From: an uncultured Chloroflexia bacterium
Lineage (GTDB): Bacteria > Chloroflexota > Dormibacteria > Aeolococcales > Aeolococcaceae
Direction: 5' to 3'
DNA length: 64,000 bases
NCBI GenBank assembly: GCA_963803165.1
Contig: CAWDLK010000003.1
Coordinates: 42,513 to 106,512, forward strand
Within the stretch, counting starts at the first letter, position 1; each line of letters starts with the position of its first letter. Positions 1 through 64,000 of this stretch are shown piece after piece. The translations under genes and the position numbers were made by a program. Under the pieces are notes generated by a model. It worked only from the letters and a program-made list of their open reading frames with translations. It searched no databases and was not told the origin of the DNA.

Positions 1-803
1 CGGAGCACGTCCCCGCTCTCCAGCGCCGCGGAGAGGATCAGCCGCCCCTCCTCCACCCGAGCCCAGGCGCCCAACGGCAGCAGGCACCCCCCGCCCAGCT
101 CGGCGAGCACCGCGCGCTCGGCAGCCGCGGCGGCACGCGTCGGGGCGTCGTCCGCCCTCCGGCAGGCGGCCGCGGCGGGCACCAGCGCCGCCGTCTCGAG
201 GGCGATCGCCCCCTGGCAGGGCGCGGGGACGAAGATGCGCGGGTCGAGCCTCTCGGTGAGGCGATCGGCAGCACCGATCCGGTCGAGGCCGGCGCAGGCG
301 AGCAGGAGCCCGTCCAGCCCACCCTCGCCGAGGCGTCGCAGGCGGGTGTCGACGTTGCCGCGCACCGGCGTCGCGGAGAGGTCGGGGCGGAGGGCACGGA
401 GGAGGGCGGCGCGACGGGCGCTGCCGGTGCCGATGACGGCCCCTGCCGGGAGCTCCATGAGCCGCCGGCCGTCCCGGCTGATCAGCCCGTCCCGGGGATC
501 GGCGCGCTCCAGGAAGGCGGCCAGGGTCAGCCCGTCGCCCAGCCCGCTGGGCAGGTCCTTGGCGCTGTGGACCGCGACGTCGGCCCGCCCCTCCGCGATC
601 GCCACCTCCAGGGCCGCGCTGAACCAGCCCTCTCCCTGCAGGCCTCCGACCGGCGTCGAGGGCGCCTCGTCGCCCTGGGTCCGGACCACCACCGTCTCGC
701 CGACCTCGATGCCGCGGGAGCGCAGCCGCTCCGCCGCCAGCACCGCCTGGGCACGGGCCAGACGGCTGCCGCGCGTGGCCAGCCGGAGGGCCGCCGCGGT
801 CAC
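1..803 (-). CDS. hemC: porphobilinogen deaminase (hydroxymethylbilane synthase); partial, runs off window start; GTG start overlapping hemA stop (GTGA)
   Basis: Manual minus-strand translation from 803 downward: VTAAALRLATRGSRLARAQAVLAAERLRSRGIEVGETVVVRTQGDEA..., HemC-like N-terminus; the frame shows a C-terminal-domain-like tail near position 1-60 (...RVEEGRLILSAALESGDVL). Absent from ORF track because of GTG start. Confidence 0.7.
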   Translation of the reverse strand, partial: MTAAALRLATRGSRLARAQAVLAAERLRSRGIEVGETVVVRTQGDEAPSTPVGGLQGEGWFSAALEVAIAEGRADVAVHSAKDLPSGLGDGLTLAAFLERADPRDGLISRDGRRLMELPAGAVIGTGSARRAALLRALRPDLSATPVRGNVDTRLRRLGEGGLDGLLLACAGLDRIGAADRLTERLDPRIFVPAPCQGAIALETAALVPAAAACRRADDAPTRAAAAAERAVLAELGGGCLLPLGAWARVEEGRLILSAALESGDVL

Positions 804-2074
804 CGCTCGCCGGTGCCGGGGTCGTCCAGGCCGAAGGCCTCGCGGAGGCGAAGCACCATCCCGGGGTCCTCCGCCGCGCCGCGCAGATGGGTGACGGGAG
901 CGTGGAGCAGCTTGCGGACGAGGCTGCGGCTCAGCCGGTCGATCCGCTCCGCGACGTCGGCGTCGCCGGCGGGCAGGCGGGCCAGGGTCCGCTCCACCTC
1001 GCGGCGGCGGATGGCCTCCGCGCGCTCCAGGAGGGCCCGGATGGTGGGGGTGGAGGCATCGCGCTGGCTGAGCACCGCCAGGGTCCTCTCCACCTCCTCG
1101 CTGACCAGGGCGGTGGCGGCCGCGATCGCCTTGCCGTGCTCACCGAGGCCGCCCCCGATGCGGCGGCCCAGCTCGTCGATGTCGATCAGGGTGACCCCCG
1201 GCAGACCGGCGACGTCCGGGGCGATGTCCCGGGGCACGGCCATGTCGATGAGGCAGAGCGGACGTCCGCCCCGCGTCTCCTGAACGGCCGCGCAGAGCTC
1301 ACGGTCGATCACCGGCTCGGCGCTGGTGGTGGCGGTGACCACCAGGTCGCACCCGGCCATGGCCTCGGCGAGGCTCCCGGTGCCGACCATGGTCGCCCCG
1401 AGCTGGGCCGCGAGCGCGGCCGCCGAGGCCCCGCCCCGGGAGCTCACCTGGAGCCGCGCGCCCATCCGGCGCAGGCGGCGGGCGGCCAGGGCGCTCATCT
1501 TGCCGGCACCGACGATCAGCGCCGCACGGTCCTCCAGGCTGCCCAGGACCTGGCCGGCGATCGACATCGCCGCCTCGCTGAGGCTGCCGGCACCGCGACC
1601 GAGGGACGTCTGGGTGCGGACCAGCTTGGCGGAGCCGATGGCGCGCCGAAAGACGAAGTCGAGCTGCGCGTCGAGGCTTCCCGTCTCCAGGGCCAGGCGC
1701 AGCGCCGACTTGACCTGGCCGAGAACCTGGGTCTCGCCCACGACCATGGACTCGAGACCCGCGGCGACGCGGAAGAGGTGCGCCACCGCCTGCTCGCCGG
1801 GGAAGACGACCACATTGCCGGAGGGGGTGCCGCCCCCCGCGGGGTCGAGGTAGCGGCGCAGCCGCGAGACGACCTCCTCCTCGTCGGCCCCGTCGTGGAG
1901 GCTGACGTAGAGCTCGGTGCGGTTGCAGGTCGAGATGGCCGCGGCACCGCTCAGACCGCCGTGTCCGATCAGGAACCGGAGAAGGCGGCGGGCCTCAGGG
2001 TCGGGCAGCGCGGCCCGCTCCCGGACCTCGAGGGGGGCGGTGCGAAAGCTGATCCCGGCGGCGATCAGGCGCAT
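800..2074 (-). CDS. hemA: glutamyl-tRNA reductase
   Basis: 424 aa; N-terminus MRLIAAGISFRTAPLEVRE and catalytic TCNRTELY motif; NADPH-binding GAGKMS; hemA-hemC order typical. Confidence 0.92.
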   Translation of the reverse strand: MRLIAAGISFRTAPLEVRERAALPDPEARRLLRFLIGHGGLSGAAAISTCNRTELYVSLHDGADEEEVVSRLRRYLDPAGGGTPSGNVVVFPGEQAVAHLFRVAAGLESMVVGETQVLGQVKSALRLALETGSLDAQLDFVFRRAIGSAKLVRTQTSLGRGAGSLSEAAMSIAGQVLGSLEDRAALIVGAGKMSALAARRLRRMGARLQVSSRGGASAAALAAQLGATMVGTGSLAEAMAGCDLVVTATTSAEPVIDRELCAAVQETRGGRPLCLIDMAVPRDIAPDVAGLPGVTLIDIDELGRRIGGGLGEHGKAIAAATALVSEEVERTLAVLSQRDASTPTIRALLERAEAIRRREVERTLARLPAGDADVAERIDRLSRSLVRKLLHAPVTHLRGAAEDPGMVLRLREAFGLDDPGTGER

Positions 2075-2173
2075 TGAATCCGAGTATAGGTACGGCCCCG
2101 CGGCCGACCGTGGAATCGCCCCCGCGAGGGCGCCGGCTCACCGCCTCCCCCAGCGGACCTCTCAGCAGCTAGG

Positions 2174-3121
2174 ATGGCCGCAAACCTGCTCATGTCCCTC
2201 TCCACACCAATGCCGGCGCCGCCGTCGCCTGAGTCTTCCAAGGGGGGACCCGAGCCGCCTGACTCGGCGCAGCCGGCTGCGTCCGGAACCGGGCGCCGCC
2301 ACTACGGGCGCCGCCGCGGAGCGGTGCCGGTCGGCGACAGCTTCGTCCCCCGGCTGGGCCCGGCGGGCTCCGAGCCCTTCGCCGCCATCGACGACCCCGA
2401 CGACGAGCCGCCGCGCGGGCGCCCGGGTCCGGAGACGCCGATCGACGAACTGCGCTTCGTGGCCGTCGACTGCGAGACCACCGGCCAGACGCCCCACCGC
2501 CTGGTCGAGCTGGGAGCCGTCGCCTTCACCCTCGAGCGGCACATCATCTCCCTGGAGACGCTGGTCCACAGCAACGACCACATCAACCCGTTCGCCCGGC
2601 GCATCCACGGCATCTCCAGCGAGACGCTGGGCGGCGCCCCCCCGGTGCGGCCGGTCCTGGAGCGCTTCCGCCGCTTCTGCCGGGGGGCGGTCCTGGTCGA
2701 GCACAGCGCCGACGCCTTCGACAGCCGGCTGATCGCCACCACCCTCGGCGAGAGCCTCGACGCCGACAACCTCGACACCTCGCGCCTCGCCGCCCGGCTC
2801 TTCGACCTCCACGACACCATCGGCCTGGAGCGGCTCTGCCAGGAGCTGGCGGTCCCGCACCGGCGCCCCCACCACGCCCTCGCCGACGCCGAGGCGACCA
2901 TGGGCTGCTTCCTCGAGCTGGTCCGCCGCGGGCGCGAGCCCTACGGATGGCGGACCCTCGGCGACCTGCTCGCCGACGGCCAGCCCCCTCCCCCGCGGTG
3001 GGTCGACGCCGAGGGCGGCGGCTCCACGGGCAGGGACGACGCGTCGCGTCGCCGCCGCGGCGGCCGGCGGCGCCGGCGGGCTGCCGGCGGCGGCGACACC
3101 CCGGACACGGGCGCGGCGTAG
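2174..3121 (+). CDS. DnaQ-like 3'-5' exonuclease (DEDDh family, DNA pol III epsilon-like domain) with low-complexity N- and C-terminal tails; start uncertain
   Basis: Exo I motif FVAVDCETTG, Exo III motif HRALADAEAT; Arg-rich C-terminal tail. Confidence 0.75.
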   Translation: MAANLLMSLSTPMPAPPSPESSKGGPEPPDSAQPAASGTGRRHYGRRRGAVPVGDSFVPRLGPAGSEPFAAIDDPDDEPPRGRPGPETPIDELRFVAVDCETTGQTPHRLVELGAVAFTLERHIISLETLVHSNDHINPFARRIHGISSETLGGAPPVRPVLERFRRFCRGAVLVEHSADAFDSRLIATTLGESLDADNLDTSRLAARLFDLHDTIGLERLCQELAVPHRRPHHALADAEATMGCFLELVRRGREPYGWRTLGDLLADGQPPPPRWVDAEGGGSTGRDDASRRRRGGRRRRRAAGGGDTPDTGAA

Positions 3122-3139
3122 CCGCCCGGGCCCGCGGGC

Positions 3140-4126
3140 TCAGAGGGCGAGGTCGGCGAACACCGGGAAGTGGTCCGAGGCGCTCGCGACCTCGTGCGCC
3201 GCCCTGCCGCGCCCCACCAGGACGTCGCAGCCGCGGACCATGGGGAGCGCCTCGGGACTGGCGAAGACGTAGTCGATGCGCGCCGCCGGCATCCAGGTGG
3301 CACAGGTGTAGCCGTGGGCGCGGGGGTGGAGATGGCGGTAGCAGTCGACGTATCCGGCGTCGAGCAGGCGGGGCACGGTCCAGCGCTCGATCGCCCGGCC
3401 CAGCAGGCGATCGACGCCCCGGTGCTCGGGAACCAGCGCGGTGAGCGGCCCGGTCAGCCAGGGCAGCGAGGGCACGCCGGCCTTGAGCGCCGGGTCGATG
3501 CCGTGCGCCAGCCACTCCGCGTCGTCGCCCGATTCCGGCCACATCCAGCCGTCGGTCTGGCGCACCAGCAGCCGGGCCTGGCGGAGCTCGTTCATCCGCC
3601 GGAAGAACCGGGTCGCCTCGACGTGCTCGCCGGGAGAGAGGGAGTTGAAGTCGCCGAGGACGAGGTGGGGCATGGAGGGCTCCGCCCCGATGTCGGAGAG
3701 GATGAACTCCAGCTCACGGAGCCGGCGCGCCTCGCCCTTGGCACGCTCGCCGAACCGGGCGGCGAGGTGGACGACGTGGAAGCGGAGGGGGTCGCGCCCC
3801 GGCGGGCGCACGATGACCTCCAGATGGCTGCGCAGCATCCCCGGGTGGCGGTGGTTGCGATGGGCGGCGATGGGCAGCCGGGTGAGCAGCGCGAGCCCCA
3901 GGGGCCCCTCGTCGCTCGGTGCCCCGTACACCGCGGTCATGCCGAGCTGATCGGCCAGCCGCGCCAGCAGCGCGCCGTCGCGCACCTCCTCGAGGGCGAC
4001 GAGATCGGCTCCGCTCCGCTCCAGGACGCCGGCGATCCGCTCCTCGCGGCGCTCCCCGCCGAGCAGGATGTTGTAGGCGAGGACGCGGATCCCGGACCTC
4101 TCCCCGGGCTCCGCCTCAGCCGGCAT
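3140..4126 (-). CDS. endonuclease/exonuclease/phosphatase (EEP) family protein
   Basis: 328 aa; C-terminal SDHFPV motif typical of EEP fold; IRVLAYNIL N-terminal motif. Confidence 0.85.
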   Translation of the reverse strand: MPAEAEPGERSGIRVLAYNILLGGERREERIAGVLERSGADLVALEEVRDGALLARLADQLGMTAVYGAPSDEGPLGLALLTRLPIAAHRNHRHPGMLRSHLEVIVRPPGRDPLRFHVVHLAARFGERAKGEARRLRELEFILSDIGAEPSMPHLVLGDFNSLSPGEHVEATRFFRRMNELRQARLLVRQTDGWMWPESGDDAEWLAHGIDPALKAGVPSLPWLTGPLTALVPEHRGVDRLLGRAIERWTVPRLLDAGYVDCYRHLHPRAHGYTCATWMPAARIDYVFASPEALPMVRGCDVLVGRGRAAHEVASASDHFPVFADLAL

Positions 4127-4197
4127 CGGTCTCGCCCTCCCAGCGGCGAAGCGGACGGCCGAGGTTCGCCGGCCCCGGGCGGCGAATACAATCGCGA

Positions 4198-4845
4198 CCG
4201 ATGCCGGACACGGACGGCGCCAGAGCTTGCCGCCGCCTCGGCGCGCCGGCCGAGCTCCTCCTCCTCGACCCGTCGCCGAGCGCCGTCCGCCTCGCCACCG
4301 CGGTGCTGGGGGTCGCGCTGGCCGCCGGTTGGGGGTTCGCCGCCCTGGCCCTCCACGAGCATGAGCTGGGCGTCCTGGAGGCGGGAGACGTGCTCAACCC
4401 GCTGGGCCAGCTCTTCGCCGACGGCTCCTCGGCGGTCACCGCCTGGCCAGGTTGGGTGGCCGCGGCCGTCGTCGGCCTCAGCGCGGCCCGGCTCCGGGGG
4501 GCGCCGATGGAGCCGCCCACCGGCCGCCGCAGCGCCCGGGAGCTGAACACCGAGGAGCTGCGCGCGGGGCTGCGCCGGGAGTACCTGGGCGTCCGATTGA
4601 CCCTGGTGGCGATGACCCTGCTGACGCTCGCCGACCTCTCCCGGCTGGCCGTCAGCGGAGTCGCCGCGCTGCTCGCCGTGAACGGGGCCGGCGACGGGCT
4701 GGGCTGGAACGGGGTGGAGGTCGCGGGCCTCATCGCCGCGACCGCCGCCCTCACCATCTGGGTGCTCAGCTTCCGCGAACAGCTGGACCGCGTGGGTGCG
4801 CTGGCCGCCCCCACCAGCGGGGGATCGCCGGTGCCCGGCGGCTGA
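4198..4845 (+). CDS. hypothetical membrane protein (start inferred downstream of overlapping minus-strand gene)
   Basis: C-terminal two-thirds of ORF 3919..4845 is hydrophobic/TM-like (AVRLATAVLGVALAAGWGFAALAL..., LTLVAMTLLTLADL...); the first ~90 codons overlap the EEP gene and are RP-rich, so the start is placed at the internal Met (MPDTDG). Confidence 0.4.
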   Translation, partial: PMPDTDGARACRRLGAPAELLLLDPSPSAVRLATAVLGVALAAGWGFAALALHEHELGVLEAGDVLNPLGQLFADGSSAVTAWPGWVAAAVVGLSAARLRGAPMEPPTGRRSARELNTEELRAGLRREYLGVRLTLVAMTLLTLADLSRLAVSGVAALLAVNGAGDGLGWNGVEVAGLIAATAALTIWVLSFREQLDRVGALAAPTSGGSPVPGG

Positions 4846-4905
4846 CCCCGGATGCCGTGGCGGGCGGAGCGCAGCGCCCCTCCCGCCGGCCTGGCGCCGT
4901 CCAGG

Positions 4906-5961
4906 TCAGATGCGCCGGCCGACGACGTAGTCGCAGGCCGCCTCCAGCGTGAGGCGGGCCGGGGAGGGCGGGAACGCCGCCAGCTCGGCGCGCGCCTCGC
5001 GGGCAAACTCCTGGGCCGCGCTCTCGGTCGCCGCCACCGCGCCGCTGCGCCGGACCAGCTCGACGACCAGCTCGTAGTCGAGTTCGCCGTGGGGCTGGTG
5101 CCCCACCGCGCGGGCCAGCTCGGGACCCACCTCCGGGTCCTGGAGCGCGAGCATGAAGGGAAGCGTCACGGTCCCCTGCCGGAGGTCCGCCCCCACCGGC
5201 TTGCCCAGCTCCGCCTCGGTGGCGACGTAGTCGAGGAGGTCGTCGGCGATCTGGAAGGCCATCCCCAGCCGGTGGCCGTAGCGCTGCAGCGCCGCCCGCT
5301 GCGGCGGCTCGAGGCCGCCCACCACCGCGCCGCAGAAGCAGCAGGTGGCGACCAGGGTCGCCGTCTTGCGGGCGATCTTGCGGTGGTAGTCCTCCAGCGA
5401 CTGGTGATAGTCGTCCTTGCTGGTCATCTGGAGGAGCTCGCCCATGCAGATGGTCATCACCGTGTTGCTGATGGCGGAGTCGATGAGCGGCTCGCCGATG
5501 CCGGCGGTGAGGTTCGCGCCCTTGGCGAAGTAGTAGTCGCCGATGATGATCGCCGGGGCCGGACCCATCGTCTCGTGGAGCGTGGTCATGCCCCGCCGCG
5601 TGGGCGAGCGGTCGATGAGGTCGTCGTGCACCAGGGTGGCGGTGTGGATGAACTCGATGCCCATCGCCAGGTCGTAGACGTGGTCCATCTGGGGGTGGCC
5701 GAGCCGCGAGGTGAGGATGACCAGCGCGGGGCGGATGCGCTTGCCCCCGGCGCGCACGATGTGACGCATCGCCTCGGCCATCGGTCCCAGGTCGGCGGCG
5801 ACCGCCGCCTCGAGACGGCCCTCGAACTCGGCCAGCTCCGCCAGGATCGGCTCGAAGAGCGCCTGCGTCTCGCTCGTCACGGGAGCCGCGGCGTCCGTCT
5901 TCGGGGGCCACCTCCGGGTGGGCTCCTCCATCGCCTGACGGAGAGCTCCGCTCGCGTCCAT
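4906..5961 (-). CDS. polyprenyl diphosphate synthase (trans-isoprenyl diphosphate synthase family)
   Basis: FARM LVHDDLIDRSPTRRG and SARM FQIADDLLD motifs; the track ORF (446 aa) has an RS/RP-rich N-terminal extension that overlaps murD; start placed at the internal Met (MDASGALRQA), giving ~351 aa, typical for the family. Confidence 0.85.
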   Translation of the reverse strand: MDASGALRQAMEEPTRRWPPKTDAAAPVTSETQALFEPILAELAEFEGRLEAAVAADLGPMAEAMRHIVRAGGKRIRPALVILTSRLGHPQMDHVYDLAMGIEFIHTATLVHDDLIDRSPTRRGMTTLHETMGPAPAIIIGDYYFAKGANLTAGIGEPLIDSAISNTVMTICMGELLQMTSKDDYHQSLEDYHRKIARKTATLVATCCFCGAVVGGLEPPQRAALQRYGHRLGMAFQIADDLLDYVATEAELGKPVGADLRQGTVTLPFMLALQDPEVGPELARAVGHQPHGELDYELVVELVRRSGAVAATESAAQEFAREARAELAAFPPSPARLTLEAACDYVVGRRI

Positions 5962-6052
5962 CTGTGAACGGAGGATATCAGCCGAGCCGGGCACGACCCG
6001 CCCCGGAGCGGGGCCGGCAGCACCTCGCCGGCCGCCCGCGGGCCGGCTCGCC

Positions 6053-7438
6053 TCACCCCGGGGTGGACGCCTTCGCCGCACCGCCGCCCCCCTTGACCCT
6101 GAGCTCGGCGACCAGCGCCCGGAAGGCGTCCCCCCGCTCCTCGAAGTCCCGGAAGGCGCCGTAGCTGGGGGCCGCCGGGGAGAGCAGCACCACCGAGCCC
6201 GGGACACTCCGCTCGACGGCGAGCTGGACGGCCTCGGCGAGGTCATGGGCGCCGGCCAGCGGCGGCGCCCCGGGGGCTCCGCGGAGGTCGCCGGCCAGCC
6301 GCTCGCCGCTCGGAGGCAGCGTCACCACCGCCAGCACGCCGGGTCGCGCACAGAGGCGGCGCACCAGGGGGGCGTGGTCCTGACCGCGATCGAATCCTCC
6401 CGCGATGAGGACCACCGGCCGCTCCTCCAGGGCGTCGAGGGCGGCCACCGCCGCCTCCGGGATGGTCGCGATGCTGTCGTTGACGAAGCCCACCCGGTCG
6501 ACCTCGCCGACCGGTTCGAGGCGGTGACGCAGCGGCTGGAAGTCGCAGAGCGCCGCCACCCGCGACCTCGCGTCGACGCCGGCCTCCTCCACGGCGGCGA
6601 GGGCGGCGCAGGCGTTGAGCAGGTTGTGCCGGCCCCGGAGCTGGAGCCCGGCGCCATCCAGCAGCCGCTCCTCGCCCCGGACGATCCAGCCGCCGTCCAG
6701 GTGGTATCCGGCGGGGTCCCCGAACCAGACGTGGCGGCCGGGCAGCGACGCCGCACGGCGGCGGGTCCCCTCGTCCTCGCGATTGAGGACGCAGGTCCCA
6801 TCCGGGCGATGGCCGAAGAGGTTGAGCTTGTCGGCGACGTACCGCTCCTCGCTGCCGTGCCAGTCCAGATGCTCCCGGTAGAGGTTGAGGAGGACGCCGA
6901 TGCGCGGCGACCGCTCCAGGTCGCTGGTCTGATGGCTGGAGAGCTCGAGCACCCAGAGGTCGGGCGCGGGGTCGGGCGCGAGCCAGCGCAGCAGGGGAAC
7001 GCCGATGTTGCCGGCCAGCACGGTCCGCAGCCCGGCCGCCCGCGCCAGGTGGTCGACCAGCGAGCTGGTGGTGCTCTTGCCCTTGGAGCCGGTGACCGCG
7101 ATCACCCGATCGTCGGCGTGCTCGGCGAACCAGAGGTTGGTCGCCGTGGTCACCCGGGTCGCGGCGGCCACCCGCCGAGCGTCGTCGCGATAGCGGCTGA
7201 TCCCGGGCGAGCGGATGACCACGTCGCATGCCGAGAGGCGGTCCACGCCGGCGGGGCCGTGCAGCCATTGCCGCGCGGGCGCGGCCTCCCGCTCCGTCTC
7301 GGAGGGGGCCGCGTCGGTCACGATCAGGACCTCCCCGGGAGGGACGGGCAGCGCCTCCAGCGCCTCCAGCGAGGCCCGGCCCTCGCGCCCGAACCCCCAG
7401 AGGCCGGCCCGCCGCCCGCCGAGCTCAGCCAAGCGCAT
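6053..7438 (-). CDS. murD: UDP-N-acetylmuramoylalanine--glutamate ligase (MurD-type Mur ligase); located outside any dcw cluster and overlapping murL-like gene, so probably the L-Glu-adding MurD2 type
   Basis: 461 aa; P-loop VIAVTGSKGKSTT, Mur ligase middle/C domains, C-terminal SPAAPSYGAFRDFEERGDAF as in MurD; 14-nt overlap with upstream PP-loop gene. Confidence 0.85.
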   Translation of the reverse strand: MRLAELGGRRAGLWGFGREGRASLEALEALPVPPGEVLIVTDAAPSETEREAAPARQWLHGPAGVDRLSACDVVIRSPGISRYRDDARRVAAATRVTTATNLWFAEHADDRVIAVTGSKGKSTTSSLVDHLARAAGLRTVLAGNIGVPLLRWLAPDPAPDLWVLELSSHQTSDLERSPRIGVLLNLYREHLDWHGSEERYVADKLNLFGHRPDGTCVLNREDEGTRRRAASLPGRHVWFGDPAGYHLDGGWIVRGEERLLDGAGLQLRGRHNLLNACAALAAVEEAGVDARSRVAALCDFQPLRHRLEPVGEVDRVGFVNDSIATIPEAAVAALDALEERPVVLIAGGFDRGQDHAPLVRRLCARPGVLAVVTLPPSGERLAGDLRGAPGAPPLAGAHDLAEAVQLAVERSVPGSVVLLSPAAPSYGAFRDFEERGDAFRALVAELRVKGGGGAAKASTPG

Positions 7439-8798
7439 CGGCGAAGCCTCGGTAGGCCGCCGGGAGCGCGTGCACCGCGGAGGGGTGGAAGACCGCCTGG
7501 ACGGCGCCGGCCGTCAGCGAGGCGACCCGCGGCTCCGCGCCCAGCGCCCTCACCACCGCCGCGTCGCGCCAGCTCTCCGCGGCCGCCAGCAGGTGCATGG
7601 CCACCCTCGCCTCCTCCACCTCGCCCACGCACTCCAGCGGCTTGTCGGCATCCAGCCCGAGCAGGGCGGCGAAGCCACCCAGCTGGCCCGCGTCATCGAG
7701 CGGGTCGACGCCCATGATCGAGACAATGCTGTCCCTATCCAGGAAGGGAGCCAGCGCCAGCGCCACGAACCGGCACTTGGGGCAGTCGCCGCACCAGCTG
7801 GGGGTGCGCCGGTCGCGGTCGAGCAGGTAAGCCCGGTTGCAGCTGACGAAGGCCCGGTGGTACGCGGGGAGGGCGGCGAAGCGCCGGGCGATGGCCAGCT
7901 CCGACCACGGCCGCAGCAGGGAGAAGTAGACGAGGTCCGCCGCCACCCGCTCGGTGACCACGGCGGCGAAGCGCCGCTCGAAGTCCCAGCTCTTGCTGTA
8001 TTGGTGGTTGACCTCGACGCCGTCCCAGACCAGGCTGGGAGCGGACGCCGAGCGCTCGTCGGCCATCACGACCTCGTCCGCACCGTGGACCAGAGCGGCG
8101 ATCACCGCCAGGCAGGAGGTGATCGCGGTCACCGGGACGTGGCCGTTGTAGGCGCCGCCCCGGTTGAGCTCGAGCAGCGCGGGGTCGAGGGTGCGGGTGA
8201 CGGTCACGTGGGGGAGCCCGGCGACGGCGGCGGTGCGCTGCACCGCGGACGCCGACCCGACGCTGAAGAGCAGCGGCTCGGGCCCGGCGGCGCGCACCGC
8301 CTCCAGGACCACGATCGAGTCCTTGCCGCCGCCGACCGGCACCAGCGGCCGGTCGGGGAGGCCGGCCCGGCCCGCCGCGGCGGACGCCCCGCCGGCGGAG
8401 GGGAAGGTGGGGATGGCGCGCCCGCGCAGGCCGTTGACGAAGCGGCACTCGGCGAGGCCGGCCGTGTAGAGGTGGCGCAGGAACGCGGCCAGCTCGGCGC
8501 CGGGAAGCTCGCCCTCGATGGAGATCTCCGGGGCGAAGCAGGCCTTGTAGTAGCTGACCCCGGCCACCAGGTGGAGGAGCCGGATGGCACGCTCCAGCGC
8601 CGACATCCGCTCCGGGCTCAGCCCGGTGACCGGCGTCCCCAGCTCGACCAGCTCGTGGAGCTCCTCGGCGTCGAGGCCGTAGCCGAGGTCGATCCGACCG
8701 GTCTCCGCCACCAGCCGGCAGTCGAGGAAGCGGAACCGGCGGACGGTGTCGGGAGCGAATGCGGGGGCCGGCACCGGCGGCCGCTCGGGAACGGGCAC
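7425..8798 (-). CDS. murL: PP-loop ATP pyrophosphatase-like protein with C-terminal Cys cluster; candidate UDP-MurNAc-L-Ala-L-Glu epimerase (MurL-like)
   Basis: 457 aa; PP-loop PVGGGKDS (SGGxDS type); C-terminal CNRAY...SWCGDCPKCRF four-Cys cluster; directly upstream of and overlapping a MurD-type ligase, the arrangement reported for murD2-murL. Confidence 0.65.
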   Translation of the reverse strand: MPVPERPPVPAPAFAPDTVRRFRFLDCRLVAETGRIDLGYGLDAEELHELVELGTPVTGLSPERMSALERAIRLLHLVAGVSYYKACFAPEISIEGELPGAELAAFLRHLYTAGLAECRFVNGLRGRAIPTFPSAGGASAAAGRAGLPDRPLVPVGGGKDSIVVLEAVRAAGPEPLLFSVGSASAVQRTAAVAGLPHVTVTRTLDPALLELNRGGAYNGHVPVTAITSCLAVIAALVHGADEVVMADERSASAPSLVWDGVEVNHQYSKSWDFERRFAAVVTERVAADLVYFSLLRPWSELAIARRFAALPAYHRAFVSCNRAYLLDRDRRTPSWCGDCPKCRFVALALAPFLDRDSIVSIMGVDPLDDAGQLGGFAALLGLDADKPLECVGEVEEARVAMHLLAAAESWRDAAVVRALGAEPRVASLTAGAVQAVFHPSAVHALPAAYRGFADALG

Positions 8799-8821
8799 CG
8801 GCCCAGTATGCGAGCGCGAGA

Positions 8822-9880
8822 TCAGGTGGTGGCCCAGCTCTCCCGACCTGCGCCGGGGATCCCGCCGCGGACGGCGTGCGGGGTGACCAGCCAGTCACCG
8901 ACCCGGGCGCGCAGCCCCGGAGCGTTGAGCACCGAGACGTGCCCCTGCGGGTAGCTCCACAGCTCGGCGCCCCAGGCCTCGGCCAGCGCGGCCATGGGCG
9001 CGTCCCCGACCACGCCGTCCAGGGTGGGGCGCACGATGGCGATCCGCCCTCCCGAGGTGACGGGCGGACGGAAGGTGCGGGCCACGATGGGGGCGAGAGC
9101 GGCCCCGACCACGTGGCGGGCGGCATCGCGGTCGGGACCCCAGATGCCGCCGGCGTCCCCCTCCAGCCCCACCTCGCGGCGGATGCGCCCGGGCAGGTGA
9201 TCCATGACGGTGCCCGCCGGGTCACAGAAGGGGGCGATGGCGACGACCGAGTCCAGCTCGAGGTGGGCCGCGAGGAGCACCGCCATCAGCCCTCCCAAGG
9301 AGGTGCCACAGACCGCGATCCGGTCGCTCACCTCGCTGCGCGCCCAGGCGAGCACCGCCGCGCAGTCCTCCACCGACTGGCGGACGATCTCGCGCGTCCA
9401 GCGGAGGTCGGCGCGGATGTAGCCCTCGCCGCTCCTCGTCCCGGCCCGGCGGCGGCGCAGGTGCAGCGGGAGGTCGATCCGGGCGGCGTGGGCGCCATTC
9501 CGAGTCAGCGCGCGGCAGCGCCGCTCCTCGTACCAGGGCCGCGGCTCCAGCAGCCCATGGACCATCAGCACGAAGGGGAGGTCGCGCCTTCCCGGCACCA
9601 CGTGAGCGGTGGCCTCGAGACGCCGGCTGCCGGGATCGTCTCCCGGGCCCCGACTGGGCCCGGTGAGGTCGCGGACCTCCACCCCACGCCCGTAGCGGCG
9701 AAGGACCGGACCGGCGACAATCGGCGCGGGGTCGTGGACCCGGCTCTCGGCCCAGAACCCGCGGGGATCAGCGGGCGCCCAGCTGTCGGGGGGCGGCGGC
9801 TCCACCGGGAGGCGGGCGAGCTGCCAGCGCACCCCCGCATCCATCGCCCGCGCGATCACCTCGCCGACCCGGTCGAGCAC
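8822..9880 (-). CDS. alpha/beta hydrolase fold protein
   Basis: 352 aa; nucleophile elbow GTSLGG (GxSxG), HGLLE oxyanion-region motif. Confidence 0.7.
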   Translation of the reverse strand: MLDRVGEVIARAMDAGVRWQLARLPVEPPPPDSWAPADPRGFWAESRVHDPAPIVAGPVLRRYGRGVEVRDLTGPSRGPGDDPGSRRLEATAHVVPGRRDLPFVLMVHGLLEPRPWYEERRCRALTRNGAHAARIDLPLHLRRRRAGTRSGEGYIRADLRWTREIVRQSVEDCAAVLAWARSEVSDRIAVCGTSLGGLMAVLLAAHLELDSVVAIAPFCDPAGTVMDHLPGRIRREVGLEGDAGGIWGPDRDAARHVVGAALAPIVARTFRPPVTSGGRIAIVRPTLDGVVGDAPMAALAEAWGAELWSYPQGHVSVLNAPGLRARVGDWLVTPHAVRGGIPGAGRESWATT

Positions 9881-10009
9881 TGCAGCTCCTCGCAGCAGAA
9901 CGGTCCCGCGCTCAATGTACCCCGGCCGCCGTCTTCCGAGACGCGGGAGCCCCGGACCTCGCCCACGTACGGCCGGCGCGGTCGGGACGCCCCGGCGAGT
10001 ACCGGGCCC

Positions 10010-10095
10010 GGGGATCGAACCCGGACGGGGACGTGGCCCCCGCGGTTTTTAAGACCGCTGCGTCTGCCGATTCCGCCAGCCCGGTGCAGGGATGC
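10010..10095 (-). tRNA. tRNA-Leu (anticodon UAA, reads UUA/UUG), type II long variable arm, 86 nt, CCA not encoded
   Basis: Manual fold of the reverse complement: acceptor ACCGGGC/GCCCGGT, D-arm TGGCGGAATCGGCAGACGC (Leu-like GCG/CGC 3-bp stem), anticodon stem GCGGT/ACCGC with loop CTTAAAA (U33, UAA, A37), variable arm GGGGGCCACGTCCCCGT, T-arm CCGGG-TTCGATC-CCCGG, discriminator A. Confidence 0.75.
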
Positions 10096-10127
10096 CAGTC
10101 TATCCCCCGGCCCTATACTGCGGACGG

Positions 10128-10694
10128 ATGTTCGCCAGGTGGGCCTCCGGCTCCAGCTACCGCCGCAGCCAGCAGGCCACCGGCGTGCCGGTCCGCCCCA
10201 GCGCGATCGCCCGGGGCCTGACCCTCCGAGTCCTCGACGTCGGCGAGGAGGCCTCCGAGAGGGAGCGCATCGCCCAGCACCTGGTCGACGAGCTGAGCCG
10301 GGCGGCGGGGCTCCCGCCCTGCCAGGTCGTGGTCCCCGACCGTCCCCAGGTGCACCGCCATGACGGCCGCCGGCTGCAGTCCAAGACGTACGGCTACTAC
10401 AGCTACCGGCTCGATGCCCAGGGTGGGGTGGCCTGGGCGCGGATCCGCATCTACCACCGCACCGCGGTGCAGCAGCGGGTCATCTCCTCCAAGGTCTTCC
10501 TCAACACGCTGCTCCACGAGTGGGTCCACCACTACGACTTCCACGGCCTCCGGCTGCCCCGCTCGTACCACACGAGCGGCTTCTTCGCGCGGCTGCGAGC
10601 GCTGGCCGACGCGCTGGAGGTGGGATTCGTCCTGCCCCCGGAGCCCGACGCCACGCCGGCACCCGGCGAGCCCGGCCCGGCCGCCGCGGGCTAG
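10128..10694 (+). CDS. hypothetical protein with HExxH zinc-metallopeptidase-like motif
   Basis: LLHEWVHHYDFHG (HEWVH = HExxH); the annotated ATG at 10092 overlaps tRNA-Leu, so start moved to the Met at 10128 (MFARW). Confidence 0.5.
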   Translation: MFARWASGSSYRRSQQATGVPVRPSAIARGLTLRVLDVGEEASERERIAQHLVDELSRAAGLPPCQVVVPDRPQVHRHDGRRLQSKTYGYYSYRLDAQGGVAWARIRIYHRTAVQQRVISSKVFLNTLLHEWVHHYDFHGLRLPRSYHTSGFFARLRALADALEVGFVLPPEPDATPAPGEPGPAAAG

Positions 10695-10746
10695 TGGCCG
10701 CGGCTCCGACGCGCACCGAGGGGGGGCTTGGCTAGAGTTCACAGCG

Positions 10747-10784
10747 CGGCGACGTAGCCAAGTGGTAAGGCACGGGTCTGCAAA
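10747..10784 (+). repeat. 38-nt direct repeat = 5' half of tRNA-Cys(GCA) (positions -1 to 37); putative left att site of integrated island
   Basis: cggcgacgtagccaagtggtaaggcacgggtctgcaaa is identical to 24751..24788 (5' half of the intact tRNA-Cys); identity stops inside the anticodon loop. Confidence 0.8.
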
Positions 10785-11035
10785 TCGCCGCGATCGGTGT
10801 CCTTGGGCGTCCAGCGCCGTCCTAATCGCAGCCGCCCGAATTCGGGAAACGGCCTCGGTAGTGCGTTTCGAACGACGTCGGACGCCCAGAGGCGTGCGAA
10901 AACTCGTCTCGGGCGGACGAGAAGGTGTCAAGAAAGGTGTCAGCCCCTGGGCTTCGCAGACCCGCCGGACGTGACCGCCGCGACCAACCAGCACCCCTCT
11001 GACGCGCCTCCGTTACAGACGGTGCCGCTCCTGGA

Positions 11036-11428
11036 TCAGGCGATCGGCACCACCCAGAAATGAAGCTCGGGTAGCGGTTCGTAGTCGAGTGTCGCTTCGA
11101 TGACACCTTCACCCGGCCCGTAAGTGGGAAAGCGTAGCTCAGACACAACGTTCAGGTAGGCCCGCCCCGCTGGGTCCGTGCCGGCCGCCCTCAGCGGCAG
11201 CTCGGACCAGGGCAGCACCTCCAAACCGCCGTGAGAGATGCGCAGGCGTAGCCAGTGAACGGGCCGGATCTCCCACTGCTCGAGTTGTATGCGCGTGAGC
11301 AAGCGGATCTGGTTGGTCGCGGGGAACGATCTCACGTTGAGCTGGTCGACGCCGGCCGACCGGATGTCAATGAGGCCTTCTCGGTTGATCCTAGCCTCGT
11401 TGGCGAGTAATTGAGCGAGAACCTTCAC
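11036..11428 (-). CDS. hypothetical protein, translationally coupled to hicA-like gene (GTGA overlap)
   Basis: Track ORF 11036..11473 overlaps hicA by 49 nt from its ATG; an in-frame GTG at 11428 gives a 4-nt overlap with the hicA stop; no recognisable domain. Confidence 0.35.
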   Translation of the reverse strand: MKVLAQLLANEARINREGLIDIRSAGVDQLNVRSFPATNQIRLLTRIQLEQWEIRPVHWLRLRISHGGLEVLPWSELPLRAAGTDPAGRAYLNVVSELRFPTYGPGEGVIEATLDYEPLPELHFWVVPIA

Positions 11429-11634
11429 CGCAGCCTTTCGGCCTCCTCCTTGGTGATGCCCGCCTGCCGCCATATGGAGCTGAGCACCCCCCGCGTCACC
11501 TCCTTCTTGTTGCGCGGGACGGTTACGGTCCGAGGATGTCCGTCCTTCACGTATTGGTCCTCGCCGGTGCGGCGATCCCGGGTGAAGCCAAGCTTCTGGA
11601 GCACCCTACCCACATCCTGGCTTGACCAGGTCAC
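11425..11634 (-). CDS. hicA: HicA family toxin-like protein (YcfA/HicA fold, type II TA)
   Basis: 69 aa; VGRVLQKLGF...GHPRTVTVPRNKKEVTRGVLSSIWRQAGIT matches the HicA pattern (..G..V..GSH..F....G..TVPHP.KDL..GTL.SILKQAGL). Confidence 0.65.
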   Translation of the reverse strand: MTWSSQDVGRVLQKLGFTRDRRTGEDQYVKDGHPRTVTVPRNKKEVTRGVLSSIWRQAGITKEEAERLR

Positions 11635-11666
11635 CCGGGTGGGCCGCGTCTGTCAAGGTGGTGTAA

Positions 11667-12979
11667 GAGAGACCGACGCCATCCGCGCGTCGATCGACTC
11701 GTTCACGCTGCTGCGGTGATCGCGGGCAAGCCCTCCGTGTCGATGGTGGAGTAGGTCTTGGTGAGCGACTCGGCGCTCATGTAGCGGCGGCCCACGGCCC
11801 ACTCGTCGTTCTGCTCGGCGAGCACGGCCCCGACCAGGCGGATGACCGCGTCGCGGTTGGGGAAGATGCCGACCACGTCGGTGCGTCGACGGAGCTCCTT
11901 GTTGAGCCGCTCCTGGGGGTTGTTGGACCAGATCTGGCGCCAGTGCTCCTTGGCGAAGGCGGTGAAGGCCAGCAGGTCGGGGGTCGCCTCCTCGAGCAGA
12001 TCGGCCGCCCGCGGGAAGCGCTCGCGGAGCTGCTCCACGATCCGGCCGTGCTGGGCCCAGGTCGAGGTGGCGTCGGGCTGGGCAAAGGTGGAGCGCACCA
12101 GGGTGGCCACCGCGGCCTGGGCGGATCGGGGCACCCGGCTCAGCAGGTTGCGCATGAAGTGGGTCCGGCACCGCTGCCAGCTGGCGCCGTCGAGGATGGC
12201 GGCGATGGCGTTCTTGAGCCCTTCGTGGGCGTCGGAGATCACCAGCCGGACCCCACGCAGTCCTCGGGCCACCAGGCCCCGCAGGAAGGCCGTCCAGGCG
12301 GCTCCATCCTCGGCGCTGACCACGTCGACGCCCAGGATCTCCCGCTTGCCCTCAGCGGTCACCCCGGTGGCAACGACGGCACAGACGTTGACGATCCGGC
12401 CGTCTTCGCGGACCCGCTGGGTCAGGGCGTCGACCCAGACGTAGGGGTAGCCGGCGGGGTCCAGCGGCCGGTTGCGGAAGCTCGCCACCATCGGGTCCAG
12501 CTCCTGGGCCATGGCGCTCACCTGGGACTTGCTCAGCCGCTCGATGCCGAGCGTCCGGACCAGACCCTCGACCCGGCGGGTGGAGACGCCGCGGACATAG
12601 CACTCGGCCACCACCGCCACCAGGGCCCGCTCCGATCGCCGGCGCTGCTCCAAGAGCCAGTCCGGGAAGTAGCTGCCCGAGCGCAGCTTGGGGATGGCCA
12701 GGTCGATCGTACCCGTTCGGGTGTCCCAGGTCCGCTCCCGGTACCCGTTGCGGGAGTTCACCCGCTCCGGGGTCCGCTCGCCATAGCCGGCCCCGCAGAG
12801 GCTGTCGACCTCCGCGTTCATCAGGGCGCCGGCGAAGGTCGTGATCATCTCCCGCAACAGGTCGGCGTCAGCCGCCTCCACCTGCTTGCGGAACCAGGTC
12901 AGGGCATCCATGCTGGGTGTGGCCACCGTCATCTCCTCGAGGTTGGTGATGCTTCCTCAAAGGATGGCGGTGGTCTCTC
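11667..12979. mobile_element. IS256-family insertion sequence (~1.3 kb) with ~18-bp imperfect terminal inverted repeats
   Basis: IRs GAGAGACCGACGCCATCC (11667..11684) and GAGAGACCACCGCCATCC (reverse complement of 12962..12979), 16/18 match; encloses the Mutator/IS256 transposase. Confidence 0.75.
11703..12932 (-). CDS. IS256 family (Mutator-type) transposase
   Basis: 409 aa; typical IS256 transposase sequence (…DGRIVNVCAVVATGVTAEGKREILG…ISDAHEGLKNAI…WQRCRTHFMRN…), DDE residues spaced as in the family. Confidence 0.9.
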   Translation of the reverse strand: MTVATPSMDALTWFRKQVEAADADLLREMITTFAGALMNAEVDSLCGAGYGERTPERVNSRNGYRERTWDTRTGTIDLAIPKLRSGSYFPDWLLEQRRRSERALVAVVAECYVRGVSTRRVEGLVRTLGIERLSKSQVSAMAQELDPMVASFRNRPLDPAGYPYVWVDALTQRVREDGRIVNVCAVVATGVTAEGKREILGVDVVSAEDGAAWTAFLRGLVARGLRGVRLVISDAHEGLKNAIAAILDGASWQRCRTHFMRNLLSRVPRSAQAAVATLVRSTFAQPDATSTWAQHGRIVEQLRERFPRAADLLEEATPDLLAFTAFAKEHWRQIWSNNPQERLNKELRRRTDVVGIFPNRDAVIRLVGAVLAEQNDEWAVGRRYMSAESLTKTYSTIDTEGLPAITAAA

Positions 12980-13043
12980 CCTTTGTGGAGACCCTCAGGC
13001 TCCTCGTACACCACGTCCCTGGACGCTAACCCCGGCTTCCCCG

Positions 13044-13397
13044 TCAGGCGGGAAAGTGCAAGATCACTGGCACTCCCTGGCCAGGGTCGTGGCTGAGGAG
13101 AAACTCAGCGTGGGCCTCCTTCGGCACCGGGAACCCGGGGCTGATCCCCCGCTCCGCGGCCAGGGCCTGAGCATCATGCACCGCTTGCTGGAGGGCGCTC
13201 AAGGCTGCCTCAGCGCTCTCAGCTTGCGTCGCGATGTCGAGCTCTAGGCAGAGCGCGGCCCACTGACCGCCGCCCTGGTACGCCGCTACCCCCGTGAGGG
13301 TCGCCACTGGCGCAGCCGGCAACCCACCGGGCAGGCGTTGCTCATCCGTCGCGGTGGCGACGGACTCCACGCGGAAGTCACAGAGAGCGATCGTCAT
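13044..13397 (-). CDS. hypothetical protein; weak resemblance to HicB/UPF0150 antitoxin N-terminal domain
   Basis: 117 aa; segment GGQWAALCLELDIATQAESAEAALSALQQAVHD resembles the HicB-like core (W.A...DLPG....G.T.EEAL.N..EAI); on the same strand as and upstream of hicA, separated from it by the IS256. Confidence 0.3.
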   Translation of the reverse strand: MTIALCDFRVESVATATDEQRLPGGLPAAPVATLTGVAAYQGGGQWAALCLELDIATQAESAEAALSALQQAVHDAQALAAERGISPGFPVPKEAHAEFLLSHDPGQGVPVILHFPA

Positions 13398-13565
13398 CGC
13401 CGATAATCATGCTCCCGGCGACCGCGGTGCCGGGAGCCGAAGCTCGATTGTGTCAATCGCGGCCCGCCTCGGCACCGGTCGCCGCAAGGTTGCCGCGGTC
13501 GTCCTCGACGTCCCGCCGGGACCGCCGGGGATCTCGATTCGCCACGCCAGAGCCCCTCGCCGCCC

Positions 13566-15089
13566 TCAACCGAAGGGGGTCTGGGTCCACTGGAGCCCGC
13601 CGTCCTGGGTGGTCCAGATGCTGTGTGGGTCGCCGATCCACCACCCGACCTGCGCACTCTCGAAGCCCAGCCATGCCGGACTGCCCGCCTGGGTCAGCTG
13701 CTGAGTATCGGTCGCGGTGGCGGTCCAGTGGTCTCCTGCGTCCGTCGAGACGAGCACTTCGGCGGTGAAGGATCCATTGCCACCGATGGGGCCGGTGGAG
13801 ACGGCAAGGACATTCGGGCTGGCAGCCGCCAGCAGGGCAAGAACCTGCACGTCGGGCAGGCTGCCTGTCGATGTCCAGACCCCGCCGCTGTCGGTGGAGG
13901 TGACGACGAAGGTGCCGCTCCCCGTATGCGGGCTGCACAGCCCGGCGTAGAAGCCGCCCGGGGCTGAGGTCAGATCGATGAGGTCCTCCTCCGTGCTCGT
14001 GCCGGTGGCTCCCTGGCCGGAGCACGGGTCGCTCGTCGTCTGCCAGGTGGACCCTCCGTCGGTCGACCGATAGACAGTCGCCTGCGCCGACGTCGGGCCG
14101 GCCTGGCTCCCGTACAGGGCGACCAGCAGCGCGGAGCCTGAGGCGGCGATCTGCGCGGAGTCACTGCGATCCGGGTACGCCAACTGGGCGATCAGCGTGT
14201 GCCACACGCTGGATCCGATCGCCGCATCCTGCAGGGTGGGATTGCACGGTCCGGGGCAACCGCCGCTGTCATAGGCGACGCGATAGGCATAGCCATCGGC
14301 GACGGTGAGCGTCTCCACCTGCAGCCCCAACTGCGGCTGCCAGTTGAGGCCTCCATCGGTGGTCATGAGCAGCCTTGGCCCGTACAGGTAGCCGACCGTC
14401 GGGCTGGCGAAGGCCAGCTCGCTGACGCAGGCAATGCTGGAGCAGTCGGCGGACCCGGTCTGGACCTGCGCCGGCGGGTCGGGCAGCGCCTGCCACTGCG
14501 CTCCGCCATCGGTGGTGTGTGCCAGGACGGCACAGCTTCCCGTGGCGCATGGCTGCACCGCGAGCGCCCATCCCTCGGTGGTGCTGATCCAGCTGAGATC
14601 CAGGAGGGAGGCATCCGCCAGGCTCGGCGCCGCGGTCGTCGAGAAGGACAACGGCGCGCTGGCCATGGGCGGCGGGCTCGGTGGCCCCTTGGGGCCGAGC
14701 TTGATCACCACCGCAACCAGGAGGCACTGGTCCTGACATGCGGTCGTCGTCTGGTTCGACCCGCTGAAGGCAGACGCCTGCGCGGTGAAAGCTCCCGAGG
14801 CGGTGCCGGTGGTCCCCGTGTACAGGGTGATGCCCGAGTCTTCACCGCAACTGCTCGCGCCACCAGCGGAGGGCGATCCGGCGCACTCGTAGACCGACAC
14901 CGTGGCGTCCAGGGGGAACTCACTCAGGCGCACCTGCAGCTGCTGACCGCCGACCAGCCCCGCGCTCGGCGAGACGCTCAGGGCGGGCGAAGCAGTCGCT
15001 GACGGGCTGGTCGACGCCGTTGGCCCCCGCGACGGGCCGGCCACGCTCGGCCCGCACCCGAGGGCGAACAGCGCAAGACCGGTGGCCAT
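13566..15089 (-). CDS. BNR/Asp-box repeat lipoprotein (Ycf48/sialidase-like beta-propeller)
   Basis: Lipobox LALFALGC; repeated SxDGGxxW motifs (TTDGGAQW, TTDGGLNW, STDGGSTW, TQDGGLQW); start moved to the Met at 15089 preceding the signal peptide. Confidence 0.7.
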   Translation of the reverse strand: MATGLALFALGCGPSVAGPSRGPTASTSPSATASPALSVSPSAGLVGGQQLQVRLSEFPLDATVSVYECAGSPSAGGASSCGEDSGITLYTGTTGTASGAFTAQASAFSGSNQTTTACQDQCLLVAVVIKLGPKGPPSPPPMASAPLSFSTTAAPSLADASLLDLSWISTTEGWALAVQPCATGSCAVLAHTTDGGAQWQALPDPPAQVQTGSADCSSIACVSELAFASPTVGYLYGPRLLMTTDGGLNWQPQLGLQVETLTVADGYAYRVAYDSGGCPGPCNPTLQDAAIGSSVWHTLIAQLAYPDRSDSAQIAASGSALLVALYGSQAGPTSAQATVYRSTDGGSTWQTTSDPCSGQGATGTSTEEDLIDLTSAPGGFYAGLCSPHTGSGTFVVTSTDSGGVWTSTGSLPDVQVLALLAAASPNVLAVSTGPIGGNGSFTAEVLVSTDAGDHWTATATDTQQLTQAGSPAWLGFESAQVGWWIGDPHSIWTTQDGGLQWTQTPFG

Positions 15090-15845
15090 GATGCATGGCA
15101 GACGGGCATGGGAGCGCCCGTGTTCCCGGGAAGGCGCACACCCTTCCACGAACGCCATCACCGAGACGGCAAGCACGCCCACAGGTCTCACCGGCGGCTC
15201 CTCGAACCTGGTCAAGCATATGACGCCGCGAGGGCCCTATCTGTTACGCGGACCGGTGCGGCTGGGCAAACCGCCAGCCGTCGCACGCACCTCCGACGCG
15301 GCCGACCAACACCGGCTGTGACAGCGGCGGCGCCTCCTGCCGCCGTGCCGCCGCCGCGGATTCTGCTCAGTCGACCTACACCCAGCCAACCGATCGGCCC
15401 AAGCGCGTCACCTCTGGGGCGGTTGTTAGCCAGATCAGAGCCGCCGACCGAGGGGATTCGAGAAATCGTTGCTAAATCGCCTCGGGGAGCGCGGACTCGA
15501 ACCGCGGACCCCTGGTCCCCCAGACGCACCAGGCACATCGTTGACGGCGTAGGCGTCACGCATCTGAATACACGGAGCCGCGCCAAACCGCACCCAGCCG
15601 CACCGCTGTGAAGGGCAGTTGGCATCGAGTCTGGCATCGCCCGTAGGGCCACCGACCCTGGTATGGCGTCGCCACGGGAAGTATGGCGACCGCACAACAT
15701 CCATTGCGCTCGCATAGGTTTCGACCCCTGGTCCGCCTCGAACTCCGGACCCCTCGTCCCGTACAAGGTGCCTCCCGCCGCCTCGAGGGCGTCGGAAGGG
15801 GCTAGCTGCCGGAGACCACGAGGCAGTCGCAGCGGCGGCAATATC

Positions 15846-15875
15846 GGCCACGGCCACGGCCACGGCCACGGCCAG
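15846..15875. repeat. hexanucleotide microsatellite (GGCCAC)x5
   Basis: ggccacggccacggccacggccacggccag read directly; lies in non-coding island DNA. Confidence 0.85.
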
Positions 15876-16092
15876 CCAAGATGCGCTACTAACGAGGGCA
15901 GATGATCGCCAGTAAGTCAGTGCTCTCGTCGCCGGGGGACTTCATCCATGACTCACAAGACTCGGGGCGATCCCCGCGCCGGACTAAACCCGCCTACCTA
16001 CGTTCCGCGTCTGCTACGCTCAATTCCGCCTTCGGGCACCGCCCCTCGGGGCCAGCTACCTACGGGTCCACACCTCCAAGGAGGTCACGCCG

Positions 16093-16986
16093 ATGCTCAC
16101 CCTTACCCCCTTCGAGCGAAGCCTGCGCGCCCTGCTGGTCGAACACCTCCGCGACGCGGGCGGCGATCAGGACAAGGCCCTCATCACCGAGGAGGACCTC
16201 GACGCACGCATCGCTTCCCGCCCGCGGCACGGCAGCGACGCCCTCCGACCGCCCCACGACCGCTTCTTCCAAGCGTTGAGCCACATCTGCATCTACGAGG
16301 ACGAGCACGGACGGCCGCTTCTCGGCGCCATCGTGGTCGTCGAGAGCACGCGCCGCCCCGGCGATTGGTTTCAGCGCCTCACCGGCCACCTTGGGTTCGA
16401 GACCACCGGCACACGCCTCTGGTCGGACGAGCTGGACGCGCTCATCGATCTCTGGTCGTGGCAGCTCGCCCCGGACACCCTCGTCATCGCCGACATCATC
16501 GACCGTGGCGTCGAGACGCTAGACGCTCATGTCCGCGCTCTTGAGCGTTCCGTGCGCCGGGGCAGCCGTCTCCCCTACCTCAGCCGATCCGCTTCCTGGC
16601 CGTGCCAGCGCAACCACGACTTCATCCCGATGCTCCGGGCCAAGAACGTCGGCGACGCTCCGGCCGTCGATGCCCTCTACTGGGGCATGTCGAACTTCGC
16701 GCCCGCGCACCGCTCGGACCCCTTCAGCCTCGCCGCTGGCGAGGGGCCCGTCGACATCCCGCTGCGTCACTCCCCCACGACGCTCATGCGCGAGGTGATG
16801 GGCGATATGGTCGACGACGTCGCCGAGGTCCTCGTGTACGGCGACGGCGCCGGGCGCTGGCTGCGCCAGCGCCCCCACCTGGCCCAGCGCGCCGACGTCT
16901 GGGTCGACGACGGCCGCGCCGATCCGCCCGCCTGGCTCGCCTGGTACCGCACCATGCTCCGCGAGATTGGCTTGCGCCGTTCCTGA
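16093..16986 (+). CDS. hypothetical protein (297 aa), no recognisable domain
   Basis: Strong RBS AAGGAGG 8 nt upstream of ATG (16073..16080); coherent non-repetitive protein composition; inside island. Confidence 0.6.
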   Translation: MLTLTPFERSLRALLVEHLRDAGGDQDKALITEEDLDARIASRPRHGSDALRPPHDRFFQALSHICIYEDEHGRPLLGAIVVVESTRRPGDWFQRLTGHLGFETTGTRLWSDELDALIDLWSWQLAPDTLVIADIIDRGVETLDAHVRALERSVRRGSRLPYLSRSASWPCQRNHDFIPMLRAKNVGDAPAVDALYWGMSNFAPAHRSDPFSLAAGEGPVDIPLRHSPTTLMREVMGDMVDDVAEVLVYGDGAGRWLRQRPHLAQRADVWVDDGRADPPAWLAWYRTMLREIGLRRS

Positions 16987-17093
16987 ACCCACGCGCCAAC
17001 TCCCTGCAGCGCGATCGCCAGGGCTAGACGTTGCCGTGATTGCTGCCACGCATCACATGCACGAGTAGATGCGACACGCCGCGCAACCTCGAT

Positions 17094-18266
17094 CTACGGT
17101 GGGGCTTGCACATCGCTCCCCGGTAAGGCCTCCATAGGTCCAAGGTGGTAGCCAAGCGACCAAAGTCCGTATGCCACCTCGCGGAAGCAGTCGTAGCTGG
17201 CAAGCCACGCTCGAGCGTTACGGCACTCTGCATCCCGTGGCTCCCACCGGAACCCGTGTTGTGCCATGAAGGAGAGGACTTCGCTTGTCTCGGCGCGTGG
17301 CTGATCGACGGCTAAGTGCCTGGCCACGAGTGCCACGGGGCTGCGGTCAGACGCGTCGAGAGGTGAGCCGAGCGCAAATTCAGACACCCGCTCACCAGCG
17401 GCCATCATCCTCTCCAGTTCTGCCATCAAAGGGGGCCCGACCTCTTTTGCTATTGTGGCGACGCGCTCTCGTATCGACCGTCCGCGCTCGCTTCTCAAGT
17501 AAGCCACCAGAAGCCCAACCGCCACGAGGCCTAACGCCAGCGCTGCCTCCCGTCCGATTGTGCTGGCTAGCTTCTTCGCCCCGCTTACCCCGGCGTACCC
17601 GACGGCGCGCGCCGCGAGCTCGACGCCGTTGACACTGATGCCCATCTCCCCGAGCGTGTAGACATCCACGGCCACGGCGTCTGTCTTGGTATCCGGCAGG
17701 CCCAGCGGACGGAAATCACGACGGTTGTCCGTGACGAGGACGCTAGGTGCGAGGAGTAGAGCCAGCGCTGCTGTCGGGGCATCTGCGGCGTGGAGCGTAG
17801 CCACAGCCGCCACGCGCTGGTCCATCATCGCCTCTGGCGGAACCGGAACCACTCGGACGTTGGGAACGATTACATCGTTCCACACCAGGCGCACGCCTTC
17901 CACGTCTCCCCGGCGATCTGCTATATCCCGCAAGTGGCGGATCGCCTCCTCCATGACACATGGCGTGGCGAACAGGGCGATCCCGGTCCAAATGCTGTAC
18001 CCGGGACTCGCGCGACCGAGCAGTGCCGGCTTGTAGCCCTTGCGAACCGCGTAGTCCACATTGCGGATCAAGACGTCAGCGTCCACAACCACTGGGGTCG
18101 GAAAGAGAAGTGCCCCGCGGCCGGCGGCCCCACTCCTGGGCCCGCTCAACGGTCCTTCCAAACTATTAGCCCTCTGCACTCGGATGCCCGCCAAGGCCCT
18201 GAGCGCGATCCGGTTCTGCCACCGTAGCCCGGGTATCCCCCGGAATCGACGCCGACGCGGCCGCAA
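17094..18266 (-). CDS. PIN-domain protein fused to a C-terminal region with a transmembrane helix; start uncertain (N-terminal ~50 codons overlap upstream gene)
   Basis: PIN acidic residues in order: VVVDADVLI ... CVMEEAIRHL ... LHAADAPTAALALLL ... VLVTDNRRDF; predicted TM ALALGLVAVGLLVAYL; ~150 aa C-terminal domain of unknown function. Confidence 0.55.
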   Translation of the reverse strand: MRPRRRRFRGIPGLRWQNRIALRALAGIRVQRANSLEGPLSGPRSGAAGRGALLFPTPVVVDADVLIRNVDYAVRKGYKPALLGRASPGYSIWTGIALFATPCVMEEAIRHLRDIADRRGDVEGVRLVWNDVIVPNVRVVPVPPEAMMDQRVAAVATLHAADAPTAALALLLAPSVLVTDNRRDFRPLGLPDTKTDAVAVDVYTLGEMGISVNGVELAARAVGYAGVSGAKKLASTIGREAALALGLVAVGLLVAYLRSERGRSIRERVATIAKEVGPPLMAELERMMAAGERVSEFALGSPLDASDRSPVALVARHLAVDQPRAETSEVLSFMAQHGFRWEPRDAECRNARAWLASYDCFREVAYGLWSLGYHLGPMEALPGSDVQAPP

Positions 18267-18858
18267 CTGGCAGGTCCGCCGCCTCCTGCTCCATCGCGTC
18301 GATGACGAAGTCGATCTCGCGACGGGAAACGCTCACGAAGTGGAACCGGGTGACCCATGACCCGTCCCCTGAGGTAAGCGTCTGAGCCAAGTCCTGGTAC
18401 TGCACGAAGCCGTTGGCACCGGCCAAGTAGTCGGCAGGCAGGGGCCCACCCCCTAAAGCCGGCAGCTGGAGAGGAGGGTCTAACCGAGCATCCAGGCACT
18501 CACCGGCGGCGATGATTCCCGCGAGGATTCGGCGCTCCACTGGCGGACCATCCCCATTCCTCGTCGTGAGCACGCCGCGGACGTTGAACGCCGGCCCGCG
18601 CCCGCCGTTCTTCAAGGGCAGCAGGAGATCGCCGCTCTCATAACGCGTGTCGGCCCTTCCAGAGATGTAGTCCGCCGGCAGGTGGGGACAAACCACGGCG
18701 TGCTGCGCCCCCCATTCCCGAGCCCAGGCGTCGCTCAGCGCCTCCTTGCGATCGCGCTGCTCCCTCCGGATCGCGCGAGCATTCCAGACAAACCCACCCG
18801 TGCCGAGCACCACGGAAACGAGCAGGGATGACAGGGCGATCCAGAACGATCCGTCCAT
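18166..18858 (-). CDS. hypothetical membrane-anchored protein (N-terminal TM helix)
   Basis: 230 aa; N-terminal WIALSSLLVSVVLGTGGFVW hydrophobic helix then soluble domain; sits between the 500-aa gene and the PIN gene on the same strand. Confidence 0.45.
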   Translation of the reverse strand: MDGSFWIALSSLLVSVVLGTGGFVWNARAIRREQRDRKEALSDAWAREWGAQHAVVCPHLPADYISGRADTRYESGDLLLPLKNGGRGPAFNVRGVLTTRNGDGPPVERRILAGIIAAGECLDARLDPPLQLPALGGGPLPADYLAGANGFVQYQDLAQTLTSGDGSWVTRFHFVSVSRREIDFVIDAMEQEAADLPVAAASASIPGDTRATVAEPDRAQGLGGHPSAEG

Positions 18859-18924
18859 GCGGTCCAGAATGCTACCCGGCGCGTGCGCAACTCATTGGCG
18901 CCATCCAAACCCTGGGAGCAGCCA

Positions 18925-20427
18925 CTACAGCCCCAGCTGCCAGCGAATGCTTTGGCGCATCCAAGTTTCGAAGGGGTTGCCCGGTACCCCGTGTGGTGGG
19001 GCGCAGTGCTCTGGCAGCAGGGTCACGTGAGCCAGCCGCTCGACCGGCGTTAGCTCCATCAACCGGTCAAGCAACGGCGTCACGGTTTGGAAAAGTCGTT
19101 CCACGAGCCTTCCTGGATCAACGTGGGTGCGGCCCAACACCACTGCCCGGGCGCCCCATAAACTGCGACCGCCCTCGGCGTCCATGGCGGCCAACAGCTC
19201 CGCCTCTTCGCCAGCCGGCAGGCCCACCAGGGTCTCCTGCGGGCCGTGGTCTTGCGTGTAGGCGATGCCCTGCAACGCCGTACCGTGGACCGAGTTCCGA
19301 AGCAGGCGGACGATCGTCAGGACGTGGTTACCCGCGGTTCCATCGGCGACTACGTCAGCGAGGGTCGGCTCCGCCGCATGGCATTTCTGCCACCAGCTGT
19401 TCCGCTGCCAACCGACCAGGTGCTCGTCGTGCTGGATCCCGAGAACGCGGTGGGCAACTCGCGCGGCGATGTCGACGGCAGACATGAAGGAGACGAGGAC
19501 CACGTCCAGCGTGGACAGGGCGTCGTCGCGGAGGTCGTTGTTCTGCTTCTGGTTCAGAGCAAGATGGATGGCGTCGCGTAGCTCGAGAGCTCGGTCCACC
19601 CGTTGCAGAAGGCTACCGGCTAGCAGCAGGAGGGAGTCGTCGCCTGCGCCGGAGGCGTACTGGCCGCAGGCGTTGAACCACCGCCATGCCGCCGGCAGGA
19701 TGTCTCGGGTGCCGACCCAGAAGTAGAGGCCGCGATTGAAGCTGACGTGGTTGAGGATGTGGAACTCGCCCTGAGCCCGAAGGTACAACCCAACGAGCGT
19801 CAAGGCCTCTGCCGGGGTGCACACGGTGGTGCCGCGGTTGGCATACCCGCGGTACTTGTGGAGGAAGGATCGCTCGGTGACATAGAGATCAGCCTCGACC
19901 GCCTGGCTGGCCACCTGGGCCGCAATGGCGTCCTCCCGCCGATGGTTCCGGGCCTCCTCAGGAGCGAGGTGATCATAGGCATCGGTAGAGGTGTCGTTCT
20001 CGGCGACATCGACCGCGTTGCCACGGAGTCCAGCGGTCATGTACCCGTTGGCGTGCTCGGCCACTGTGACACCTCGGTATCCCGGCGGCGCCTCAGGGTT
20101 GACAATAGCCCAGCCGGGGTAGGCCTCGACCCCGGTTCGGTGGAGGACGGGCTGAACGCCGGGAGGAGGTCCGGTTGGAGAATATCGGAAGCAGCGGATG
20201 AGCTCGTTGTCCAAGAGGTCGGAGAGCAGGCTCGTCTGATCCAGGTGCTGAGTGGGGTCCAAGCGCGTCGTGTCTGTCTTCAGGTCAGCATCGATGGCCA
20301 CGACCATCTTGCGCAGCGGTCTTCGGTGAAAGAACACCGGGACCGCTTGACTGGGGTCGGTCGGCCAGACCGGGGCCCTAACGGTCTGCCGCGAGACGTC
20401 GAGCTGCTTCATCGACGCCCACCACAA
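18925..20427 (-). CDS. hypothetical protein (500 aa), no recognisable domain; possible Rx3H HEPN-like segment
   Basis: Long coherent ORF in lower-GC island DNA; segment RLLRNSVHGTALQ read directly; no assignable motif. Confidence 0.5.
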   Translation of the reverse strand: MWWASMKQLDVSRQTVRAPVWPTDPSQAVPVFFHRRPLRKMVVAIDADLKTDTTRLDPTQHLDQTSLLSDLLDNELIRCFRYSPTGPPPGVQPVLHRTGVEAYPGWAIVNPEAPPGYRGVTVAEHANGYMTAGLRGNAVDVAENDTSTDAYDHLAPEEARNHRREDAIAAQVASQAVEADLYVTERSFLHKYRGYANRGTTVCTPAEALTLVGLYLRAQGEFHILNHVSFNRGLYFWVGTRDILPAAWRWFNACGQYASGAGDDSLLLLAGSLLQRVDRALELRDAIHLALNQKQNNDLRDDALSTLDVVLVSFMSAVDIAARVAHRVLGIQHDEHLVGWQRNSWWQKCHAAEPTLADVVADGTAGNHVLTIVRLLRNSVHGTALQGIAYTQDHGPQETLVGLPAGEEAELLAAMDAEGGRSLWGARAVVLGRTHVDPGRLVERLFQTVTPLLDRLMELTPVERLAHVTLLPEHCAPPHGVPGNPFETWMRQSIRWQLGL

Positions 20428-20602
20428 CTCCGTCGTACGCCGGGGCGCGTTCCGGGTGCCTGCAAGCGACTAAGCCAGATGGAGGCCCGGTGCGTGGGGG
20501 TGCCGCGAGTCCCGACCAAGCTGGCGGCCCAGGCGGTAGCCGGGGTGACGGCGAGAGCGAAGAGAAGGGCAACGAGGGGAACGAAGCGACGGGCAGCGGT
20601 GC

Positions 20603-21103
20603 TCACGGCTCGGTGTCCGGAGGCGGGGGCAGGATCGAGACCAACTCGCCGGTGATCTGCACCCCATGGTGGTCGATGAGCTCCTGGAGGTACAGGCCGA
20701 GCTGTCCGCGGAGCTTCCCGAGTGCCTCATGGAGCGCCCCGGACTCGGGGCCCCAGCCGACGGGTCCACCCCACCGGCGACTACGCAGACCCCGCTGCAC
20801 TTCATCGAGGAATGCCCGGCACGCGGCTGCCATCCTCCGCAGGGTCACAGCGAGGTCAACGTCGCGGGGAAGGCGTCCGATCTCGTCAACGAGGTGACGC
20901 CGGATTTCGATGACCGAGACCACGCAGTGGTCGAGGATCTCGATGTCCAGCGGGTTGTATAGGACCCGGCGATCCTCCAGGAACGCGACCAGTCTTGCGA
21001 GCACCTCCTTCTCGACATCCGGTAGGTTCTCCCAGCCAACGCCACCGCCGACGACGGGAAGGCTCACGCTGGTGAGCCGCTTGCGGATACGAGGCCGCGG
21101 CAT
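20603..21103 (-). CDS. hypothetical protein (166 aa)
   Basis: Coherent composition, same strand and upstream of 500-aa gene; no motif recognised. Confidence 0.4.
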   Translation of the reverse strand: MPRPRIRKRLTSVSLPVVGGGVGWENLPDVEKEVLARLVAFLEDRRVLYNPLDIEILDHCVVSVIEIRRHLVDEIGRLPRDVDLAVTLRRMAAACRAFLDEVQRGLRSRRWGGPVGWGPESGALHEALGKLRGQLGLYLQELIDHHGVQITGELVSILPPPPDTEP

Positions 21104-22582
21104 CCGGGCAACGATACCTCGCGAGCCGGGGAAGATCTGGCCCCCCGGCCAGCGGAGCCAGCATGGCCGGCAGCAGCAGCGCCTGCGCTCGGAGGCTCAC
21201 CGCCCCCTTCTCGGGCGTCTCTGGATTCCAAGACCCGAGGTGTCAGGGGTCAACGCATCGCCATCGCGGGGCTTCTGGGCCTTCCCGCGGTGGCCCCGAT
21301 GGGTAAAGGTTTGAGGACCTTCAGGGGCCAGCGCAGCCGGCGGACGGCGTCACGGGCCCGGCGCTGCTCGGCCTGGGCTCGCCGGCTAAGCAGGCGGTAG
21401 CTGCCGTCGCGGAGAGCGGCGATGGCAGGGAGTGCCAGCTCCATGGTGGCCATCGCTTGGGCGGCGAGGACGTCGAGCTTCTGGAGCACCGCCCGGGCGT
21501 CGCGGAGCAGTGTCTCGGTCCGTTTGACCTCCCGGGCGAGGTTGAGCGGATCCCGCGTGGTCGTCGCATCGCCTCCCGTCGCATCATCCCCGGACGCTCC
21601 ATCCGCTGCGTTCGCGATGCAGCCTTCCGATCGCTGCGCTCCTCCCCATCGCCCAGCACGCCGCGTACGTCTGCATTCCCCTCGCCCCACGCCTGCTGGC
21701 GCGTTCGCGCTGTTCTCGGATACCGTACCCTATGCACCCTCCGGTCATCTGTTCGATCCACCCTCCCTGGCGCCACCCTCGACGCCCTCCTGGCACTCGT
21801 CCCGGCGCAGCCCGGGGCGCGGTGGACGGGGCAGCGAAAGGAGGGTTTCGGGGCTCGGCAGCTGCACGCGATGCGCAGGTGTCAGCGGTCGAGGGCAACC
21901 GGCACCGGGCCTCCTGGAGCTCCTTTGAGCACGCGTCCGTGTGCTCAAAGGAAGAGGGGATCTGGTTCGGGATAGGGTGGCGGTGGCCACTCAGCGTCGC
22001 GCCGGGCTGGGTCGTGGCGTGCACTGCCTCGCCCTGCCCGACGACCACAGCCAGTACGAGCTCGGTGAGCGCGAGACCCGGGACCACCCTTCTCCTCACC
22101 GCGAGGGCGAAGGGTGAGACAGCAGCGCATGCGGTTGGCGCGAGCGGCCGACGACAGGCCGGTACGGGTCGTTTGCTGCGTACTGCGCGATCGGTCACGC
22201 CCTCCTCGAGAAGCGCTGGGCTGTAACAAGTCCGTGACGGCGCAGGATCACTCAGCCGCTCCTGTACCCGCAAACGCACCGTCATGAACGCGTCTGTACC
22301 CCCATACGGAGCTAAGGATCGCGTCTGTACTCGCAGTCCCTTCGAACGATGTGGCACCCGTACGCAGGGCTCGGTGCGTACTGTGCGATCGGGTCGGCTT
22401 CGCGCTGAGAGTCGGCGGGACTGCGTACGGGGTTCGTACGCCCCATCTGCTCGCATGGGCCCGTGGAGCGACGAGCCTGGTCACTGTCGGACGGCACGGA
22501 GATGCCCGGGGCGGCACCCCTCCGCACAGACCGCGACGTGACAGCCAACGCCGATGACGTCGGGCCTTCGGGCCCGAACAAC

Positions 22583-22780
22583 ATGGCTTCGGTCGCCTCT
22601 CCGCAGCTCCTGCTATCGGTACCCGAGGCGGCTCGGGCGCTCGGGATCGCCCGCAGCTCGCTCTACGTCCTGATGGACCGTCATGAGCTCACCAGCGTCT
22701 CCATCGGGCGCCGACGGCTGCTCCCTGCGCGCGCCCTCGAGGAGTACGTCGACCGTCTCATCGAACGTTCCCGCTGCTGA
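22583..22780 (+). CDS. xis: excisionase / AlpA-MerR-like HTH DNA-binding protein
   Basis: LLSVPEAARALGIARSSLYVLMDRHELTSVSIGRRRLLPARALEEYVDRL, typical excisionase-family HTH; start placed at the internal Met (MASVASPQ) because the upstream part of the track ORF is non-protein-like; adjacent to int. Confidence 0.65.
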   Translation: MASVASPQLLLSVPEAARALGIARSSLYVLMDRHELTSVSIGRRRLLPARALEEYVDRLIERSRC

Positions 22781-22825
22781 CCCCGGGGGTCCAGGAACGG
22801 GGCGGTCCCCTCCACGCTCCTCTGG

Positions 22826-23077
22826 TCAGGCTGCCGGCTGGACCGGGCGCACCGCCTCGCGAAGCCCCTCCGGATCGAGGTCGGCCCCGTTCGGCCACAC
22901 CACCGTGCCGAGCTCCGGATCGACCTGCACACGGCGGAAGATCGCCAGGTCGCGCAGCGGCTCGAACACCTCACCCCAAAGCTGCTCGGTGAGGTCGATG
23001 TCGCCGACGCTGCCATCGCTGAAGGTGAGCCGCAGCTCGTACCCCTCGCGCGGCTCGACGCTGATCACCTTGACCAC
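22826..23077 (-). CDS. DUF2442 domain protein
   Basis: 83 aa; MVKVISVEPREGYELRLTFSDGSVGDIDL...EPLRDLAIFRRVQVDPELGTVVWPNGADLDPE matches the DUF2442 consensus. Confidence 0.75.
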   Translation of the reverse strand: MVKVISVEPREGYELRLTFSDGSVGDIDLTEQLWGEVFEPLRDLAIFRRVQVDPELGTVVWPNGADLDPEGLREAVRPVQPAA

Positions 23078-23086
23078 GACCCCATC

Positions 23087-23356
23087 CTAAGCCAGCGGCT
23101 CGATGGTGACCAGCGGGCGCTGTTCGAGCACCCGCTGCCAGTTGTCGCGTAGCTCGTCGAGATGGAGGGACGCCCACTCCATCACGTGCCCGAGCGCCCG
23201 GGGAGGGAGCCAGCCGTCGAGGACCGCGAGCGGCTCGATGCCGATCGAGGCCTCGTGCTCGCCGTAGAGGGCGTGGAAGTGAGCGGCGTGATGCCGGCCC
23301 GCCGCCTCCCAGTACATGGCGATGACGATGCCGTAGAAGGCGCTGATCCGGGGCAT
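23087..23356 (-). CDS. DUF4160 domain protein (partner of DUF2442)
   Basis: 89 aa; MPRISAFYGIVIAMYWEAAGRHHAAHFHALYGEHEA, conserved DUF4160 N-terminus; abuts the integrase stop. Confidence 0.75.
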   Translation of the reverse strand: MPRISAFYGIVIAMYWEAAGRHHAAHFHALYGEHEASIGIEPLAVLDGWLPPRALGHVMEWASLHLDELRDNWQRVLEQRPLVTIEPLA

Positions 23357-24648
23357 CAGGCTTCGGGCCGACGACCCATGCGCCGGCGGGCTATCTCTTC
23401 GACAGCCTCACGCTGCATGGTCGGGGTCACGTGCGAGTACAAGTCGAGGGTGATGCCCACCGAGGCGTGGCCGAGCCGCTCCGAGGCCACCTTCGGGTGC
23501 ATCCCGTTCTTGAGCCAGTCCGTCGCCGCTGAGTGGCGCAGGTCGTGGAAGCGGACGTCGGGGAGGGCGGCGCGCCGGAGGAGACCATCGAGGGCGCGAG
23601 TGAGGGTGGTAGTGCTCAGGTAGCGGCCGAACTCGTTGGGGAAGACCAGGTCCTGCTCCACCCACATGGACCCAGCCCGGAGCCGGTCCTGCACCTGGCG
23701 CGCCCGATGTGCACGGAGGGCCTCGACTGTCTCGGGGAAGAGCACCAGGTTGCGCCGCGACCGGCGTGATTTCGGCGCGCCGATGGTGAGCTTCGACCGC
23801 AGTGCCCCTTGCAGCGACCCGGTGACCGACAGCATCCCCCGCTCCAGGTCGACGTCGCGCCAGCGAAGCCCGAGGATCTCGCCCTGGCGCAGCCCCTCCC
23901 GAATGGCCAGGACGAGGAGCGCCTCCAGCCGGTCGCCACGGACCGCCTCCACGAAGCGGTCGTAGTCGGCGTCGGCGAGGACGCGCATCTCGGTGCGGGC
24001 CATCGCCGGACGGGCGTCCTCGTCGACCAGGTCCGCCACGTTGCGGGCGACCTTGCCCTGGCGCACCGCCTTGGCCAGGGCGCGATGGATGACGGCGTGA
24101 ACGTGGTGGGCGGAGGTGGAGCTCAGCCCCATGCCGCCCTCGGCCGGGCTAGCGGTCATCCGCCGGTAGAGACGCTCCAGATCGCCCGGCTCCAGCTTCA
24201 CCAGAGGCTTGGTGGCGAACTCTGAGCGGAGGAGGTGGGCCCTCACGTAGCGGGAGTAGAAGTCGATCGTCGCGGGCTTCAGCTTCGCGGGGAGGCTGGC
24301 GACCCACTCCTGGAGCCAGGCCCCGACGGTGACCCGGGCGTCGGGCAGCGGGAGGCCCTCACGCTGCGTCTGGAGGGCCTCGGCGAGGGCCGCCTCGGCC
24401 TCGTCCTGGCTGTGCCGGTAGAACAGGCGGTAGGTCCCGTCCTCGAGCCTCAGGCGGCCGACCCAGCGGCCATCCTTCCGCTGGATGACGCCCCCCGTGC
24501 CCTTCTTCCGGCGGCCGCGGCGCGTCTCCTGGCGGGCGCCGCGCTCCGCTGACACCCCGTGTGACACCCTGCCGCGGCGACGGGGGCTCTCCGGCTCTTG
24601 ATTCCCGCTATCCTCGTTCACGTCGGCGCTCCTGGTGGAGCCGGCCAC
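23356..24648 (-). CDS. int: tyrosine-type site-specific integrase (phage integrase family)
   Basis: N-terminal SAM-like domain (GVIQRKDGRWVGRLRLEDGTYRLFY), catalytic HDLRHSAAT...LGHASVGITLDLYSHV (R..HxxR..Y); GTG start; an alternative GTG at 24621 has an AGGAG RBS. Confidence 0.9.
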   Translation of the reverse strand: MAGSTRSADVNEDSGNQEPESPRRRGRVSHGVSAERGARQETRRGRRKKGTGGVIQRKDGRWVGRLRLEDGTYRLFYRHSQDEAEAALAEALQTQREGLPLPDARVTVGAWLQEWVASLPAKLKPATIDFYSRYVRAHLLRSEFATKPLVKLEPGDLERLYRRMTASPAEGGMGLSSTSAHHVHAVIHRALAKAVRQGKVARNVADLVDEDARPAMARTEMRVLADADYDRFVEAVRGDRLEALLVLAIREGLRQGEILGLRWRDVDLERGMLSVTGSLQGALRSKLTIGAPKSRRSRRNLVLFPETVEALRAHRARQVQDRLRAGSMWVEQDLVFPNEFGRYLSTTTLTRALDGLLRRAALPDVRFHDLRHSAATDWLKNGMHPKVASERLGHASVGITLDLYSHVTPTMQREAVEEIARRRMGRRPEA

Positions 24649-24751
24649 GTCCCCGGCCGTTGCAGCAGCGCGGGGACTTCACACCTCTAGATGCTATAAG
24701 GTGTCAGATAGGGTGTCAACCTGATACCTTATGAGCGAAATTCCCTGACAC

Positions 24752-24825
24752 GGCGACGTAGCCAAGTGGTAAGGCACGGGTCTGCAAAACCCTGATCGTG
24801 GGTTCGATTCCCACCGTCGCCTCCA
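24752..24825 (+). tRNA. tRNA-Cys (anticodon GCA), CCA encoded
   Basis: Manual fold: acceptor GGCGACG/CGTCGCC, D-arm GCC-AAGTGGTAA-GGC, anticodon loop CTGCAAA (GCA), T-arm GTGGG-TTCGATT-CCCAC, discriminator T, CCA; C27-U43 mismatch in anticodon stem. Confidence 0.88.
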
Positions 24826-24899
24826 ATTCGATGTCACCCGCGCGGGGCGTCACCCGGGCGGAGGGCGCTCCCACTCCGCCGATGGCAGGCGCCCCTCGG

Positions 24900-25874
24900 T
24901 CAGGAGGAGCCGACCGCGGTCTGGGAGTCGAGGGCGGTCTCGATGCCCTGGATGGTCGCCGACGTGCACACCGACGACGGCTGGTTGCCGTCGGCGAGAC
25001 AGACCGCCGCGGTGATCCAGTTGGCGTTGCCGACGATCGCCCGGGTCACCGAGCTGCTCGGCTTGCCGAGGTCGGAGGCGATCTGGGTCCAGGTGAGTCC
25101 CTGGAGCAGCCCGGGATCGTAGCTGGGCGCGTAGAGGACGAACCGACCGGCGATGTCGAGGAAGGGAACGCCGGTGGCCTGCACGGTGTAGGGGGGCTGG
25201 TCGTAGGTCGTGTACACGCTCTCGACCTGCGCGCTCGGAGTCTGGAGCGGATTGTCGTTGCGGTCCTCCAGCTCGGTCGCGCTGAAGTCCACGTACTGGC
25301 TCTGGTAGCTGCTGTCGACGAAGGTGAAGGTGCTGGTGTTGGGGTCGACGTCGGTGCTGTCCGACGACATCTCCTTGAGGTTGCTGAAGCTGCCCAGGCG
25401 GGAGAGGGCCATGATCAGGCTCCACCGCTCGGCGGCGCAGTAGGGGCAGTACTCGGCGCCGACGTAGACGACCTCGGGCAAGCCGTCGGAGCCCTGGATG
25501 GTCCCGCTCCCGCCCAGCCGGATGAGCTGCCCCGTCTGTCCTCCCTTGTCCACGGTGCTGAAGAGGCTCGCGCTGGGGTCGGTCACGGCGTTGAGCACCG
25601 ACGTGGGGACCGTCGTCGGGGTGGAGACCGCGTACGCGGCGCCGCCGGAGTTGAAGGTGATGATCGCGAAGACGGCGATCAGCGCCACCACCACCGCCGA
25701 TCCACCTCCGAGGGCAAGGGGGCTCTGCCACCAGGGCTGCCGCGTCGCGACCGACCCCGGGCGGGCCTGGCGGCGCCTCTGCTTCTTGGTGAGCGGGCGC
25801 TGGCCGGCGAGCGGCGACGACGACGATCCGCTGCGCGACCGGGGGGCGGGACGGGATGGCGGTCTTTGAGGCAT
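24900..25874 (-). CDS. DUF929 family membrane-anchored thioredoxin-like protein
   Basis: N-terminal TM ([15 protein letters not shown]), CxxC motif [13 protein letters not shown] characteristic of DUF929. Confidence 0.7.
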
Positions 25875-26013
25875 GGTTCTCTGGGGGGGGGGAGGTGGGC
25901 GACAGCCACCCCTGCCCGATCGGGATCGGAGCGGCTCTCGCAGCCACGGGAATCGTACCCGAGGTGCCTCGCGGGACCCCCCGGCCGCATCTCGCGGAGG
26001 GGCTGCGCGGAGG

Positions 26014-27468
26014 CTACTCGCCCTTCAGGCGCTTGCGGATCTCGGTCAGCCGCGCCGCGATGGCCGCCTCGGCGCCGCGCCCCCCCGGCTGGTAGTAGGT
26101 CCGCCCGACGAGCCGGTCGGGGAGGTGCTGCTGCTCGGCCACGCCATCCGGCTCGTCGTGCGCGTAACGGTACCCTGCACCGAAGCCCATCGACCGCCCC
26201 AGGGCGGTGACCGCATTGCGGAGGTGGAGCGGCACCGGCTCGTGGAGGGTGTCGAGCACGTCCTGCCGCGCGGCACCGTAGGCTCGGAGCGCGGAGTTGC
26301 TCTTGGGGGCGACGGCCAGGTAGAGGGTCGCCTCGGCGAGCGGCAGGTACCCCTCGGGCATGCCCACGAAGTGCGCCGCCTGCTGCGCGGCCACCGCAAC
26401 CGAGAGCGCCCCGGGATCGGCCAGGCCGACGTCCTCGGCGGCCAGCACCACCAGCCGGCGGGCCACGAAGAGCGGGTCCTCCCCCGCCTCCAGCATGCGC
26501 GCCAGCCAGTAGATCGCGGCGTCGGGGTCCGAGCCGCGGATGGACTTGATGAAGGCGGAGATCAGCCAGTAGTGCTGGTCACCCGCCCTGTCATAGAGGA
26601 GTGCGGGCGACTGCAGGGCGCCCTCGACGTCGGCGACGGCGACACTGTCGCCGCCCCGCTGGGCGACCGCGACCACCGCCAGCTCCAGGGCGTCGAGCGC
26701 CACCCGCGCATCTCCCCCCGAGAGGCCGACCAGGCGCGCCTCGGCCGCGGGCTCCAGCCCCACCCGCTTCCCGCCCAGGCCGCGCTCACCGTCCTCGAGG
26801 GCCCGGTGCACCAGAGTGCGGAGCGCCGTCTCGTCGAGCGCCTCGAGCCGGACCACCCGGGCCCGGGAGAGCAGGGCGGCGTTGACCTCGAAGCTGGGGT
26901 TCTCGGTGGTCGCGCCGAGGAGCTGGACGAGGCCACTCTCGACATGGGGGAGCACCGCGTCCTGCTGGCCCTTGTTGAAGCGGTGGATCTCGTCGATGAA
27001 GAGGACGGTGCGGCGGCCGAGGCGGCGGCGCTCCCGCGCGCGGGCGACGATCTGACGCAGGTCGGCGACGCCGGCGGCGACCGCGCTCACATGCTCGAAG
27101 CTGGCCCGGCTCCTCGCCGCGAGGAGCATGGCGAGCGTCGTCTTGCCGCTGCCCGGAGGGCCCCAGAGGATGAGGGAGGGGAGCTGATCCGCCTCCACCG
27201 CCTCGCGCAGGACGCTGCCGGGACCGATCACCGCGTCCTGTCCCACCAGCTCCTCGAGGCTGCGCGGGCGCATCCGCGTGGCGAGCGGGGCGGACGGCCC
27301 CACGGGGTCCACCGGTGACGGCCCGGAGCCCGCCCCCGCGGGCGGGTCGCCCCGGGCAGCCCCACGCACGGCGGCCGGCTCCCCGCCCTCGCCCGGGACA
27401 TCCCCGAAGAGGTCATCCTGGGCGGAGGGCGGGTCAGTCATGGCCGCGGAACCATCCGAGCGCGGCAC
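26014..27468 (-). CDS. rarA: replication-associated recombination protein A (AAA ATPase RarA/MgsA)
   Basis: Walker [14 protein letters not shown], Walker [12 protein letters not shown], MgsA C-terminal helical domain; low-complexity N-terminal extension so start uncertain. Confidence 0.9.
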
Positions 27469-27489
27469 CGCGAGCTGCGCAGGACGGGA

Positions 27490-28449
27490 TCACCTCCCGG
27501 CTGGCGGCCCCTGGACGGCCGGGGCCTGCACCACCTCGCCGCCCGACGGCACGGCGCCGAGGACGCTCCGGATCGCCTGCGCCGCCCCCATCAGGGCCGA
27601 CGACTCCGCCGGGACCACGATGGTGGTGTTGTCGCTGTCCGCGAACTTGCTCAGGGTGTCCAGCTGAAGGATGGCCACCAGGGTGGGATCGGGAGCGGCG
27701 CTCTTGATGGCCTCGTACACGGTGCTGATCGCCTTGCCACGGCCCTCGGCCTCCAGGATCGCCGCCTGCCGCGCGCCCTCGGCGCGGAGGATGGTGGCCT
27801 GCCGCTCGCCCTCCGCCTGCTTGATCGCCGCCTGCCGGTTGCCCTCGGCGATGTTGATCGACTGCTGCTGCTGGCCCTCGGACTGGAGGATGCGAGCCCG
27901 CTTCTCCTGGTCGGCCTGCTTCTGCAGGGCCATGGCCTGGAGGATCTGAGCGGGGGGGCTGATGTCGACGATCTCGATCCGGTTGATCCGGATCCCCCAC
28001 TTGTCGGTGACCTGCTCCATCTGCTGCTGCATACCCGCGTTGATCCGCTCGCGCTGGGAGAGAGCGTCGTCCAGGGAGACGTTGCCGAATGCGTTGCGGA
28101 GCGTGGTGCGCGCCTGCTGATCGATGGCGATGAAGTAGTCGGAGACGTTGAACAGCGCCGCCTTGGCGTCGATCACCTGGCTGAAGATGGTGGCGTTGAC
28201 GGCGACGGCCACGTTGTCCCGGGTGATGACCTCCTGCCGGTCCCCGGTGCGGGGGGTCTCGCGCATGTCGACCCGGACCAGCTGGTCGAAGAAGGGCCAG
28301 ATCAGGGTGATCCCCGACCCTGCCTCTCGGTGGTAGCGGCCAAACCTCGTGATCACCCCCATGAAACCCTGCTGGATCCGGTTCACGGCGGTGCCGAGCC
28401 CGACCAGCAGGAGGAGGACGACGACAGCGGCGGCGATGATCAGCCCCAT
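27490..28449 (-). CDS. SPFH/band-7 (stomatin/HflC-like) membrane protein
   Basis: N-terminal TM then SPFH core (ITRDNVAVAVNATIF...), coiled-coil Q/A/E-rich region. Confidence 0.85.
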   Translation of the reverse strand: MGLIIAAAVVVLLLLVGLGTAVNRIQQGFMGVITRFGRYHREAGSGITLIWPFFDQLVRVDMRETPRTGDRQEVITRDNVAVAVNATIFSQVIDAKAALFNVSDYFIAIDQQARTTLRNAFGNVSLDDALSQRERINAGMQQQMEQVTDKWGIRINRIEIVDISPPAQILQAMALQKQADQEKRARILQSEGQQQQSINIAEGNRQAAIKQAEGERQATILRAEGARQAAILEAEGRGKAISTVYEAIKSAAPDPTLVAILQLDTLSKFADSDNTTIVVPAESSALMGAAQAIRSVLGAVPSGGEVVQAPAVQGPPAGR

Positions 28450-28495
28450 GGATCAGCTCCTCAGATGTGGGCCGGAATCACCAGCGCAAACCGGC

Positions 28496-28957
28496 CTATG
28501 TCTCACGAGGCGCGCCGCTGGCGCGCACCAGGAGTGTCGTGCCCCGCACCGCGGCGACGACCACCGCCGTATCGGGTGAGAGCGGTTGGGCGCTGTCGGT
28601 GATCGCCAGCCACCGCTCGTTGGCGAGCAGGGCGTGGCCGGGATGGTGCTCGTCGCCCACGGTGTCGACGGTCATGGCGCGGGCGCCCACCAGCCCGCCG
28701 GCGAGCCCCGGGAATCGATAGGGGGCGGCGAGGCGTCCCTCCATCGCATGCTTCAGGAGCGGACGCACGGCGAACACCCCGGCGACGGCGGCGGCGGCCC
28801 CCAGCAGCACCTGGATGTAGAGGGCCAGCCCAAAGGCACCGAGGACGGCCGCCACCACCGCGCCCACCGCCACGAAGAGCAGATAGAACGCCTGGGTGTG
28901 GACCTCCCCCGCGGCGAGCAGCACCGCCATGATGAGCCAGAAGATCCACCACTCCAT
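28496..28957 (-). CDS. NfeD-family membrane protein (stomatin operon partner)
   Basis: Three TM helices (WWIFWLIMAVLLAAGE..., FYLLFVAVGAVVAAVLGAF...) followed by a beta-rich C-terminal domain; directly upstream of the SPFH gene; start moved to MEWWIF. Confidence 0.7.
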   Translation of the reverse strand: MEWWIFWLIMAVLLAAGEVHTQAFYLLFVAVGAVVAAVLGAFGLALYIQVLLGAAAAVAGVFAVRPLLKHAMEGRLAAPYRFPGLAGGLVGARAMTVDTVGDEHHPGHALLANERWLAITDSAQPLSPDTAVVVAAVRGTTLLVRASGAPRET

Positions 28958-29052
28958 TGACGGGGAAGTGTAGTCCTCCGGGGAGCCCCCCAAACCTCGC
29001 CGATCGCGCCTGGCGCCGCGCTCCCTCCTGGATCAGAGTACGATCCCGTGCC

Positions 29053-29337
29053 ATGAAGGGTGACCGGGTCGAGATCGTCATCGACACCGGTGGGTCGGCG
29101 GAGACCTACGAGATCGTCGCCACCCGCGAGGGGCGCAAGGTCGAGGTCAACACCGTGCGCGGCGTGGTGGAGGTGAGCGAGGTCACTCGCTCGGGCCAGC
29201 CGGTGCGCACCGGGCGCTTCATGGCCAGCAGGGTGATCGCCCTGGTCGAGCATCCGGCGAGTGACGAGGCGGCGGTCCCGGAGGGATCCGCGAGGCCTCG
29301 GCCGGCCAGGACCGAGCAGAGCGAGACGCTCCTCTGA
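29053..29337 (+). CDS. hypothetical small protein
   Basis: MKGDRVEIVIDTGGSAETYEIVATREG... plausible composition after the internal Met; no clear RBS. Confidence 0.3.
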   Translation: MKGDRVEIVIDTGGSAETYEIVATREGRKVEVNTVRGVVEVSEVTRSGQPVRTGRFMASRVIALVEHPASDEAAVPEGSARPRPARTEQSETLL

Positions 29338-29386
29338 CAGGCGGACGTAAACTCCGCCCCGAGCCCTCTCCAACGCCAGGAGGTCG

Positions 29387-29713
29387 TTGCCGATGAACAC
29401 CGTCCCCGAGATCTTCGACGAGGTCAACGCCCGGTTGACCGACCCCGCCAAGGTGGGTGGCACCAACGCCGCGTACCAGTTCGACCTCACCGGTGACGAC
29501 GGTGGCCCCTACCACATCGTGCTCAAGGACGGGAAAGGGGAGGCGGGCGCGGGGACGGTCGAGAACCCCAACACGACGATCTCGATGTCGGCCGGTGACT
29601 TCGTGGGTCTGGCGACGGGGAAGCTCGACCCGACTATGGCCTTCATGACCGGCAAGCTGAAGGTCAGGGGCGACATGGCCCTCGCCATGAAGCTCCAGAA
29701 CCTGCTCCGCTAG
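29387..29713 (+). CDS. SCP2 sterol-binding domain protein
   Basis: 108 aa; C-terminal MAFMTGKLKVRGDMALAMKLQNL typical of the SCP-2 fold; RBS CAGGAGG upstream. Confidence 0.8.
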   Translation: MPMNTVPEIFDEVNARLTDPAKVGGTNAAYQFDLTGDDGGPYHIVLKDGKGEAGAGTVENPNTTISMSAGDFVGLATGKLDPTMAFMTGKLKVRGDMALAMKLQNLLR

Positions 29714-29751
29714 CCGCCGCTGCGCGTCCAGCACGCCGAACGACCCTCCGG

Positions 29752-30087
29752 ATGCCGATCCCCGCACCCGACCGCACCCGGCCGCTCCGCTTCGATTACG
29801 ACGAGACCCGCCGGGCTCTGCTTGTCGAATGGGGAGACGGGACGATCCATCGCATCCCCTTCGCGGTGCTGCGGCGCGCCTGCCCCTGCGCGGTGTGCGC
29901 GGGCGAGATGGGGTCTCCGGGACGCTTCGCCGCCGAGCCCGAGCTGGGCGCCGGCGAGGACGACCTGGCCGACATCGGGCTGGTGGGAGCGTACGGCCTC
30001 AACGCCGTCTGGGCGGACGGGCATTCCACCGGCATCTACACCTTCGAGCGGCTCCGCGAGCTGGGCGAGAAGGCCGGGGTGACCTAG
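29752..30087 (+). CDS. DUF971 family protein (gamma-butyrobetaine hydroxylase-like N-terminal domain)
   Basis: LRRACPCAVCAGE Cys-cluster motif and LVEWGDG/HSTGIY pattern of DUF971. Confidence 0.75.
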   Translation: MPIPAPDRTRPLRFDYDETRRALLVEWGDGTIHRIPFAVLRRACPCAVCAGEMGSPGRFAAEPELGAGEDDLADIGLVGAYGLNAVWADGHSTGIYTFERLRELGEKAGVT

Positions 30088-30093
30088 CCGGGC

Positions 30094-30888
30094 ATGGGGG
30101 ACGCGACCTCCTCCCCTCCCCTGCTCGCCGCTCTCGACGGCGCGGTCCTCCTCCTCACCCTCAACCGGCCTGCCACGCTCAACAGCCTGACCTCCGAGCT
30201 GCTGGCGGCTCTGGGCCGGGTGCTCGACGAGGACGCCGCCGAGCCCGCGGTCCGGGCGGTGGTCATCACCGGCGCCGGCCGCGGTTTCTGCTCCGGCCAG
30301 GACCTGGCCGAGCTGCCCGACCGGGTGAGCGGCGTCGACGTCCGCGCCCGGCTGACGGCCGACTATCTGCCCGTTGTCCAGGCGATCGCGACCCTGGAGA
30401 AGCCGGTGCTCGCGGCGGTGAACGGGGTGGCCGCGGGAGCCGGCTTGGCCCTGGCCCTGGCCTGCGACCTCCGGCTGGCCGCCGAGACGGCGACGTTCGT
30501 CCAGGCCTTCGTCCGCCGTGGCCTGGTCCCTGACGCAGGCGCCAGCTACTTCCTGCCCCGGCTGGTCGGCCTGGGACGGGCGCTGGAGCTGACCCTGCTC
30601 GGGGACCCCGTCTCGGCGGCGGACGCCGATCGGATCGGCCTGGTCAACCGGGTGGTCCCCGACGCGGAGCTGATGCCGGCCGCTCTCGAGCTCGCCGCGC
30701 GCCTCGCGGCCGGGGCCCGGTCGGTCGGGCTCGCCAAGCGGCTGCTCCGCCAGAGCATGGGGGCGTCGCTCACGCAGCAGTCTGCCCGGGAGGCGGACAC
30801 CCAGGCCGAGGCGGTGGCCACCGAGGACTTCGCCGAGGGGCTCGCCGCCTTCCGGGAGAAGCGCCCACCGCGGTTCCGTGGGCGCTAG
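30094..30888 (+). CDS. enoyl-CoA hydratase/isomerase (crotonase) family protein
   Basis: AVVITGAGRGFCSGQDL oxyanion-hole motif, AAVNGVAAGAGLALALACDLRLA second motif. Confidence 0.88.
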   Translation: MGDATSSPPLLAALDGAVLLLTLNRPATLNSLTSELLAALGRVLDEDAAEPAVRAVVITGAGRGFCSGQDLAELPDRVSGVDVRARLTADYLPVVQAIATLEKPVLAAVNGVAAGAGLALALACDLRLAAETATFVQAFVRRGLVPDAGASYFLPRLVGLGRALELTLLGDPVSAADADRIGLVNRVVPDAELMPAALELAARLAAGARSVGLAKRLLRQSMGASLTQQSAREADTQAEAVATEDFAEGLAAFREKRPPRFRGR

Positions 30889-30924
30889 GGGCGATCCGAG
30901 GCTCGCGGTATACTTCGCCCTCGC

Positions 30925-30999
30925 GCGGGAGTAGCTCAGTGGTAGAGCACTACCTTGCCAAGGTAGGGGTCACGGGTTCGAGCCCCGCCTCCCGCTCCA
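30925..30999 (+). tRNA. tRNA-Gly (anticodon GCC), CCA encoded
   Basis: GCGGGAGTAGCTCAGTGGTAGAGCACTACCTTGCCAAGGTAGGGGTCACGGGTTCGAGCCCCGCCTCCCGCTCCA; anticodon loop TTGCCAA; 7-bp acceptor GCGGGAG/CTCCCGC. Confidence 0.9.
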
Positions 31000-31159
31000 G
31001 CCCCCTTCGCTCCGACGTGGTGGCCTGGCCTCACCCGGCCGGATGGCGAGACCGGTTGAGGGCCCCCTGTGCGGCACGCCCGAGTTCATTGAAGTCCGGC
31101 CATGCAGCCCTGGCCGCCTCGGCTGCCTCTTGAGCCCCCGGAGTGTCGCGCAACATCGA

Positions 31160-32358
31160 TGCCGTGTAACCGCACTGGGGGTCAGACCGCGCCAACTCAA
31201 TGAGGTGGTCGTTGAAGCGTCCGCCCCACATCCGAAACACGTCCTCCAGTGGCCCACAGCCGAGGCGATCTAGTGTCCCGTACCGGAGATTCGTAGACAA
31301 ACCGTTCGATGCTGGCCAGGATCTCGTCAGCGCTCGTGACCCAGACGAAGGGGTGCGGGTCGGCGTTGCAGGTGGCGAGATAGAGGCGGATGTCGTCCTC
31401 CAGGGCCCGGGTGCTGCGGTGCACGCCACGGCGCAGCTGCTTGCGGGTCAGCTCTGCGAACCAGCGCTCGACCTGGTTGATCCACGACGAGTAGGTCGGG
31501 GTGAAGTGGAGCTGAAAGCGCGGGTGCTGCAGCAGCCAGCGCTGGATCGACGCCGTCTTGTGGGTGCTCAGGTTGTCCAGCACCAGGTGGAGGTCGAAGT
31601 CCTCGGGCACCTCCTGGTCGATGCGGTCGAGGAAGCTGCGGAACTCGACGGCCCGGTGCCGGCGACGGACCTGGCCGATCACCTTGCCGGTGGCGACATC
31701 GAGAGCGGCGAACAGCGAGGTGGTGCCGTGCCGCCGGTGGTCGTGGGTCTGGCGCTCCACCTGACCCGGCCCCATGGGCGGCATCGGCTGAGTGCGGTCC
31801 AGGGCCTGGATCTGGGTCTTCTCGTCGACGCACAGCACCAGGGCGCGGTCGGGGGGGTTGAGGTAGAGACCGACGATGTCGCGCACCTTCTCGATCAGCT
31901 GCGGGTCGGTGGAGAGCTTGAAGTGCTCGCTGCGGTGCGGCTGCAAGCCGAAGGCCCGCCAGATCCGCTGCACGCTGGTGTGGCTGAGCCCGCTCGACCC
32001 CGCCATCGACCGGGTGCTCCAGTGGGTGGCGTCGCGGGGCGTCGACTCCAAGGTCTTCACCACCACCGCCTCGACCTGGTCATCGCTGATCTTGCGGGGG
32101 ACGCCACTGCGCGGCTCGTCGAGGAGGCCGGCCACCCCACGGCTGATGAACCGGGACCGCCACTTGCCGACCGTGGCGTTGGTGACCTGCAGCTCCTCGG
32201 CCACCGGGGTGTTGGTCACGCCGCCGGCACAGCGGAGCACGATGCGCGAGCGCAAGGCCAATCCCTGCGCCGTGGTGCGCCGCCGGGCGAAGCGCTGGAG
32301 CGTCCGCTGGTCCTCCGGGGTGACCACGAGCGGAGCCTTGGGACGACCTCGGGTGGTC
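31160..32358. mobile_element. IS630-family insertion sequence (boundaries approximate), inserted into an older IS630 copy
   Basis: Encloses an intact IS630-type transposase; the right end abuts a truncated paralogous transposase fragment; IRs not resolved by eye. Confidence 0.45.
31197..32327 (-). CDS. IS630 family transposase (HTH + DDE)
   Basis: 376 aa; N-terminal HTH region, [17 protein letters not shown]-region [24 protein letters not shown], typical of IS630/Tc1-mariner. Confidence 0.85.
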
Positions 32359-32610
32359 TTGGGTGGCGGCGCCCTTGGGCACCTCCCGGTCGATGCGACG
32401 GATGAATCGCAGAACCTCGTCGTGCCGATGCCGAGGCAGACATTGGCCGATGACCGTGCCGGTCAGCACGTCGAGGGCGGCGAAGAGGGTGGTGGTCCCG
32501 TTGCGCTTGTAGTCGGGGGTCAAAGTGCCGGCCCGCCCCGACTTCATCGGCAGGGTGGGTTGGGTACGGTCGGGCGCCTGAATCTGCGACTTCTCGTCCA
32601 TGCAGAGCAC
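32350..32610 (-). pseudogene. truncated IS630-family transposase fragment (middle portion only)
   Basis: Translation [18 protein letters not shown]...[19 protein letters not shown]...RIDREVPKG is paralogous to the central part of the intact IS630 transposase; frame decays where the intact IS begins. Confidence 0.6.
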
Positions 32611-32626
32611 GACAGCTTGCCACCTG

Positions 32627-32656
32627 TCGCCTTTGTGATATATACTGCCGATCTAG
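32627..32656 (+). promoter_or_regulatory. sigma70-like promoter upstream of vapB (TTGCCA -35, TATATA/TATACT -10) in an AT-richer patch
   Basis: ttgccacctgtcgcctttgtgatatatact read directly; spacer 16-18 nt; followed by RBS CAGGAGG and vapB ATG at 32681. Confidence 0.35.
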
Positions 32657-32680
32657 ATCATCCACCTCAGGAGGCTCCCA

Positions 32681-32923
32681 ATGTCGGACACCGGCATCGC
32701 CAAGCTATTTCGCAACGGGCGGAGCCAGGCGGTTCGGCTACCGCAGCAGTTCCGATTCAGCGGTGACCAGGTCCGCGTCCGCCGCGTCGGGAGCGCCGTC
32801 ATCCTCGAACCGATCCTGAGTCCCGAGAGCTGGTTCGCGGAGCTCGACCGCCTCGGACCGGAGCCATTCATGGTCGAGGGTCGGGATCAACCGCCGACAC
32901 CGCCCGGCCGCGACCTGTCGTGA
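32681..32923 (+). CDS. vapB: VapB antitoxin (AbrB/MazE/SpoVT-fold)
   Basis: IAKLFRNGRSQAVRLPQQFRFSGDQVRVRRVGSAVILEP matches the swapped-hairpin antitoxin N-terminus; ATGA overlap with vapC. Confidence 0.8.
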   Translation: MSDTGIAKLFRNGRSQAVRLPQQFRFSGDQVRVRRVGSAVILEPILSPESWFAELDRLGPEPFMVEGRDQPPTPPGRDLS

Positions 32924-33330
32924 GTTACTTGCTCGATACGAATGCCTGCATCGCCCTCATCAACGGGAGACCAACGGCGGTGAGGCGACGATTCGAGGAG
33001 GCGAGCCAGGCGGCAGCCCGGATCTCCACGTCGTCGGTGGTCACCTTCGAACTCTGGTACGGTGTGGCGAAGAGTGCTCGACCCGAAGCCAACGCGGATC
33101 GGCTCGTGACGTTTCTAGCGGGGCCCGTCGACGTCATCGACTTCGATGACGACGATGCGCAGGCGGCCGGACAGGTCCGCGCCTCGTTGGAGGCGGCGGG
33201 AACCCCGATCGGCGCCTACGATGTGTTGATCGGCGGTCAGGCGCTGCGGCGCGGCGCCACCCTGGTGACGGCCAACACCGACGAGTTCCGCCGGATCGCC
33301 GGCCTCTCTTGGGAGGACTGGGGCGCGTGA
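32920..33330 (+). CDS. vapC: VapC toxin (PIN-domain ribonuclease)
   Basis: MSYLLDTNACIALI N-terminus, conserved acidic residues (D6, E44 region, D...TANTDEFRR); 136 aa. Confidence 0.85.
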   Translation: MSYLLDTNACIALINGRPTAVRRRFEEASQAAARISTSSVVTFELWYGVAKSARPEANADRLVTFLAGPVDVIDFDDDDAQAAGQVRASLEAAGTPIGAYDVLIGGQALRRGATLVTANTDEFRRIAGLSWEDWGA

Positions 33331-33494
33331 CTCGCCTTCGCTGACCTCGACAGCGGCACCGGCTGTGACCCCCACGAGAACCAGACCATCGTGGACCCCT
33401 AGGGCCATGGGGGCCACGACTTGTGAAATGAGGCAGAGCGCGGGTCGCCCGAGGACAATCCGCGTTCGGAAACGGCCGAAAGACCCGCTCCCTT

Positions 33495-33541
33495 CTTGCC
33501 AAGGTAGGGGGTCACGGGTTCGAGCCCCGCTTCCCGCTCCA
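33495..33541 (+). repeat. 47-nt degenerate direct repeat of the 3' end of tRNA-Gly (anticodon loop to CCA): att-type island boundary
   Basis: cttgccaaggtagggggtcacgggttcgagccccgcttcccgctcca vs tRNA-Gly 3' part (one extra g, one C>T); ~40 nt upstream of it is also similar to the region upstream of the second copy at 34346. Confidence 0.8.
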
Positions 33542-33617
33542 GCCTCCTCGAGGCGAGTTCAGATGACCCCGTCGAGGGCGCCCCGGAAGAACGCAGGATG
33601 CGCACACGCTCCTCTCG

Positions 33618-33887
33618 TCACGGCTGATCTCCGTAATGGTACCGAGCCTGGAGGACGACGATGTCCTCGCCCTCAATCAGGTACACGAGCCGGTGCTCGT
33701 CGTCGATCCGGCGCGACCAGCATCCCTGAAGGACGTGTCGCAGTTGCTCGGGCTTGCCGATACCCGTGAATGGATCCCGGGTGACGTCCTGAAGCAACCG
33801 GTGGATCCTCTTCACCGTCGTGCGGTCCGTCGACTGCCAGTAGAGATAGTCTTCCCATCCGTGCGGGGTGAAGACCAGCCGCATCAC
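33618..33887 (-). CDS. yoeB: YoeB/Txe family toxin (type II TA, mRNA interferase)
   Basis: 89 aa; MMRLVFTPHGWEDYLYWQ...KRIHRLLQDVTRDPFTGIGKPEQLRHVLQGCWSRRIDDEHRLVY...ARYHY matches the YoeB consensus. Confidence 0.85.
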   Translation of the reverse strand: MMRLVFTPHGWEDYLYWQSTDRTTVKRIHRLLQDVTRDPFTGIGKPEQLRHVLQGCWSRRIDDEHRLVYLIEGEDIVVLQARYHYGDQP

Positions 33888-34132
33888 GCCAGCTCGTACG
33901 CTTGCCGGTCCTCCGCTCGGGCCTGTTCCAGGCTCTCCAGTAGCCTCCTGGCGTTCGCCGGGACCCTAAGCAGATATGCCGTCGCTTCGAGGGCGTCGTA
34001 GTCGGCTCGGGCCATCAGCACGGCATCGCCCCGCTTGGAGGTGATCTCCACTGGCTGACGATCGTTGTTGACCTGTTCGATCAGAGGAAACAGGTTCCTC
34101 CGTGCGTCGCTGGCGGTTACAACCATATCCAT
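33884..34132 (-). CDS. yefM: YefM/Phd family antitoxin
   Basis: MDMVVTASDARRNLFPLIEQVNNDRQPVEITSKRGDAVLMARADYDALEATAYLLRVPANARRLLESL; stop overlaps yoeB start (ATGA); start moved to the internal Met because the track N-terminus is Gly-rich non-protein-like. Confidence 0.75.
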   Translation of the reverse strand: MDMVVTASDARRNLFPLIEQVNNDRQPVEITSKRGDAVLMARADYDALEATAYLLRVPANARRLLESLEQARAEDRQAYELA

Positions 34133-34345
34133 GCCCTCTTGACTGGTACAGGATATGGTACCACTCGATAGCCCGGAGCGGAGCTCTCGGAGGTTGGGAG
34201 GGGCTCCCCAGCGACGCCCCCCACCGTGACCCTCAACCATTCCAAGACCCCGCTCCCCGTCGGGTCGCGATGGGTGAAATGAAGGCGCGCTGGAATCCTC
34301 AGGGGGCAGCCTCGGGTTCGGAGCCGTGCCGAAACGCCCGCGCCT

Positions 34346-34372
34346 CTTGCCAAGGTAGGGTCACGGGTTCGA
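34346..34372 (+). repeat. second, shorter degenerate copy of tRNA-Gly 3'-half (anticodon loop to T-arm): relic att site
   Basis: cttgccaaggtagggtcacgggttcga matches tRNA-Gly 30952..30980 with one g missing; upstream ~60 nt resembles the sequence upstream of the 33495 repeat. Confidence 0.6.
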
Positions 34373-34402
34373 CGGCACACTTCGCGGATGTCTCGGATCC
34401 CC

Positions 34403-36643
34403 TCAGTGGGTTCGCGCGGCCGCGACGCCGGCGGATCTCCGGCGCCGGCGGCTCAGCAGGAAGCCGAGGATGCCGGCGACCAGCACGATCGCGACCCCGA
34501 CGCCCACCAGCAGCGGCATCGCGGATCCCGCAGGGGTCGAGGTGCCCACCAACTCGGCGACCATCTCGACGACACTGTTGTCGCTGTCGGTGATGTAGAT
34601 GTCGCCGGCGGCGTCCACCGCCACTGCCCAGGGAGAGGTGAGGTCGGAGCTGGTCGCCGGACCGGCGGTCGGCGCTCCCGCATCTCCGGTCCCCGCCACC
34701 ACCGAGAGAACCCCTGACCTGGTCACCTTCTCGACGACGCCGTTGCCGGAGTCGGCGATGTAGAGATTGCCCGCCGCATCCACCGTCACGCCGCCCGGTC
34801 CGGAGAGGTGAGAGTTGGTCGCCGGGCCAGGTGTCGGCGCGCCCTGGTCTCCGGTCCCCGCCACCACCGAGAGCATCCCCGACGTGGTCACCTTCTCCAC
34901 GACGTCATTGCCAGTGTCGGCGATGTAGACGTGGCCGGCGGCGTCCACCGCCACCCCTAGCGGATCGGAGAGGTCGGAGCCGGTCGCCGGACCGGGTGTC
35001 GGCTTCCCCGGGTCTCCGGTACCGGCGACCACCGAGAGAGTCCCCGACGGCGTCACCTTCTCGATGACGTCGTTGCCCGAGTCGGCGATGTAGACGTTGC
35101 CGGCGGCGTCCACCGCCACCCCGCTGGGGTGACCGAGCTCGGAGCTGGTCGCCGGGCCGGGTGTCGGCTTCCCCGGGTCTCCGGTGCCGGCCACCACCGA
35201 GAGCGTCCCCGAGCGGCTCACCCTCTCCACCACATCGTTGGCGGTGTCGGCGATGTAGAGGTCTCCGACGGCGTCCACTGCAACCGCGGAGGGAAAGTCG
35301 AGGTCGGAGCTGGTCGCCGGGCCGGGGGTCGGCTGACCGAAGCGCCCGGAGCCGGCCGCCACCGAGAGCGTCCCGGATGGCGTCACCTGCTCCACCACGC
35401 TGCGGTCGGCGTCTGTGATGTAGAGGTTGCCATCGGCGCCCACCGCAACCCCACCGGGCTCGTCGAGCTGGGAGCCGATCGCCGGGCGGGGGGCGGGCAA
35501 TCCGACTTTTGCGGTCCCCGCCACCACCGAGAGCAGCCCCGATGGCGTCACCTTCTCCACCACGTTGTTGTCGGCGTCGGCGATGTAGAGGTCGCCGGCA
35601 GCATCAACCGCCACCGCGGTGGGCGTGCCGAGGTCGGAGCTGGTCGCCGGGCCGGGGGTCGGCGCCCCCAGCGTCCCGGTCCCGGCCACGACCGCGAGCA
35701 TCCCCGATGGCGTCACTTTCTCCACCACGTGGGCGAGGAAGTCCGCGATGTAGAGGTTGCCCGCCGCGTCCACCGCCAGCCCCTCGGGCAGGCCGAGGGC
35801 GGCGCTGGTCGCTGGCCCGGGTACCGGCGCTCCCAATCCGCTGCGTCCGGTCCCGGCCACCACCGAGAGCGTTCCCGAGTGCGTCACCTTCGCCACAACG
35901 TTGTAGTCGGTGTCGGCGATGTACAGGTTGCCGGCGGCATCCACCGCCACGCCGTAGGGCTCGCCGAGGCGGGAGCTGGTCGCCGGTCCCGGAGTTGGCG
36001 CTCCCGGACGGTCAGTCCCGGCCACCACCGACTCCTGCCCCGACGCCGTAACCTCCTCGATCTCGTCGCTGTCGATGCTCGCGATGAAGAGGTTGCCGTC
36101 GGCATCCTCCGCCACCGCGTTGGGAGCCCCGCCCGCCTGCCCGAGCCCGGCGGCCACCGACAGCGTCCCGGATGGCGTGACCTTCTCCACCATGTTGTTC
36201 CCGTTGTCGGCGATGTACAGATTGCCGGAGCCGTCCACCGCCAGTCCGCTCGGCCCCTCCAGCTCGGAGCTGGTCGCCCGACCGGGTGTGGGCTTCCCCA
36301 CGCGACCGTCCCCGGCCACCACCGACAGCCTCCCCGACGGGGTCACCCTCTCCACCACGTCCCTGCCGCTGTCGGCGATGTAGAGGTTGCCGGCGGCGTC
36401 GACTGCCACTCCATAGGGACGGTCGAGCTCGGAGCTGGTCGCCCGGCCGGGCGTGGTCCCGGCCACGACGCAGAGATCACGGACCTGGGCGGTGCAGGCC
36501 GGGCCCTCTCGGCCGCCGCTCGCCGCGACCTGAGGGGCGCCCGGCAGCGTTGCGACCAGCAGCACCAGGGCGGCCGCCAGCAGAGCCGCTTGCCCGGGGC
36601 CCTCGCCGAAGGTGCCGGCCCTCAGCTGGACGGCGATGCGCAT
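34403..36643 (-). CDS. NHL-repeat cell-surface protein (signal peptide, ~13 NHL repeats, C-terminal TM anchor)
   Basis: Repeated GVAVDAAGNLYIAD(S/T)GN(D/N)VVEKVTPSG(T/L)LSVVAGTG units; N-terminal signal-like LLAAALVLLVATLPGAPQVAA; C-terminal LLVGVGVAIVLVAGILGFLLSRRRRR. Confidence 0.8.
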   Translation of the reverse strand: MRIAVQLRAGTFGEGPGQAALLAAALVLLVATLPGAPQVAASGGREGPACTAQVRDLCVVAGTTPGRATSSELDRPYGVAVDAAGNLYIADSGRDVVERVTPSGRLSVVAGDGRVGKPTPGRATSSELEGPSGLAVDGSGNLYIADNGNNMVEKVTPSGTLSVAAGLGQAGGAPNAVAEDADGNLFIASIDSDEIEEVTASGQESVVAGTDRPGAPTPGPATSSRLGEPYGVAVDAAGNLYIADTDYNVVAKVTHSGTLSVVAGTGRSGLGAPVPGPATSAALGLPEGLAVDAAGNLYIADFLAHVVEKVTPSGMLAVVAGTGTLGAPTPGPATSSDLGTPTAVAVDAAGDLYIADADNNVVEKVTPSGLLSVVAGTAKVGLPAPRPAIGSQLDEPGGVAVGADGNLYITDADRSVVEQVTPSGTLSVAAGSGRFGQPTPGPATSSDLDFPSAVAVDAVGDLYIADTANDVVERVSRSGTLSVVAGTGDPGKPTPGPATSSELGHPSGVAVDAAGNVYIADSGNDVIEKVTPSGTLSVVAGTGDPGKPTPGPATGSDLSDPLGVAVDAAGHVYIADTGNDVVEKVTTSGMLSVVAGTGDQGAPTPGPATNSHLSGPGGVTVDAAGNLYIADSGNGVVEKVTRSGVLSVVAGTGDAGAPTAGPATSSDLTSPWAVAVDAAGDIYITDSDNSVVEMVAELVGTSTPAGSAMPLLVGVGVAIVLVAGILGFLLSRRRRRSAGVAAARTH

Positions 36644-37233
36644 CCGGAGGAGCAGAGCTGCCCGGCGATGGTCGACGCCACGGGCTCGACCGCAGACAGC
36701 AGGGACGATCCGCTGCGGCTCGAAGCCTTGACCGCGATCACCACCAGGGTGTTGCCAGCGACAAAGCCGAGGCCTGCGCTGTTCGCCTCCGTCTCCCCGT
36801 AGGCCGACGACCCGATCCCGGAGACCGGCTGATAGCTGGTGGAGCTGCCGGCGTGAGAGGCGATGGCCAACTCAATGTCGGAGAGCGAGGTATCGCCCGA
36901 GGCGGGCTCCTCGAAGACGAGCACCTCGGCGACGATGTGGCCCCCACCGCTCTGGCTGTAGTCGCAGAGGTCGGATGTGTTGACCAGCACGGGGATGCTG
37001 GAGTCCCCGGTGATGGTCGCCGCCTGGGACTGGGTCACCATGGTGCAGGCCGCGATGACGACGGGCGACGGGGTGCTCGACGGGCTGGGGGACGGAGTGG
37101 GCGTGGGGGTGGCCGGCCTCGGTGTGCTCGAGCCGCCGCACGCCGAGATGGCCAGCGCCGCCGCCACGGCAAGGACGGAACCCGTCGACAGGAACCTGGT
37201 GCTCACAGTGGTGCCTCCCTCTGTTGCCATCAT
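36622..37233 (-). CDS. hypothetical lipoprotein with Pro/Thr/Ser-rich linker
   Basis: Lipobox AALAISACGGSS, then PTPTPSPSPSSTPSP linker and a globular domain; start moved to MMATEGG. Confidence 0.55.
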   Translation of the reverse strand: MMATEGGTTVSTRFLSTGSVLAVAAALAISACGGSSTPRPATPTPTPSPSPSSTPSPVVIAACTMVTQSQAATITGDSSIPVLVNTSDLCDYSQSGGGHIVAEVLVFEEPASGDTSLSDIELAIASHAGSSTSYQPVSGIGSSAYGETEANSAGLGFVAGNTLVVIAVKASSRSGSSLLSAVEPVASTIAGQLCSSGCASPSS

Positions 37234-37347
37234 CGTAGCCGGCTCCCTGCGGCCGGGCAAGGAGGCGGCCACCCCCCTGCCGGTGGTGTCTCCCTCCCGG
37301 GCGCCGGGGTGCGTCCACGCCGGCGCGGCTCGACTTGTCCTCGACCT

Positions 37348-37895
37348 CTACCTTCTCGGCTCGTACCGCATCGCCACTGCCCCCGAGCCGAACTCCAGCC
37401 GGCCAACGAGCTTCAAGTCGACCGGCCTCGACACGCCCGCGAACAGCCTCGGCCCGTGGCCCGCGAGCCTGGGGTGCACCACGAACTCGTACTCGTCGAT
37501 CAACCCCAGCTCCGTCAGCGCCAGGGGGAGCTTCACACCTCCCACCAACAGTCCCGTGCCCGACTCCCGCTTGAGTTGCTGAACGGCCTCGCCCAGATCC
37601 CCGCGCACGAGCTCCGAGTTCCAATCGACCTGCTCCAGGGTGCTCGACACGACGTACTTCCTCGCCGCGTCGATGGTCTGGGCGAAGGGCTCCATCCAAT
37701 CAGGTCTCGCCCCCTGGGCGCCGGCGGCCGCCACGCTGATTCCATCATCTGGCAGGTCACCCGGCCAAAGAGCAGGGCATCGGCCTGACGGAGGTTCTCG
37801 GCCGCGTGACGATGCAGGTCTTCGTCCGCGGGGATCGCTCGGTGATCGCAGCACCCGTCCACCGTGACATTGATGGAGTACCGAAGGGGTCGCAT
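37348..37895 (-). pseudogene. dihydrofolate reductase-family (RibD C-terminal domain-like) gene split by a frameshift near a G5 run (~37705-37730)
   Basis: N-terminal part in one frame (MRPLRYSINVTVDGCCDHRAIPADEDLHRHAAENLRQADALLFGRVTCQMMESAW) and C-terminal part in another (PDWMEPFAQTIDAARKYVVSSTL...LLVGGVKLPLALTELGLIDEYEFVVHPRLAGHGPRLF); junction at cccagggggcgagacc. Confidence 0.5.
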
Positions 37896-38080
37896 CTCAC
37901 AAGACTACCCCGAGGTGGGCGGCGTGCCCCCGCTCGACCCGGTCCCGAGGCCATGTCCCAATTCCACCAGGGCTATCGAGCCCCCGCGTCTCCACCGTGA
38001 TCCCGGTTGATTGCACCGAGACCACGAGTGATCCGCCGGCCACCACTGCCCAGATTGGCCGGTGCTAGAATCGCCCCGCG

Positions 38081-38998
38081 ATGCCGGACTGGCTCCGCCC
38101 CTTCCGCCGGATGGTGGGTGGACGACGTCCGATGCTGCTGGCCTCGGCTGTCCTGGCGTCGATGACCGCGGCGTGCGCGTCGCTCTCGACCGCGCCCACG
38201 CACAGCGCTGCCACCCGCACACCCTCGCAGCCGTCCACGCCTACCGCTTCCCCCCCGGCGATCCCGTGGATCCCCAACTCGGAGGATCAGGTCACGGTGC
38301 AGGCAATCGCCCTGACTGCCGCCGAACTCAGCCCCTTCTCTGTCCACCCACCCATAGCCGCCGTTCCCGCAGCTGCTCCGTCGGGGTGGACCGTGATTGC
38401 GGATGAGCCTCTCGACTTTGCGCAGCCGAGCAGCCCCGCGTGTCTCAACGTGGTGTCCCCATACACAGCCGGATGGTATCGGGCCTACAGCTATGACCTC
38501 GAGCCGAACGACGCTGAGGAGGGGCATGGGGTCCTGGACGTGTTCGCTCAGGAGAACGCGGCTGCCGTCACCGCCGAGCAGGCTCAGGTGGCGACTCCGG
38601 CGTATTCCGAATGCTACGCGGGTCAGGTCGGCGGCGACATCGCCGGCACCGGGGCGTCGGTTGCCGGGCCGGTCACCGAACAGGCCGAGAGCATCGACGC
38701 CGGTGTGCCCAGCGTCATGCGTCTGTACACCTTCCCCTACCTCTACCTCGGCGAGACCATGACCAACTACAACTCGGTGATCTGGCTCGCATATGGCCGC
38801 TATCGGGCCATCCTCGATCTCTGGACCTGCTGCGGCCTCCCACCCGTCTCCGACTTCACCGCGGACGTCCAGCTCTTGGGCGCGCGGATGCGAGCTGCAC
38901 CGGCCGGGTCCGGTACCACTCTCGAGGCGACCCATCCGAGCTACCCGACCGACGCGCCGAGGACCCGCGAGAGGCGCGCGAACCTCCTGGTCAGATAG
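38081..38998 (+). CDS. hypothetical lipoprotein
   Basis: Signal peptide plus lipobox LASMTAAC; Ala/Pro-rich linker; C-terminal domain with WTCCG motif; start may be at a downstream Met (38111). Confidence 0.55.
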   Translation: MPDWLRPFRRMVGGRRPMLLASAVLASMTAACASLSTAPTHSAATRTPSQPSTPTASPPAIPWIPNSEDQVTVQAIALTAAELSPFSVHPPIAAVPAAAPSGWTVIADEPLDFAQPSSPACLNVVSPYTAGWYRAYSYDLEPNDAEEGHGVLDVFAQENAAAVTAEQAQVATPAYSECYAGQVGGDIAGTGASVAGPVTEQAESIDAGVPSVMRLYTFPYLYLGETMTNYNSVIWLAYGRYRAILDLWTCCGLPPVSDFTADVQLLGARMRAAPAGSGTTLEATHPSYPTDAPRTRERRANLLVR

Positions 38999-39038
38999 CC
39001 GGTGAGGGCGCACCACATTCCAGAGACCAGCAGCACCA

Positions 39039-41423
39039 TCACGCCGCTCTCCCGCCGGCCCGAGGCTCGTAGGTCGTGAGCGAGACCGGGGCACCTGCCG
39101 GGGTCGGGGTGGGCGCCGGAGTGGGGCTGGGTCCGGCCGACGGCGACGGGCCGGGCGACCCGCTGGGGGTGGGCGCCGGGCTGGGCGACGACGTCGGGCT
39201 GGGGCTCGCCGTGGGCGAGGGGGTGGGCGTGGGGCAGGGCGATGATCCGCCGCCGGTGCACTCGGGGAGGACGCCTGCGGGCGGCATGAAGGGCTGCGGC
39301 CGCGGCAGCGACACGGTGAAGGGCTCGTCGATGTAGCGCGCAGGCCCGGTGGTCCCCCAGATGTTGTCCATCGACACCTGCCGGTTCTGCGCCCCGTCGG
39401 TGTTGCCCACCCAGGTGGCCACCACCCAGCTCGGCGTGTACTCCATGTACCACGCGTCCAGGTAGCTGTCGGTCGTCCCCGACTTCCCGGCGGTGGGCCA
39501 GCGGAAGTCCAACCCCCAGTAGCCCGGATAGCCACGCAGGATCTGGGTGATGCTCCACGCCTGGGCGGCGGTCATCACCTGACGCTGACCCGGGTCGCTC
39601 GCGGGGGCGCTCCAAAGGGTGTCGCCGCTGGCGTCGGTGACCTTCAGGATCGTCTGCGGGGTCACGGTGTGCCCGCCGTTGGCGAAGGCGGAGTAACCGA
39701 CCGCCTGGTCGAGCACCGACGTCGCCGAGCTCCCGATCGCCGAGCTGAGGTCATCCGCGATCGGGGTGGTCACCCCGACGGAGTGGGCAAAGGCGATGAT
39801 CTTGGACATCCCGATCATCTGGGCGGCCTGCTCGGTCGCGATGTTGCGAGAGTGGAGCAGCGCAGTGGCCGCGGTGATGTCCCCCTCGTACCCCCGGTCC
39901 CAGTCCTGGACCCCACCGAGGGCCCGGGACTCCGCGGCCGTGTCCTGGAGAATGGTGTTCGGGGTGATGGTGCCGTCCTGGAAGCCGGTCTCGTAGACGT
40001 ACGGTTTGAAGGACGACCCCGGCTGCAACCCGTCCAGGGTGACGAAGTCGTCCTCGCCGTCGATGGCCGGGTCGTCGTAGTTCGCCGATCCCACCCAGGC
40101 CAGCACCTGGCCGCTGCTCGGATCCATCATCAGGAGGGCCGCGTTGTTGGCCCCGCCGCCCATCCGCGCCAGGCCTTCCTGCACGGCGGTGTCGGCGTCC
40201 TCCTGGTAGGTCAGATCGAGGGTGGTGGTCACCGTCAGGCTTCCGAGGAAGGCGCCCGGCTCATCCTCGAGGAGCTGGGGCAGCTCGTCCTCGACGTACT
40301 GCACGAAGTGGGGGGCGGGGCCGACCTGCGGCGCCTGCCCATGGGCCAGGTCGGCCTGGATCGCCGCCCGGTTGGTCGCGTCGGGGCTGCCGTCCGCGTC
40401 GAGCGGGTCGACGGCGCGAGCTGCTGCCTCGGTCACCTCGCCGGACGCGACCAGCGCGGTGAGCACGTAGTCCATGCGGCTGTAGGCGCCGTTCGGGTTG
40501 ACGTAGGGGTCGTACGACGACGGCGCCTGGGGGAGGCCGGCGAGCATCGCCGCCTCACCCAGGTCGAGCTGGGAGGCGGGCTCGCCGAAGTAGCGCTCCG
40601 CCGCCTCCTGGATGCCGTAGGCATCCTCCCCGAAGTAGGTCAGGTTGAGGTACATGTTGAGGATCTGCGCCTTCGAGTACTGGCCGGCCAGCTGCTGGGC
40701 GAGCAGGGCCTCGCGCACCTTGAGCAGCACCGACTTGGCGGCGCCCTGGCCGTAGAAGGCCTCCTTGGCGACCTGCTCGGTGATCGTGCTCGCACCCTGA
40801 GCGGGGCTGCGCAGGATGACGTCCACCACCAGCGCCTTGAGGATCCGGGCCGGGTCGAAGGCCCCCTCGGAGTAGAAGTTCCGGTCCTCGGCGGCAACGA
40901 TCGCGTCCTGCATGATCGGGGCGATCTGCTGGAGCGGGACGTCGGCGCGCTTCTCCCCGTTGTCACCGACCTCGCCCAGCAGCCTCCCATCCCGGTCGAC
41001 GATGCGGATGGTGCCCGTCGCCGCCCCGATGGCGTCGAGGTTGGGGAGGGTCATCGCCGCGTAGAGGACCAGTCCCCCCAGGACGGCGATGATGCCCACG
41101 ATCGCGCCGCCCCCGAGCCAGAGCCCCCGGCGCAGGGGGGATCGGCGTCGCCACCAGCGCCCGGCGCGGCTGCGCAGCCCCGCCTGCAGGCCGGCTCGAC
41201 GCCGGCGCGGCCTGCCCAGCCCGGGGCCCGACCCGATCGCGGGCGGCCGCATCGCACCACCGCCCTCTCCCGTCGCGTCGATCCCCTCCCCCGGACCATC
41301 CAACCTCATTGTCCCTTCCTCGTGTGGCCACGCTCGGCAAGGCGGCCGGCGTGGTCCGCGGTGATCACGGGGCTCTCCGTCCGGGACCTCCCACGGATCG
41401 GCGATGGCGACCACCCTGGCCAA
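39039..41423 (-). CDS. class A penicillin-binding protein (bifunctional glycosyltransferase GT51 / D,D-transpeptidase) with Pro/Ser/Thr-rich C-terminal tail; start uncertain
   Basis: GT51 motifs IVAAEDRNFY, TITEQVAK; transpeptidase SxxK (SSFKP), SxN, KTG (KSGTT); TM helix near residue 100; true start probably an internal Met (MRLDG or MRPPA). Confidence 0.85.
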   Translation of the reverse strand: MARVVAIADPWEVPDGEPRDHRGPRRPPCRAWPHEEGTMRLDGPGEGIDATGEGGGAMRPPAIGSGPGLGRPRRRRAGLQAGLRSRAGRWWRRRSPLRRGLWLGGGAIVGIIAVLGGLVLYAAMTLPNLDAIGAATGTIRIVDRDGRLLGEVGDNGEKRADVPLQQIAPIMQDAIVAAEDRNFYSEGAFDPARILKALVVDVILRSPAQGASTITEQVAKEAFYGQGAAKSVLLKVREALLAQQLAGQYSKAQILNMYLNLTYFGEDAYGIQEAAERYFGEPASQLDLGEAAMLAGLPQAPSSYDPYVNPNGAYSRMDYVLTALVASGEVTEAAARAVDPLDADGSPDATNRAAIQADLAHGQAPQVGPAPHFVQYVEDELPQLLEDEPGAFLGSLTVTTTLDLTYQEDADTAVQEGLARMGGGANNAALLMMDPSSGQVLAWVGSANYDDPAIDGEDDFVTLDGLQPGSSFKPYVYETGFQDGTITPNTILQDTAAESRALGGVQDWDRGYEGDITAATALLHSRNIATEQAAQMIGMSKIIAFAHSVGVTTPIADDLSSAIGSSATSVLDQAVGYSAFANGGHTVTPQTILKVTDASGDTLWSAPASDPGQRQVMTAAQAWSITQILRGYPGYWGLDFRWPTAGKSGTTDSYLDAWYMEYTPSWVVATWVGNTDGAQNRQVSMDNIWGTTGPARYIDEPFTVSLPRPQPFMPPAGVLPECTGGGSSPCPTPTPSPTASPSPTSSPSPAPTPSGSPGPSPSAGPSPTPAPTPTPAGAPVSLTTYEPRAGGRAA

Positions 41424-41591
41424 TCGCCCATGGGGACAACGCGGGCGGTACCGGCCAGGGTTTCGCTCGCCTCAGATCCGCCCCGCCGCCCAGCGAATCC
41501 CTGACGCGATCGCAACAGATGGGCAATGATCTCGTGACGCTGCCCCACGCCCGCGGTGGCGCTCCTCCGTGCGCACCAGAATGGGCACGCC

Positions 41592-42575
41592 ATGACGATG
41601 GATCCCACTCGCCGAGTGATCGGCATCGACATCGGGGGCACCTTCGGGACGGGCATGAGGGGAGCGCTGGTGGGCGGCGACGCGTCGCTCATCGCGAGGA
41701 AGGACGGGATCACCCCGCGGACGAGCCCAGACGACCTGATCGCGGCCATCGCGACCATGACCGGCCGGCTCGCCGAGATAGCCCAGCGGGACGGGACGCC
41801 CGTGGCCGCGGTGGGGATCGCCGTCCCGGGGCTCGTCGACGAGGCATCGGGGATGGTCCATCGCAGCCCGAACCTGAAGCTGCAGGACGTCCCCCTGGGC
41901 CAGATCCTCCGGGACAAGCTGCGGCTGCCGGTCTTCCTGATGCACGACGCCAGTGCCGGTGCGCTGGCCGAGTACTCCGTCGGGGTCGGTCGCTCGGTGT
42001 CCGACATGCTGCTCGTGGTGACCGGAGTGGGCGTCGGCAGCGCCGTCATCAGCGGCGGCCGGGTCCTCCGAGGAGCCCACGGCGCCGCGGGAGAGATCGG
42101 GCACATCTCGATCGACCCGGCCGGGATGATCTGCGGCTGTGGCGGCCACGGCTGCGTCGAGACCTACGCCTCGGAGACCTCCATCGCCCGTCGTTACACG
42201 ATGGCGGCCAAGGAGGCGATCCTCCCCGAGGAGGTCATCGCCAAGGCGGCAGAGGGCAATCCCGCCGCCGCCCGCGTCTGGAACGAGGCTTTGGGCGCGC
42301 TGGCGACAGTCATCGCCACCGCGGTGGCGCTCATCGACTGTGAGCTGGTGGTCCTCTCCGGCACCATGGGGATCACCTCGGGAGCGCTGGAGCCGCTCGG
42401 CACCCTGCTCGCCAAGAGGATCAACCTGGTCCAGCTCCCCCGCATCGAAGTCGGTGCCCTGGGTGGCCTCGCCGGGGTGATCGGAGCTGCCGCCCTCGGC
42501 TTCGAGCGCGGCGGGGTCGGCCACGCCACCCGCGAGTGGCGCGAGGCGGGCCGCATCCCAGCCGGCATCGCGTAG
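41592..42575 (+). CDS. ROK family sugar kinase (glucokinase-like)
   Basis: N-terminal GIDIGGT ATP-binding motif; ROK zinc motif CGCGGHGCVE; start placed at the internal Met. Confidence 0.8.
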   Translation: MTMDPTRRVIGIDIGGTFGTGMRGALVGGDASLIARKDGITPRTSPDDLIAAIATMTGRLAEIAQRDGTPVAAVGIAVPGLVDEASGMVHRSPNLKLQDVPLGQILRDKLRLPVFLMHDASAGALAEYSVGVGRSVSDMLLVVTGVGVGSAVISGGRVLRGAHGAAGEIGHISIDPAGMICGCGGHGCVETYASETSIARRYTMAAKEAILPEEVIAKAAEGNPAAARVWNEALGALATVIATAVALIDCELVVLSGTMGITSGALEPLGTLLAKRINLVQLPRIEVGALGGLAGVIGAAALGFERGGVGHATREWREAGRIPAGIA

Positions 42576-42627
42576 AGGCAGCGGTCCCCGCGCCAGGGTG
42601 GCGCAACCCTCTCCCGGCGCACGCCTC

Positions 42628-43359
42628 TCAGCGAGCACCCACCAGGGCAGCCGCGGCGACCGGTGAGCCGCCGCGCTCCACCCGCTCGTCGCCGACCAGA
42701 TGGCCGTCGCGGAGATGGATGATGCGGTCGGTCCGCGCGGCGAGGTCGAGGTCGTGGGTGACGATCAGGAAGGTGACCCGGCTCTCCCGGTTGATCCGGC
42801 GCATCAGCGAGAGCAGCATCTCCGCGGTCTCGGTGTCGACCTCGCCCATCGGCTCGTCGCCGAGCACCAGGGTGGGCTGGCCGATGAGCGAGCGCGCGAT
42901 GGCCACGCGCTGCTGCTGACCGCCGGACAGCTCGGAGGGCCGGTGCGAGGCGCGGTCGCCGAGGCCCATCTCCTCGAGGAGCAGCTCGGCCCGGCGGTGC
43001 CCGGCGCGGCGGTCGGCGCCGGAGTATCGGAGGGGCAGCAGCACGTTCTCGATCGCGGAGAGGGTGGGCAGCAGGTTGAACTCCTGGAAGATGAAGCCGA
43101 TCCGGCGGCTGCGCAGCTCGGCCCGCTCGCCGTCGCCCAGCCCGCCCGTGTCCACCCCGTCGAGGAGCACGCGCCCCGCGGTGGGCCGCATCAGCAGCCC
43201 GGCGCAGTCGAGCATGGTGGTCTTGCCGCTGCCGGAGCGTCCGACCACGGCGACGAACTCGCCCTGCTCGATCTCCAGGCTCACGCCCTCGAGCGCCTTG
43301 ACCACCTGGGTGGCGCGTCCGTAATGCTTGGTCAGGCCTTCCAGCCGCAGGGTGGGCAT
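42628..43359 (-). CDS. ABC transporter ATP-binding protein (MacB/LolD/FtsE-like)
   Basis: Walker A GRSGSGKTT, signature LSGGQQQRVAIAR, Walker B LVLGDEP. Confidence 0.9.
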   Translation of the reverse strand: MPTLRLEGLTKHYGRATQVVKALEGVSLEIEQGEFVAVVGRSGSGKTTMLDCAGLLMRPTAGRVLLDGVDTGGLGDGERAELRSRRIGFIFQEFNLLPTLSAIENVLLPLRYSGADRRAGHRRAELLLEEMGLGDRASHRPSELSGGQQQRVAIARSLIGQPTLVLGDEPMGEVDTETAEMLLSLMRRINRESRVTFLIVTHDLDLAARTDRIIHLRDGHLVGDERVERGGSPVAAAALVGAR

Positions 43360-43369
43360 CTCGTGTCTC

Positions 43370-44566
43370 CTACTGATTGCGCAGCGCGCGGACGGGGTCC
43401 ATCCGCGCGGCGCGGACGGCGGGAAGCAGGCCGGCGAAGGCGCCCAGCGCCACCGCGAAGCCGATGGCGAGCGCGGTCAGGCCGGGGGTGACCAGGAAGA
43501 GCCCCCCGCTCGGGTCGCTGCCGTTGAGCAGCTCGGTGAGGAGGAAGCCGAGCAGGTAGCCGACCACCCCTCCGATCAGCCCGATCAGGGCGGCCTCGGC
43601 GACGAACTCGGTGAGGATGTGGCGGGTGCGGGCCCCGACCGCCTTCTTGAGCCCGATCTCCCGCACCCGCTCGCTCACCGACATCAGCATGGTGTTGACC
43701 ACCGAGAGGCCCCCGATGATCAGCGCCAGCATGGCGGCGGCGGTGGTCATGAAGGTGAACACCGCACCCCCCGCCTTGAAGCTGTTGACGAGGGTGCTGG
43801 GCTTGGTCGCCTTCACCGTCGGGACCTGGTCGGTGATCCGATCGGCCAGGGTGTCGAGATTGACCCCGGACTTGCCGTAGGCCACGGCGCCCGAGACGAC
43901 CTGGTAGGGATCGACACCGCCGGTCAGCGCCGTGGAGAGGCTGTCACCCTGGATCATCTGAGCGTCGTGGAGGCTGACGTAGGCTCCGCTGTCCGGAGCC
44001 GTGAGGGTCTGGTTGATGATGCCGACCACGGTGAAGCGGTGGTCGACGAAGTCGGGCTTGGCGTCGCTGGGCCGCACCGGCAGGTAGATGCTGTCCCCCA
44101 CCTTCATGTGGAACTCACTGGCCATCGAGGAGCCCAGGTCCACCTGGCCCCGTGAGGCGTCATCCACCCAGCTGCCCTGAGCGAGCGACATCTTGAACGC
44201 GGAGTACCGATTCTCGGCGGGGTCCCAGTTGGCGATGTAGTCCGGGATCCCGAAGCTCATCACGTCCGTCGATCCGGGCTTGGCGTCGACCATGACCTCC
44301 GGGAACACCGCCGCCACCCCCGGAACCTTGGCGATCCGGGCTGCCGTGGAGAGGTCCATCAGACTGCCGCCCATGGCGAAGCTGGACCCCTTGTCGTCGG
44401 CGACCTGGATGCTGTTGCCGTAGTAGATGATCCCGCCCCCGATGAGGGTGTCGAAGTGCTCCGCCATGGCGCCCATGGTGGTGAGGGCGAAGATCCCCAT
44501 CACGATCCCGATGACGGTGAGCGAGGTGCGCAGCTTCCGCCGCCAGAGGTTGCGGAAGATCTCCAT
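43370..44566 (-). CDS. ABC transporter permease (FtsX/MacB-like, periplasmic domain between TM1 and TM2)
   Basis: MEIFRNLWRRKLRTSLTVIGIVMGI N-terminal TM, large extracytoplasmic domain, C-terminal 3 TM with VGARTRHIL FtsX-like motif. Confidence 0.85.
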   Translation of the reverse strand: MEIFRNLWRRKLRTSLTVIGIVMGIFALTTMGAMAEHFDTLIGGGIIYYGNSIQVADDKGSSFAMGGSLMDLSTAARIAKVPGVAAVFPEVMVDAKPGSTDVMSFGIPDYIANWDPAENRYSAFKMSLAQGSWVDDASRGQVDLGSSMASEFHMKVGDSIYLPVRPSDAKPDFVDHRFTVVGIINQTLTAPDSGAYVSLHDAQMIQGDSLSTALTGGVDPYQVVSGAVAYGKSGVNLDTLADRITDQVPTVKATKPSTLVNSFKAGGAVFTFMTTAAAMLALIIGGLSVVNTMLMSVSERVREIGLKKAVGARTRHILTEFVAEAALIGLIGGVVGYLLGFLLTELLNGSDPSGGLFLVTPGLTALAIGFAVALGAFAGLLPAVRAARMDPVRALRNQ

Positions 44567-44713
44567 GTCAGCTCTCCTGATTCCGGTCCACGGCGCGGGA
44601 TGCTACGGGGTGGCGTGATCGATCCACCATCGGGTAAGTCCCTGGAAATCCCCTGACCCCGCCCTCGCAGGGTCAGGGATTCGACCCTGGCGCAACCCTC
44701 CGGGAGGGTCCGC

Positions 44714-46409
44714 TCAGCGGCCGACCTCGCGCACCCGCATCGCCGCCATCGCACCGCCGAAGCCGATCACCACGATGCCCGCCATCACCGCGAGCCCGGT
44801 CCAGTAGACGCCGGCGGTGAGCGGGGTGCCGTAGAGCGTGAAGAGAGAGAGGTCGAGCACCCATCCCGGCCATTGGAAGAGCGGAGCGAGGAGCGGGATG
44901 TAGAGACCGGCGACCGCGACCACCGCCAGCACCGGCACCGCCAGCCGCGGCAGGCGCGCGATGACCAGCGCGCCGAGTGCCCCGAAGCTGAGCGTCATCA
45001 TGACCAGCAGCCCGGTGGCGGTGAGCAGCGCCCCGGTGCCCAGATGGACGCCCTGGCTGGGCGCGGCGAGGCCCGTGATCAGCGAGCCGAGCGCGGCGAT
45101 CAGCAGCGCCCCGACGGTGAGCGCGGCGCAGCGCTCGGCGACCACCCGCCAGCGCGCGACCGGCTGGGCGATCTCCATCTCCAATCGCCCCCCGGCGTCC
45201 TCGCCCGCCCACCCGGAGGTCTGGGCGATGGCGTAGGCGGCGAGGATGAAGGCGGCGATGCTGAGCCAGACCGAGCTCACCACCGCGGTGGCCGCGTCAT
45301 CGGTGCCGGCGGCGTGGATGTAGCGCTCGAATCCCGGCACCGAGGTCAGCAGCTTGCCCGTGCTCCGGGCGATCGACACCACCAGGCCCGCCCCGACCAT
45401 CGTCCCCACCGTCCAGCCGGCGAGCCCCCAACGCCGCTCCCAGAGGGTGCGCAGCACCGGTCGACGGAGCAGGGGGTTGGACGAGGGCGAGTGCGTCACC
45501 TCGATCCGGGTCGAGCTCCGCCTCAGCAGCGCGGCGTGGACGTCCCGGCGCCGGAAGCCCACGGCGGCCAGGACGGCGAAGACCACGGCGATCGCGTAGA
45601 GAGCGAGGGTCGCGCCCCCGTCGAACCGTCCCCCGGGGACCACCGCGGTGGTGAGGTCGGCCAGGTGGAACGGCGAGATCATCGCCACTCCGTCGAGGCC
45701 CGGGTTGACCCGGGCGAGGGCGTCGACCACGTAGAGGGCGAGCAGCACCACCCCACCGAGCACCACCGCCCCCATGCGGGTGGTGACCAGCTGGGCGGCG
45801 GCCAGCCCGATCGCGAAGCAGGCCAGCGCGATCCCGAGCAGCGCCGCCCCCTGTCCGACCAGTGCCGGGAGCGAGACCGACGCCTTGCCGGCGGCCAGGC
45901 CGCCCGCGGTCCCGAGGGCGGTGGCCGCGACCGCCGCCAGCGCGGCCAGCCCGAAGGCCGCCGAGCGCGAGAGGAGCAGCCGCGCCCGGCCGACCGGGGT
46001 GGCGAGCCACGTCTCGGTCAGGCCGCGCTCCTCCTCGTTGCGGACCAGCCCGGCGGCGGCGGCGAGCCCCCAGGTCGCGAAGACGAGGGTCAGCCAGGTG
46101 AGTCCCTTCCACCACGTGTACCCGGCGACGGTGTCGGGCCGGATCGGGAGCGGGATGAGATAGGCGAGCTGCGGACCGAGGGCGGCGGTCTGGCGGCCGA
46201 AGCTCTCGCGCAGCGCCGGGGTGCCGGCCGCCGCGAGGTAGGAGGCGGCTGACGAATACGGCGAGATGAAGCCGAGGAGGGCCACGCCGGTGAGCGGCCA
46301 GCGGTGGATGCGCAGCCCGTAGCGCAAAAGGGTGGTCAGGCCCTTCCGGCCGGCGCCCGAGCCCGGCCCCTCCCGTGCGCTCAGAGAGAGCGCCGGAGCG
46401 GCGCTCACC
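44714..46409 (-). CDS. ABC-2 family transporter permease (duplicated 6-TM halves); GTG start overlapping upstream ATPase stop
   Basis: Two homologous halves each starting LLR(Y/R)..LR..W; the track ORF (783 aa) carries a ~220-codon RP/RG-rich N-terminal artefact overlapping the ATPase gene in another frame; start placed at the GTG at 46409 (GTGA overlap). Confidence 0.65.
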
Positions 46410-47328
46410 GAGGTGCCCCGGGGGCCACCGCCTCCACCTCCGGCTCCTCGCGAAAGTAGGCGAGGAACACCTCCTCCAGGCTGGGCTCGTGGGTCACCAG
46501 GTTGAGCACCTGCGCCCGGCCCAGCGCCGCGAGCAGCGGACCGAAGCCGCCGCGCACCGAGCAGCTCAGGTGGTGGTCCTCCACGGTGACCTGCTCCACC
46601 CCGGAGAGCGCGCGAATCGCCTCCAGCGGCACCGTCCCCGCGAAGTCCGCCTCCAGGCGGTGGTAGCGGAGGTGGTGCAGCTCGTCGAGCCGGGCCACCT
46701 GCACCAGGCGACCCCGGCGCAGGATGCCGACTCGCTGGCAGACGCGCTCCACCTCGGAGAGGACGTGCGAGGAGAGGAAGACGGTGGCACCCTCCGCCCC
46801 GGCCTCGGCGACCATGCCGTAGAACTCCTGCTGGATCAGCGGGTCGAGCCCATTGGTCGGCTCGTCCAGCACCAGGAGCCGCGACGGGTGCATGAAGGCG
46901 AGCACCAGCCCGAGCTTGCGCTTGTTCCCCGACGAGTACTCCCGGTAGCGGCGGCCGAGGTCGAGGTCGAGGCGCTCGGCGAGGCGGCTCACCCGCGAGG
47001 GATCGGCGCCGCCGCGCAGGCCGCCGACGTAGGCGACCACGTCCCGGCCGCGGAGACCGCCCCACTGGGGCATCTCGCCGGGAAGGTAGCCGACCAGACG
47101 CTTGACGTCCACGGGGTCCGCCTGGCAGTCGACCCCGAAGACGTGGGCGCGACCCCGCGACGGACGGATCAGGTCCATCAGCAGCCGGATGGTGGTCGTC
47201 TTGCCGGCGCCGTTGGGACCGAGGTAGCCGAAGATCTCGCCGTCCGCCACCTCGAGGTCCAGGCCGAAGAGGCCCCGCTGCTCCCCGTAATCCTTGGTCA
47301 GCCCCTCGGTGCTGATCGCCGTGGCCAT
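46405..47328 (-). CDS. ABC transporter ATP-binding protein (ABC-2/DrrA type)
   Basis: Walker A GPNGAGKTT, signature YSSGNKRKLGL, Walker B LLVLDEPTNGLD. Confidence 0.9.
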   Translation of the reverse strand: MATAISTEGLTKDYGEQRGLFGLDLEVADGEIFGYLGPNGAGKTTTIRLLMDLIRPSRGRAHVFGVDCQADPVDVKRLVGYLPGEMPQWGGLRGRDVVAYVGGLRGGADPSRVSRLAERLDLDLGRRYREYSSGNKRKLGLVLAFMHPSRLLVLDEPTNGLDPLIQQEFYGMVAEAGAEGATVFLSSHVLSEVERVCQRVGILRRGRLVQVARLDELHHLRYHRLEADFAGTVPLEAIRALSGVEQVTVEDHHLSCSVRGGFGPLLAALGRAQVLNLVTHEPSLEEVFLAYFREEPEVEAVAPGAPR

Positions 47329-47361
47329 GCTCGCCTACCTCCGGGTGTCCGTTCCGTACCG

Positions 47362-48090
47362 TCAGTCGAACCAGAGCCGCATGGTGGAGAGGTCCATGAG
47401 GCGCAGCGTCCCGGAGCGGATGCCCAGGATCCGCCCCACGGCGTCCGTGTAGCCGGCGATGGTGGTCTCCACGACCTCGAACGGGATGCTGCCCGCTCTG
47501 CGGGCGAGGAAGAGCTCGATGGCCAGCTCCTGGGCGCCGAGCATCAGGGACACCACGGCGCGGGCGGCGCCCTCCGCGGACGCTGTCGACATCAGCCCCT
47601 CCGCATTCCCCTGCTCGACGATGCGGGCCAGCAGGGGCACCAGTGAGCGCACCGTGCTCCGGCGCAGCTTCTCGCGCGCGATGGCGTTGTCATCCGAGTT
47701 CCAGATCTCGATGAGCGCCAGCATCAGCTCCCGGCGCTCGCCCTTCCAGCCCGCGATCCCGCCGAAGAGCCGCTCGAGCTTCTCGACGGCGGAGAGCTTG
47801 GGATCGGAGACCACCGGCGCCACCGCCACCAGGGCCATCTCCACCACGCGGTCCTCGGCGGCCTCGAGCAGGGCCAGCTTGGAGTCGAAGTAGTAGTAGA
47901 AGGCGCCGCGCGAGGCATCGACCGCGTCCAGGACATCCTGGACGCTCATCCTCTCGTAGCCCTTGGTCTGGATGAGGTGCAGGGCCGCGTCCACGAACGC
48001 CTCGCGCCGGACGTTCCGGGCCTCCACGTTCACGGTGCGGGGCACACCGCGCCTCCAATAACCGACCGACTGACGGTCTAAGATTAGCAA
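47362..48090 (-). CDS. TetR/AcrR family transcriptional regulator
   Basis: N-terminal HTH RREAFVDAALHLIQTKGYERMSVQDVLDAVDASRGAFYYYFDSK; upstream of the ABC-2 pair on the same strand. Confidence 0.8.
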   Translation of the reverse strand: MLILDRQSVGYWRRGVPRTVNVEARNVRREAFVDAALHLIQTKGYERMSVQDVLDAVDASRGAFYYYFDSKLALLEAAEDRVVEMALVAVAPVVSDPKLSAVEKLERLFGGIAGWKGERRELMLALIEIWNSDDNAIAREKLRRSTVRSLVPLLARIVEQGNAEGLMSTASAEGAARAVVSLMLGAQELAIELFLARRAGSIPFEVVETTIAGYTDAVGRILGIRSGTLRLMDLSTMRLWFD

Positions 48091-48184
48091 GCGAGGTGGT
48101 TCGCGTCAAGCAGGGCACCACCCTGGACCCGCCGCTCGCCCAGGCTGGTAAGTCACCTTGACACCCACCCACCGGTAAGGTAGC

Positions 48185-48862
48185 TTGACAAACGTGACCG
48201 GCCACACCCAGAACGGGTCGATGGCCGCGGACGTCGACCGCCAGGTGATGGCCCGCATGGCTCAGGCCAACGCGGAGCTGCTGGTCCAGGTGCTCCGCGG
48301 CGAGGAGACGGTGGAGGGAGACCCGGTCATGGTCGCCCTGGCGGCGGCGCGCAGCCTCGGGGTGGTGGTCGAGGACATCCTGCGCGGGCTGGTGATCCGG
48401 GCTCGCGGCGCACGGCGGACCTGGGCCGAGATCGGCGAGGTACTCCACGTCACCCGCCAGGCCGCGCTGCAGCGCTTCGGGGGCGCCGTGGCCGGGTCCG
48501 AGACCTCCGACGCATCGGTCGAGCCCCTCCCCGGGGCGGCCGGCAAGGCGGCCGAGCTCCTCGACCACTTCCTCAACCGTCGCTGGGACGAGCTGAGGGC
48601 ACAGTTCAACCAGCGCATGCTGGACGTGGCCTCGGTCGCGCTGCTGGCCTCGGTGCGGGGCCGGCTGCCGGCCACCCTCGACTCCCCCGCCGGCGCATCG
48701 CCGCCACTGGTGACCCGGCTCGGGGAGCACACGGTCGTCGACGTCCCGCTCACCTTCCGGCGCGGATTGGGGCGCGTGCGCGTGACCGGACGGGTGGTGT
48801 TCGACGATGCGGCCCAGGTGGCGGGCTTCTTTGTGCTCCCGCGGACCCACCCGGCAGCGTGA
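48185..48862 (+). CDS. hypothetical protein
   Basis: 225 aa coherent ORF, divergent from the TetR gene; no motif recognised. Confidence 0.45.
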   Translation: MTNVTGHTQNGSMAADVDRQVMARMAQANAELLVQVLRGEETVEGDPVMVALAAARSLGVVVEDILRGLVIRARGARRTWAEIGEVLHVTRQAALQRFGGAVAGSETSDASVEPLPGAAGKAAELLDHFLNRRWDELRAQFNQRMLDVASVALLASVRGRLPATLDSPAGASPPLVTRLGEHTVVDVPLTFRRGLGRVRVTGRVVFDDAAQVAGFFVLPRTHPAA

Positions 48863-48884
48863 CGGCACGAGGAGGGGCGGTCGG

Positions 48885-50137
<1,253 letters not shown>

Positions 50138-50141
<4 letters not shown>

Positions 50142-50953
50142 GGCTCGACCGCGGTCGCCTGCTCGCCGTGGTCCGCAAGGAGTTCCGGGTGCTGGTCCGG
50201 AACCGCTTCATCATCGGGACGATGACCGTGCTCCCGGTGGTGTTTCTCCTCACCCCCATGATCGAGATCTTCCGGCTCAGCGGAGTCCCGGCCGTCATAG
50301 TGCAGCGATTTGCGGGGAGCACCTTCCTCCTCCTCCTCGTCGTCCCGGTGGTGGTGCCGGCCGCCATCGCCGCCTACTCGGTGGTCGGGGAGCGCGAGCA
50401 GGGGACCCTCGAACCGCTGCTCACCACGCCGCTCCGCCGCGAGGAGCTCCTCCTCGGCAAGGCGATCGCCGCCATCGTTCCCTCGGTCGGCATCGCCTAC
50501 GTGCTCTTCGCGGTGGTGGATGGCTGCGCCCAGCTCTTCGCCTCCGACCCCGCGGTGGCGGCGGCGCTGGTGCAGAGCTCGCAGCTCCTGGGCGAGCTCC
50601 TCTTCGCGCCGCTGCTCGCCGGCTGGTCGATCTGGGTGGGCATCGCGGTCTCGACGCGGGCGAGCGACGTCCGGGTGGCCCAGCAGCTGGGCACCCTGGC
50701 CAGCCTGCCGCCGCTCGGGGTGGTCGCGCTCATCGACCTCCAGGTGCTGACCCCGAGCATCACCCTCGCCCTGGCGTTCGCCCTCGCCCTGCTGGTCGCC
50801 GACCTCGTCATGTTCAGCATCGTCTCGGCGATGTTCGACCGGGAGCGGCTGCTCACCGGGGCACGGGCCCAGCGAGCCACCGGGCACGGCGGCGGCGACC
50901 GCTCGCGCCTCCCGGTTCGGCGGATCCCCCGCAGCGGCGGCACCGGGGAGTGA
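50138..50953 (+). CDS. ABC-2 family transporter permease
   Basis: ATGA overlap with the upstream ATPase; six hydrophobic segments; RLLAVVRKEFRVLVRNRF N-terminus typical of ABC-2 permeases. Confidence 0.75.
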
Positions 50954-51076
50954 GCTGCGGCGACACCGAGGTCGACGCGACGGTGGGCGTCCGGGTCTTC
51001 GGCGGCAATCAGGAACGCTGAGGCTGCGCGCGGCGGGCTCGCCGAAAGGTCGGGGTCTCCGCCCCCTGCCCTACAC

Positions 51077-52354
51077 CTAGGCGCGCTCGATGAGCGTCTG
51101 ACCGTTCGCGGACGACACGATGCCGGCCTCGCCGGCGGCCCAGCAATGGCCGTCGCTCATGCAGGTCATCCCCGACAGCACCGCGCCACCCGCATTGCCG
51201 GGCGGGGCGGCGTCGGAGACGATGGTCCACCCGGATCCCGCGTTCTGCTCGATCAGCGCCGCCGTGTCGAAGCTCTCGTCGCCCGAGAATCCGACGGCCC
51301 AGCAGTCGTCGACGCTGGCGCAGCTCACCCCGCTGAGCGCGCTCTGGGTGCTGCCCGGCGGTATGGGGCTCGGCACGATGCGCCACCCGGCCCCGGTGTC
51401 CTGCTCGATCAGCGTGGGACCGCCGTAGTTGACGTCGCCCCAACCGCCGACCGCCCAGCAATCCTCCGCGCCGGCGCAGCTGATGCTCTCGAGCGCGCTC
51501 TCCACGCTGCCCGGGGGGAGAGGGCTCGAGACGACCGTCCACCCGTGGCCCGTGTACTGCTCGATCAGTCCCTGATTGTCCGAGCCGTCCGCGGTCAGGT
51601 AGGCGCCCACAGCCCAGCAGTCATCCGCGCTCACGCAGGTCACGGCGGCCAGCTCGTCGGTGGCACCGGCGGAGGCGCTCGGGCTCGGGACGATCTTCCA
51701 GCCACTGCCGGTGTACTGCTCGATCACCGTGCCCACCCCCGAAGAATTGGGCCCCGAAGCGTCGGAGTAGCCCACCGCCCAGCAGTCGTCGGCACCGACG
51801 CAGGCAACGCCGTCGAGGTCGATCTCCCCATCGCCCGCTGGAGTGGGGCTGGAGACGACGCTCCAGGCGCCGTCCGCGTAGTGCTCGATCAGGGTGTGGC
51901 CGGCGCCGCTCGCGTCGGAGTAGCGCCCGACCGCCCAGCAGTCCCCGTCGCCGGCGCAGGCCATCGCCTGGACCTGGCTTGACGTGCTGCCCGGAACCGC
52001 GGGGCTCCCCACGATGCTCCAGCCGCTCCCGGTGTCGTGCTCAAAGAGGGTCCGGTCATCGCTCTCGGTGCCGGTGGAATTCCAGTAACCGAGCGCCCAG
52101 CAATCGTCGGCGCCGACACAGGTCAGCCCGTCGAGCGACGCACCGATGCTGCCGGGAGGATCGGGACTGGGGACGGCGGCCCAGGAGACCGGCCCGATCA
52201 CGGCCGCGCTGGGCGTCCCACGCGGGGAGACGCCGGCGCTGGCCGGGCTCGTGGGGGTCCCGGCGCCCTGGGACGGGCCGCAGCCATAGCCGAGGATCAC
52301 CAGACCAAGCGCTGCCGCAGCGCACCACGCACGGTCAACCCGCGGTCCCCTCAT
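51077..52354 (-). CDS. secreted/lipoprotein tandem-repeat protein (about nine ~45-aa repeats with conserved DDCWAVG and IEQYTGSGW motifs), unknown function
   Basis: Signal peptide and LGYGCGPS lipobox-like; repeats GADDCWALGY, GDGDCWAVGRY, GADDCWAVGYS, SADDCWAVGAY, GAEDCWAVGGW, SVDDCWAVGFS, SDGHCWAAGEA each preceded by (L/T)IE(Q/H)(Y/D)TG(S/A)GW. Confidence 0.65.
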   Translation of the reverse strand: MRGPRVDRAWCAAAALGLVILGYGCGPSQGAGTPTSPASAGVSPRGTPSAAVIGPVSWAAVPSPDPPGSIGASLDGLTCVGADDCWALGYWNSTGTESDDRTLFEHDTGSGWSIVGSPAVPGSTSSQVQAMACAGDGDCWAVGRYSDASGAGHTLIEHYADGAWSVVSSPTPAGDGEIDLDGVACVGADDCWAVGYSDASGPNSSGVGTVIEQYTGSGWKIVPSPSASAGATDELAAVTCVSADDCWAVGAYLTADGSDNQGLIEQYTGHGWTVVSSPLPPGSVESALESISCAGAEDCWAVGGWGDVNYGGPTLIEQDTGAGWRIVPSPIPPGSTQSALSGVSCASVDDCWAVGFSGDESFDTAALIEQNAGSGWTIVSDAAPPGNAGGAVLSGMTCMSDGHCWAAGEAGIVSSANGQTLIERA

Positions 52355-52446
52355 CGCCGGCACCCCCACGTCCCGACCATCCGCCCGGTATCCGGGACCT
52401 CGAATATACGAGGGGGGGCCTCACCCACGGCGACGAGGCGCCGGCC

Positions 52447-52965
52447 TCAGGGGGCGGCCGGGATGGAGACGCCCACGCCGCCGCGGGTCGTGCCGCCGAA
52501 GCGCGACTTCTCGACGGCGATGTCGAGCGGGGCCATGCGAGCCCGCATCTCCTCGGTGATCAGGCCCGCGGGCACCAGCCAGGAGACCTCGAACTCGAGC
52601 CCGTCGGGGTCCTGGGCGTAGAGGGCCTTGGTGGTGCCGTGGTCGGTCGATCCCACCAGGGCGCCGCGCTCGGCGAGGCGGGCGGAGATGCGCTCCAACT
52701 CGTCCAGGGTGTCGACCTCCCAGGCGATGTGGTACAGGCCGACGGTGCTCCGGCCCGCGCCCGAGGGAGCGGCCCCCTGGCCGATGGTGAACAGCCCGAG
52801 ATCGTGGTCATTGCTGCTGGCCGGCGCCTGCAGGAAGACCGCCCTCCCCCCCGACATCTCGAAGACGACCCGGAAGTCGAGGACCTCGCGATAGAAGGCG
52901 GCGGTCCGGGTGGCGTCCCGGACGTAGAGGACAGCGTGGTTCATCCGCGTGACGGGCATGGGCAC
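52447..52965 (-). CDS. VOC family protein (glyoxalase/bleomycin-resistance/extradiol dioxygenase fold)
   Basis: MNHAVLYVRDATRTAAFYREVLDF... and HIAWEVDTLDE paired beta-alpha-beta-beta-beta modules. Confidence 0.8.
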   Translation of the reverse strand: MPMPVTRMNHAVLYVRDATRTAAFYREVLDFRVVFEMSGGRAVFLQAPASSNDHDLGLFTIGQGAAPSGAGRSTVGLYHIAWEVDTLDELERISARLAERGALVGSTDHGTTKALYAQDPDGLEFEVSWLVPAGLITEEMRARMAPLDIAVEKSRFGGTTRGGVGVSIPAAP

Positions 52966-53049
52966 CTCCCATCGAATGGGTCCTGTGTGGCGGTGCCACC
53001 CAGCATAGAAACCCGGGCCGCTCCGGCGGCGCGGGGCTGAGCCGAGGCC

Positions 53050-53406
53050 TCAGGTGCCGGCCGGCAGGGGCCGGAGCACGCAGAACTCGTTGTCCTCCGG
53101 GTCGGCCATCACCGCCCAGGTGACCTCACCCTGGCCGATGTCCTTCTCGCGCGCGCCCAGCCCGGTCAGGCGAGCCACCTCGGCCGCCTGGTCGTCGGGC
53201 CGGAGGTCGAGGTGAAGCCGGTTCTTCGCAACCTTGGCGTCAGGAACCGTCTGGAAGAGGAGGTCTGGCACCCCCTCGCCGAGCTCCACCCACCAGTCAC
53301 CCTCCCCGTTCCCCTGCAGCTGCGTCTCGAAGACCGCGCTCCAGAAGCGCCCGACTCGCTCGGCGTCGTGGCAGTCGACCACCACGCACTGCCAGCGCAC
53401 CGCCAT
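53050..53406 (-). CDS. VOC/glyoxalase-like domain protein (start at internal Met; 1-nt TGATG overlap with upstream cupin gene)
   Basis: MAVRWQCVVVDCHDAERVGRFWSAVFE...NRLHLDLRPDD...EFCVL; the upstream part of the track ORF is Arg/Pro-rich and overlaps the cupin gene. Confidence 0.65.
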   Translation of the reverse strand: MAVRWQCVVVDCHDAERVGRFWSAVFETQLQGNGEGDWWVELGEGVPDLLFQTVPDAKVAKNRLHLDLRPDDQAAEVARLTGLGAREKDIGQGEVTWAVMADPEDNEFCVLRPLPAGT

Positions 53407-53822
53407 CAGCCGGCGGAGGGGGTGGGGGGGTACTCGGCGTCTCCGACCTGCTCCTCCCAGTGCGTGCCCGGCTGCTGGATGGCGAGGTGGGCCAGCGGGT
53501 GATCGGCGGTAGCCCCGTGCCAGTGCCGCTCGCCGGGACCCGTCCACACGGTGTCGCCGGTCCCGATCCCCTCGGCCTCGCCACCGTCGCTCTGGACCCA
53601 GCCCTCACCCTCCAGGACGTGGAGCAGCTGCCCGCCCGGGTGACTGTGCCAGGCGGTCCGGGCTCCCGGCACGAAACGCACCCGGATCATCTGCACCCCT
53701 CCCGGCTCGCGCGCCGGCGCCAGCTCGGTCATGGTCACCTCGCCGGTGAACCAATCCGCCCGTCCCGGCTGCCCGCGGCCGCCTGTGCGCGTGATCTCCA
53801 TGGCGATGCCTCCCGTCGTCAC
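53406..53822 (-). CDS. cupin domain protein
   Basis: Cupin motif 1 AWHSHPGGQLLHVLEGEG and motif 2 GDTVWTGPGERHWHGA. Confidence 0.7.
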   Translation of the reverse strand: MTTGGIAMEITRTGGRGQPGRADWFTGEVTMTELAPAREPGGVQMIRVRFVPGARTAWHSHPGGQLLHVLEGEGWVQSDGGEAEGIGTGDTVWTGPGERHWHGATADHPLAHLAIQQPGTHWEEQVGDAEYPPTPSAG

Positions 53823-53894
53823 CGACTGCGCCTCCCATGTTCGCCCAACCGCCCGCGGCGCGGTGCCCCTCTCTGCCCTTCCCTCCCGGCGAGC

Positions 53895-56048
53895 TCAGGC
53901 GGTGGCCCCCTCCGGCTGCGCTTCCTCGATGCGATCGAGGCCGAGACGCCGGTGGAAGCCCGCGAGCCAGCTCGGCGCCCACCAGTTCCACCTCCCCAGG
54001 ATCGCCATCAGCGAGGGGACCAGCAGGGCGCGGACCACGCTGACGTCGATCAGCACCGCCAGCGCCGCCCCCAACCCGATCTCCTTGAGCACCAGGGTGC
54101 TGGAGAGGACCAGGGCCCCGACCGCGATGCAGAAGAGGACCGCGGCCGAGGTCACCACCCGCCCCACCCGCTGCAGACCCAGGGCCACCGCGTCACGCGT
54201 ACGCAGCCCGGAGAGGTACCCCTCGCGGATGCGCCCGAGGAGGAAGACGCCGTAGTCCGTCGACAGGCCGAAGGCTAGGGCGCCGACCAGCACCGGCGTC
54301 TCGATGTTCACCCCTCCGTCCGAGGTGAAGCCCAGCACCCCGGAGAGGAATCCGTGCTGGAAGACCAGCACCAGCAGCCCCAGGGTGGCGCCGAGGGTGA
54401 GCGTGTTCATCAGCAGCGCCTTGACCGGGAGCACCACGGAGCCGGTCATCAGGAAGAGGATGACCAGGGTGGTGATCGCCAGCAGCACGGCGGCGTCCGG
54501 CAGGTGGGCGGCAAGGGTGGACTCCTCGTCGGCGAAGTCCGCCGTGAAGCCGAAGGCGCGCACCTCCAGGCTGGTCGGGATGGCTCGCACCCGGTCCAGG
54601 GTGCTCAGGGCCGGCGTTGAGATGGCCTGGCTCTCGAGCGTGGCGTCGACCTCCCACAGACTGGAGCTGATCCGGTCGGGAGGAGCCACCGACCGCACCC
54701 CGGTGATCCGCGAGACCGCCGCGTCGTAGGCCTGCACCTGCGCGGTGACGGCGGCACCGCCGCTTACCACCAGCTCGAGCGGCGCGGCGCTGATGCCGTG
54801 GTAGGTCGCCGTGATCGCCCGGTCCACCTGGGTGGCCTGCAGGCTGGCGGGAAGCTCCTGGGTGCTGTAGCCGGTGAAGTGGACGGCCAGGGCCGGGATC
54901 CCGATCGCCAGGAGGGCCGCCGCCGCCAGCGGGGCCACCGCCATCCGCCAGCGCATGACCCAGCTGGCCAGCAATGACCAGAAGCCGCGGTCGGCGCCGC
55001 TCGGCGACGAGGCGCGGCGGCGCAGCACGGGGAACATGTCCACGCGGCGTCCCAGCAGGGCGAGGACGGCCGGGAGCAGGACCACCGCATTGAGCGTGGA
55101 GCAGAGCGTGACCATCATCCCCGCCAGCCCCATCGACGAGAAGGCCGGGATGGGGAAGAGCAGCAGGGCGCCCAGGGCGGCGGTGACCGTGGCGGCGCTG
55201 AAGAGCACCGTCCGGCCCGCCGTGGCCAGGGTCCTCTCGAGCGCGGCCGGCGCGACTCCCAGGTGCGCCATCTCCTCGCGGAAGCGGGAGACGATCAGCA
55301 GGTTGAAATCGATGGAGAGCCCGATGCCCAGCGCGTAGACCAGGTTCAGCGAGTACACCGATACCGGGGTGAGGCTGGCCGCGACCAGCAGCAGGAGGGT
55401 GGTGAGGGCGATGCTGACCAGGGCGCCGAGCAGGGGCAGCAGCGCTGACACCACGCTGCCGAAGACCACCAGGAGCAGGACCAGCAGGATCGGCAGGGCC
55501 ACCGTCTCGGCGAAGCTCAGGTCCTTGAGGCTCTGGTCGCTGGCCTGGGCGTTGAGGGCGGTGGGACCGCCGAGGAGCACCCTGCCGTCCAGGGTGGGGT
55601 CGCTGTCGATGCTGGCCTGGAGGGCGTGGGTGGCGGTGTCCTCGTCGACCGTCCGCACCGTCGCCGTCACCAGGGCGGTGCGTCCGCTGTCGGAGATCAA
55701 GGCAGGCGTGCCCAGCGACCAGGCATCGGAGACCGCAACCACCTCCGGGCGGCTGCGGAGCAGGCGGACCGCGTCGGTGACCACCGCGGGGGCGGGGTCC
55801 GCGATGCTGGCGGCCGCAGGAAGGGTGACCAGCAGCTCGTAGCCCTCGTCCGGGTCGGCCCCGGTCGCCCGGAGCAGCTCAGCCCGGGCCTGGGCGCTCG
55901 CCGACGAGGGGTCGCTGTAGTCGGAGTTGCCGTTGGTCAGCTTCCCGGAGACGACTCCCGAGAGGGCGAAGCCGAGCACGGTGAGGCTGACGATCCCGAC
56001 CAGGATGCGCCAGCGGTTGCCGATCACCAGGCGTGCCAATCGGGTCAT
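53895..56048 (-). CDS. MMPL family RND-type transporter (12 TM, two periplasmic loops)
   Basis: Start MTRLARLVIGNRWRILVGIVSLTVLGF at 56048 (the track ORF has a ~310-codon artefactual N-extension); two MMPL halves; divergent from a TetR gene. Confidence 0.85.
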   Translation of the reverse strand: MTRLARLVIGNRWRILVGIVSLTVLGFALSGVVSGKLTNGNSDYSDPSSASAQARAELLRATGADPDEGYELLVTLPAAASIADPAPAVVTDAVRLLRSRPEVVAVSDAWSLGTPALISDSGRTALVTATVRTVDEDTATHALQASIDSDPTLDGRVLLGGPTALNAQASDQSLKDLSFAETVALPILLVLLLVVFGSVVSALLPLLGALVSIALTTLLLLVAASLTPVSVYSLNLVYALGIGLSIDFNLLIVSRFREEMAHLGVAPAALERTLATAGRTVLFSAATVTAALGALLLFPIPAFSSMGLAGMMVTLCSTLNAVVLLPAVLALLGRRVDMFPVLRRRASSPSGADRGFWSLLASWVMRWRMAVAPLAAAALLAIGIPALAVHFTGYSTQELPASLQATQVDRAITATYHGISAAPLELVVSGGAAVTAQVQAYDAAVSRITGVRSVAPPDRISSSLWEVDATLESQAISTPALSTLDRVRAIPTSLEVRAFGFTADFADEESTLAAHLPDAAVLLAITTLVILFLMTGSVVLPVKALLMNTLTLGATLGLLVLVFQHGFLSGVLGFTSDGGVNIETPVLVGALAFGLSTDYGVFLLGRIREGYLSGLRTRDAVALGLQRVGRVVTSAAVLFCIAVGALVLSSTLVLKEIGLGAALAVLIDVSVVRALLVPSLMAILGRWNWWAPSWLAGFHRRLGLDRIEEAQPEGATA

Positions 56049-56115
56049 CGAAGCTTCTCCCCGTCGTTGCTGATGGCAGCCGTCCGGCCTGCCGGGCGGC
56101 GGTGTCCTGGGCTCC

Positions 56116-56158
56116 CTTACGCCGTAAGTGGCGGTCGTCGTGTACCTTACACCGTAAG
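56116..56158. promoter_or_regulatory. two copies of a 13-bp imperfect palindrome CTTAC(G/A)CCGTAAG in the TetR-MMPL intergenic region: candidate TetR operator sites
   Basis: cttacgccgtaag (56116..56128) and cttacaccgtaag (56146..56158) read directly; both lie between the divergent starts 56048 and 56188. Confidence 0.45.
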
Positions 56159-56187
56159 CAAGCCCGGCGCAAGCCGGCGGCGCAAGA

Positions 56188-56936
56188 TGTGCGAACCGAT
56201 GCCCCACCCGATCTCCTCGCCCCCACCACCGAGCCCCGTGGAGGCCGGCGCCCCCCGCCCCGCGGCCGGGCTCGGGGACGGCGAGCGTGCCGCGCTCAGC
56301 CCCCAGCGGATCCTCGACGCGGCCCTCGAGCTGGTCGACGCCGAGGGCCTGGAGGCGCTCTCGATGCGGCGGCTCGGTGCCCTGCTGGGCGTCGAGGCGA
56401 TGAGCCTCTATCACCACTTCCCGAGCAAGTCGGCGCTCCTCGACGGCCTGGTGACCACGCTGCTCCGGCAGGTCCCGCTTCCCGACCCCGGCGACGCCCC
56501 CTGGGAGCAGGCGCTGCTGCGGGGCTTCACCGACTTCCGCCGGGTGATGCTCGCCCACCCCGGCGCCTTCCCCCTGGTCTCCTCCCGGCCGGCCAGCGAC
56601 CCGGAGAGCCTCACCCCCATCGCCCGTGCCTTCGGGGTGCTCGCCGGCGCAGGCTTCAGCCCGAGCCAGGTCAAGTCGGCCTGGGGCGCCCTGCTCTCGT
56701 ACGTGCTCGGCTACATCGACTGCGAGGTGACCGGGGTGGGCACGGCCGCCGAGAGCGGGGCGATGGCCGACCTCATCCGGGACCTGGACGGGCTCGGCTT
56801 CGAGGCGCTCCGCGCGTCGTGGGTCGAGGCAGCTCTCCACGAGCGGACCAATGACGACGAGTTCGCCTGGGGCCTGGAAACGCTGCTCGCCGGGCTCCGC
56901 CTCCGCCTCGCGGAGAACGGACGGCAGCCCGCGTAG
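56188..56936 (+). CDS. TetR family transcriptional regulator (divergent from MMPL transporter gene)
   Basis: HTH RILDAALELVDAEGLEALSMRRLGALLGVEAMSLYHHFPSKSALL; start is the first ATG after the intergenic region. Confidence 0.8.
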
Positions 56937-57022
56937 CCTCAGCCGCCGCGACCCCCGGCGACCGGCCGCCGCGCCCGCCCGGCCCCTGACGGCCAGGCCC
57001 ACCGCCCGCTACACTGGCAAAC

Positions 57023-57712
57023 ATGCGTTCGCCAGTGGGCCCGCTCGACGCCGCCTACCCGGACAACCTGCGCCCCCTCGCCGGCGCGCCTCCGCTCTTC
57101 TGCCGGGGTGAGCTGCGGCCCGACGACGCCCGCAGCGTCGCGGTGGTGGGGACGCGCTCGCCGAGCCCCGAGGGGCTGACCCTGGCCCGGCGGCTCGCCG
57201 CAGAGCTGGCCCGGGGCGGGTTCACCGTGGTCTCGGGGCTCGCCCGCGGCCTCGACACCGCCGCCCACGCCGCCGCGCTCGAGGCCGGGGGACGCAGCAT
57301 CGCGGTGCTGGGCTGCGGCATCGGCCGCGTCTATCCGCCGGAGAACGCCGGCCTCGCCGACCGCATCGCCGGGCGGGGTGCCGTGGTCTCGCAGCACCCG
57401 GGGGAGGCGCCGCCCTCCCCCGCGGCTCTTCGGGAGCGCAACCGGGTCATCGCCGGTCTGGTCCGCGCCGTGGTGGTGGTCGAGGCCGGCCCGACCTCGG
57501 GGGCTCGCATCGCGGCCCGCTGGGCGATGGCTCTCGGCCGGCCGCTCTGGATCACCCAGCTGGTGGCCGCAGAGCCGTGGGTCGGGGGGCTCCTCGCCCA
57601 CTCCGGGGTCCACCTCGTCGGCGGCGGCGCGCAGGGGATCCTGGCCCAGCTCGCGGAGGACGGCTGCACCTCCCCCGTCCAGCTCGCGCTGCTGATGACG
57701 GCCCCGGGATGA
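57023..57712 (+). CDS. dprA: DprA/Smf-like Rossmann-fold (SLOG superfamily) protein, short form lacking SAM and C-terminal wH domains
   Basis: VAVVGTRSPSPEGLTLARRLAAELARGGFTVVSGLARGLDTAAHAAALEAGGRSIAVLGCGIGRVYPPENAGL...RNRVIAGL matches the DprA Rossmann core; 229 aa. Confidence 0.7.
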   Translation: MRSPVGPLDAAYPDNLRPLAGAPPLFCRGELRPDDARSVAVVGTRSPSPEGLTLARRLAAELARGGFTVVSGLARGLDTAAHAAALEAGGRSIAVLGCGIGRVYPPENAGLADRIAGRGAVVSQHPGEAPPSPAALRERNRVIAGLVRAVVVVEAGPTSGARIAARWAMALGRPLWITQLVAAEPWVGGLLAHSGVHLVGGGAQGILAQLAEDGCTSPVQLALLMTAPG

Positions 57713-58368
57713 GCGGCTGCGGCGTCTGCGGGCGCCCGCTCGCGCCGGGCGCGGCCCGCTGCCGCAACCCCCTCTGCGCCAGCGCGTCCCGCTGGTTCCG
57801 CTGGAACGTCGCCGTCGCCGAGCGCAGCGGCCTGCTGGAGGAGGCGCTCAACGCCTACAAGTACCGAGGGGACCGGAGCCGGGCCTGCGTCTTCGGCGCC
57901 ATGCTCGCCGGGTTCCTGGCCCAGCGCAGCCGGCTGGTCGACGGCTTCGACCTGGTGATCGCCAGCCCGACCTTCGTGGGGACGGGCGGTCGCGACTTCG
58001 ACCACGTCCGGCTGATCCTGGCCGAGGCGGCGCGACGGTCGGCGCCCGGCGGCGGCGTGCGCTTCGACCTCGAGAGCCTCCCGGCCATCGTCAAGACCGG
58101 CCCGACCCCGCGCCTCGCCGGCCGGGCCCACCGCGAGCGCCGCCGCATCGCCGAGGAGCGGCTCCGGCCCCTGCTCCGAGTCCCCGATCCGCGGCGCACC
58201 GCGGGCGGTCGCATCCTGGTCTTCGACGACGTCTTCACCGACGGCCGCACCCTCGACGAGGTGGCCCGGGCGCTGCGTCTCCACGGCGGCGCCCGCGAGG
58301 TCTGTGGGATCGCCCTCTGCCGTCAGCCCTGGCGGGATCGCGCCAGCCTGGATGCCAGCGCCGCGTAG
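57709..58368 (+). CDS. comF: ComF-family protein (N-terminal Cys4 zinc finger + phosphoribosyltransferase-like domain)
   Basis: ATGA overlap with dprA-like stop; CGVCGRP...CRNPLC zinc ribbon; PRTase motif ILVFDDVFTDGRTLDE; the track ORF's first 44 codons overlap dprA and are artefactual. Confidence 0.7.
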   Translation: MSGCGVCGRPLAPGAARCRNPLCASASRWFRWNVAVAERSGLLEEALNAYKYRGDRSRACVFGAMLAGFLAQRSRLVDGFDLVIASPTFVGTGGRDFDHVRLILAEAARRSAPGGGVRFDLESLPAIVKTGPTPRLAGRAHRERRRIAEERLRPLLRVPDPRRTAGGRILVFDDVFTDGRTLDEVARALRLHGGAREVCGIALCRQPWRDRASLDASAA

Positions 58369-58380
58369 CAGACTCGCGCG

Positions 58381-58980
58381 ATGGCCCTCAGCGCCCGCGA
58401 CCGGGACGTCCTGGGCTACGCCGTGCGCCACGGCATGGTCACCGCCGATCAGCTCGGCGCCCGCTTCTTCGCCTCCACCCCGTCGGCGCGCCGACGGCTG
58501 CGCACCCTCGGCGCGGCCGGGTTGGTGATCAGCGACCGGGTGCTCCTCACCCTGCCCGCGGTGGTGCGCGCCACACCTGCGGGTGCGCGCCTGGCGGGCT
58601 GCGACCTCCTTCGCCAGGCCCGCGAGGCGCGTGTCGCCGCGGTGGTCAGCACCCAGCAGCTTCCCGACCCGCGCACCGCCCACGCGCTGCGCGGCGCCCT
58701 GCTCGGCGCGGGGTTGCTCATCGCCCACCGCATCGGACCCGACGATGCCGACGCGGTGGCCCGCGTGATCGGCACCGAGCGCGCGGTGCAGGTCACCCGC
58801 ACCCTGGGTGAGGAGGGCTCGCCCCCGCGCCGCTCGGTCCGCTCCGTCGACCGCTTCGCCGTCGACCCCAACGTGATGAAGCAGCTCGCCACCGGGGAGG
58901 CGGTGGTGCTGAGCGTCGCGAGCGTTCGCAGGGTGGCCATCGTGCGCGTGCTCCGGCCGGTGATCGCCGAGGCGGTGTGA
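58381..58980 (+). CDS. hypothetical protein, possible N-terminal winged-helix domain
   Basis: 199 aa between the comF-like and M48-like genes; RDVLGYAVRHGMVTADQLGARFF...RRRLRTLGAAGLV resembles a MarR/replication-relaxation-like wH; stop overlaps the next start (GTGA). Confidence 0.45.
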   Translation: MALSARDRDVLGYAVRHGMVTADQLGARFFASTPSARRRLRTLGAAGLVISDRVLLTLPAVVRATPAGARLAGCDLLRQAREARVAAVVSTQQLPDPRTAHALRGALLGAGLLIAHRIGPDDADAVARVIGTERAVQVTRTLGEEGSPPRRSVRSVDRFAVDPNVMKQLATGEAVVLSVASVRRVAIVRVLRPVIAEAV

Positions 58981-60044
58981 GCGCGCTGCCCCTCTCCACC
59001 GCGACGCCGGCGAGAGCCCACCTCGCCGGACGACCGTGCCGGCGGGCATCCGCCGCCGGCTGGCTGGCTGCCGGGCTGCGCCGCCGCGGAGCCGCCTCGG
59101 CCGTCAGCCTCGTCTGTGCGTGGTCGGGCGTCTGGCTGGCGGTCTGGCTGCTGGTCGCCGACGCCGTGACCGGAGCGCTGCTCTCCGCCCTCGGTGACGC
59201 GGTCAGCACGGCCCTGGTCGGGGGCGGCGGGACGGGGCCGGGTGGGGCGGCGCTCTCGGTAGCGGGTGGCGCGCTGAGCGGCGCGGCGGCCGGGCTCTGG
59301 TCCAGCGTCACCGGCCTGGTGGTGGACGAGCCCCTCCAGTTTCTCACCGCCCTGCTCGCGGGGCTCGTGGTGTCGCTGGCGCTGATCGGCCTGACCGTGG
59401 CGCTGGAGCCGTGGGTGCTCCGCGCGCGCGGCTGCCGGCGCCCGAGCCGGCGCGAGGCCGCCCGGATCGCGCCGCTGCTGGAGGCGGCCGCTGCCGGCCT
59501 GGGGCTGGACGCCCTCCCCCTGCTGCTGATCGACGACGGCGACAACCTCCGGGTCCGCGCCCACGCCCGCCACCTCGTCGTCGGCCGCAGCCTCCTCGAG
59601 GAGATCGGCGAGGGCCCGGCCGGCGACGCCGCCCTGGAGGCGGTGCTCGGCCACGGGCTCCACCACTGGGCGGTGGGCGACGGCGTCGGGCTCCTCGCGG
59701 TGCAGTGCTTCGGCCTCCCGCTGGTGCTCCTCTACGACGCCGGCTGCTGGCTGGCGCAGCGGGGGAGCCCGTTCGTCGCGGTGGCCGGCTGGGCCGTGCT
59801 CTGGCCGGCGTGGCTGCTGGTCCGGCTGATCCTCGAGCCGGTGGTCACCCTGGGCTCGCGGAGGCAGGAGTACGAGGCCGACGCCGCCGTCGCGGCCGCC
59901 GGCCAGGGGGAGGCGCTCCACCGCGCCCTGAGCCTGCTCGGCGAGCTGGAGCCGGGCCGGTCGGGCTGGGCCCGGGTGATCGCGGCCACGCATCCGCCGC
60001 TCGAGCTGCGGCTCGAGGCGCTGGAGCCGGGACCGGAGGGGTAG
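58977..60044 (+). CDS. M48/HtpX-like integral membrane protein with degenerate active site (HGLHH in place of HExxH)
   Basis: Four or more TM segments; EAVLGHGLHHW aligns to M48 EAVLAHELSH with Glu to Gly; downstream QEYEADAAVAAAG and C-terminal ATHPPLELRLEAL are M48-like. Confidence 0.45.
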   Translation: MSALPLSTATPARAHLAGRPCRRASAAGWLAAGLRRRGAASAVSLVCAWSGVWLAVWLLVADAVTGALLSALGDAVSTALVGGGGTGPGGAALSVAGGALSGAAAGLWSSVTGLVVDEPLQFLTALLAGLVVSLALIGLTVALEPWVLRARGCRRPSRREAARIAPLLEAAAAGLGLDALPLLLIDDGDNLRVRAHARHLVVGRSLLEEIGEGPAGDAALEAVLGHGLHHWAVGDGVGLLAVQCFGLPLVLLYDAGCWLAQRGSPFVAVAGWAVLWPAWLLVRLILEPVVTLGSRRQEYEADAAVAAAGQGEALHRALSLLGELEPGRSGWARVIAATHPPLELRLEALEPGPEG

Positions 60045-60057
60045 CGGCGGGAGCGGC

Positions 60058-60750
60058 TCAGCTCCTGAGGTCCACCAGGTCGACGCCCGAGGTGGTGACC
60101 ACCTGCAGCGCGGCGAGCCGGCCGGCGCCGATGCCGGTGGCCCCGACGATGTCCACGCCACCCGTGTAGCCGACCTTCCAGGTCCCGGCCACCTGCTCCG
60201 ACCCGTCCTGGGCGACCGCCACCAGCTGGCACTGGTCCCCAGGGGTGACCCCGGAGACGTCGAGGCGGATGGAGGTCCCCCAGGGCTCGGCGTAGAGCTC
60301 GGCGCTGGCGCTCACCCCGGTGCCGGGATCACTGCCCGAGAGCCGGGCGGCGACCACCGCCGCGGGCGCCGCCGGAGCCGGGCGGGTGGCCACCAGGACG
60401 CCCACCGCGGCCCCCAGGGCCACGACGGCGACCGCGCCGGTCGCCATCACGAGGCGCAGGCGCAGGCGGCGCCTGCGGCGCTGCCGGGCCAGCTCGGCCA
60501 GGGTCCTGGCCACCAGCGACGGCCGCGCCGGAGCGGGAGCCGCTGCGGTCGCGGCGGCGAGCCACTCGGTGCGCGGCACCCGCCCGAGCGTGGGCGTGAG
60601 CTGGGCCAGCGCGGCCAGCTCCCCCCGGCAGTCCACGCAGCCCGCCAGGTGGCCCTCGACCTCGGCGCGCTCCTCCGGGTCGAGGGCGCCGAGCACGTAG
60701 GCGCCCAGGGCGATCCGCCGCTCACCACACGAGCTGTTCATGGCCTCCAA
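60058..60750 (-). CDS. anti-sigma factor (zf-HC2 zinc-binding N-terminal domain, single TM, extracytoplasmic domain)
   Basis: HLAGCVDCRGEL (HxxxCxxC) motif; TM LVMATGAVAVVALGAAVGVLVA; overlaps the sigma factor gene. Confidence 0.75.
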   Translation of the reverse strand: MEAMNSSCGERRIALGAYVLGALDPEERAEVEGHLAGCVDCRGELAALAQLTPTLGRVPRTEWLAAATAAAPAPARPSLVARTLAELARQRRRRRLRLRLVMATGAVAVVALGAAVGVLVATRPAPAAPAAVVAARLSGSDPGTGVSASAELYAEPWGTSIRLDVSGVTPGDQCQLVAVAQDGSEQVAGTWKVGYTGGVDIVGATGIGAGRLAALQVVTTSGVDLVDLRS

Positions 60751-61364
60751 CCTCGTTCCTCCAGCGCCAGGCGCAGGGCGCGGAGCGCGTAATAGGTGCG
60801 TGACTTGACGGTGCCGGCCGGGATGCCGAGGGTCGCGGCGGCCTCGGCCACCGAGCGGCCGCGGTAATAGGTCTCCACCAGCACCCCGCGGTGCTCGGGG
60901 CTCAGCATGCCGAAGGCCGCGCTCACCTCCCAGGCGTCCACCGCCCGGTCGATGCCGTCGCCCACGGCGCGCGTGTCCAGGCCGTCGGTGCCGACCACCT
61001 CGGGGCGGCTCCGGCGCGCCCGGTGGTGGTCGGCGGCCAGGTTGCCTGCCACCGTGAAGAGCCAGGGTCGGAGCGAGCGGGTGCCGGCGTCGAGGTCGCC
61101 CGCATGGCGCCAGGCGCGGAGCATCACCTCCTGGACGATGTCCTCGGCCCGGCCCACGTCGCCGACCAGCCGGGTGACGTAACCGAGCAGGGCTCCGCCG
61201 TGCTCGTCCCAGAGCGCGGCGATGAAGGCCTCGCCGGGGTCCGGGCCGGCGCCGACCGACGCGCTGCGCCGCGCGGTGGGCTGCACACCCCCACCACGCG
61301 GGACGGCCGGGCGAGGTTCATCGCCGGCTGAACCGCGCGGTCCGGACTGTCGTGTGGTGGGCAT
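60738..61364 (-). CDS. ECF (sigma-70 family group IV) RNA polymerase sigma factor
   Basis: Region 2 DIVQEVMLRAWR..., region 4 SVAEAAATLGIPAGTVKSRTYYALRALR; start placed at the internal Met (MPTTRQSG), the track N-terminus being an artefact. Confidence 0.8.
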   Translation of the reverse strand: MPTTRQSGPRGSAGDEPRPAVPRGGGVQPTARRSASVGAGPDPGEAFIAALWDEHGGALLGYVTRLVGDVGRAEDIVQEVMLRAWRHAGDLDAGTRSLRPWLFTVAGNLAADHHRARRSRPEVVGTDGLDTRAVGDGIDRAVDAWEVSAAFGMLSPEHRGVLVETYYRGRSVAEAAATLGIPAGTVKSRTYYALRALRLALEERGWRP

Positions 61365-61419
61365 GGGATCGATCCTCACCGAGGCGGTGCGACCCGCCGG
61401 AGGCGACCAGCGGAGAGAC

Positions 61420-62010
61420 ATGATGAGCGCAAGCACGGCAGCCGGGCCCAGCCCCGCGCCTCGGCACACGGGACGCACCCGACCCCACTCCGGCCCCGCC
61501 GTTCTGGCCCTGCTCGGGGCCGCCACGGCCCTGCTGGCGGCCTGCGGCTCGACCTCCACGCCACCCGCCTCCTCCTCGTCCGGTGCGTCGGACAGCGGGG
61601 GGTCGGCGGTCTCGGTGGGGACGGCGACGGTGAACGGCAAGTCCGAGCAGGTGCTGACCAACGCCAGCGGCTACACCCTGTACTACCTGACCCAGGACAG
61701 CGCGACCAGCGTCACCTGCACCGGCAGCTGCGCCCAGACCTGGCCACCGCTCCTGCTCGCGTCCGGGCAGCCGACCTCCTCGTCGTCGCTGGCCCAGGCC
61801 CTGACCACCGTGACCGGGGGCAACGGCCGCCAGGTCGTGTACGACGGCCACCCCCTGTACCGCTACTCGCTGGACACGGGGCCCGACCAGTCCAACGGCG
61901 AGGGCATCGACAACACCTGGTTCGTGGCCACACCCAGCATGGGCGCAGGCGGAAGCAGCGCCGCCGCCACCGCGACACCGAGCGCGGCCGGCAACGCGTA
62001 CGGGTACTGA
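61420..62010 (+). CDS. COG4315-type lipoprotein with two Yx(F/W/Y)xxD repeats
   Basis: Signal peptide plus lipobox LLAACGS; YTLYYLTQDSA...TCTGSCAQTWPPL and HPLYRYSLDTGPD repeats; divergent from the ECF sigma gene. Confidence 0.65.
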   Translation: MMSASTAAGPSPAPRHTGRTRPHSGPAVLALLGAATALLAACGSTSTPPASSSSGASDSGGSAVSVGTATVNGKSEQVLTNASGYTLYYLTQDSATSVTCTGSCAQTWPPLLLASGQPTSSSSLAQALTTVTGGNGRQVVYDGHPLYRYSLDTGPDQSNGEGIDNTWFVATPSMGAGGSSAAATATPSAAGNAYGY

Positions 62011-62065
62011 CCTCCGGGACGGCGGCCCGCGGCGGGAGCGGTCGGTGAGCGCGTAGCCTGACCGT

Positions 62066-63088
62066 GTGAGCAGCGGGGCGGACGCCTTCCTGGCCGAGCA
62101 CGCCGGCGCGATCGCCGCGGCGGCCTCACGGATCGTGGGGCACGTGCGGCGAACGCCGGCGCTCCCCGCCGACGAGGTCGCCGCAGCCGCGGTGGTCAAG
62201 CCGGAGCTGCTGCAGCCGACCGGCTCCTTCAAGGTGCGGGGCGCCTTCAATGCGGCGCTGCGCCTGCGCGAGGTGTCACCGGGGACGGCCGGGGTCCTCA
62301 CCGTCAGCTCGGGCAACCATGGCCAGGCGGTCGCCCTCGCCGCTCGCAGCCTGGGGCTGCCCTGCGAGGTGGTGATGCCGGAGGGCTCGAACCCGGTCAA
62401 GGTCGCCGCGGTGCGCGCCCTCGGCGCCGCGGTGGTCAGCGAGGGGGTCACCGCCGCCAACCGCGAGCAGCGCGTCCTCGAGGAGCGGGAGCGGACGGGG
62501 TGGGCGCTGATCCACCCCTTCGACGACTGGGACACCATCCACGGCCAGGGCACCATCGGCCTCGAGCTGCTGGCCGACGTCGAGGACCTGGGCATGGTGG
62601 TCTGCCCGGTGGGCGGGGGCGGGCTCATCTCCGGCTGCGCGATCGCCGTCAAGGCCGCCCGGCCGGAGGTCCGGGTGGTCGGCGTGGAGCCCGAGCTGGC
62701 CGCGGACGCGTTCGCCTCGCGGCGGAGCGGCCGCCACGAACGGTTGGCCGTGCCCTCCACCACGGTCGCCGACGGCCTGCGCAGCATGAGCATCGGAGAG
62801 CGCGGTTTCGAGGTCATCGTCGGACGGGCCCTCGTGGACGAGCTGGTGACCGTCAGCGAGGCCGAGATCGAGGCCGCGCTGCTCGCGGCCTGGACCCGCC
62901 TGCACCTGGTGGTCGAGCCGTCCGGGGCGGTCGGCCTGGCCGCGCTGCTCGCCGGACGCCTCCCGGCGGCACCCGCCGGATCGCGCACCGCGCTCGTCCT
63001 CAGCGGAGGTAATGTCGATCCGCTCCTGGCGGCCCGATTGCTCGCCGCCCCCACCGCCGATCTCGACACCGGAGGATCACCGCCATGA
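62066..63088 (+). CDS. PLP-dependent threonine/serine dehydratase family enzyme
   Basis: PLP-lysine motif TGSFKVRGA, glycine-rich PVGGGGLISG loop; GTG start. Confidence 0.8.
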   Translation: MSSGADAFLAEHAGAIAAAASRIVGHVRRTPALPADEVAAAAVVKPELLQPTGSFKVRGAFNAALRLREVSPGTAGVLTVSSGNHGQAVALAARSLGLPCEVVMPEGSNPVKVAAVRALGAAVVSEGVTAANREQRVLEERERTGWALIHPFDDWDTIHGQGTIGLELLADVEDLGMVVCPVGGGGLISGCAIAVKAARPEVRVVGVEPELAADAFASRRSGRHERLAVPSTTVADGLRSMSIGERGFEVIVGRALVDELVTVSEAEIEAALLAAWTRLHLVVEPSGAVGLAALLAGRLPAAPAGSRTALVLSGGNVDPLLAARLLAAPTADLDTGGSPP

Positions 63089-63957
63089 AGCTGGGTCTGC
63101 ACATCCCCGACTTCACCTGGCCCGGCGGGCCGGAGCACCTCGGCCATGACCTGGCGCGGGTCGCCCAGGCCGCCGAGGAGGCGGGGTTCGACCGGGTCAG
63201 CGTGATGGACCACTTCTTCCAGATCGGCCACCTCGGGCCGCCCGAGCACGAGATGCTGGAGGCGTACACCACCCTCGGCTACCTGGCGGCGCACACCAGC
63301 CGGGTCAAGCTGCTGACCCTGGTGACCGGGGTGGTGTACCGCCAGCCCGGCCTCCTCGCCAAGGCGGTGACCACCCTCGACGTCCTCTCCGGCGGGCGGG
63401 CCATGCTCGGCATCGGCGCGGCCTGGAACGAGGAGGAGTCGCGCGGACTCGGGCTCAACTTCCCCCCCATCGCGGAGCGGTTCGAGCTGCTCGAGGACGC
63501 GCTCCAGATCTGCCTGCAGATGTGGAGCGGCGACGACGGACCCTTCACCGGCAGGCGCGCCACGCTGGAGCGCACCCTCAACTCGCCCCAGGCGCTGAGC
63601 CGGCCCCATCCGCCGATCCTCATCGGCGGTTCCGGCGAGCGCAAGACGCTTCGGCTGGTGGCCCGCTATGCGCAGGCCTGCAACCTCTTCCCCACCCCCG
63701 AGCTCGACCACAAGCTCGAGGTGCTCCGTGAGCACTGCGAGCGCGAGGGCCGCGACTACGACGAGATCGAGAAGACGGTGGGATTCACCTTCGACGTCGG
63801 TCAGAACGGCGAGCGCGTCGGCGAGATGGTCGAGCAGCTGCGCGACCTGCACCGGCGCGGCTTCACGGTCGCCCACGGGCGGGTCACCGACGTCTGGCGG
63901 ATCACCCCACTGGAGATCATCGGCCAGGAGGTGCTGCCGGCGATAGCGGAGCTGTGA
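63085..63957 (+). CDS. LLM-class (luciferase-like) F420-dependent oxidoreductase
   Basis: MKLGLHIPDFTWPGG N-terminus and LLM TIM-barrel motifs (VMDHFFQ, GGRAMLGIGAAW); ATGA overlap with the upstream gene. Confidence 0.8.
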   Translation: MKLGLHIPDFTWPGGPEHLGHDLARVAQAAEEAGFDRVSVMDHFFQIGHLGPPEHEMLEAYTTLGYLAAHTSRVKLLTLVTGVVYRQPGLLAKAVTTLDVLSGGRAMLGIGAAWNEEESRGLGLNFPPIAERFELLEDALQICLQMWSGDDGPFTGRRATLERTLNSPQALSRPHPPILIGGSGERKTLRLVARYAQACNLFPTPELDHKLEVLREHCEREGRDYDEIEKTVGFTFDVGQNGERVGEMVEQLRDLHRRGFTVAHGRVTDVWRITPLEIIGQEVLPAIAEL

Positions 63958-64000
63958 TCGCGGGCACCGAGCCGGCGCCTCCCGTCGCCCGGCCGCGGCG

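Follow-up and report, generated by a model that had tools for sequence, protein, structure and literature searches.

The closest described system for a ligase-coupled supply of D-Glu to peptidoglycan is the MurD2 (XOO_1320) and MurL (XOO_1319) pair of Xanthomonas oryzae, whose orthologues from Micromonospora sp. and Salinispora tropica have also been assayed in vitro (Feng et al. 2017, via PMC8788868, PMC5808125). MurL is reported to require ATP and to yield AMP, and reviews describe it as having no known domains and an unclear mechanism (PMC8788868, PMC5808125). Organisms with the MurD2/MurL pair are reported to be without D-Glu-forming genes (PMC8788868).

Here we describe two adjacent genes in a 64-kb window (the whole stretch of DNA analysed, 64,000 nucleotides) from an uncultured soil bacterium that NCBI labels as Candidatus Dormibacteria, rather than as a member of the Xanthomonadales or Actinobacteria. 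Taking gene structure, homology, specificity residues, predicted fold, linkage and gene fusions together, we put the probability at roughly 90% that the pair is a murL-murD2 operon providing this known alternative route for D-Glu into peptidoglycan. An earlier note on this DNA had proposed such a route, and at the level of sequence the proposal is supported by a full-length MurL match and by MurD2-type residues in the ligase. The MurD2/MurL system has already been described, and the novelty here is its occurrence in a new lineage, in which it is unrecognised in public annotation.

As in X. oryzae, Micromonospora and Salinispora, both protein families are encoded by adjacent genes, the MurL match is full-length and all of the invariant MurL motifs are present; identity to the Micromonosporaceae and Xanthomonadales homologues is ~44–47%. 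The two genes run in the same direction and overlap by 14 nt; in the Micromonosporaceae they are divergent. Candidatus Dormibacteria is not listed among the known carriers, from which this locus also differs in having its own neighbourhood, with a hydrolase gene upstream and a polyprenyl synthase gene downstream. No link between the MurD2/MurL pathway and the Dormibacterota was found in the literature searched. In NCBI records the ligase is called a D-glutamate ligase and MurL has no source name here, while its close homologues are publicly named 'hypothetical' or 'endonuclease domain-containing'. Because the ligase is named in this way and the epimerase is unnamed, a metabolic reconstruction of Dormibacteria would arrive at one of two wrong conclusions, that the D-Glu supply is missing or that the pathway is canonical.

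Organization of the murL-murD2 gene pair

The pair consists of two minus-strand open reading frames, murL (7425..8798; 457 aa, GTG start) and murD2 (6053..7438; 461 aa, ATG start). The murL product matches NF041275, PF26299 and PF26298, and that of murD2 matches TIGR01087 (305 bits), PF08245 and PF02875. In both frames the G+C content at the third codon position is 0.93–0.94 (0.94 for murL) compared with ~0.55 at position 2, in local DNA that is 75% GC, and the two are therefore considered to be real genes. The GTG start of murL is favoured because its homologues begin with MPVP(E/D).

Direct reading of the sequence shows that the murL stop and the murD2 start overlap by 14 nt on the minus strand (7425..7438; ATGCGCTTGGCTGA), as the earlier note had described for the Mur ligase and the PP-loop gene upstream of it, and there is a GAGG 9–12 nt 5′ of the murD2 ATG. 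The overlap suggests translational coupling, such that both proteins would be made together, and overlapping or abutting murL-murD2 junctions are also present in the closest relatives. A promoter and terminator scan of coordinates 4000–10800 found nothing on the minus strand. The motifs noted previously are all present on translation: the ligase has its P-loop GSKGKST at 7070..7090 (extending to GSKGKSTT) and also carries SPAAPSYGAFRDFEERGDAF, and MurL has PVGGGKDS, of which GGGKDS is at 8316..8333, and a cysteine cluster containing CxxC, with WCGDCPKC lying within the Cys320–Cys342 stretch (7773..7841).

Linkage, fusions and distribution

A tblastn search of the window with E. coli MraY, FtsW, MurG, MurC, MurE, MurF, Ddl and FtsZ matched only the ligase itself, and the pair thus lies outside a dcw cluster. 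The ligase gene is not situated between mraY and ftsW as in E. coli, in agreement with the earlier description of a Mur ligase that neither gene flanks. No MurI was detected by tblastn with the E. coli query in the 64-kb window and the homologous loci, nor a second MurD in the window and its 10-kb flanks.

The two genes are adjacent in ~72 of 80 species-level genomes from several phyla, a recurrence that argues against chance association. The full cluster is visible in five Thermoleophilia loci, all with the order murE-murF-mraY-murL-murD2-ftsW-murG-murC…ftsZ. There murL-murD2 occupies the canonical murD slot between mraY and ftsW, and MurD2 hence takes the place of MurD instead of being present in addition to it. 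The earlier note had reasoned that if the genome has no other murD then this is the canonical enzyme, but the argument is not valid, since in these Thermoleophilia relatives MurD2 stands in for MurD. Nine MurL-MurD fusion proteins with MurD2-type residues were also identified, and neighbour-joining trees of MurL and MurD2 are broadly congruent. The MurL family comprises ~1,200 clusters at 50% identity, with carriers that include Dormibacteria, Thermoleophilia, Acidimicrobiia, Sericytochromatia, Thiotrichales and Bdellovibrionales, and this wide distribution implies a broader expected spectrum for any inhibitor of MurD2 or MurL.

The pair could be a genuine MurD2/MurL system that is nonetheless redundant or conditional, the genome also encoding MurI or a D-amino-acid aminotransferase together with a dcw MurD, and the pair acting as a back-up or stress route. 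The placement of the pair outside any dcw cluster in the Dormibacteria-like clade would be consistent with this, but carriers of the pair are reported without D-Glu-forming genes (PMC8788868), the Thermoleophilia pair sits in the murD slot itself, and the conservation of the locus throughout the class is what a housekeeping function would predict. We consider a redundant role unlikely, and favour a murL-murD2 operon that provides the D-Glu of peptidoglycan.

Identification of MurL

The only family matched by the upstream protein is NCBIfam NF041275, with 462 bits (E=1.2e-138) and an alignment spanning profile positions 4–439 of 447. Pfam families PF26299 (MurL_N) and PF26298 (MurL_epimerase_C) are assigned to this exact protein in precomputed tables; these two families were seen in the precomputed tables only, and a Pfam profile search with either the whole protein or its core domain gave no match at E<=10. 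Likewise, no QueC or tRNA-modification family in Pfam or NCBIfam matches MurL by sequence, even with the core domain at E<=10, and a PDB sequence search returned nothing at E<=1. Identity to the Micromonospora and Salinispora homologues is 44–47%.

The score of 462 bits does not reach the 700-bit cutoff of the NF041275 equivalog (MurL_Xanthmoales), but neither do those of Micromonospora (406 bits), Salinispora (398), a Lysobacterales MAG (508), Thermoleophilia (467) or Sericytochromatia (497). The protein described here outscores the homologues from Micromonospora and Salinispora, two genera whose pairs were confirmed in vitro (PMC8788868). The model is specific to the Xanthomonadales, and a score below its cutoff places a protein outside the Xanthomonadales equivalog and is no argument against MurL function.

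All of the MurL family motifs are present (GGGKDS, NGH, ERS, NHQxSK, SCN, WCxxCxKCRF and ECVGE), and residues G156–S161, H220, E248, H265, K269, C320, C336, C339, C342 and C390 are invariant in all 81 homologous loci. The first of these segments, GGGKDS (residues 156–161; 8316..8333, minus strand), is a PP-loop-like sequence predicted to bind ATP or pyrophosphate. Cys320…Cys336-x2-Cys339-x2-Cys342 (7773..7841, minus strand) forms a predicted structural Zn site of the QueC type, and the fifth invariant cysteine, Cys390 of the ECVGE motif (7629..7631, minus strand), is a candidate catalytic acid/base.

MurL fold and cysteine site

An AlphaFold (AF2) model of MurL (pLDDT 93.5, pTM 0.93) has QatC, QueC and Cap9 at the top ranks of a Foldseek search. 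The model contains a Rossmann-like core with an N-terminal PP-loop, the defining features of the PP-loop superfamily, and identifies MurL as a QueC-like PP-loop ATP pyrophosphatase, forming a family of its own in the QueC-like branch. There is no sequence family match to QueC, Cap9 or QatC, and the structural alignments are at 15–21% identity. MurL further differs from these proteins in its loop, which is GGGKDS rather than the classic SGGxDS, in having added N-terminal (~1–145) and C-terminal helical (~355–457) domains, and in its substrate and chemistry, as it would act on UDP-muramyl dipeptide by epimerisation and hydrolysis rather than by amide or nitrile formation or conjugation.

The PP-loop protein is accordingly assigned to MurL as the earlier note had suggested, with a full-length NF041275 alignment and no QueC or tRNA-modification family matched by sequence. 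That note had set MurL against a QueC-type enzyme as alternatives, and although the sequence sides with MurL, the predicted fold is QueC-like and the two are not exclusive.

By sequence pattern, C320…C336xxC339xxC342 matches the Zn motif of QatC and QueC, and Zn is predicted. In QatC it is the C…CxxCxxC motif that holds Zn, and QueC has kept this motif (PMC13376578); the QueC family is described as AMPylating carboxyl oxygens and as having a structural four-Cys Zn site (PMC13376578). A QueC-like fold with this four-Cys pattern would fit the reported conversion of ATP to AMP by MurL. TtuA, NcsA and some LarE proteins have an Fe-S cluster at such a motif; for MurL this is less probable than Zn, given that both its nearest structural neighbours and its CxxCxxC spacing point to QueC and QatC. 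Placing MurL in the QueC-like PP-loop family also provides concrete residues for mutagenesis.

MurD2 and its specificity residues

The ligase scores 304.7 bits against TIGR01087 (cutoff 212), and is 32% identical to E. coli MurD over its full length and 45% identical to Salinispora MurD2. It shares the three-domain Mur ligase architecture and the P-loop GxxGKS/T of canonical E. coli MurD (b0088; PDB 2jff, 1uag), and the catalytic residues equivalent to E. coli K115, N138, E157, H183, K198, T321, S415 and F422 are kept, including the position of the carbamylated lysine. In contrast, all five specificity positions differ from those of E. coli MurD (D182 to E, K319 to I, K348 to R, A414 to P, and L416 to Y).

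The two stereospecificity positions are occupied by Glu189 (6872..6874, minus strand; E. coli Asp182, X. oryzae Glu197) and Arg351 (6386..6388, minus strand; E. coli Lys348, X. oryzae Arg358), with Glu present in 34 and Arg in all of 37 murL-linked ligases. The position of E. coli Lys319 is occupied by Ile323 (6470..6472, minus strand), and 36 of the same 37 ligases have Ile or Leu here and none has Lys. By alignment, Pro424-Ser425-Tyr426 (6161..6169, minus strand) corresponds to E. coli Ala414-Ser415-Leu416 and to X. oryzae Pro433/Phe435. The Glu, Arg and Pro are thus those of X. oryzae MurD2 E197, R358 and P433, while the aromatic F435 position is filled by Tyr rather than Phe, as it also is in Micromonospora and Salinispora. 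The pattern ERP[Y/F] is found in 56 of 73 murL-linked ligases, including those of the Micromonospora and Salinispora loci.

Several of these positions have been defined by mutagenesis. The E197D/R358K double mutant switches X. oryzae MurD2 to D-Glu and the K319T substitution allows E. coli MurD to accept L-Glu, whereas P433A and F435L leave the stereospecificity of X. oryzae MurD2 unchanged (PMC8788868). E. coli MurD carrying D182E/K348R still does not accept L-Glu, and the MurD of S. mutans is a D-Glu-using enzyme despite an Arg at the position of K348 (PMC8788868). The residue signature is indicative of a MurD2-type, L-Glu-preferring ligase but may not be sufficient by itself, and the identification of the ligase as MurD2 in the earlier note is supported by an alignment in which MurD2-type residues are present at the positions so defined.

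It is very improbable that the ligase is an ordinary D-Glu-adding MurD next to an unrelated QueC-like enzyme of, for example, deazapurine or tRNA modification. The NCBI name of D-glutamate ligase, the score above the TIGR01087 cutoff and a fold for the upstream protein that is nearest to QueC, Cap9 and QatC would all be compatible with such an arrangement; however, the upstream protein has a full-length MurL match (E=1e-138) with no QueC or tRNA-modification match by sequence, E, I and R in the ligase replace the D, K and K of D-Glu ligases such as E. coli MurD, and the pair is adjacent across phyla, fused in MurL-MurD proteins and present inside dcw clusters. We therefore retain the assignment of the ligase as MurD2, and in contrast to the E. 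coli arrangement of MurD with MurI, the ligase here is coupled to murL and would not depend on free D-Glu.

Proposed pathway and mechanism

[quoted passage not shown] Such a route would need no free D-Glu, and therefore no glutamate racemase. From the fold and the conservation of residues, the GGGKDS loop of MurL may bind ATP such that the Glu alpha-carboxylate is adenylylated, with the activated C-alpha-H (of the acyl-adenylate, or of an oxazolone formed with the Ala carbonyl) being inverted by invariant groups, for which Cys390, His220, His265, Lys269 and Glu248 are candidates. Hydrolysis would presumably then release the D-product. The steps beyond the conversion of ATP to AMP, including the oxazolone, Cys390 as base and the Zn site, are inferred from fold and conservation.

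More tentatively, and with somewhat less than even confidence in the proposal as a whole, MurD2/MurL may be a widespread route to D-Glu of ancient inheritance, and the sole one in entire lineages such as Candidatus Dormibacteria and Thermoleophilia, rather than a rarity of the Xanthomonadales, a few Alphaproteobacteria and the Micromonosporaceae, with MurL acting as a Zn-containing QueC-like PP-loop epimerase through an acyl-adenylate or oxazolone and with Cys390 or a His/Lys pair as base.

Genomic neighbourhood

A nine-gene neighbourhood is kept in seven relatives and in one distant Dormibacteria MAG. Upstream of murL is a gene for a 352-aa alpha/beta hydrolase with a GTSLGG motif and a weak PF12146 match (8822..9880, minus strand), which ends 23 nt before murL and is probably co-transcribed with it. 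Its position upstream of murL is kept in the Dormibacteria-like clade only, and it is not a known component of the MurD2/MurL system. In one distant relative there is a GNAT acetyltransferase gene between the hydrolase gene and murL.

Downstream, 121 nt 3′ of murD2, is a gene for a 341-aa trans-polyprenyl diphosphate synthase (4906..5931, minus strand; PF00348, E=7e-64), with the start at 5931 taken from gene callers and the best NCBIfam matches being HepT and hexaprenyl synthase, all below their cutoffs. The earlier note had listed this gene, immediately downstream, and a class A PBP in the same window as context for the pathway, and while both are present neither supports it. As a cell-wall lipid-carrier enzyme the synthase was rejected, as it is a trans-type PF00348 protein with heptaprenyl, hexaprenyl and solanesyl synthases as best matches, HepT/IspB-like and not a cis-type undecaprenyl diphosphate synthase; it is a conserved neighbour of murD2 and adds no evidence for the pathway. 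The class A PBP gene (39039..41471; PF00912 and PF00905) was set aside as supporting context, lying 30 kb away across an integrated mobile island.

That the pair acts on another acceptor or amino acid, in a secondary envelope polymer or a natural product, is scarcely credible even with an alpha/beta hydrolase and a trans-polyprenyl synthase rather than cell-wall genes as neighbours and the GNAT gene of the distant relative, since the UDP-MurNAc-L-Ala and Glu contact residues examined are all conserved other than at the stereospecificity positions, the nearest relatives outside the Dormibacteria lie within dcw clusters, and no biosynthetic-cluster genes are seen near the pair.

A tRNA-Leu(UAA) gene upstream of the hydrolase gene (9999..10085, minus strand) bounds the block of genes on its upstream side; this tRNA gene was identified by ARAGORN, is absent from the Rfam matches at the gathering threshold, and is found at the same place in relatives. 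The plus-strand 'terminators' returned by the scan of 4000–10800 fall within this tRNA-Leu gene.

The murL-murD2 gene pair

Two overlapping reverse-strand genes in the window, murL (7425..8798, 457 aa, GTG start) and murD2 (6053..7438, 461 aa, ATG start), had been flagged in an earlier note as a possible alternative route for supplying D-Glu to peptidoglycan; the observation is confirmed and the MurL-MurD2 interpretation is supported. The overlap is exactly 14 nt (ATGCGCTTGGCTGA), a GAGG is located 9–12 nt 5′ of the murD2 ATG, and translation recovers each of the motifs previously quoted (GSKGKST, SPAAPSYGAFRDFEERGDAF, PVGGGKDS, and WCGDCPKC). GC content in both ORFs is 0.93–0.94 at third codon positions versus ~0.55 at second positions, an excess that in 75% GC DNA tells real genes apart from the many spurious ORFs. 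When the E. coli MurE, MurF, MraY, MurD, FtsW, MurG, MurC, Ddl, FtsZ, and MurI proteins were compared with the 64-kb window by tblastn, the sole match was the ligase itself, and the pair therefore sits outside the dcw cluster with neither mraY nor ftsW as a neighbor, as had been proposed.

The downstream gene codes for a MurD-type ligase of the MurD2 kind. It contains Mur_ligase_M and Mur_ligase_C domains and scores 305 bits against the MurD equivalog TIGR01087, above its cutoff of 212. Alignment with E. coli MurD (PDB 2jff and the K-12 gene) shows retention of the residues for catalysis and substrate binding, namely K115, N138, E157, H183, carbamylated K198, T321, S415, and F422 (E. coli numbering). 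The changes relative to E. coli MurD (D182→E189, K348→R351, A414→P424, L416→Y426, and K319→I323) are at exactly those positions tied to glutamate stereochemistry by the Dairi group. Xanthomonas oryzae MurD2 has E197, R358, P433, and F435 at the first four of these positions, and its E197D/R358K double mutant acquires D-Glu specificity; E. coli MurD K319T accepts L-Glu, the D182E/K348R derivative remains D-specific, and S. mutans MurD has an arginine at the K348 position (PMC8788868). The residue signature is needed in X. oryzae MurD2 but may not be sufficient, and L-Glu specificity of the window's ligase is predicted from sequence.

The upstream PP-loop protein matches a single NCBIfam model, NF041275 (UDP-N-acetyl-alpha-D-muramoyl-L-alanyl-L-glutamate epimerase, MurL), over nearly its full length (E=1.2e-138, profile positions 4–439 of 447), in agreement with its proposed identity, and Pfam domains MurL_N (PF26299) and MurL_epimerase_C (PF26298) are on record for the exact sequence in a public collection. 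Its score of 462 bits falls short of the curated 700, but that cutoff is tuned to the Xanthomonadales, and other MurL homologues score 398–508: 406 for Micromonospora, 398 for Salinispora, 508 for a Lysobacterales MAG, 467 for a Thermoleophilia member, and 497 for a Sericytochromatia member. The murL-murD2 pair has been confirmed in vitro for the genera Micromonospora and Salinispora (PMC8788868).

Predicted fold and proposed mechanism of MurL

[quoted passage not shown] MurL is reported to turn the terminal L-Glu into D-Glu in one direction only, using ATP and releasing AMP, and has been described in reviews as having no known domains and an unclear mechanism (PMC8788868, PMC5808125). An AlphaFold2 model built from 56 homologues is confident (pLDDT 93.5, pTM 0.93), and Foldseek ranks QatC, QueC, and Cap9 at the top, such that the earlier "PP-loop plus 4-Cys" description holds at the level of the fold. 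Judging from this model, MurL can be placed among the QueC-like PP-loop proteins, a useful by-product of the analysis, and its PP-loop/4-Cys character is compatible with a MurL identity rather than an alternative to it. The GGGKDS loop (residues 156–161) and C320…C336xxC339xxC342 are invariant in 81/81 loci, as are a fifth cysteine, C390 (ECVGE), and H220, E248, H265, and K269. In QatC and QueC the structural Zn site is built from this C…CxxCxxC arrangement, and a Zn site is predicted for MurL; in the reaction that defines the PP-loop superfamily, a carboxyl or keto oxygen is AMPylated and PPi is released (PMC13376578). MurL may adenylylate the Glu alpha-carboxylate, and the acidified C-alpha-H, whether of the adenylate or of an oxazolone made with the Ala carbonyl, would be inverted by one or two of the invariant groups C390, H220, E248, H265, and K269, following which water would free the D-product.

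Linkage of murL and murD2 in other genomes

A scan using one genome per species identified at least 389 MurL-encoding loci, and among the best 80 of these a MurD-type gene is directly beside murL in ~72; the two genes point the same way in most lineages and diverge in the Micromonosporaceae. The E-R-P-Y/F combination is present at the four specificity positions in 56 of 73 murL-linked ligases, among them every Micromonospora and Salinispora locus with a ligase next to murL; within a subset of 37, the K348 position is arginine in every one and none has lysine at the K319 position. Five Thermoleophilia loci (L009, L012, L014, L018, and L048) have the gene order murE-murF-mraY-murL-murD2-ftsW-murG-murC…ftsZ (at about 6300..19500 in each), and a sixth, shorter locus (L026) has murF-mraY-murL-murD2. 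In these loci the pair occupies the canonical murD slot, such that MurD2 replaces rather than accompanies MurD, and the earlier suggestion that a genome without another murD would mark this as the canonical enzyme is invalid.

When 1.84 billion cluster representatives were searched exhaustively with HMMER, 1,176 MurL clusters emerged at E≤1e-30, several with representatives of 830–914 aa. These are metagenomic proteins called as single polypeptides, and all four scanned against NCBIfam (P0258, P0274, P0313, and P0352) are fusions of an N-terminal MurL to a C-terminal MurD-type ligase, the same order as the genes in the window. MurD2-type residues are present in the ligase half of all nine aligned (these four plus P0270, P0356, P0357, P0376, and P0385). 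The fusions are independent evidence that the MurL and MurD2 activities work together. Neighbor-joining trees of MurL and MurD2, although rough, are broadly congruent, and in each the window's protein falls in the same clade, sister to Thermoleophilia.

Another fusion (P0264, 918 aa) joins an aspartate kinase (residues 2–473) to MurL (478–916); aspartate kinase feeds the diaminopimelate/lysine branch, the source of the next peptidoglycan residue. Loci from Candidatus Venteria, Thiomargarita, and Thiotrichales (L013, L019, and L027) have murL homologues with 44–46% identity and no adjacent MurD-type gene, and in L013 a MurF-like gene adjoins murL on the opposite strand, its product sharing 48% identity with E. 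coli MurF.

Distribution and annotation

The exact ligase sequence is present in GCA_052139795.1 and two ENA assemblies, and is named by NCBI as [quoted passage not shown]. Among the best 80 of at least 389 loci, the closest genomes by MurL (72–78% identity) are MAGs labeled Dormiibacterota, "uncultured Chloroflexia", or "uncultured Actinomycetes"; MurL identity to the Micromonosporaceae and Xanthomonadales is just 44–47%. Carriers listed in reviews are the Xanthomonadales, a few Alphaproteobacteria, and four Micromonosporaceae genera (PMC8788868), with low-similarity homologues noted in an earlier review in cyanobacteria, a fungus, and an amoeba. We found no paper connecting the pathway with Dormibacterota; the pair is thus a known system in a lineage in which it was previously unreported. 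A second useful by-product is that the range of the pathway is far wider than published. Public annotation misnames the system in the Dormibacteria lineage or leaves it unnamed: NCBI calls MurD2 orthologues "D-glutamate ligase" and has entered some of the MurL orthologues as "endonuclease domain-containing protein" (P0121, P0022, and P0040), and some JGI records already name an L-glutamate ligase and L-glutamate epimerase.

Genomic context

A nine-gene neighborhood (orf200, hydrolase, murL, murD2, polyprenyl synthase, orf214, an endonuclease/exonuclease/phosphatase-family gene, an RNase T-like gene, and hemA) is kept in seven relatives and also, with ligase identity down to 55%, in a distant Dormibacteria MAG; the locus is therefore old and chromosomal in Dormibacteria, and not a recent import. 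The alpha/beta hydrolase gene (8822..9880, reverse strand, GTSLGG nucleophile motif) ends 23 nt before murL and is kept throughout, and only in, the Dormibacteria-like clade; in one distant member (L087) a GNAT acetyltransferase gene (1503..2036) is inserted between the two. Just upstream of the hydrolase is a tRNA-Leu(UAA) (9999..10085, reverse strand) identified by ARAGORN and absent from Rfam scan output at the gathering threshold, which is at the same place in all five relatives examined; the region's only "terminator-like" hits fall within it on the opposite strand. Divergent from this block is orf200 (10092..10694, forward strand), encoding a 200 aa protein with an HExxH-like motif (HEWVHH) and no Pfam match, 75–87% conserved in all close relatives.

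The two further genes noted earlier are indeed present, but the polyprenyl synthase downstream of murD2 is a trans-type long-chain enzyme, unlikely to have a role in making the undecaprenyl carrier, and the class A PBP is 30 kb from the pair, beyond a ~14-kb island. Seven Lysobacterales and Gammaproteobacteria loci (L015, L024, L028, L032, L037, L043, and L044) have a convergent trans-polyprenyl diphosphate synthase gene 1–2 kb downstream of murD2, with products 31–38% identical to that in the window, such that the murD2-polyprenyl synthase neighborhood recurs in two very distant lineages.

The ~14 kb of lower-GC DNA (10700..24825; GC 0.66–0.70 versus 0.74–0.77 around murL) extends from orf200 to a tRNA-Cys(GCA) (24752..24825) and resembles a genomic island that inserted itself at the tRNA. 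It includes a Mutator/IS256-family transposase gene (11703..12932), a HicA-like toxin gene, and a tyrosine integrase gene (23356..24678) abutting the tRNA; in one relative (L002) only ~0.2 kb separates orf200 from tRNA-Cys. In another assembly of the same organism (L082, ERZ25039540 contig_5865, 7870..10014) a second Mutator-family transposase is nearby, and murL and the hydrolase are called at 305 aa and 312 aa, differences that probably reflect indel errors or strain variation in that assembly.

Follow-up and report, generated by a model that had tools for sequence, protein, structure and literature searches.

An element that integrates into a tRNA gene usually carries, within the core of its attP site, a copy of the 3' part of that gene. 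Among the places in tRNA genes where integration occurs, Williams reportedly recognized in 2002 a class at the anticodon loop. In the classical tRNA-integrating phages and islands, the common core is typically 30-45 bp (Hatfull laboratory, PMC10865867). The opposite polarity has been met before. Of the 3,919 islands in the Islander collection, 3,760 have a 3' tDNA fragment and 159 a 5' one (Hudson, Lau and Williams 2015, PMC4383910). A preprint (bioRxiv 10.1101/2020.11.02.365908) describes Klebsiella pneumoniae islands whose integrases fall into clade I.d and which, "in contrast to all other" islands at tDNAs, lie upstream of their target, the arg2 tDNA; the same passage reports a novel preference for a D-loop sublocation amongst integrases outside group I.a. 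Outside tRNA genes, the integrase of dusA-specific islands targets the 5' end of its host gene, and the island brings with it a replacement 5' end and putative -35 and -10 sequences (Farrugia et al. 2015, PMC4482086).

The island described here lies within a window of 64,000 nucleotides (the whole stretch of DNA analysed) and is a further example of integration into a tRNA gene with 5' polarity, a mode that is uncommon but documented. The first-pass annotation called the polarity atypical, which is right insofar as the 5' side is rare, but the 159 Islander cases put it on record beforehand. I consider it very probable that the island, 14,004 bp in length, entered the chromosome of a member of Candidatus Dormibacterota by site-specific recombination between its attP and tRNA-Cys(GCA), using its own integrase.

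The resemblance to the 5'-fragment islands of Islander is close: an integrase-bearing island is bounded by an intact tDNA and a displaced, co-oriented end fragment, the fragment lies upstream of the tDNA, and the identity block has the anticodon region at its centre. Those islands come from genomes of cultured organisms and were published as a count only (PMC4383910), while this one belongs to an uncultured lineage of Dormibacterota, and here, unlike in the count, the polarity is common to a clade of integrases (53-100% identity) and to three tRNA identities. The Klebsiella clade I.d islands likewise sit upstream of their target tRNA gene and behave according to integrase clade. They belong to an unrelated phylum and, presumably, to an unrelated integrase lineage, and the D-loop preference reported in the same passage differs from the present identity block, which extends as far as position 37, in the anticodon loop, and in relatives to position 40. 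With classical anticodon-loop elements the island shares a tyrosine integrase, a core of about half a tRNA with one edge at the anticodon loop, paired arm-type sites on either side of the attP core, and reconstruction of the tRNA on integration. However, classical elements carry the 3' half. The island is their mirror image: it carries the 5' half and so must also supply upstream signals, the host promoter staying with the displaced fragment. The anticodon-loop class attributed to Williams fits in that the edge of the identity block falls in the loop, flanked by the symmetric anticodon stem, but the block extends from there to the 5' end of the tRNA. The dusA islands have a protein-coding target in place of a tRNA gene and an integrase of a different family (from Proteobacteria), yet two members of the present clade, L182 and L183, also face the 5' ends of protein-coding genes.

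A tRNA gene with two 5' halves

The intact tRNA-Cys(GCA) gene is found at 24752-24825 on the plus strand (ARAGORN; 68.1 bits against Rfam RF00005), and its 74 nucleotides are identical to the tRNA-Cys genes of the related loci L008 and L179. A search of the whole window found the 38-mer CGGCGACGTAGCCAAGTGGTAAGGCACGGGTCTGCAAA in two exact copies, both on the plus strand, at 10747-10784 and 24751-24788, where none is expected in 100 shuffles even with up to 3 mismatches permitted. As the first-pass annotation had it, one copy is an isolated fragment and the other is part of the intact gene, and the duplicated segment is the 5' half, ending in the anticodon loop: the repeat spans tRNA positions -1 to +37, and its 3' edge is the final base of the 7-nt loop CTGCAAA. 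The copies are spaced 14,004 nt apart and bound a segment of that length, with element-specific DNA at 10785-24750. The left copy is the attL core, a displaced fragment, and the right copy is the attR core, the 5' half that the island contributed to the functional gene. That gene is a chimera, with positions 1-37 common to island and host and a native 3' part.

The Islander signature calls for an integrase gene inside an interval of 2-200 kb and allows a 5' fragment only upstream of the tDNA. Here an intact tRNA gene stands at one boundary, a co-oriented 5' end fragment of the same tDNA stands upstream at the other, the interval of 14.0 kb between them contains a tyrosine integrase, and relatives have the site uninterrupted. 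A comparison of composition, suggested along with the first reading of the locus, also sets the segment apart. Its G+C content is 68.1%, against 75.2% in the left flank, and is uniformly low over the whole 14 kb; the correlation of tetranucleotides with the rest of the window reaches its minimum inside the island. Short-read contigs of the same element and of a tRNA-Tyr element end 28-29 nt into the tRNA 5' half, as expected if at least 31 nt are repeated.

The first reading had also called for a comparison with genomes that lack the insertion. The left-flank gene, tRNA-Cys, DUF929 and MgsA are contiguous in L012, L013, L187 and L194-L201. These relatives, which are Candidatus Dormibacterota, have a single tRNA-Cys at the locus, with left and right flanks adjacent. 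L187 matches the left flank over 10.5 kb at about 86% identity and the right flank at 84%. Its positions 11789-11826, a single 38-nt stretch, align to both junctions of the window, which bears out the claim of an insertion at tRNA-Cys. The left-flank relatives were reached through the homologues P0121 and P0127, and for the species of P0127 there are empty sites at eight places. An exact-protein look-up of the left-flank ORF gave no match, probably owing to a differing start codon in the gene calls. No empty site was found within the same species, the nearest relative with one being about 86% identical at the DNA level.

Alignment A1 fixes the polarity. The native upstream sequence, GGCTTGGCTAGAGTTCAC(A/G)GCG, is at the left junction of the window, adjoining the orphan fragment, and what lies directly upstream of the intact tRNA is island DNA. 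This native region (10707-10746, plus strand) shares 94.9% identity with the corresponding sequence before the uninterrupted tRNA-Cys gene of L187 and is kept in L012. Within it, 9 nt before tRNA position +1, is a -10-like TAGAGT (10733-10738) that may be part of the original promoter. Since the native upstream region remains at the left junction, the island carries the tRNA 5' half and any promoter of the functional copy. An insertion at tRNA-Cys with 5' polarity is shown by the sequence comparisons.

The integration module

The gene for the tyrosine integrase (23356-24621, minus strand; PF00589, E 9e-23) encodes 421 aa from a GTG at 24621, the longest ORF extending to 24648, and is transcribed away from the tRNA gene. 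The protein is 100% identical to P0001, and its matches in PDB are XerA, Int and XerD. Residues R245, K284, H359, R362, H385 and Y395 are invariant in 26 homologues (alignment A2); their positions in the active site were assigned by the canonical tyrosine-recombinase pattern, not by mapping onto a structure. About 55 residues ahead of the SAM-like domain match no Pfam family. No Pfam arm-binding domain was found in the N-terminus, where the sole match (PF14659, E 0.015) covers the core-binding region.

Next to the integrase gene is a pair on the same strand (22826-23356), comprising DUF2442 (22826-23077; PF10387, E 1e-15) and DUF4160 (23087-23356; PF13711, E 5e-18), and then, on the plus strand, a gene for an HTH_17 protein (22463-22780; PF12728, E 8e-10) that is also present in related elements. 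The latter resembles PHROG 66 (E 7.6e-5), described as 'excisionase and transcriptional regulator', and is likely the directionality factor. All four genes named in the first-pass annotation are therefore inside the right end, although 'excisionase' is a label at the level of the HTH_17 domain.

The window contains 12 copies of the motif RGGTGTCA where 3.3 would be expected, 7 of them clustered at the ends of the island. Tandem pairs lie at 10923/10935, 24699/24711 and 24550/24562. At the left end, the candidate P' arm (10923-10942, plus strand) consists of AGGTGTCA in tandem, 12 nt apart, with a further, inverted copy nearby at 11101-11108. [quoted passage not shown] The layout is conserved: L179 and L180 have a tandem pair about 95 nt inside their far ends, L008, L005 and L091 have TGACACC at the equivalent place in the 5' end of the integrase ORF, and in L178, a tRNA-Phe element, all three copies of the motif co-vary to TGGTCA. 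The tandems, flanking the core on both sides, are probably arm-type sites of the integrase.

The region between integrase and tRNA gene is crowded. A candidate promoter for the integrase, TTGACA-17 nt-TAGCAT (24691-24719, minus strand), matches the consensus at 10 of 12 positions, with none expected in shuffles, and its -35 hexamer overlaps an arm-type site, an overlap that would allow autoregulation. The integrase leader region contains a G+C-rich inverted repeat, CCCCGGCCG...CGCGGGG (24650-24676), whose arms are kept across seven family members (alignment A3); six have them unchanged, and in L179 the left arm is without its first C. That the island supplies the promoter of the functional tRNA copy, as first suggested, follows from the geometry, but no convincing one was seen: a scan of the plus strand upstream of the intact tRNA gave no consensus promoter of the sigma-70 type, a consensus that may not be the phylum's. 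A weak -10-like GAAATT (24737-24742, plus strand) stands 9 nt before tRNA +1, the same spacing as the native TAGAGT; as it did not pass that scan, it is a speculative candidate for an island-borne tRNA promoter. Scans for terminators downstream of the displaced fragments gave none in the window, none in L179 and one candidate in L180.

A clade of like-minded integrases

The integrase gene stands just upstream of a tRNA gene, and divergent from it, in nine distinct elements whose integrases are 53-100% identical. The tRNA is tRNA-Cys in the window and in L001, L008, L091, L092, L179, L180/L181 and L184, tRNA-Tyr in L005 and L090, and tRNA-Phe in L178, where no far repeat is detectable within 10 kb. 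The anticodon-arm sequence GGTCTGNAAAACC is common to the target genes of all three identities. Two sister elements are complete, each bounded by nucleotides 1-40 of tRNA-Cys: L179, of about 10.7 kb (9665-9738 and 20389-20428), and L180, of about 11.4 kb (2922-2995 and 14310-14349). In these two, as in the window, tandem RGGTGTCA motifs stand on either side of the core. The far flank of L180 is the upstream sequence of the empty site in L013. The identity block thus ends at position 40 in both and at position 37 in the window. Upstream of its displaced fragment, L179 has a sequence that itself resembles a P arm of this family. A scan of metagenomes with the integrase gave 8 loci, and a scan of viral contigs with the integrase alignment gave distant relatives only (44% identity at most), mostly without host flanks and so with little bearing on polarity. 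The arrangement of the nine elements shows 5' polarity to be inherited within the integrase clade.

How integration would proceed

I propose that the attP core is a copy of tRNA-Cys from -1 to +37. Strand exchange would then fall somewhere in the first 37 nt of the gene and, by analogy with integrases elsewhere that recombine in the anticodon loop, most likely in the 7-bp loop CTGCAAA, where the identity block has its 3' edge. Integration would push the native promoter region and the original 5' half 14 kb upstream, where they would remain as the orphan at attL, and would leave at attR a tRNA gene with its 5' half from the island and its 3' half native. Transcription of that gene would start in island DNA, in a region of about 100 bp shared with the divergent integrase gene. 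The integrase, if it acts like that of lambda, would bind both the core and the arm-type sites (the RGGTGTCA tandems), and an excised circle would carry the predicted attP junction ...CCCTGACACGGCGACG...CTGCAAATCGCCGCGATCGG....

Cargo and type of element

The cargo begins at the left with a DUF6941-like ORF of 145 aa (11036-11473, minus strand; PF22091, E 1.4e-5, slightly under the curated cut-off) and a gene for a HicA toxin of 69 aa (11425-11634, minus strand; PF07927, E 3e-12). An IS256-family insertion sequence follows (11667-12979, minus strand), with its transposase at 11703-12932 (Transposase_mut PF00872, E 4e-135) and terminal inverted repeats at 11667-11684 and 12962-12979. It lies between hicA and an ORF of 117 aa (13044-13397, minus strand) that has no Pfam match and a weak match to PHROG 12841, and that is possibly a HicB-like antitoxin, mainly from its position beside hicA. 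A protein of 549 aa (13566-15215, minus strand), probably secreted, has BNR/Ycf48-like propeller repeats and a neocarzinostatin-like domain (PF14870, PF00960, PF02012); its NCBIfam matches fall below cut-off. About 0.9 kb (15.2-16.1 kb) is then apparently non-coding, which together with the IS256 insertion suggests some decay of the cargo.

Beyond this gap is an ORF of 297 aa (16093-16986, plus strand) with no library match and a clear coding signal (GC3 0.89). Four minus-strand genes come next: an ORF of up to 390 aa (17094-18266), whose translation has an N-terminal part that might be read as a PIN domain (VVDADVLI ... LVTDNRRDF), a weak reading given zero library matches; an ORF of 230 aa (18166-18858), with an N-terminal hydrophobic segment and no library match; a conserved hypothetical protein of 500 aa (18925-20427), containing a HEPN-like helical domain and the motif R377-N-x-x-H381-G, which is invariant; and a DUF6650 protein of 166 aa (20603-21103; PF20355, E 2.5e-14; PHROG 29952, E 6e-22). 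The last is an ORF of 290 aa (21584-22456, minus strand), with no library match, which gene calling picked up in L001 and L002, the identical copies from metagenomes. Five ORFs of the island are without any annotation. Overall, the cargo consists of toxin-antitoxin-like and RNase-like genes plus the IS256-family element.

Among the island ORFs, no capsid, portal, terminase or tail genes were found with Pfam, PHROGs and NCBIfam, no conjugation genes with these and PADLOC, and neither relaxase or type IV secretion genes nor an FtsK-like transfer protein with a replication protein with Pfam and NCBIfam. This agrees with the first description of an island without capsid, terminase or conjugation genes. 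A prophage is ruled out by the absence of structural and packaging genes among the island ORFs, an ICE or AICE by the absence of transfer-gene sets, and, for the window's copy, a PICI-like phage satellite by the lack of a packaging gene and of a primase/helicase module. The relatives L005, L008, L179 and L180 do have Terminase_7 or Terminase_6N-like genes and AAA_25 genes. When 14 proteins of the window (9 of them island-encoded) were compared with the relatives by tblastn, the integrase was the only match. The window's copy is best seen as a cargo island riding on the integration module of a family of phage-satellite-like elements of about 11 kb. Copies of the island with identical proteins are present in four independent metagenome assemblies.

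Other explanations

The left copy might instead be what is left of a duplicated or paralogous tRNA-Cys, or a decayed relic, as the first-pass annotation allowed, and the DNA between the copies ordinary variable chromosome. Nothing beyond the bare existence of a tRNA fragment speaks for this, and I regard it as next to impossible. The fragment is identical at 38 of 38 positions, ends exactly at the anticodon loop and is placed just where the empty sites predict; relatives have one tRNA-Cys with adjacent flanks, the 38-nt stretch in L187 matches each junction, the repeats have an integrase and conserved arm-type sites beside them, and two other elements (L179 and L180) have the same structure. 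The empty-site comparisons effectively refute it. It is very unlikely, too, that the segment is a composite of at least two elements integrated successively at tRNA-Cys, with a recent right part (integrase to about 16 kb) and an older remnant at the left (BNR, IS256, HicA) whose internal att has been lost. The cargo is heterogeneous, the gap at 15.2-16.1 kb separates two blocks of genes, and the P-arm-like sequence upstream of the displaced fragment of L179 shows that repeated use of the site leaves relics. Against this, no third or degenerate copy of the tRNA 5' half was found inside the island (3 mismatches allowed; blastn-short), the P' tandem (10923-10942) is at the far left end, as for a single element, and the low G+C content is uniform over 14 kb.

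A better case can be made, although I still think it rather unlikely, that the island integrated as proposed but is now an immobile fossil, unable to excise or transfer. Genes for replication, packaging and transfer are absent, including the terminase-like and AAA_25 genes of elements with the same family of integrase, an IS256-family element separates hicA from its likely partner, and 0.9 kb has no coding signal. But the att copies remain perfectly identical, the integrase ORF is full-length with invariant catalytic residues, the HTH_17 candidate for a directionality factor is present, all three pairs of arm-type motifs are intact, and four independent assemblies contain copies with identical proteins. 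A single island that integrated through its own integrase, and that may still be mobile, accounts best for these observations.

What the polarity may mean

The biology is an expected variant of a well-understood mechanism. The value of the locus is as a clean example of the minority mode: its two junctions are in hand, relatives have empty sites, there are two complete sister elements, and the layout of attP is conserved. Within the integrase clade the polarity has been inherited while the target has switched among tRNA-Cys, tRNA-Tyr and tRNA-Phe, and has even come to include protein-coding genes at their 5' ends. Software for finding islands would misplace such elements, or miss them, if it expects a 3' fragment. 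Dormibacterota is an uncultured phylum with no known genetics and with mobile elements that are almost undescribed, and the set of integrase, attP and tRNA-Cys attB could be a candidate tool for it.

A more ambitious idea, and one that I judge quite unlikely, is that the reversed polarity is no accident but an adaptive strategy of this whole integrase clade in Dormibacterota, combining a retention ratchet with expression that depends on integration, driven by the inward-pointing promoter of the host tRNA. If so, the ratchet would arise from the replacement of the tRNA 5' half and promoter, making expression of the tRNA dependent on element DNA, and the P-arm-like relic in L179 would fit. The strong host tRNA promoter would be carried to the element's far end and point into it, so that the element would be switched on only when integrated. 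In L005, L008, L179 and L180, the direction of the displaced host promoter matches that of a long operon starting with the HTH_17 gene.

A tRNA-Cys gene interrupted from its 5' side

Of the three tRNA genes that ARAGORN calls in the window, one is tRNA-Cys(GCA) at 24752-24825 on the + strand, which Rfam scores at 68.1 bits. The 38 nucleotides that make up its positions -1 to +37 occur exactly twice, both times on the + strand and 14,004 nt apart: as an orphan 5' fragment at 10747-10784 (attL) and at 24751-24788 within the intact gene (attR). The count remains two with three mismatches permitted, and none is expected in shuffled sequence. The repeat and the anticodon loop, CTGCAAA, end on the same base. 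With the repeat and the tRNA gene so placed, the coordinates and description of the repeat in the first-pass annotation are correct. In contigs assembled from short reads, the element of the window begins 29 nt within this core, and one at tRNA-Tyr begins 28 nt within the tRNA 5' half, breaks that would be expected from a repeat of at least 31 nt. Another of the tRNA genes called by ARAGORN, tRNA-Leu(TAA) at 9999-10085 on the - strand, is kept in relatives and missing from an Rfam gathering-threshold search of 9500-35000.

The host genome is that of a Candidatus Dormibacterota bacterium; the close relatives of the flanking genes all lie in metagenome-assembled genomes from that phylum. The same locus is uninterrupted in three of the relatives' contigs (L012, L013 and L187) and in eight places of a further species (L194-L201), where the order is a hydrolase gene and tRNA-Leu(TAA) further upstream, a 200-aa left-flank gene, tRNA-Cys, and then DUF929 and MgsA. 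The closest of these, L187, is 86% identical in DNA across 10.5 kb (1-10557, against window 128-10684), 94.9% identical at 11749-11826 (window 10707-10784) and 84% identical at 11789-18053 (window 24751-31004). Since the last two alignments overlap, both junctions of the window fall on a single stretch of L187, the 38 nt at 11789-11826, which is the behavior due from an attB site. The insertion at tRNA-Cys claimed in the first-pass annotation is thereby borne out.

So is its claim that the duplicated part is the 5' half. In an alignment of tRNA upstream regions, the left junction, before the orphan fragment, carries the native upstream sequence GGCTTGGCTAGAGTTCAC(A/G)GCG, and the 100 nt upstream of the intact tRNA-Cys have no counterpart in the empty sites. 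It follows that the island brings the tRNA 5' half and that the functional tRNA-Cys is a chimera with island DNA as its upstream region. The compositional check that the annotation suggested also went its way, with a G+C content of 68.1% in the island vs 75.2% in the left flank, and a tetranucleotide correlation to the remaining window that reaches its minimum inside the island. In L187, a 381-aa gene (10593-11738; GC3 0.93, no Pfam domain) lies between the left-flank gene and tRNA-Cys. Since neither the window nor L012 or L194-L201 has this gene, variability extends to the intergenic region in front of attB.

The integrase and its putative arm sites

The tyrosine integrase (23356-24621; 421 aa, PF00589) is transcribed away from the tRNA. 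It is 100% identical to a protein, P0001, present in four independent assemblies, and its structure matches are XerA, Int and XerD. R245, K284, H359, R362, H385 and Y395 are invariant in an alignment of 26 integrase homologues; I take these to be the canonical active-site residues of tyrosine recombinases.

Against 3.3 expected copies of the motif RGGTGTCA, the window has 12. Seven of the copies gather at the island ends, with a spacing of exactly 12 nt within each tandem pair: a + strand pair at 24699 and 24711, 35-50 nt before the core; a - strand pair at 24550 and 24562; a + strand pair at 10923 and 10935, about 140 nt past the core on the other side; and an inverted copy at 11101. A further inverted copy, CTGATACCTT at 24721-24730, is imperfect. 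One motif is overlapped by a candidate promoter of the integrase gene, on the - strand at 24719-24691 (TTGACA and TAGCAT with 17 nt between them; 10/12 consensus positions). The placement of the motifs, their conservation and their co-variation suggest that they are arm-type integrase sites.

The conservation is seen among related integrases. In each of the following cases with an adjacent tRNA, the tRNA lies just upstream of the integrase gene and is divergent. The adjacent tRNA is tRNA-Tyr in L005 and L090 (integrase 74% identical to that of the window), tRNA-Phe in L178 (70%), and tRNA-Cys in L008 (73-74%), L091 and L092 (63% and 70%), L179 and L180/L181 (72%) and L184 (53%). In L182 and L183 (60%) its place is taken by the 5' end of a protein-coding gene, with the same layout of the P arm. 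Complete elements are found in L179 (about 10.7 kb) and L180 (about 11.4 kb), each bounded by a 40-nt repeat of tRNA-Cys positions 1-40. Beyond its outer end, the L180 element is flanked by sequence that matches what precedes tRNA-Cys in the empty site L013. When the regions between integrase and tRNA are aligned, all members have one layout: a G+C-rich inverted repeat, the integrase promoter region, and two direct motifs and one inverted. The far ends of the L179 and L180 elements have the same tandem motif pair about 95 nt inside the displaced fragment. The three proximal copies in the tRNA-Phe element of L178 all read TGGTCA, a joint change such as co-evolving protein-binding sites would show. 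The target tRNA could switch because an anticodon-arm sequence, GGTCTGNAAAACC, is common to tRNA-Cys, tRNA-Tyr and tRNA-Phe. By these comparisons, insertion with 5' polarity is a property of the integrase clade.

L183 (8884-9056) and L182 (9779-10001) have the same hairpin and arm-motif layout, but what they face is the start of a protein-coding gene, for an Iso_dh family dehydrogenase in one case and for a glycosyltransferase in the other, and integrases of the clade may also target such 5' ends. In L179 (JGI 3300048780 Ga0495364_000026, 20429-20552), the displaced 5' fragment of tRNA-Cys is directly preceded by GAAGGTGTCAGGCCACACCTTCAGGGACGAGAATTCCTGGCAA, which is more like the island-borne P arm of this family (window 24709-24751) than a native upstream region; the promoter-proximal end of a previous element of this family may have stayed behind there, permanently replacing the tRNA upstream region. 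In L178 (ENA ERZ25039538 contig_1430, 1-9730) the same tRNA-Phe has a second mobile element on its 3' side, which carries a TrwC relaxase, Fic, HTH_17 and an integrase fragment, and thus one tRNA is flanked by elements of both polarities. In L184 (GCA_035552595.1, 9028-11239), compared with the window and the empty sites, the strand of tRNA-Cys is reversed with respect to the left-flank gene; next comes the integrase, and 460 nt further on the contig stops. Inversion between the att sites could account for this, as could a native arrangement of another kind.

A model for integration and its consequence for tRNA-Cys

I propose that the integrase, bound to arm and core sites, would bring attP together with the tRNA-Cys gene and that strands would be exchanged within tRNA positions 1-37. 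The most likely place is the anticodon loop, because the block of identity ends there (at position 37 in the window and position 40 in L179 and L180) and because the anticodon stem gives the usual flanking symmetry. Integration would rebuild tRNA-Cys under island DNA and leave the native promoter on a 37-nt stub. With island DNA upstream of the rebuilt gene, its transcription would then have to start from within the island. Excision would presumably need the HTH_17 protein. The predicted attP junction joins 24700-24788 to 10785-10850 (...GAAATTCCCTGACACGGCGACGTAGCCAAGTGGTAAGGCACGGGTCTGCAAATCGCCGCGATCGGTGTCC...), and the predicted restored attB is ...GGCTAGAGTTCACAGCGCGGCGACG...TCTGCAAAACCCTGATCGTGG...; no excised form of the island was observed.

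The first-pass annotation had the island supply the promoter of the functional copy. This holds insofar as the upstream region is island DNA, but the sole promoter candidate, a weak -10-like GAAATT at 24737-24742, failed a scan for consensus promoters, a consensus that may not be that of the host phylum. GAAATT, the native TAGAGT (10733-10738) and TATCCT in L013 are all spaced 9 nt ahead of position +1. It is tempting to view the reversed polarity as adaptive, in that the tRNA becomes dependent on DNA of the element while the tRNA promoter of the host is captured; I consider this improbable. In the far halves of the satellite-like sisters L005, L008, L179 and L180, every gene inward of the far att end, HTH_17, AAA_25 and terminase-like genes included, points the same way as the displaced native promoter of the tRNA, and read-through from it into the sister elements is geometrically possible. 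A terminator-like hairpin was seen in L180 alone (14087-14067).

Relation to known islands

[quoted passage not shown] The first-pass annotation called the polarity atypical, and rightly: the Islander database holds 159 islands with a 5' fragment vs 3,760 with a 3' fragment (PMC4383910). One integrase clade in Klebsiella likewise inserts upstream of a tRNA gene, that of tRNA-Arg, "in contrast to all other" islands (bioRxiv 10.1101/2020.11.02.365908). Islands at dusA swap the 5' end and putative promoter of their target (PMC4482086), which is a protein-coding gene rather than a tRNA gene. The class is therefore documented, though rare, and the island is a well-resolved addition to it. The host phylum is new, as are the demonstration over a whole integrase clade and the layout of attP.

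Cargo

Searches of the island with Pfam, PHROGs, NCBIfam and PADLOC found no capsid, terminase, portal, relaxase, secretion or replication genes. The sister elements, with their small-terminase-like, HNH and AAA_25 genes, look like phage satellites; none of these genes is in the island, which has only the integrase in common with them. This supports an island rather than a prophage or ICE, as first annotated. Its recognisable cargo comprises HicA and a possible HicB-like partner, parted by an IS256-family element (terminal inverted repeats at 11667-11684 and 12962-12979), a DUF4160/DUF2442 pair, a DUF6650 protein, a probably secreted BNR/Ycf48-like protein and, weakly, an ORF with a PIN-like N-terminus, and I infer a set of toxin-antitoxin-like or abortive-infection-like genes.

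Adjoining the DUF6650 gene, 18925-20427 encodes a 500-aa protein whose family has no Pfam domain and counts 242 homologues, found in Dormibacterota, Actinomycetota and other groups. Its confident predicted fold has a HEPN-like helical domain, and its invariant R-N-x-x-H-G motif is one residue short of the canonical Rx4-6H; it could be an uncharacterised RNase or abortive-infection-like protein. About 0.9 kb of the island (15220-16090) has no frame-specific GC3 signal, no convincing ORF and no Rfam hit, and may be decayed or regulatory DNA.

A few kb from this island of 5' polarity, two copies of the 3' part of tRNA-Gly(GCC) (30925-30999) come after the gene in the same orientation, at 33495-33544 (50 nt, 96%) and 34346-34372 (28 nt). 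The region 30925-34372 also holds an IS630-type DDE_3 transposase (31197-32327, - strand), a MazE/PIN pair (32681-33330) and YoeB (33618-33887), with no integrase between the tRNA and its copies. The repeats look like integrase-less remnants of classical 3' polarity. L187, from which window 31004-33490 is absent, has the YoeB segment and one tRNA-Gly fragment.

Follow-up and report, generated by a model that had tools for sequence, protein, structure and literature searches.

Single-protein nuclease candidates and a stand-alone ThsG-like protein in the low-GC cargo of a Dormibacteria island

Defence by a single protein with a ribonuclease-type domain is not without precedent. DS-3, a one-protein PIN system, and DS-11, of CBS-HEPN type, each defend without an antitoxin, and ApeA is another single-protein HEPN defence protein. 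A different type of component is DUF6650, validated in defence as ThsG, the 2'cADPR-responsive effector of type VI Thoeris, and also part of a validated one-gene system, ‘SMEK’. The five neighbouring genes dealt with here, A to E (Table 1), come from a 64,000-nucleotide stretch of a Dormibacteria genome, the window, and had been put forward in an initial annotation as a candidate conflict or defence module.

Table 1. Features of the island and of the five-gene block (positions in the window)
Feature	Coordinates	Strand	Evidence
Left island border, att repeat: displaced copy, 5' half of tRNA-Cys	10747..10784	+	Perfect 38-bp direct repeat of 24751-24788
IS256/Mutator-family transposase within island	11703..12932	-	Pfam Transposase_mut 4e-135
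A, convergent 297-aa protein	16093..16986	+	49 cluster representatives, only 3 full-length
B, PIN - hydrophobic helix - winged-helix protein, 355 aa from TTG 18161 or 332 aa from GTG 18092	17094..18161	-	
B, C-terminal winged-helix domain, aa 252-313	17154..17339	-	H-E-H-H-E-E
B, conserved hydrophobic (TM-like) helix, aa 183-201	17490..17546	-	Kyte-Doolittle 1.7-2.9, same position in 30/30 family members
B, PIN domain, aa 1-150 of 332-aa form	17643..18092	-	Conserved D4, E49, D104, D122/N123
C, 230-aa protein, N-terminal TM helix aa 7-25	18166..18858	-	Kyte-Doolittle 1.89
D, 500-aa member of large unannotated family	18925..20427	-	At least 242 matches among 8000 candidates; AF2 pLDDT 89.8
D, C-terminal HEPN-like helical domain, aa 265-460	19048..19635	-	
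D, motif R377-N-S-V-H381	19285-19299	-	Within HEPN-like domain
D, acidic N-terminal alpha/beta domain, aa 40-262	19642..20310	-	Near-invariant D46, D145, R163, D166, D180, R186
E, DUF6650 protein (ThsG-like domain), 166 aa	20603..21103	-	Pfam DUF6650 2.5e-14; phrog_29952 6e-22
Gene H, small, about 79 aa	21250..21489	-	phmmer matches: 81-aa genes of L034, L035; 79 aa as called in L030
HTH_17 / excisionase-type small DNA-binding protein	22463..22780	+	Pfam HTH_17 8.4e-10; phrog_66
Small-gene pair adjoining integrase: DUF2442 22826-23077, DUF4160 23087-23356	22826..23356	-	Pfam 1.3e-15, 4.6e-18
Tyrosine integrase of island	23356..24648	-	Pfam Phage_integrase 8.8e-23
Right island border: tRNA-Cys (GCA), 24752-24825, first 37 nt within att repeat 24751-24788	24751..24825	+	ARAGORN; repeat

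The block lies inside a 14-kb island, both ends of which are marked by a perfect 38-bp direct repeat, and because of this att repeat it is read as integrative-island cargo. The mobile-island setting proposed earlier is borne out in this respect, as is the lower GC of the DNA between the IS256 transposase and the integrase region, which is 0.64-0.67 at 17-21 kb as against 0.75-0.78 in the flanks. On balance it is probable, the two statements being taken jointly, that the island is integrated at tRNA-Cys with the five genes as its variable cargo, and that the block grew by accretion of single-gene conflict-type genes, each inherited independently, and is not a co-evolved multi-gene system. No recognised defence system was found in the island by PADLOC, the other island proteins giving a weak mad1/HTH match only. 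A promoter and terminator scan of the region was uninformative.

All five ORFs are present at the coordinates in Table 1 and are coding-like by codon-position GC (GC3 of 0.72-0.89, GC2 of 0.44-0.53). For A, C and E, identical proteins from a Candidatus Dormibacteria MAG are on record at NCBI (MGO8687227, MGO8687229 and MGO8687231), and homologues outside this locus are known for A, B, D and E. The early description of five coherent ORFs is accurate on these grounds, and the AAGGAGG ribosome-binding sequence ascribed to the 297-aa gene is found 7 nt upstream of A's ATG. An actinobacterial host had, however, been assumed, and the source belongs to Dormibacterota, not Actinomycetota. Decay of the island, with some ORFs as non-functional remnants, might be suspected from the IS256 transposase inside it, from the stretch 21490-22460, which is without a coherent ORF by GC3, from gene H, which is altered at both ends (an apparent N-terminal truncation and a C-terminal extension relative to its L034 and L035 homologues), and from the near lack of relatives of C. 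It is most improbable, since none of A, B, D and E is truncated relative to its homologues or has lost a conserved residue, and codon-position GC also argues against it.

When all five proteins were searched against Pfam, NCBIfam, PADLOC and PHROGs, only E was matched, by DUF6650 and phrog_29952. PADLOC-DB v2 gave no match for A to E at E<=1, and A, B, C and D are likewise without a Pfam or NCBIfam match. The view that nothing except a PIN domain could be assigned to a family does not hold for E.

Genes E, D, C and B are co-directional and A is convergent; the intergenic gaps are 175 nt (E-D), 66 nt (D-C) and, if B starts at 18161, 4 nt (C-B). Given the short C-B and D-C gaps and the common strand, E to B may be co-transcribed, with lineage-specific co-function. 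A more demanding proposal is that E-D-C-B, with or without A, forms one lineage-specific multi-gene defence system in which DUF6650 or a membrane sensor controls two RNase effectors, and the location of all in the same low-GC island and their conflict-type domains would, like strand and spacing, be in keeping with it. It is nevertheless improbable. The string recurs only in contigs that are 99.9% identical (L029 and L030), and outside these no pair of its genes co-occurs at about 50 loci of the B, D and E families. HMM and phmmer searches of 23 genome loci and two metagenome lineages, with flanks of up to 10 kb, placed none of A, B, C and E beside D homologues; none of A, C, D and E adjoins B homologues in 19 loci, C never being beside B elsewhere; and in profile searches of 8 E loci none of the other four block genes was found. 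Each of the B, D and E families travels alone between phyla and mobile contexts. The idea of one module, with a PIN effector and a small TM partner, fails because of this confinement of the string and the lack of such neighbours in the family loci, and conservation as a unit in other genomes, on which that idea had been staked, was not found. The accretion reading is preferred.

Two of the proteins offer little to compare. A consists of an N-domain (aa 1-155) from a small family whose members are about 150 aa long, with conserved residues E69 and G73-R74-P75, and a nearly unique C-domain. It has no Pfam match, Pfam searches of 33 members of its family gave nothing meaningful, and a profile search of the family against PDB sequences gave no match. 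C is provisionally a lineage-restricted membrane protein: its 90% cluster has only 2 members, and it matched nothing among plasmids, phages, viral contigs and PDB. A beta-sandwich ‘xNxGxxPA’ domain considered as common to C and the C-domain of A was unsupported.

The maximal ORF of B, 17094-18266, is real, but 101 bp at its 5' end are shared with C, and either of the two later starts in Table 1 is more likely than the full extent proposed for the PIN-TM gene. The TTG is 4 nt past C's stop, with GAGGG upstream; in Logan contigs B is called from the GTG, and the NCBI call is of 330 aa. The AF2 model (pLDDT 84.5) has a VapC-like, Rossmann-like PIN fold that is seen in the structure model only, as no PIN model in Pfam, NCBIfam or PADLOC matched at E<=1 and the family profile matched no PDB sequence; the architecture as a whole likewise found no counterpart in these collections. 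Among 30 sequences E49 and D104 are invariant, D4 and D122 are at least 90% conserved, and T121 and N123 belong to a ‘TDN’ motif; 38 homologues align over about 90% of the length. A PIN nuclease domain joined to a TM region, as first described, is what the model and the conserved hydrophobic anchor present. A single TM helix would put the PIN domain and the winged helix on opposite sides of the membrane; a hairpin would call for a second hydrophobic segment, and the one present is weak (Kyte-Doolittle 1.3-1.75).

Neighbours of B homologues include SIR2_2, Mrr_cat_2-ResIII helicase, DUF5677, Mrr and integrase genes; the family was not found in IMG/VR viral contigs, nor B in plasmid records. The sole recurring neighbour is the Mrr-helicase, from three loci 90-95% identical to each other. 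An addiction-module role, in which B, and perhaps D, would be toxins stabilising the island and C an unconventional antitoxin upstream, as in VapBC, draws on the VapC-like fold, on the position of C directly upstream of B with possible translational coupling, and on other small-gene pairs in the island, e.g. DUF4160/DUF2442. It is hard to credit, for C is a 230-aa membrane protein in which no DNA-binding domain was detected, no B homologue in the 19 loci is accompanied by C or by a conserved small upstream gene (neighbour clustering gave no conserved upstream or neighbouring ORF of any kind), and D is without a conserved small neighbour.

Protein D, which may start at ATG 20412 to give 495 aa, represents a family of at least 242 clusters in at least five phyla (Actinomycetota, Chloroflexota, Dormibacterota, Alphaproteobacteria, Saccharibacteria). 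No Pfam domain occurs among the 120 family matches listed, and Pfam searches of 34 members gave nothing meaningful. The ‘weak’ Rx3H segment RLLRNSVHG noted earlier is present and lies in the HEPN-like domain; R377, N378 and H381 of its R-N-x-x-H motif are invariant, being retained in 118 of 118 sequences. The motif sits at the end of helix 365-382 with N directly after R, and its spacing is one residue shorter than the canonical Rx4-6H; counted from R374, which is 90% conserved, the spacing would be Rx6H. Helix 297-329, the long helix before that of the motif, carries D319-x3-R323, the two residues being 99% and 97% conserved; this pair has D in place of the E of Ex3[KR], and is retained in distant plasmid homologues. 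D matched neither HEPN models nor PDB chains at the sequence level, Foldseek of the model against PDB gave no significant match, and the family was not found in IMG/VR viral contigs.

D homologues have as neighbours MmeI/DEAD/T5orf172, TrwC relaxases, integrases and PsyrT-like helicases, in neighbourhoods that are mixed and include plain housekeeping genes, e.g. cobalamin genes. Neighbour clustering revealed no conserved large or small ORF adjoining them; what it gave were shadows of the D and B genes themselves, antisense or out of frame. ORFs of ~230-250 aa downstream of several D homologues, considered as possibly C-like, were rejected, being without similarity to C.

For E, the match to PF20355 is above the cut-off and covers model positions 2-96 of 150, and 52 of 52 homologues carry the same domain. 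E is without a TM segment. The statement that none of the proteins belongs to a named defence system requires qualification, as E has the domain that serves type VI Thoeris as effector; the TIR partner that defines that system is, however, absent. No TIR gene was present near E among the island proteins scanned, a six-frame search of the window gave nothing (a weak test, one query being used), and none of TIR, B or D accompanies E homologues in the 8 E loci. A G/S/W motif at the N-terminus of E gave a spurious repeat match to WD40 proteins in a PDB profile search with the E family, which yielded nothing else.

Homologues of E occur in prophages, either adjoining an integrase or close to genes for terminase and portal, and synteny of H with E near an integrase is present in two unrelated integrative elements (L034 and L035). 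These settings, together with the housekeeping surroundings of some D homologues, could be taken to indicate that the genes have non-defence roles, e.g. in RNA processing or element regulation, or that E is a counter-defence protein. We regard this as unlikely: conflict genes typically have a patchy distribution across phyla and variable contexts, PIN and HEPN-like domains whose catalytic-type residues are intact are likewise typical of them, and DUF6650 has been validated only as a defence component. More specifically, and with very little probability in our estimation, stand-alone E-type proteins might by analogy with Tad1 and Tad2 be element-encoded decoys that act as a sponge for immune signals of the 2'cADPR type, which, if true, would make counter-defence out of the effector's own ligand-binding ring. 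How ThsG acts when lacking a TM segment is a question raised by work on type VI Thoeris that bears on the stand-alone DUF6650 clade; a further one is whether copies with no partner work in trans or as decoys.

Under the accretion reading, the block looks like a set of separate, individually mobile conflict genes, among them a PIN nuclease with a membrane anchor, a HEPN-like nuclease and a Thoeris-effector-like protein. A conflict or defence candidacy survives for individual genes, with B and D homologues in variable settings of mobile-element or defence flavour (SIR2, Mrr-helicase, MmeI, integrases, relaxases), but not for one module. A defence role is plausible from domain type and loose context. 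With DS-3 and DS-11 as precedents, B and D are proposed to be autonomous, self-regulated ribonucleases, each chain combining a sensor or regulatory part with an effector. Such a protein would stay inactive up to a trigger, e.g. phage infection, and would then cleave RNA and arrest the cell. The hydrophobic hairpin of B would serve as membrane anchor and its winged helix in nucleic-acid binding, and E may form a ligand-binding ring as ThsG does.

What emerges is no new multi-gene system; two uncharacterised single-protein nuclease architectures are instead flagged. Proteins of the D family, about 500 aa long and spread over at least five phyla, have no Pfam, PADLOC or PDB relative, and combine a HEPN-like site of unusual, invariant R-N-x-x-H spacing with a second domain in which four Asp are near-invariant; the B family joins PIN, membrane helix and winged helix, and SIR2, Mrr and helicase genes are found beside it repeatedly. 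Either family is a candidate for one-gene defence or abortive infection, and positive results would add to the known autonomous RNase immunity proteins.

Set against known systems, E resembles the ThsG of type VI Thoeris (TIR ThsB plus DUF6650 ThsG) in being DUF6650 along its whole length, and differs in having no adjoining TIR gene, here or at the 8 homologues; from the 299-aa SMEK protein it differs in lacking the 168-aa N-terminal extension. B shares with VapC-type PIN toxins the fold and conserved acidic residues, but is without a Pfam PIN match and without VapB. Fusion to a hydrophobic helix and a C-terminal winged helix sets it apart from both VapC and the DefensePredictor system DS-3, whose PIN domain is, moreover, split between N- and C-terminus. 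Through its HEPN-like domain D comes closest to RnlA/LsoA and to single-protein HEPN defence proteins such as DS-11; it departs from HEPN proteins in its Rx3H motif and in an N-domain with four near-invariant Asp, and from RnlA/LsoA in having no RnlB- or MNT-type partner. The island as a whole, while differing from defence islands in having no system that PADLOC recognises, resembles them and other cargo hotspots of integrative elements in its low-GC cargo between att repeat and integrase, and in the presence of several nuclease-type genes whose kin elsewhere adjoin RM, SIR2 and Mrr genes.

A string of five ORFs (A to E in the table) had been read as one candidate conflict or defence module. 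All five lie where the initial annotation placed them and are coding-like for a 70-78% GC genome, with GC of 0.72-0.89 at third and 0.44-0.53 at second codon positions. The only other occurrences of the string are two Logan contigs with 99.9% identity to the window. Lack of conservation as a unit in any other genome had been named beforehand as a refutation, and by this check the interpretation as a single uncharacterised defence module is not supported. Searches with profile HMMs (D, B, E) and phmmer (A, C) detected no A, B, C or E relative near D at 23 genome loci (10-kb flanks) or in two further metagenome lineages, none of A, C, D or E at 19 B loci, and none of A to D at 8 E loci; neighbour clustering revealed no alternative conserved partner of D or B, large or small. 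Each of these families thus travels by itself. A lineage-specific association of C with B, for which the tight spacing of the two genes leaves room, is unlikely. What remains is a small group of independent, uncharacterised nuclease-type cargo genes.

Features of the tRNA-Cys island referred to in the text
Feature	Position	Strand	Length or remark
A	16093-16986	+	297 aa
B	17094-18266	-	maximal ORF
C	18166-18858	-	230 aa
D	18925-20427	-	500 aa
E	20603-21103	-	166 aa
H	21250-21489	-	~79 aa
Tyrosine integrase	23356-24648		abutting tRNA-Cys

The strong AAGGAGG attributed to A is present 7 nt 5′ of its ATG. The annotated 5′ end of B overlaps C by 101 bp, and better candidates for its start are TTG 18161 (355 aa, 4 nt past the stop of C and with GAGGG in front) and GTG 18092 (332 aa); D may start at ATG 20412. 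Proteins A, C and E are identical to MGO8687227, MGO8687229 and MGO8687231 of an NCBI Candidatus Dormibacteria MAG, so that the host is a member of Dormibacterota and no actinobacterium; B corresponds to MGO8687228, whose called N-terminus is shorter.

The setting is an island at tRNA-Cys (24752-24825), the 5′ half of which is copied in a perfect 38-bp direct repeat (10747-10784 and 24751-24788); the repeat copies, together with the integrase at the tRNA gene, give a size of ~14.0 kb. Islands targeting tRNA genes mostly duplicate the tRNA 3′ end, and so the present arrangement, with the island on the 5′ side and an att repeat equivalent to the tRNA 5′ half, is of the less common kind. The lower GC ascribed to this DNA is evident (0.64-0.67 at 17-21 kb versus 0.75-0.78 in the distal flanks), as is the proximity to IS256 and xis-int genes, an IS256/Mutator transposase, an HTH_17 excisionase-type gene and the integrase all being within the island. 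Other island genes encode a BNR/neocarzinostatin-like protein, a DUF6941 protein and a DUF4160/DUF2442 pair. The first of these is encoded by a 549-aa ORF (13566-15215) that matches BNR/Asp-box, Sortilin-Vps10-like and neocarzinostatin families; such cargo is unusual in an integrative island of small size. Between 21490 and 22460 there is no ORF with a coding-like GC3 pattern, codon-position GC being flat in a 290-aa ORF (21584-22456), and the adjoining small gene, H, is N-terminally truncated and C-terminally extended compared with its homologues; the region may be a decayed stretch of island backbone. In a second lower-GC stretch, the 3′ part (30954-31002) of tRNA-Gly (noted at 30925-30999) has one further copy at 33495-33544 (50 bp, 96%) and a shorter one at 34346-34372 (28 bp), which suggests one or two more small tandem islands there.

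Protein B, without a match in Pfam, NCBIfam or PADLOC at E<=1, belongs to a 38-member family (about 323-344 aa) that aligns over ~90% of the length. The ‘PIN plus TM’ make-up proposed for it is right, with a winged helix to be added. D4, E49, D104 and D122 (the last inside a T-D-N motif) show complete or near-complete conservation. A strongly hydrophobic stretch of 19 residues (Kyte-Doolittle 1.7-2.9) is found at one and the same place in 30/30 members, often with a second, weaker one ~10 residues ahead; a helical hairpin here would leave both soluble domains cytoplasmic. In the AlphaFold2 model (pLDDT 84.5, input 30 of the 38 members) the C-terminus has H-E-H-H-E-E winged-helix topology, with weak matches to Fur and FokI DNA-binding domains. 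The sole recurrent neighbour of B, confined to one subclade, is a ~1000-aa protein uniting an Mrr_cat_2 nuclease and a ResIII/DEAD helicase, its gene stopping ~80 bp upstream from that for PIN-TM-wHTH (L046 2897-5923, L048 2879-5923, L051 1252-4245); these three loci are 90-95% identical and so count as one observation. Neighbours across the B loci include SIR2_2, Mrr-helicase, DUF5677, Mrr_cat/NA-iREase, integrase and Replic_Relax genes. Directly upstream of the nearest non-identical homologue (L038 782-2053, 62% identity) is a SIR2_2-domain protein.

For D, 242 of 8000 scored candidates were significant matches, with no Pfam domain among the 120 listed. Its loci are in Actinomycetota, Chloroflexota, Dormibacterota, Alphaproteobacteria and one 41%-GC Saccharibacteria MAG (L003 9929-11479, full length, 42% identity), a distribution indicative of horizontal transfer across phyla. 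More distant homologues (27-34% identity) are carried by Nocardia and Rhodococcus plasmids, one of them, on a conjugative-type Rhodococcus fascians plasmid (L069 546-1622), ~3 kb from a TIR-domain protein and a helicase-related gene. Neighbourhoods of D, like those of B, are variable and often of mobile-element or defence type: a MmeI/DEAD/T5orf172 cluster on a TrwC element, integrases, recombinases, PsyrT-like RecQ helicases and DUF4238, with some homologues amid cobalamin and other housekeeping genes. At L013, L015, L018, L021 and L029 D homologues are broken into two or three frames, some being from long-read MAGs and L029 having 2 indels relative to the window; assembly errors and pseudogenes are equally likely here. 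The AF2 model of D (pLDDT 89.8, pTM 0.90) divides into an alpha/beta N-domain (about aa 40-262) and a C-domain of long helices. All 118 sequences keep R377, N378 and H381, and 116 keep G382; plasmid homologues retain LRNT[IV]H. Conservation is similar (99% and 97%) at D319-x3-R323 on the helix before. The HEPN catalytic motif is at the end of helix 3, with a polar residue after it and Ex3[KR] on helix 2 assisting (PMC3710099). Position, polar residue and upstream acidic site in D are in keeping with that survey. The HEPN-like segment initially noted carries the invariant R-N-x-x-H; its spacing is Rx3H and not the canonical Rx4-6H, although R374 (90% conserved) would give Rx6H, and Asp319 replaces Glu.

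Exhaustive phmmer with A gave 49 cluster representatives, only 3 of them full length, the remainder being ~150-aa proteins covering its N-domain with E69 and G73-R74-P75 conserved; the family has no Pfam or PDB match. C, with an N-terminal TM helix, has only one other member in its 90% cluster, differing chiefly in the C-terminal tail; searches of plasmids, phages, viral contigs and PDB gave no match to it.

Over its full length E is a DUF6650 protein (Pfam 2.5e-14; phrog_29952 6e-22), and PF20355 is present in each of the 52 homologues found. Its closest relatives (59-67% identity) are in other integrative elements, where an integrase is followed by an 81-aa H homologue and a ParE or HicA toxin gene, with the DUF6650 gene downstream. 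Two unrelated elements (L034 2784-5507, L035 2864-5693) share the order primase/Toprim, integrase, 81-aa H-like gene, small gene, ParE or HicA toxin, DUF6650, so that H and E look like occupants of a conserved position near the integrase, not random cargo. Further relatives are in prophages, adjoining integrase or near terminase and portal genes. Residues 6-31 of E (about 21011-21088) include the conserved N-terminal motif of its DUF6650 clade, RLTGxSTPxGGVSW; a WD40 likeness of this motif, from summed PDB profile matches with no single significant stretch, was judged a repeat artefact.

The initial inability to name a defence system holds for A to D, and PADLOC recognised none in the island, but E carries the domain of a known effector. 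DUF6650 is ThsG, the 2′cADPR-responsive effector of type VI Thoeris, always with a TIR gene (bioRxiv 10.64898/2025.12.03.692087), and is also part of a validated one-gene system (PMC13092281). E may assemble as a ThsG-like ligand-binding ring; unlike type VI Thoeris, it has no TIR gene nearby in the island, nor do 8 of its homologues have one beside them. For B and D the best reading is that of autonomous, self-regulated ribonucleases. Each would unite a sensing or regulatory part and an RNase effector in a single chain and, switched on by an infection-linked cue, arrest the cell. The D family, like the PIN-TM-wHTH architecture of B, could reasonably be entered in defence screens as a one-gene candidate; experimentally validated one-protein systems of PIN (DS-3) and CBS-HEPN (DS-11) type act without antitoxins.
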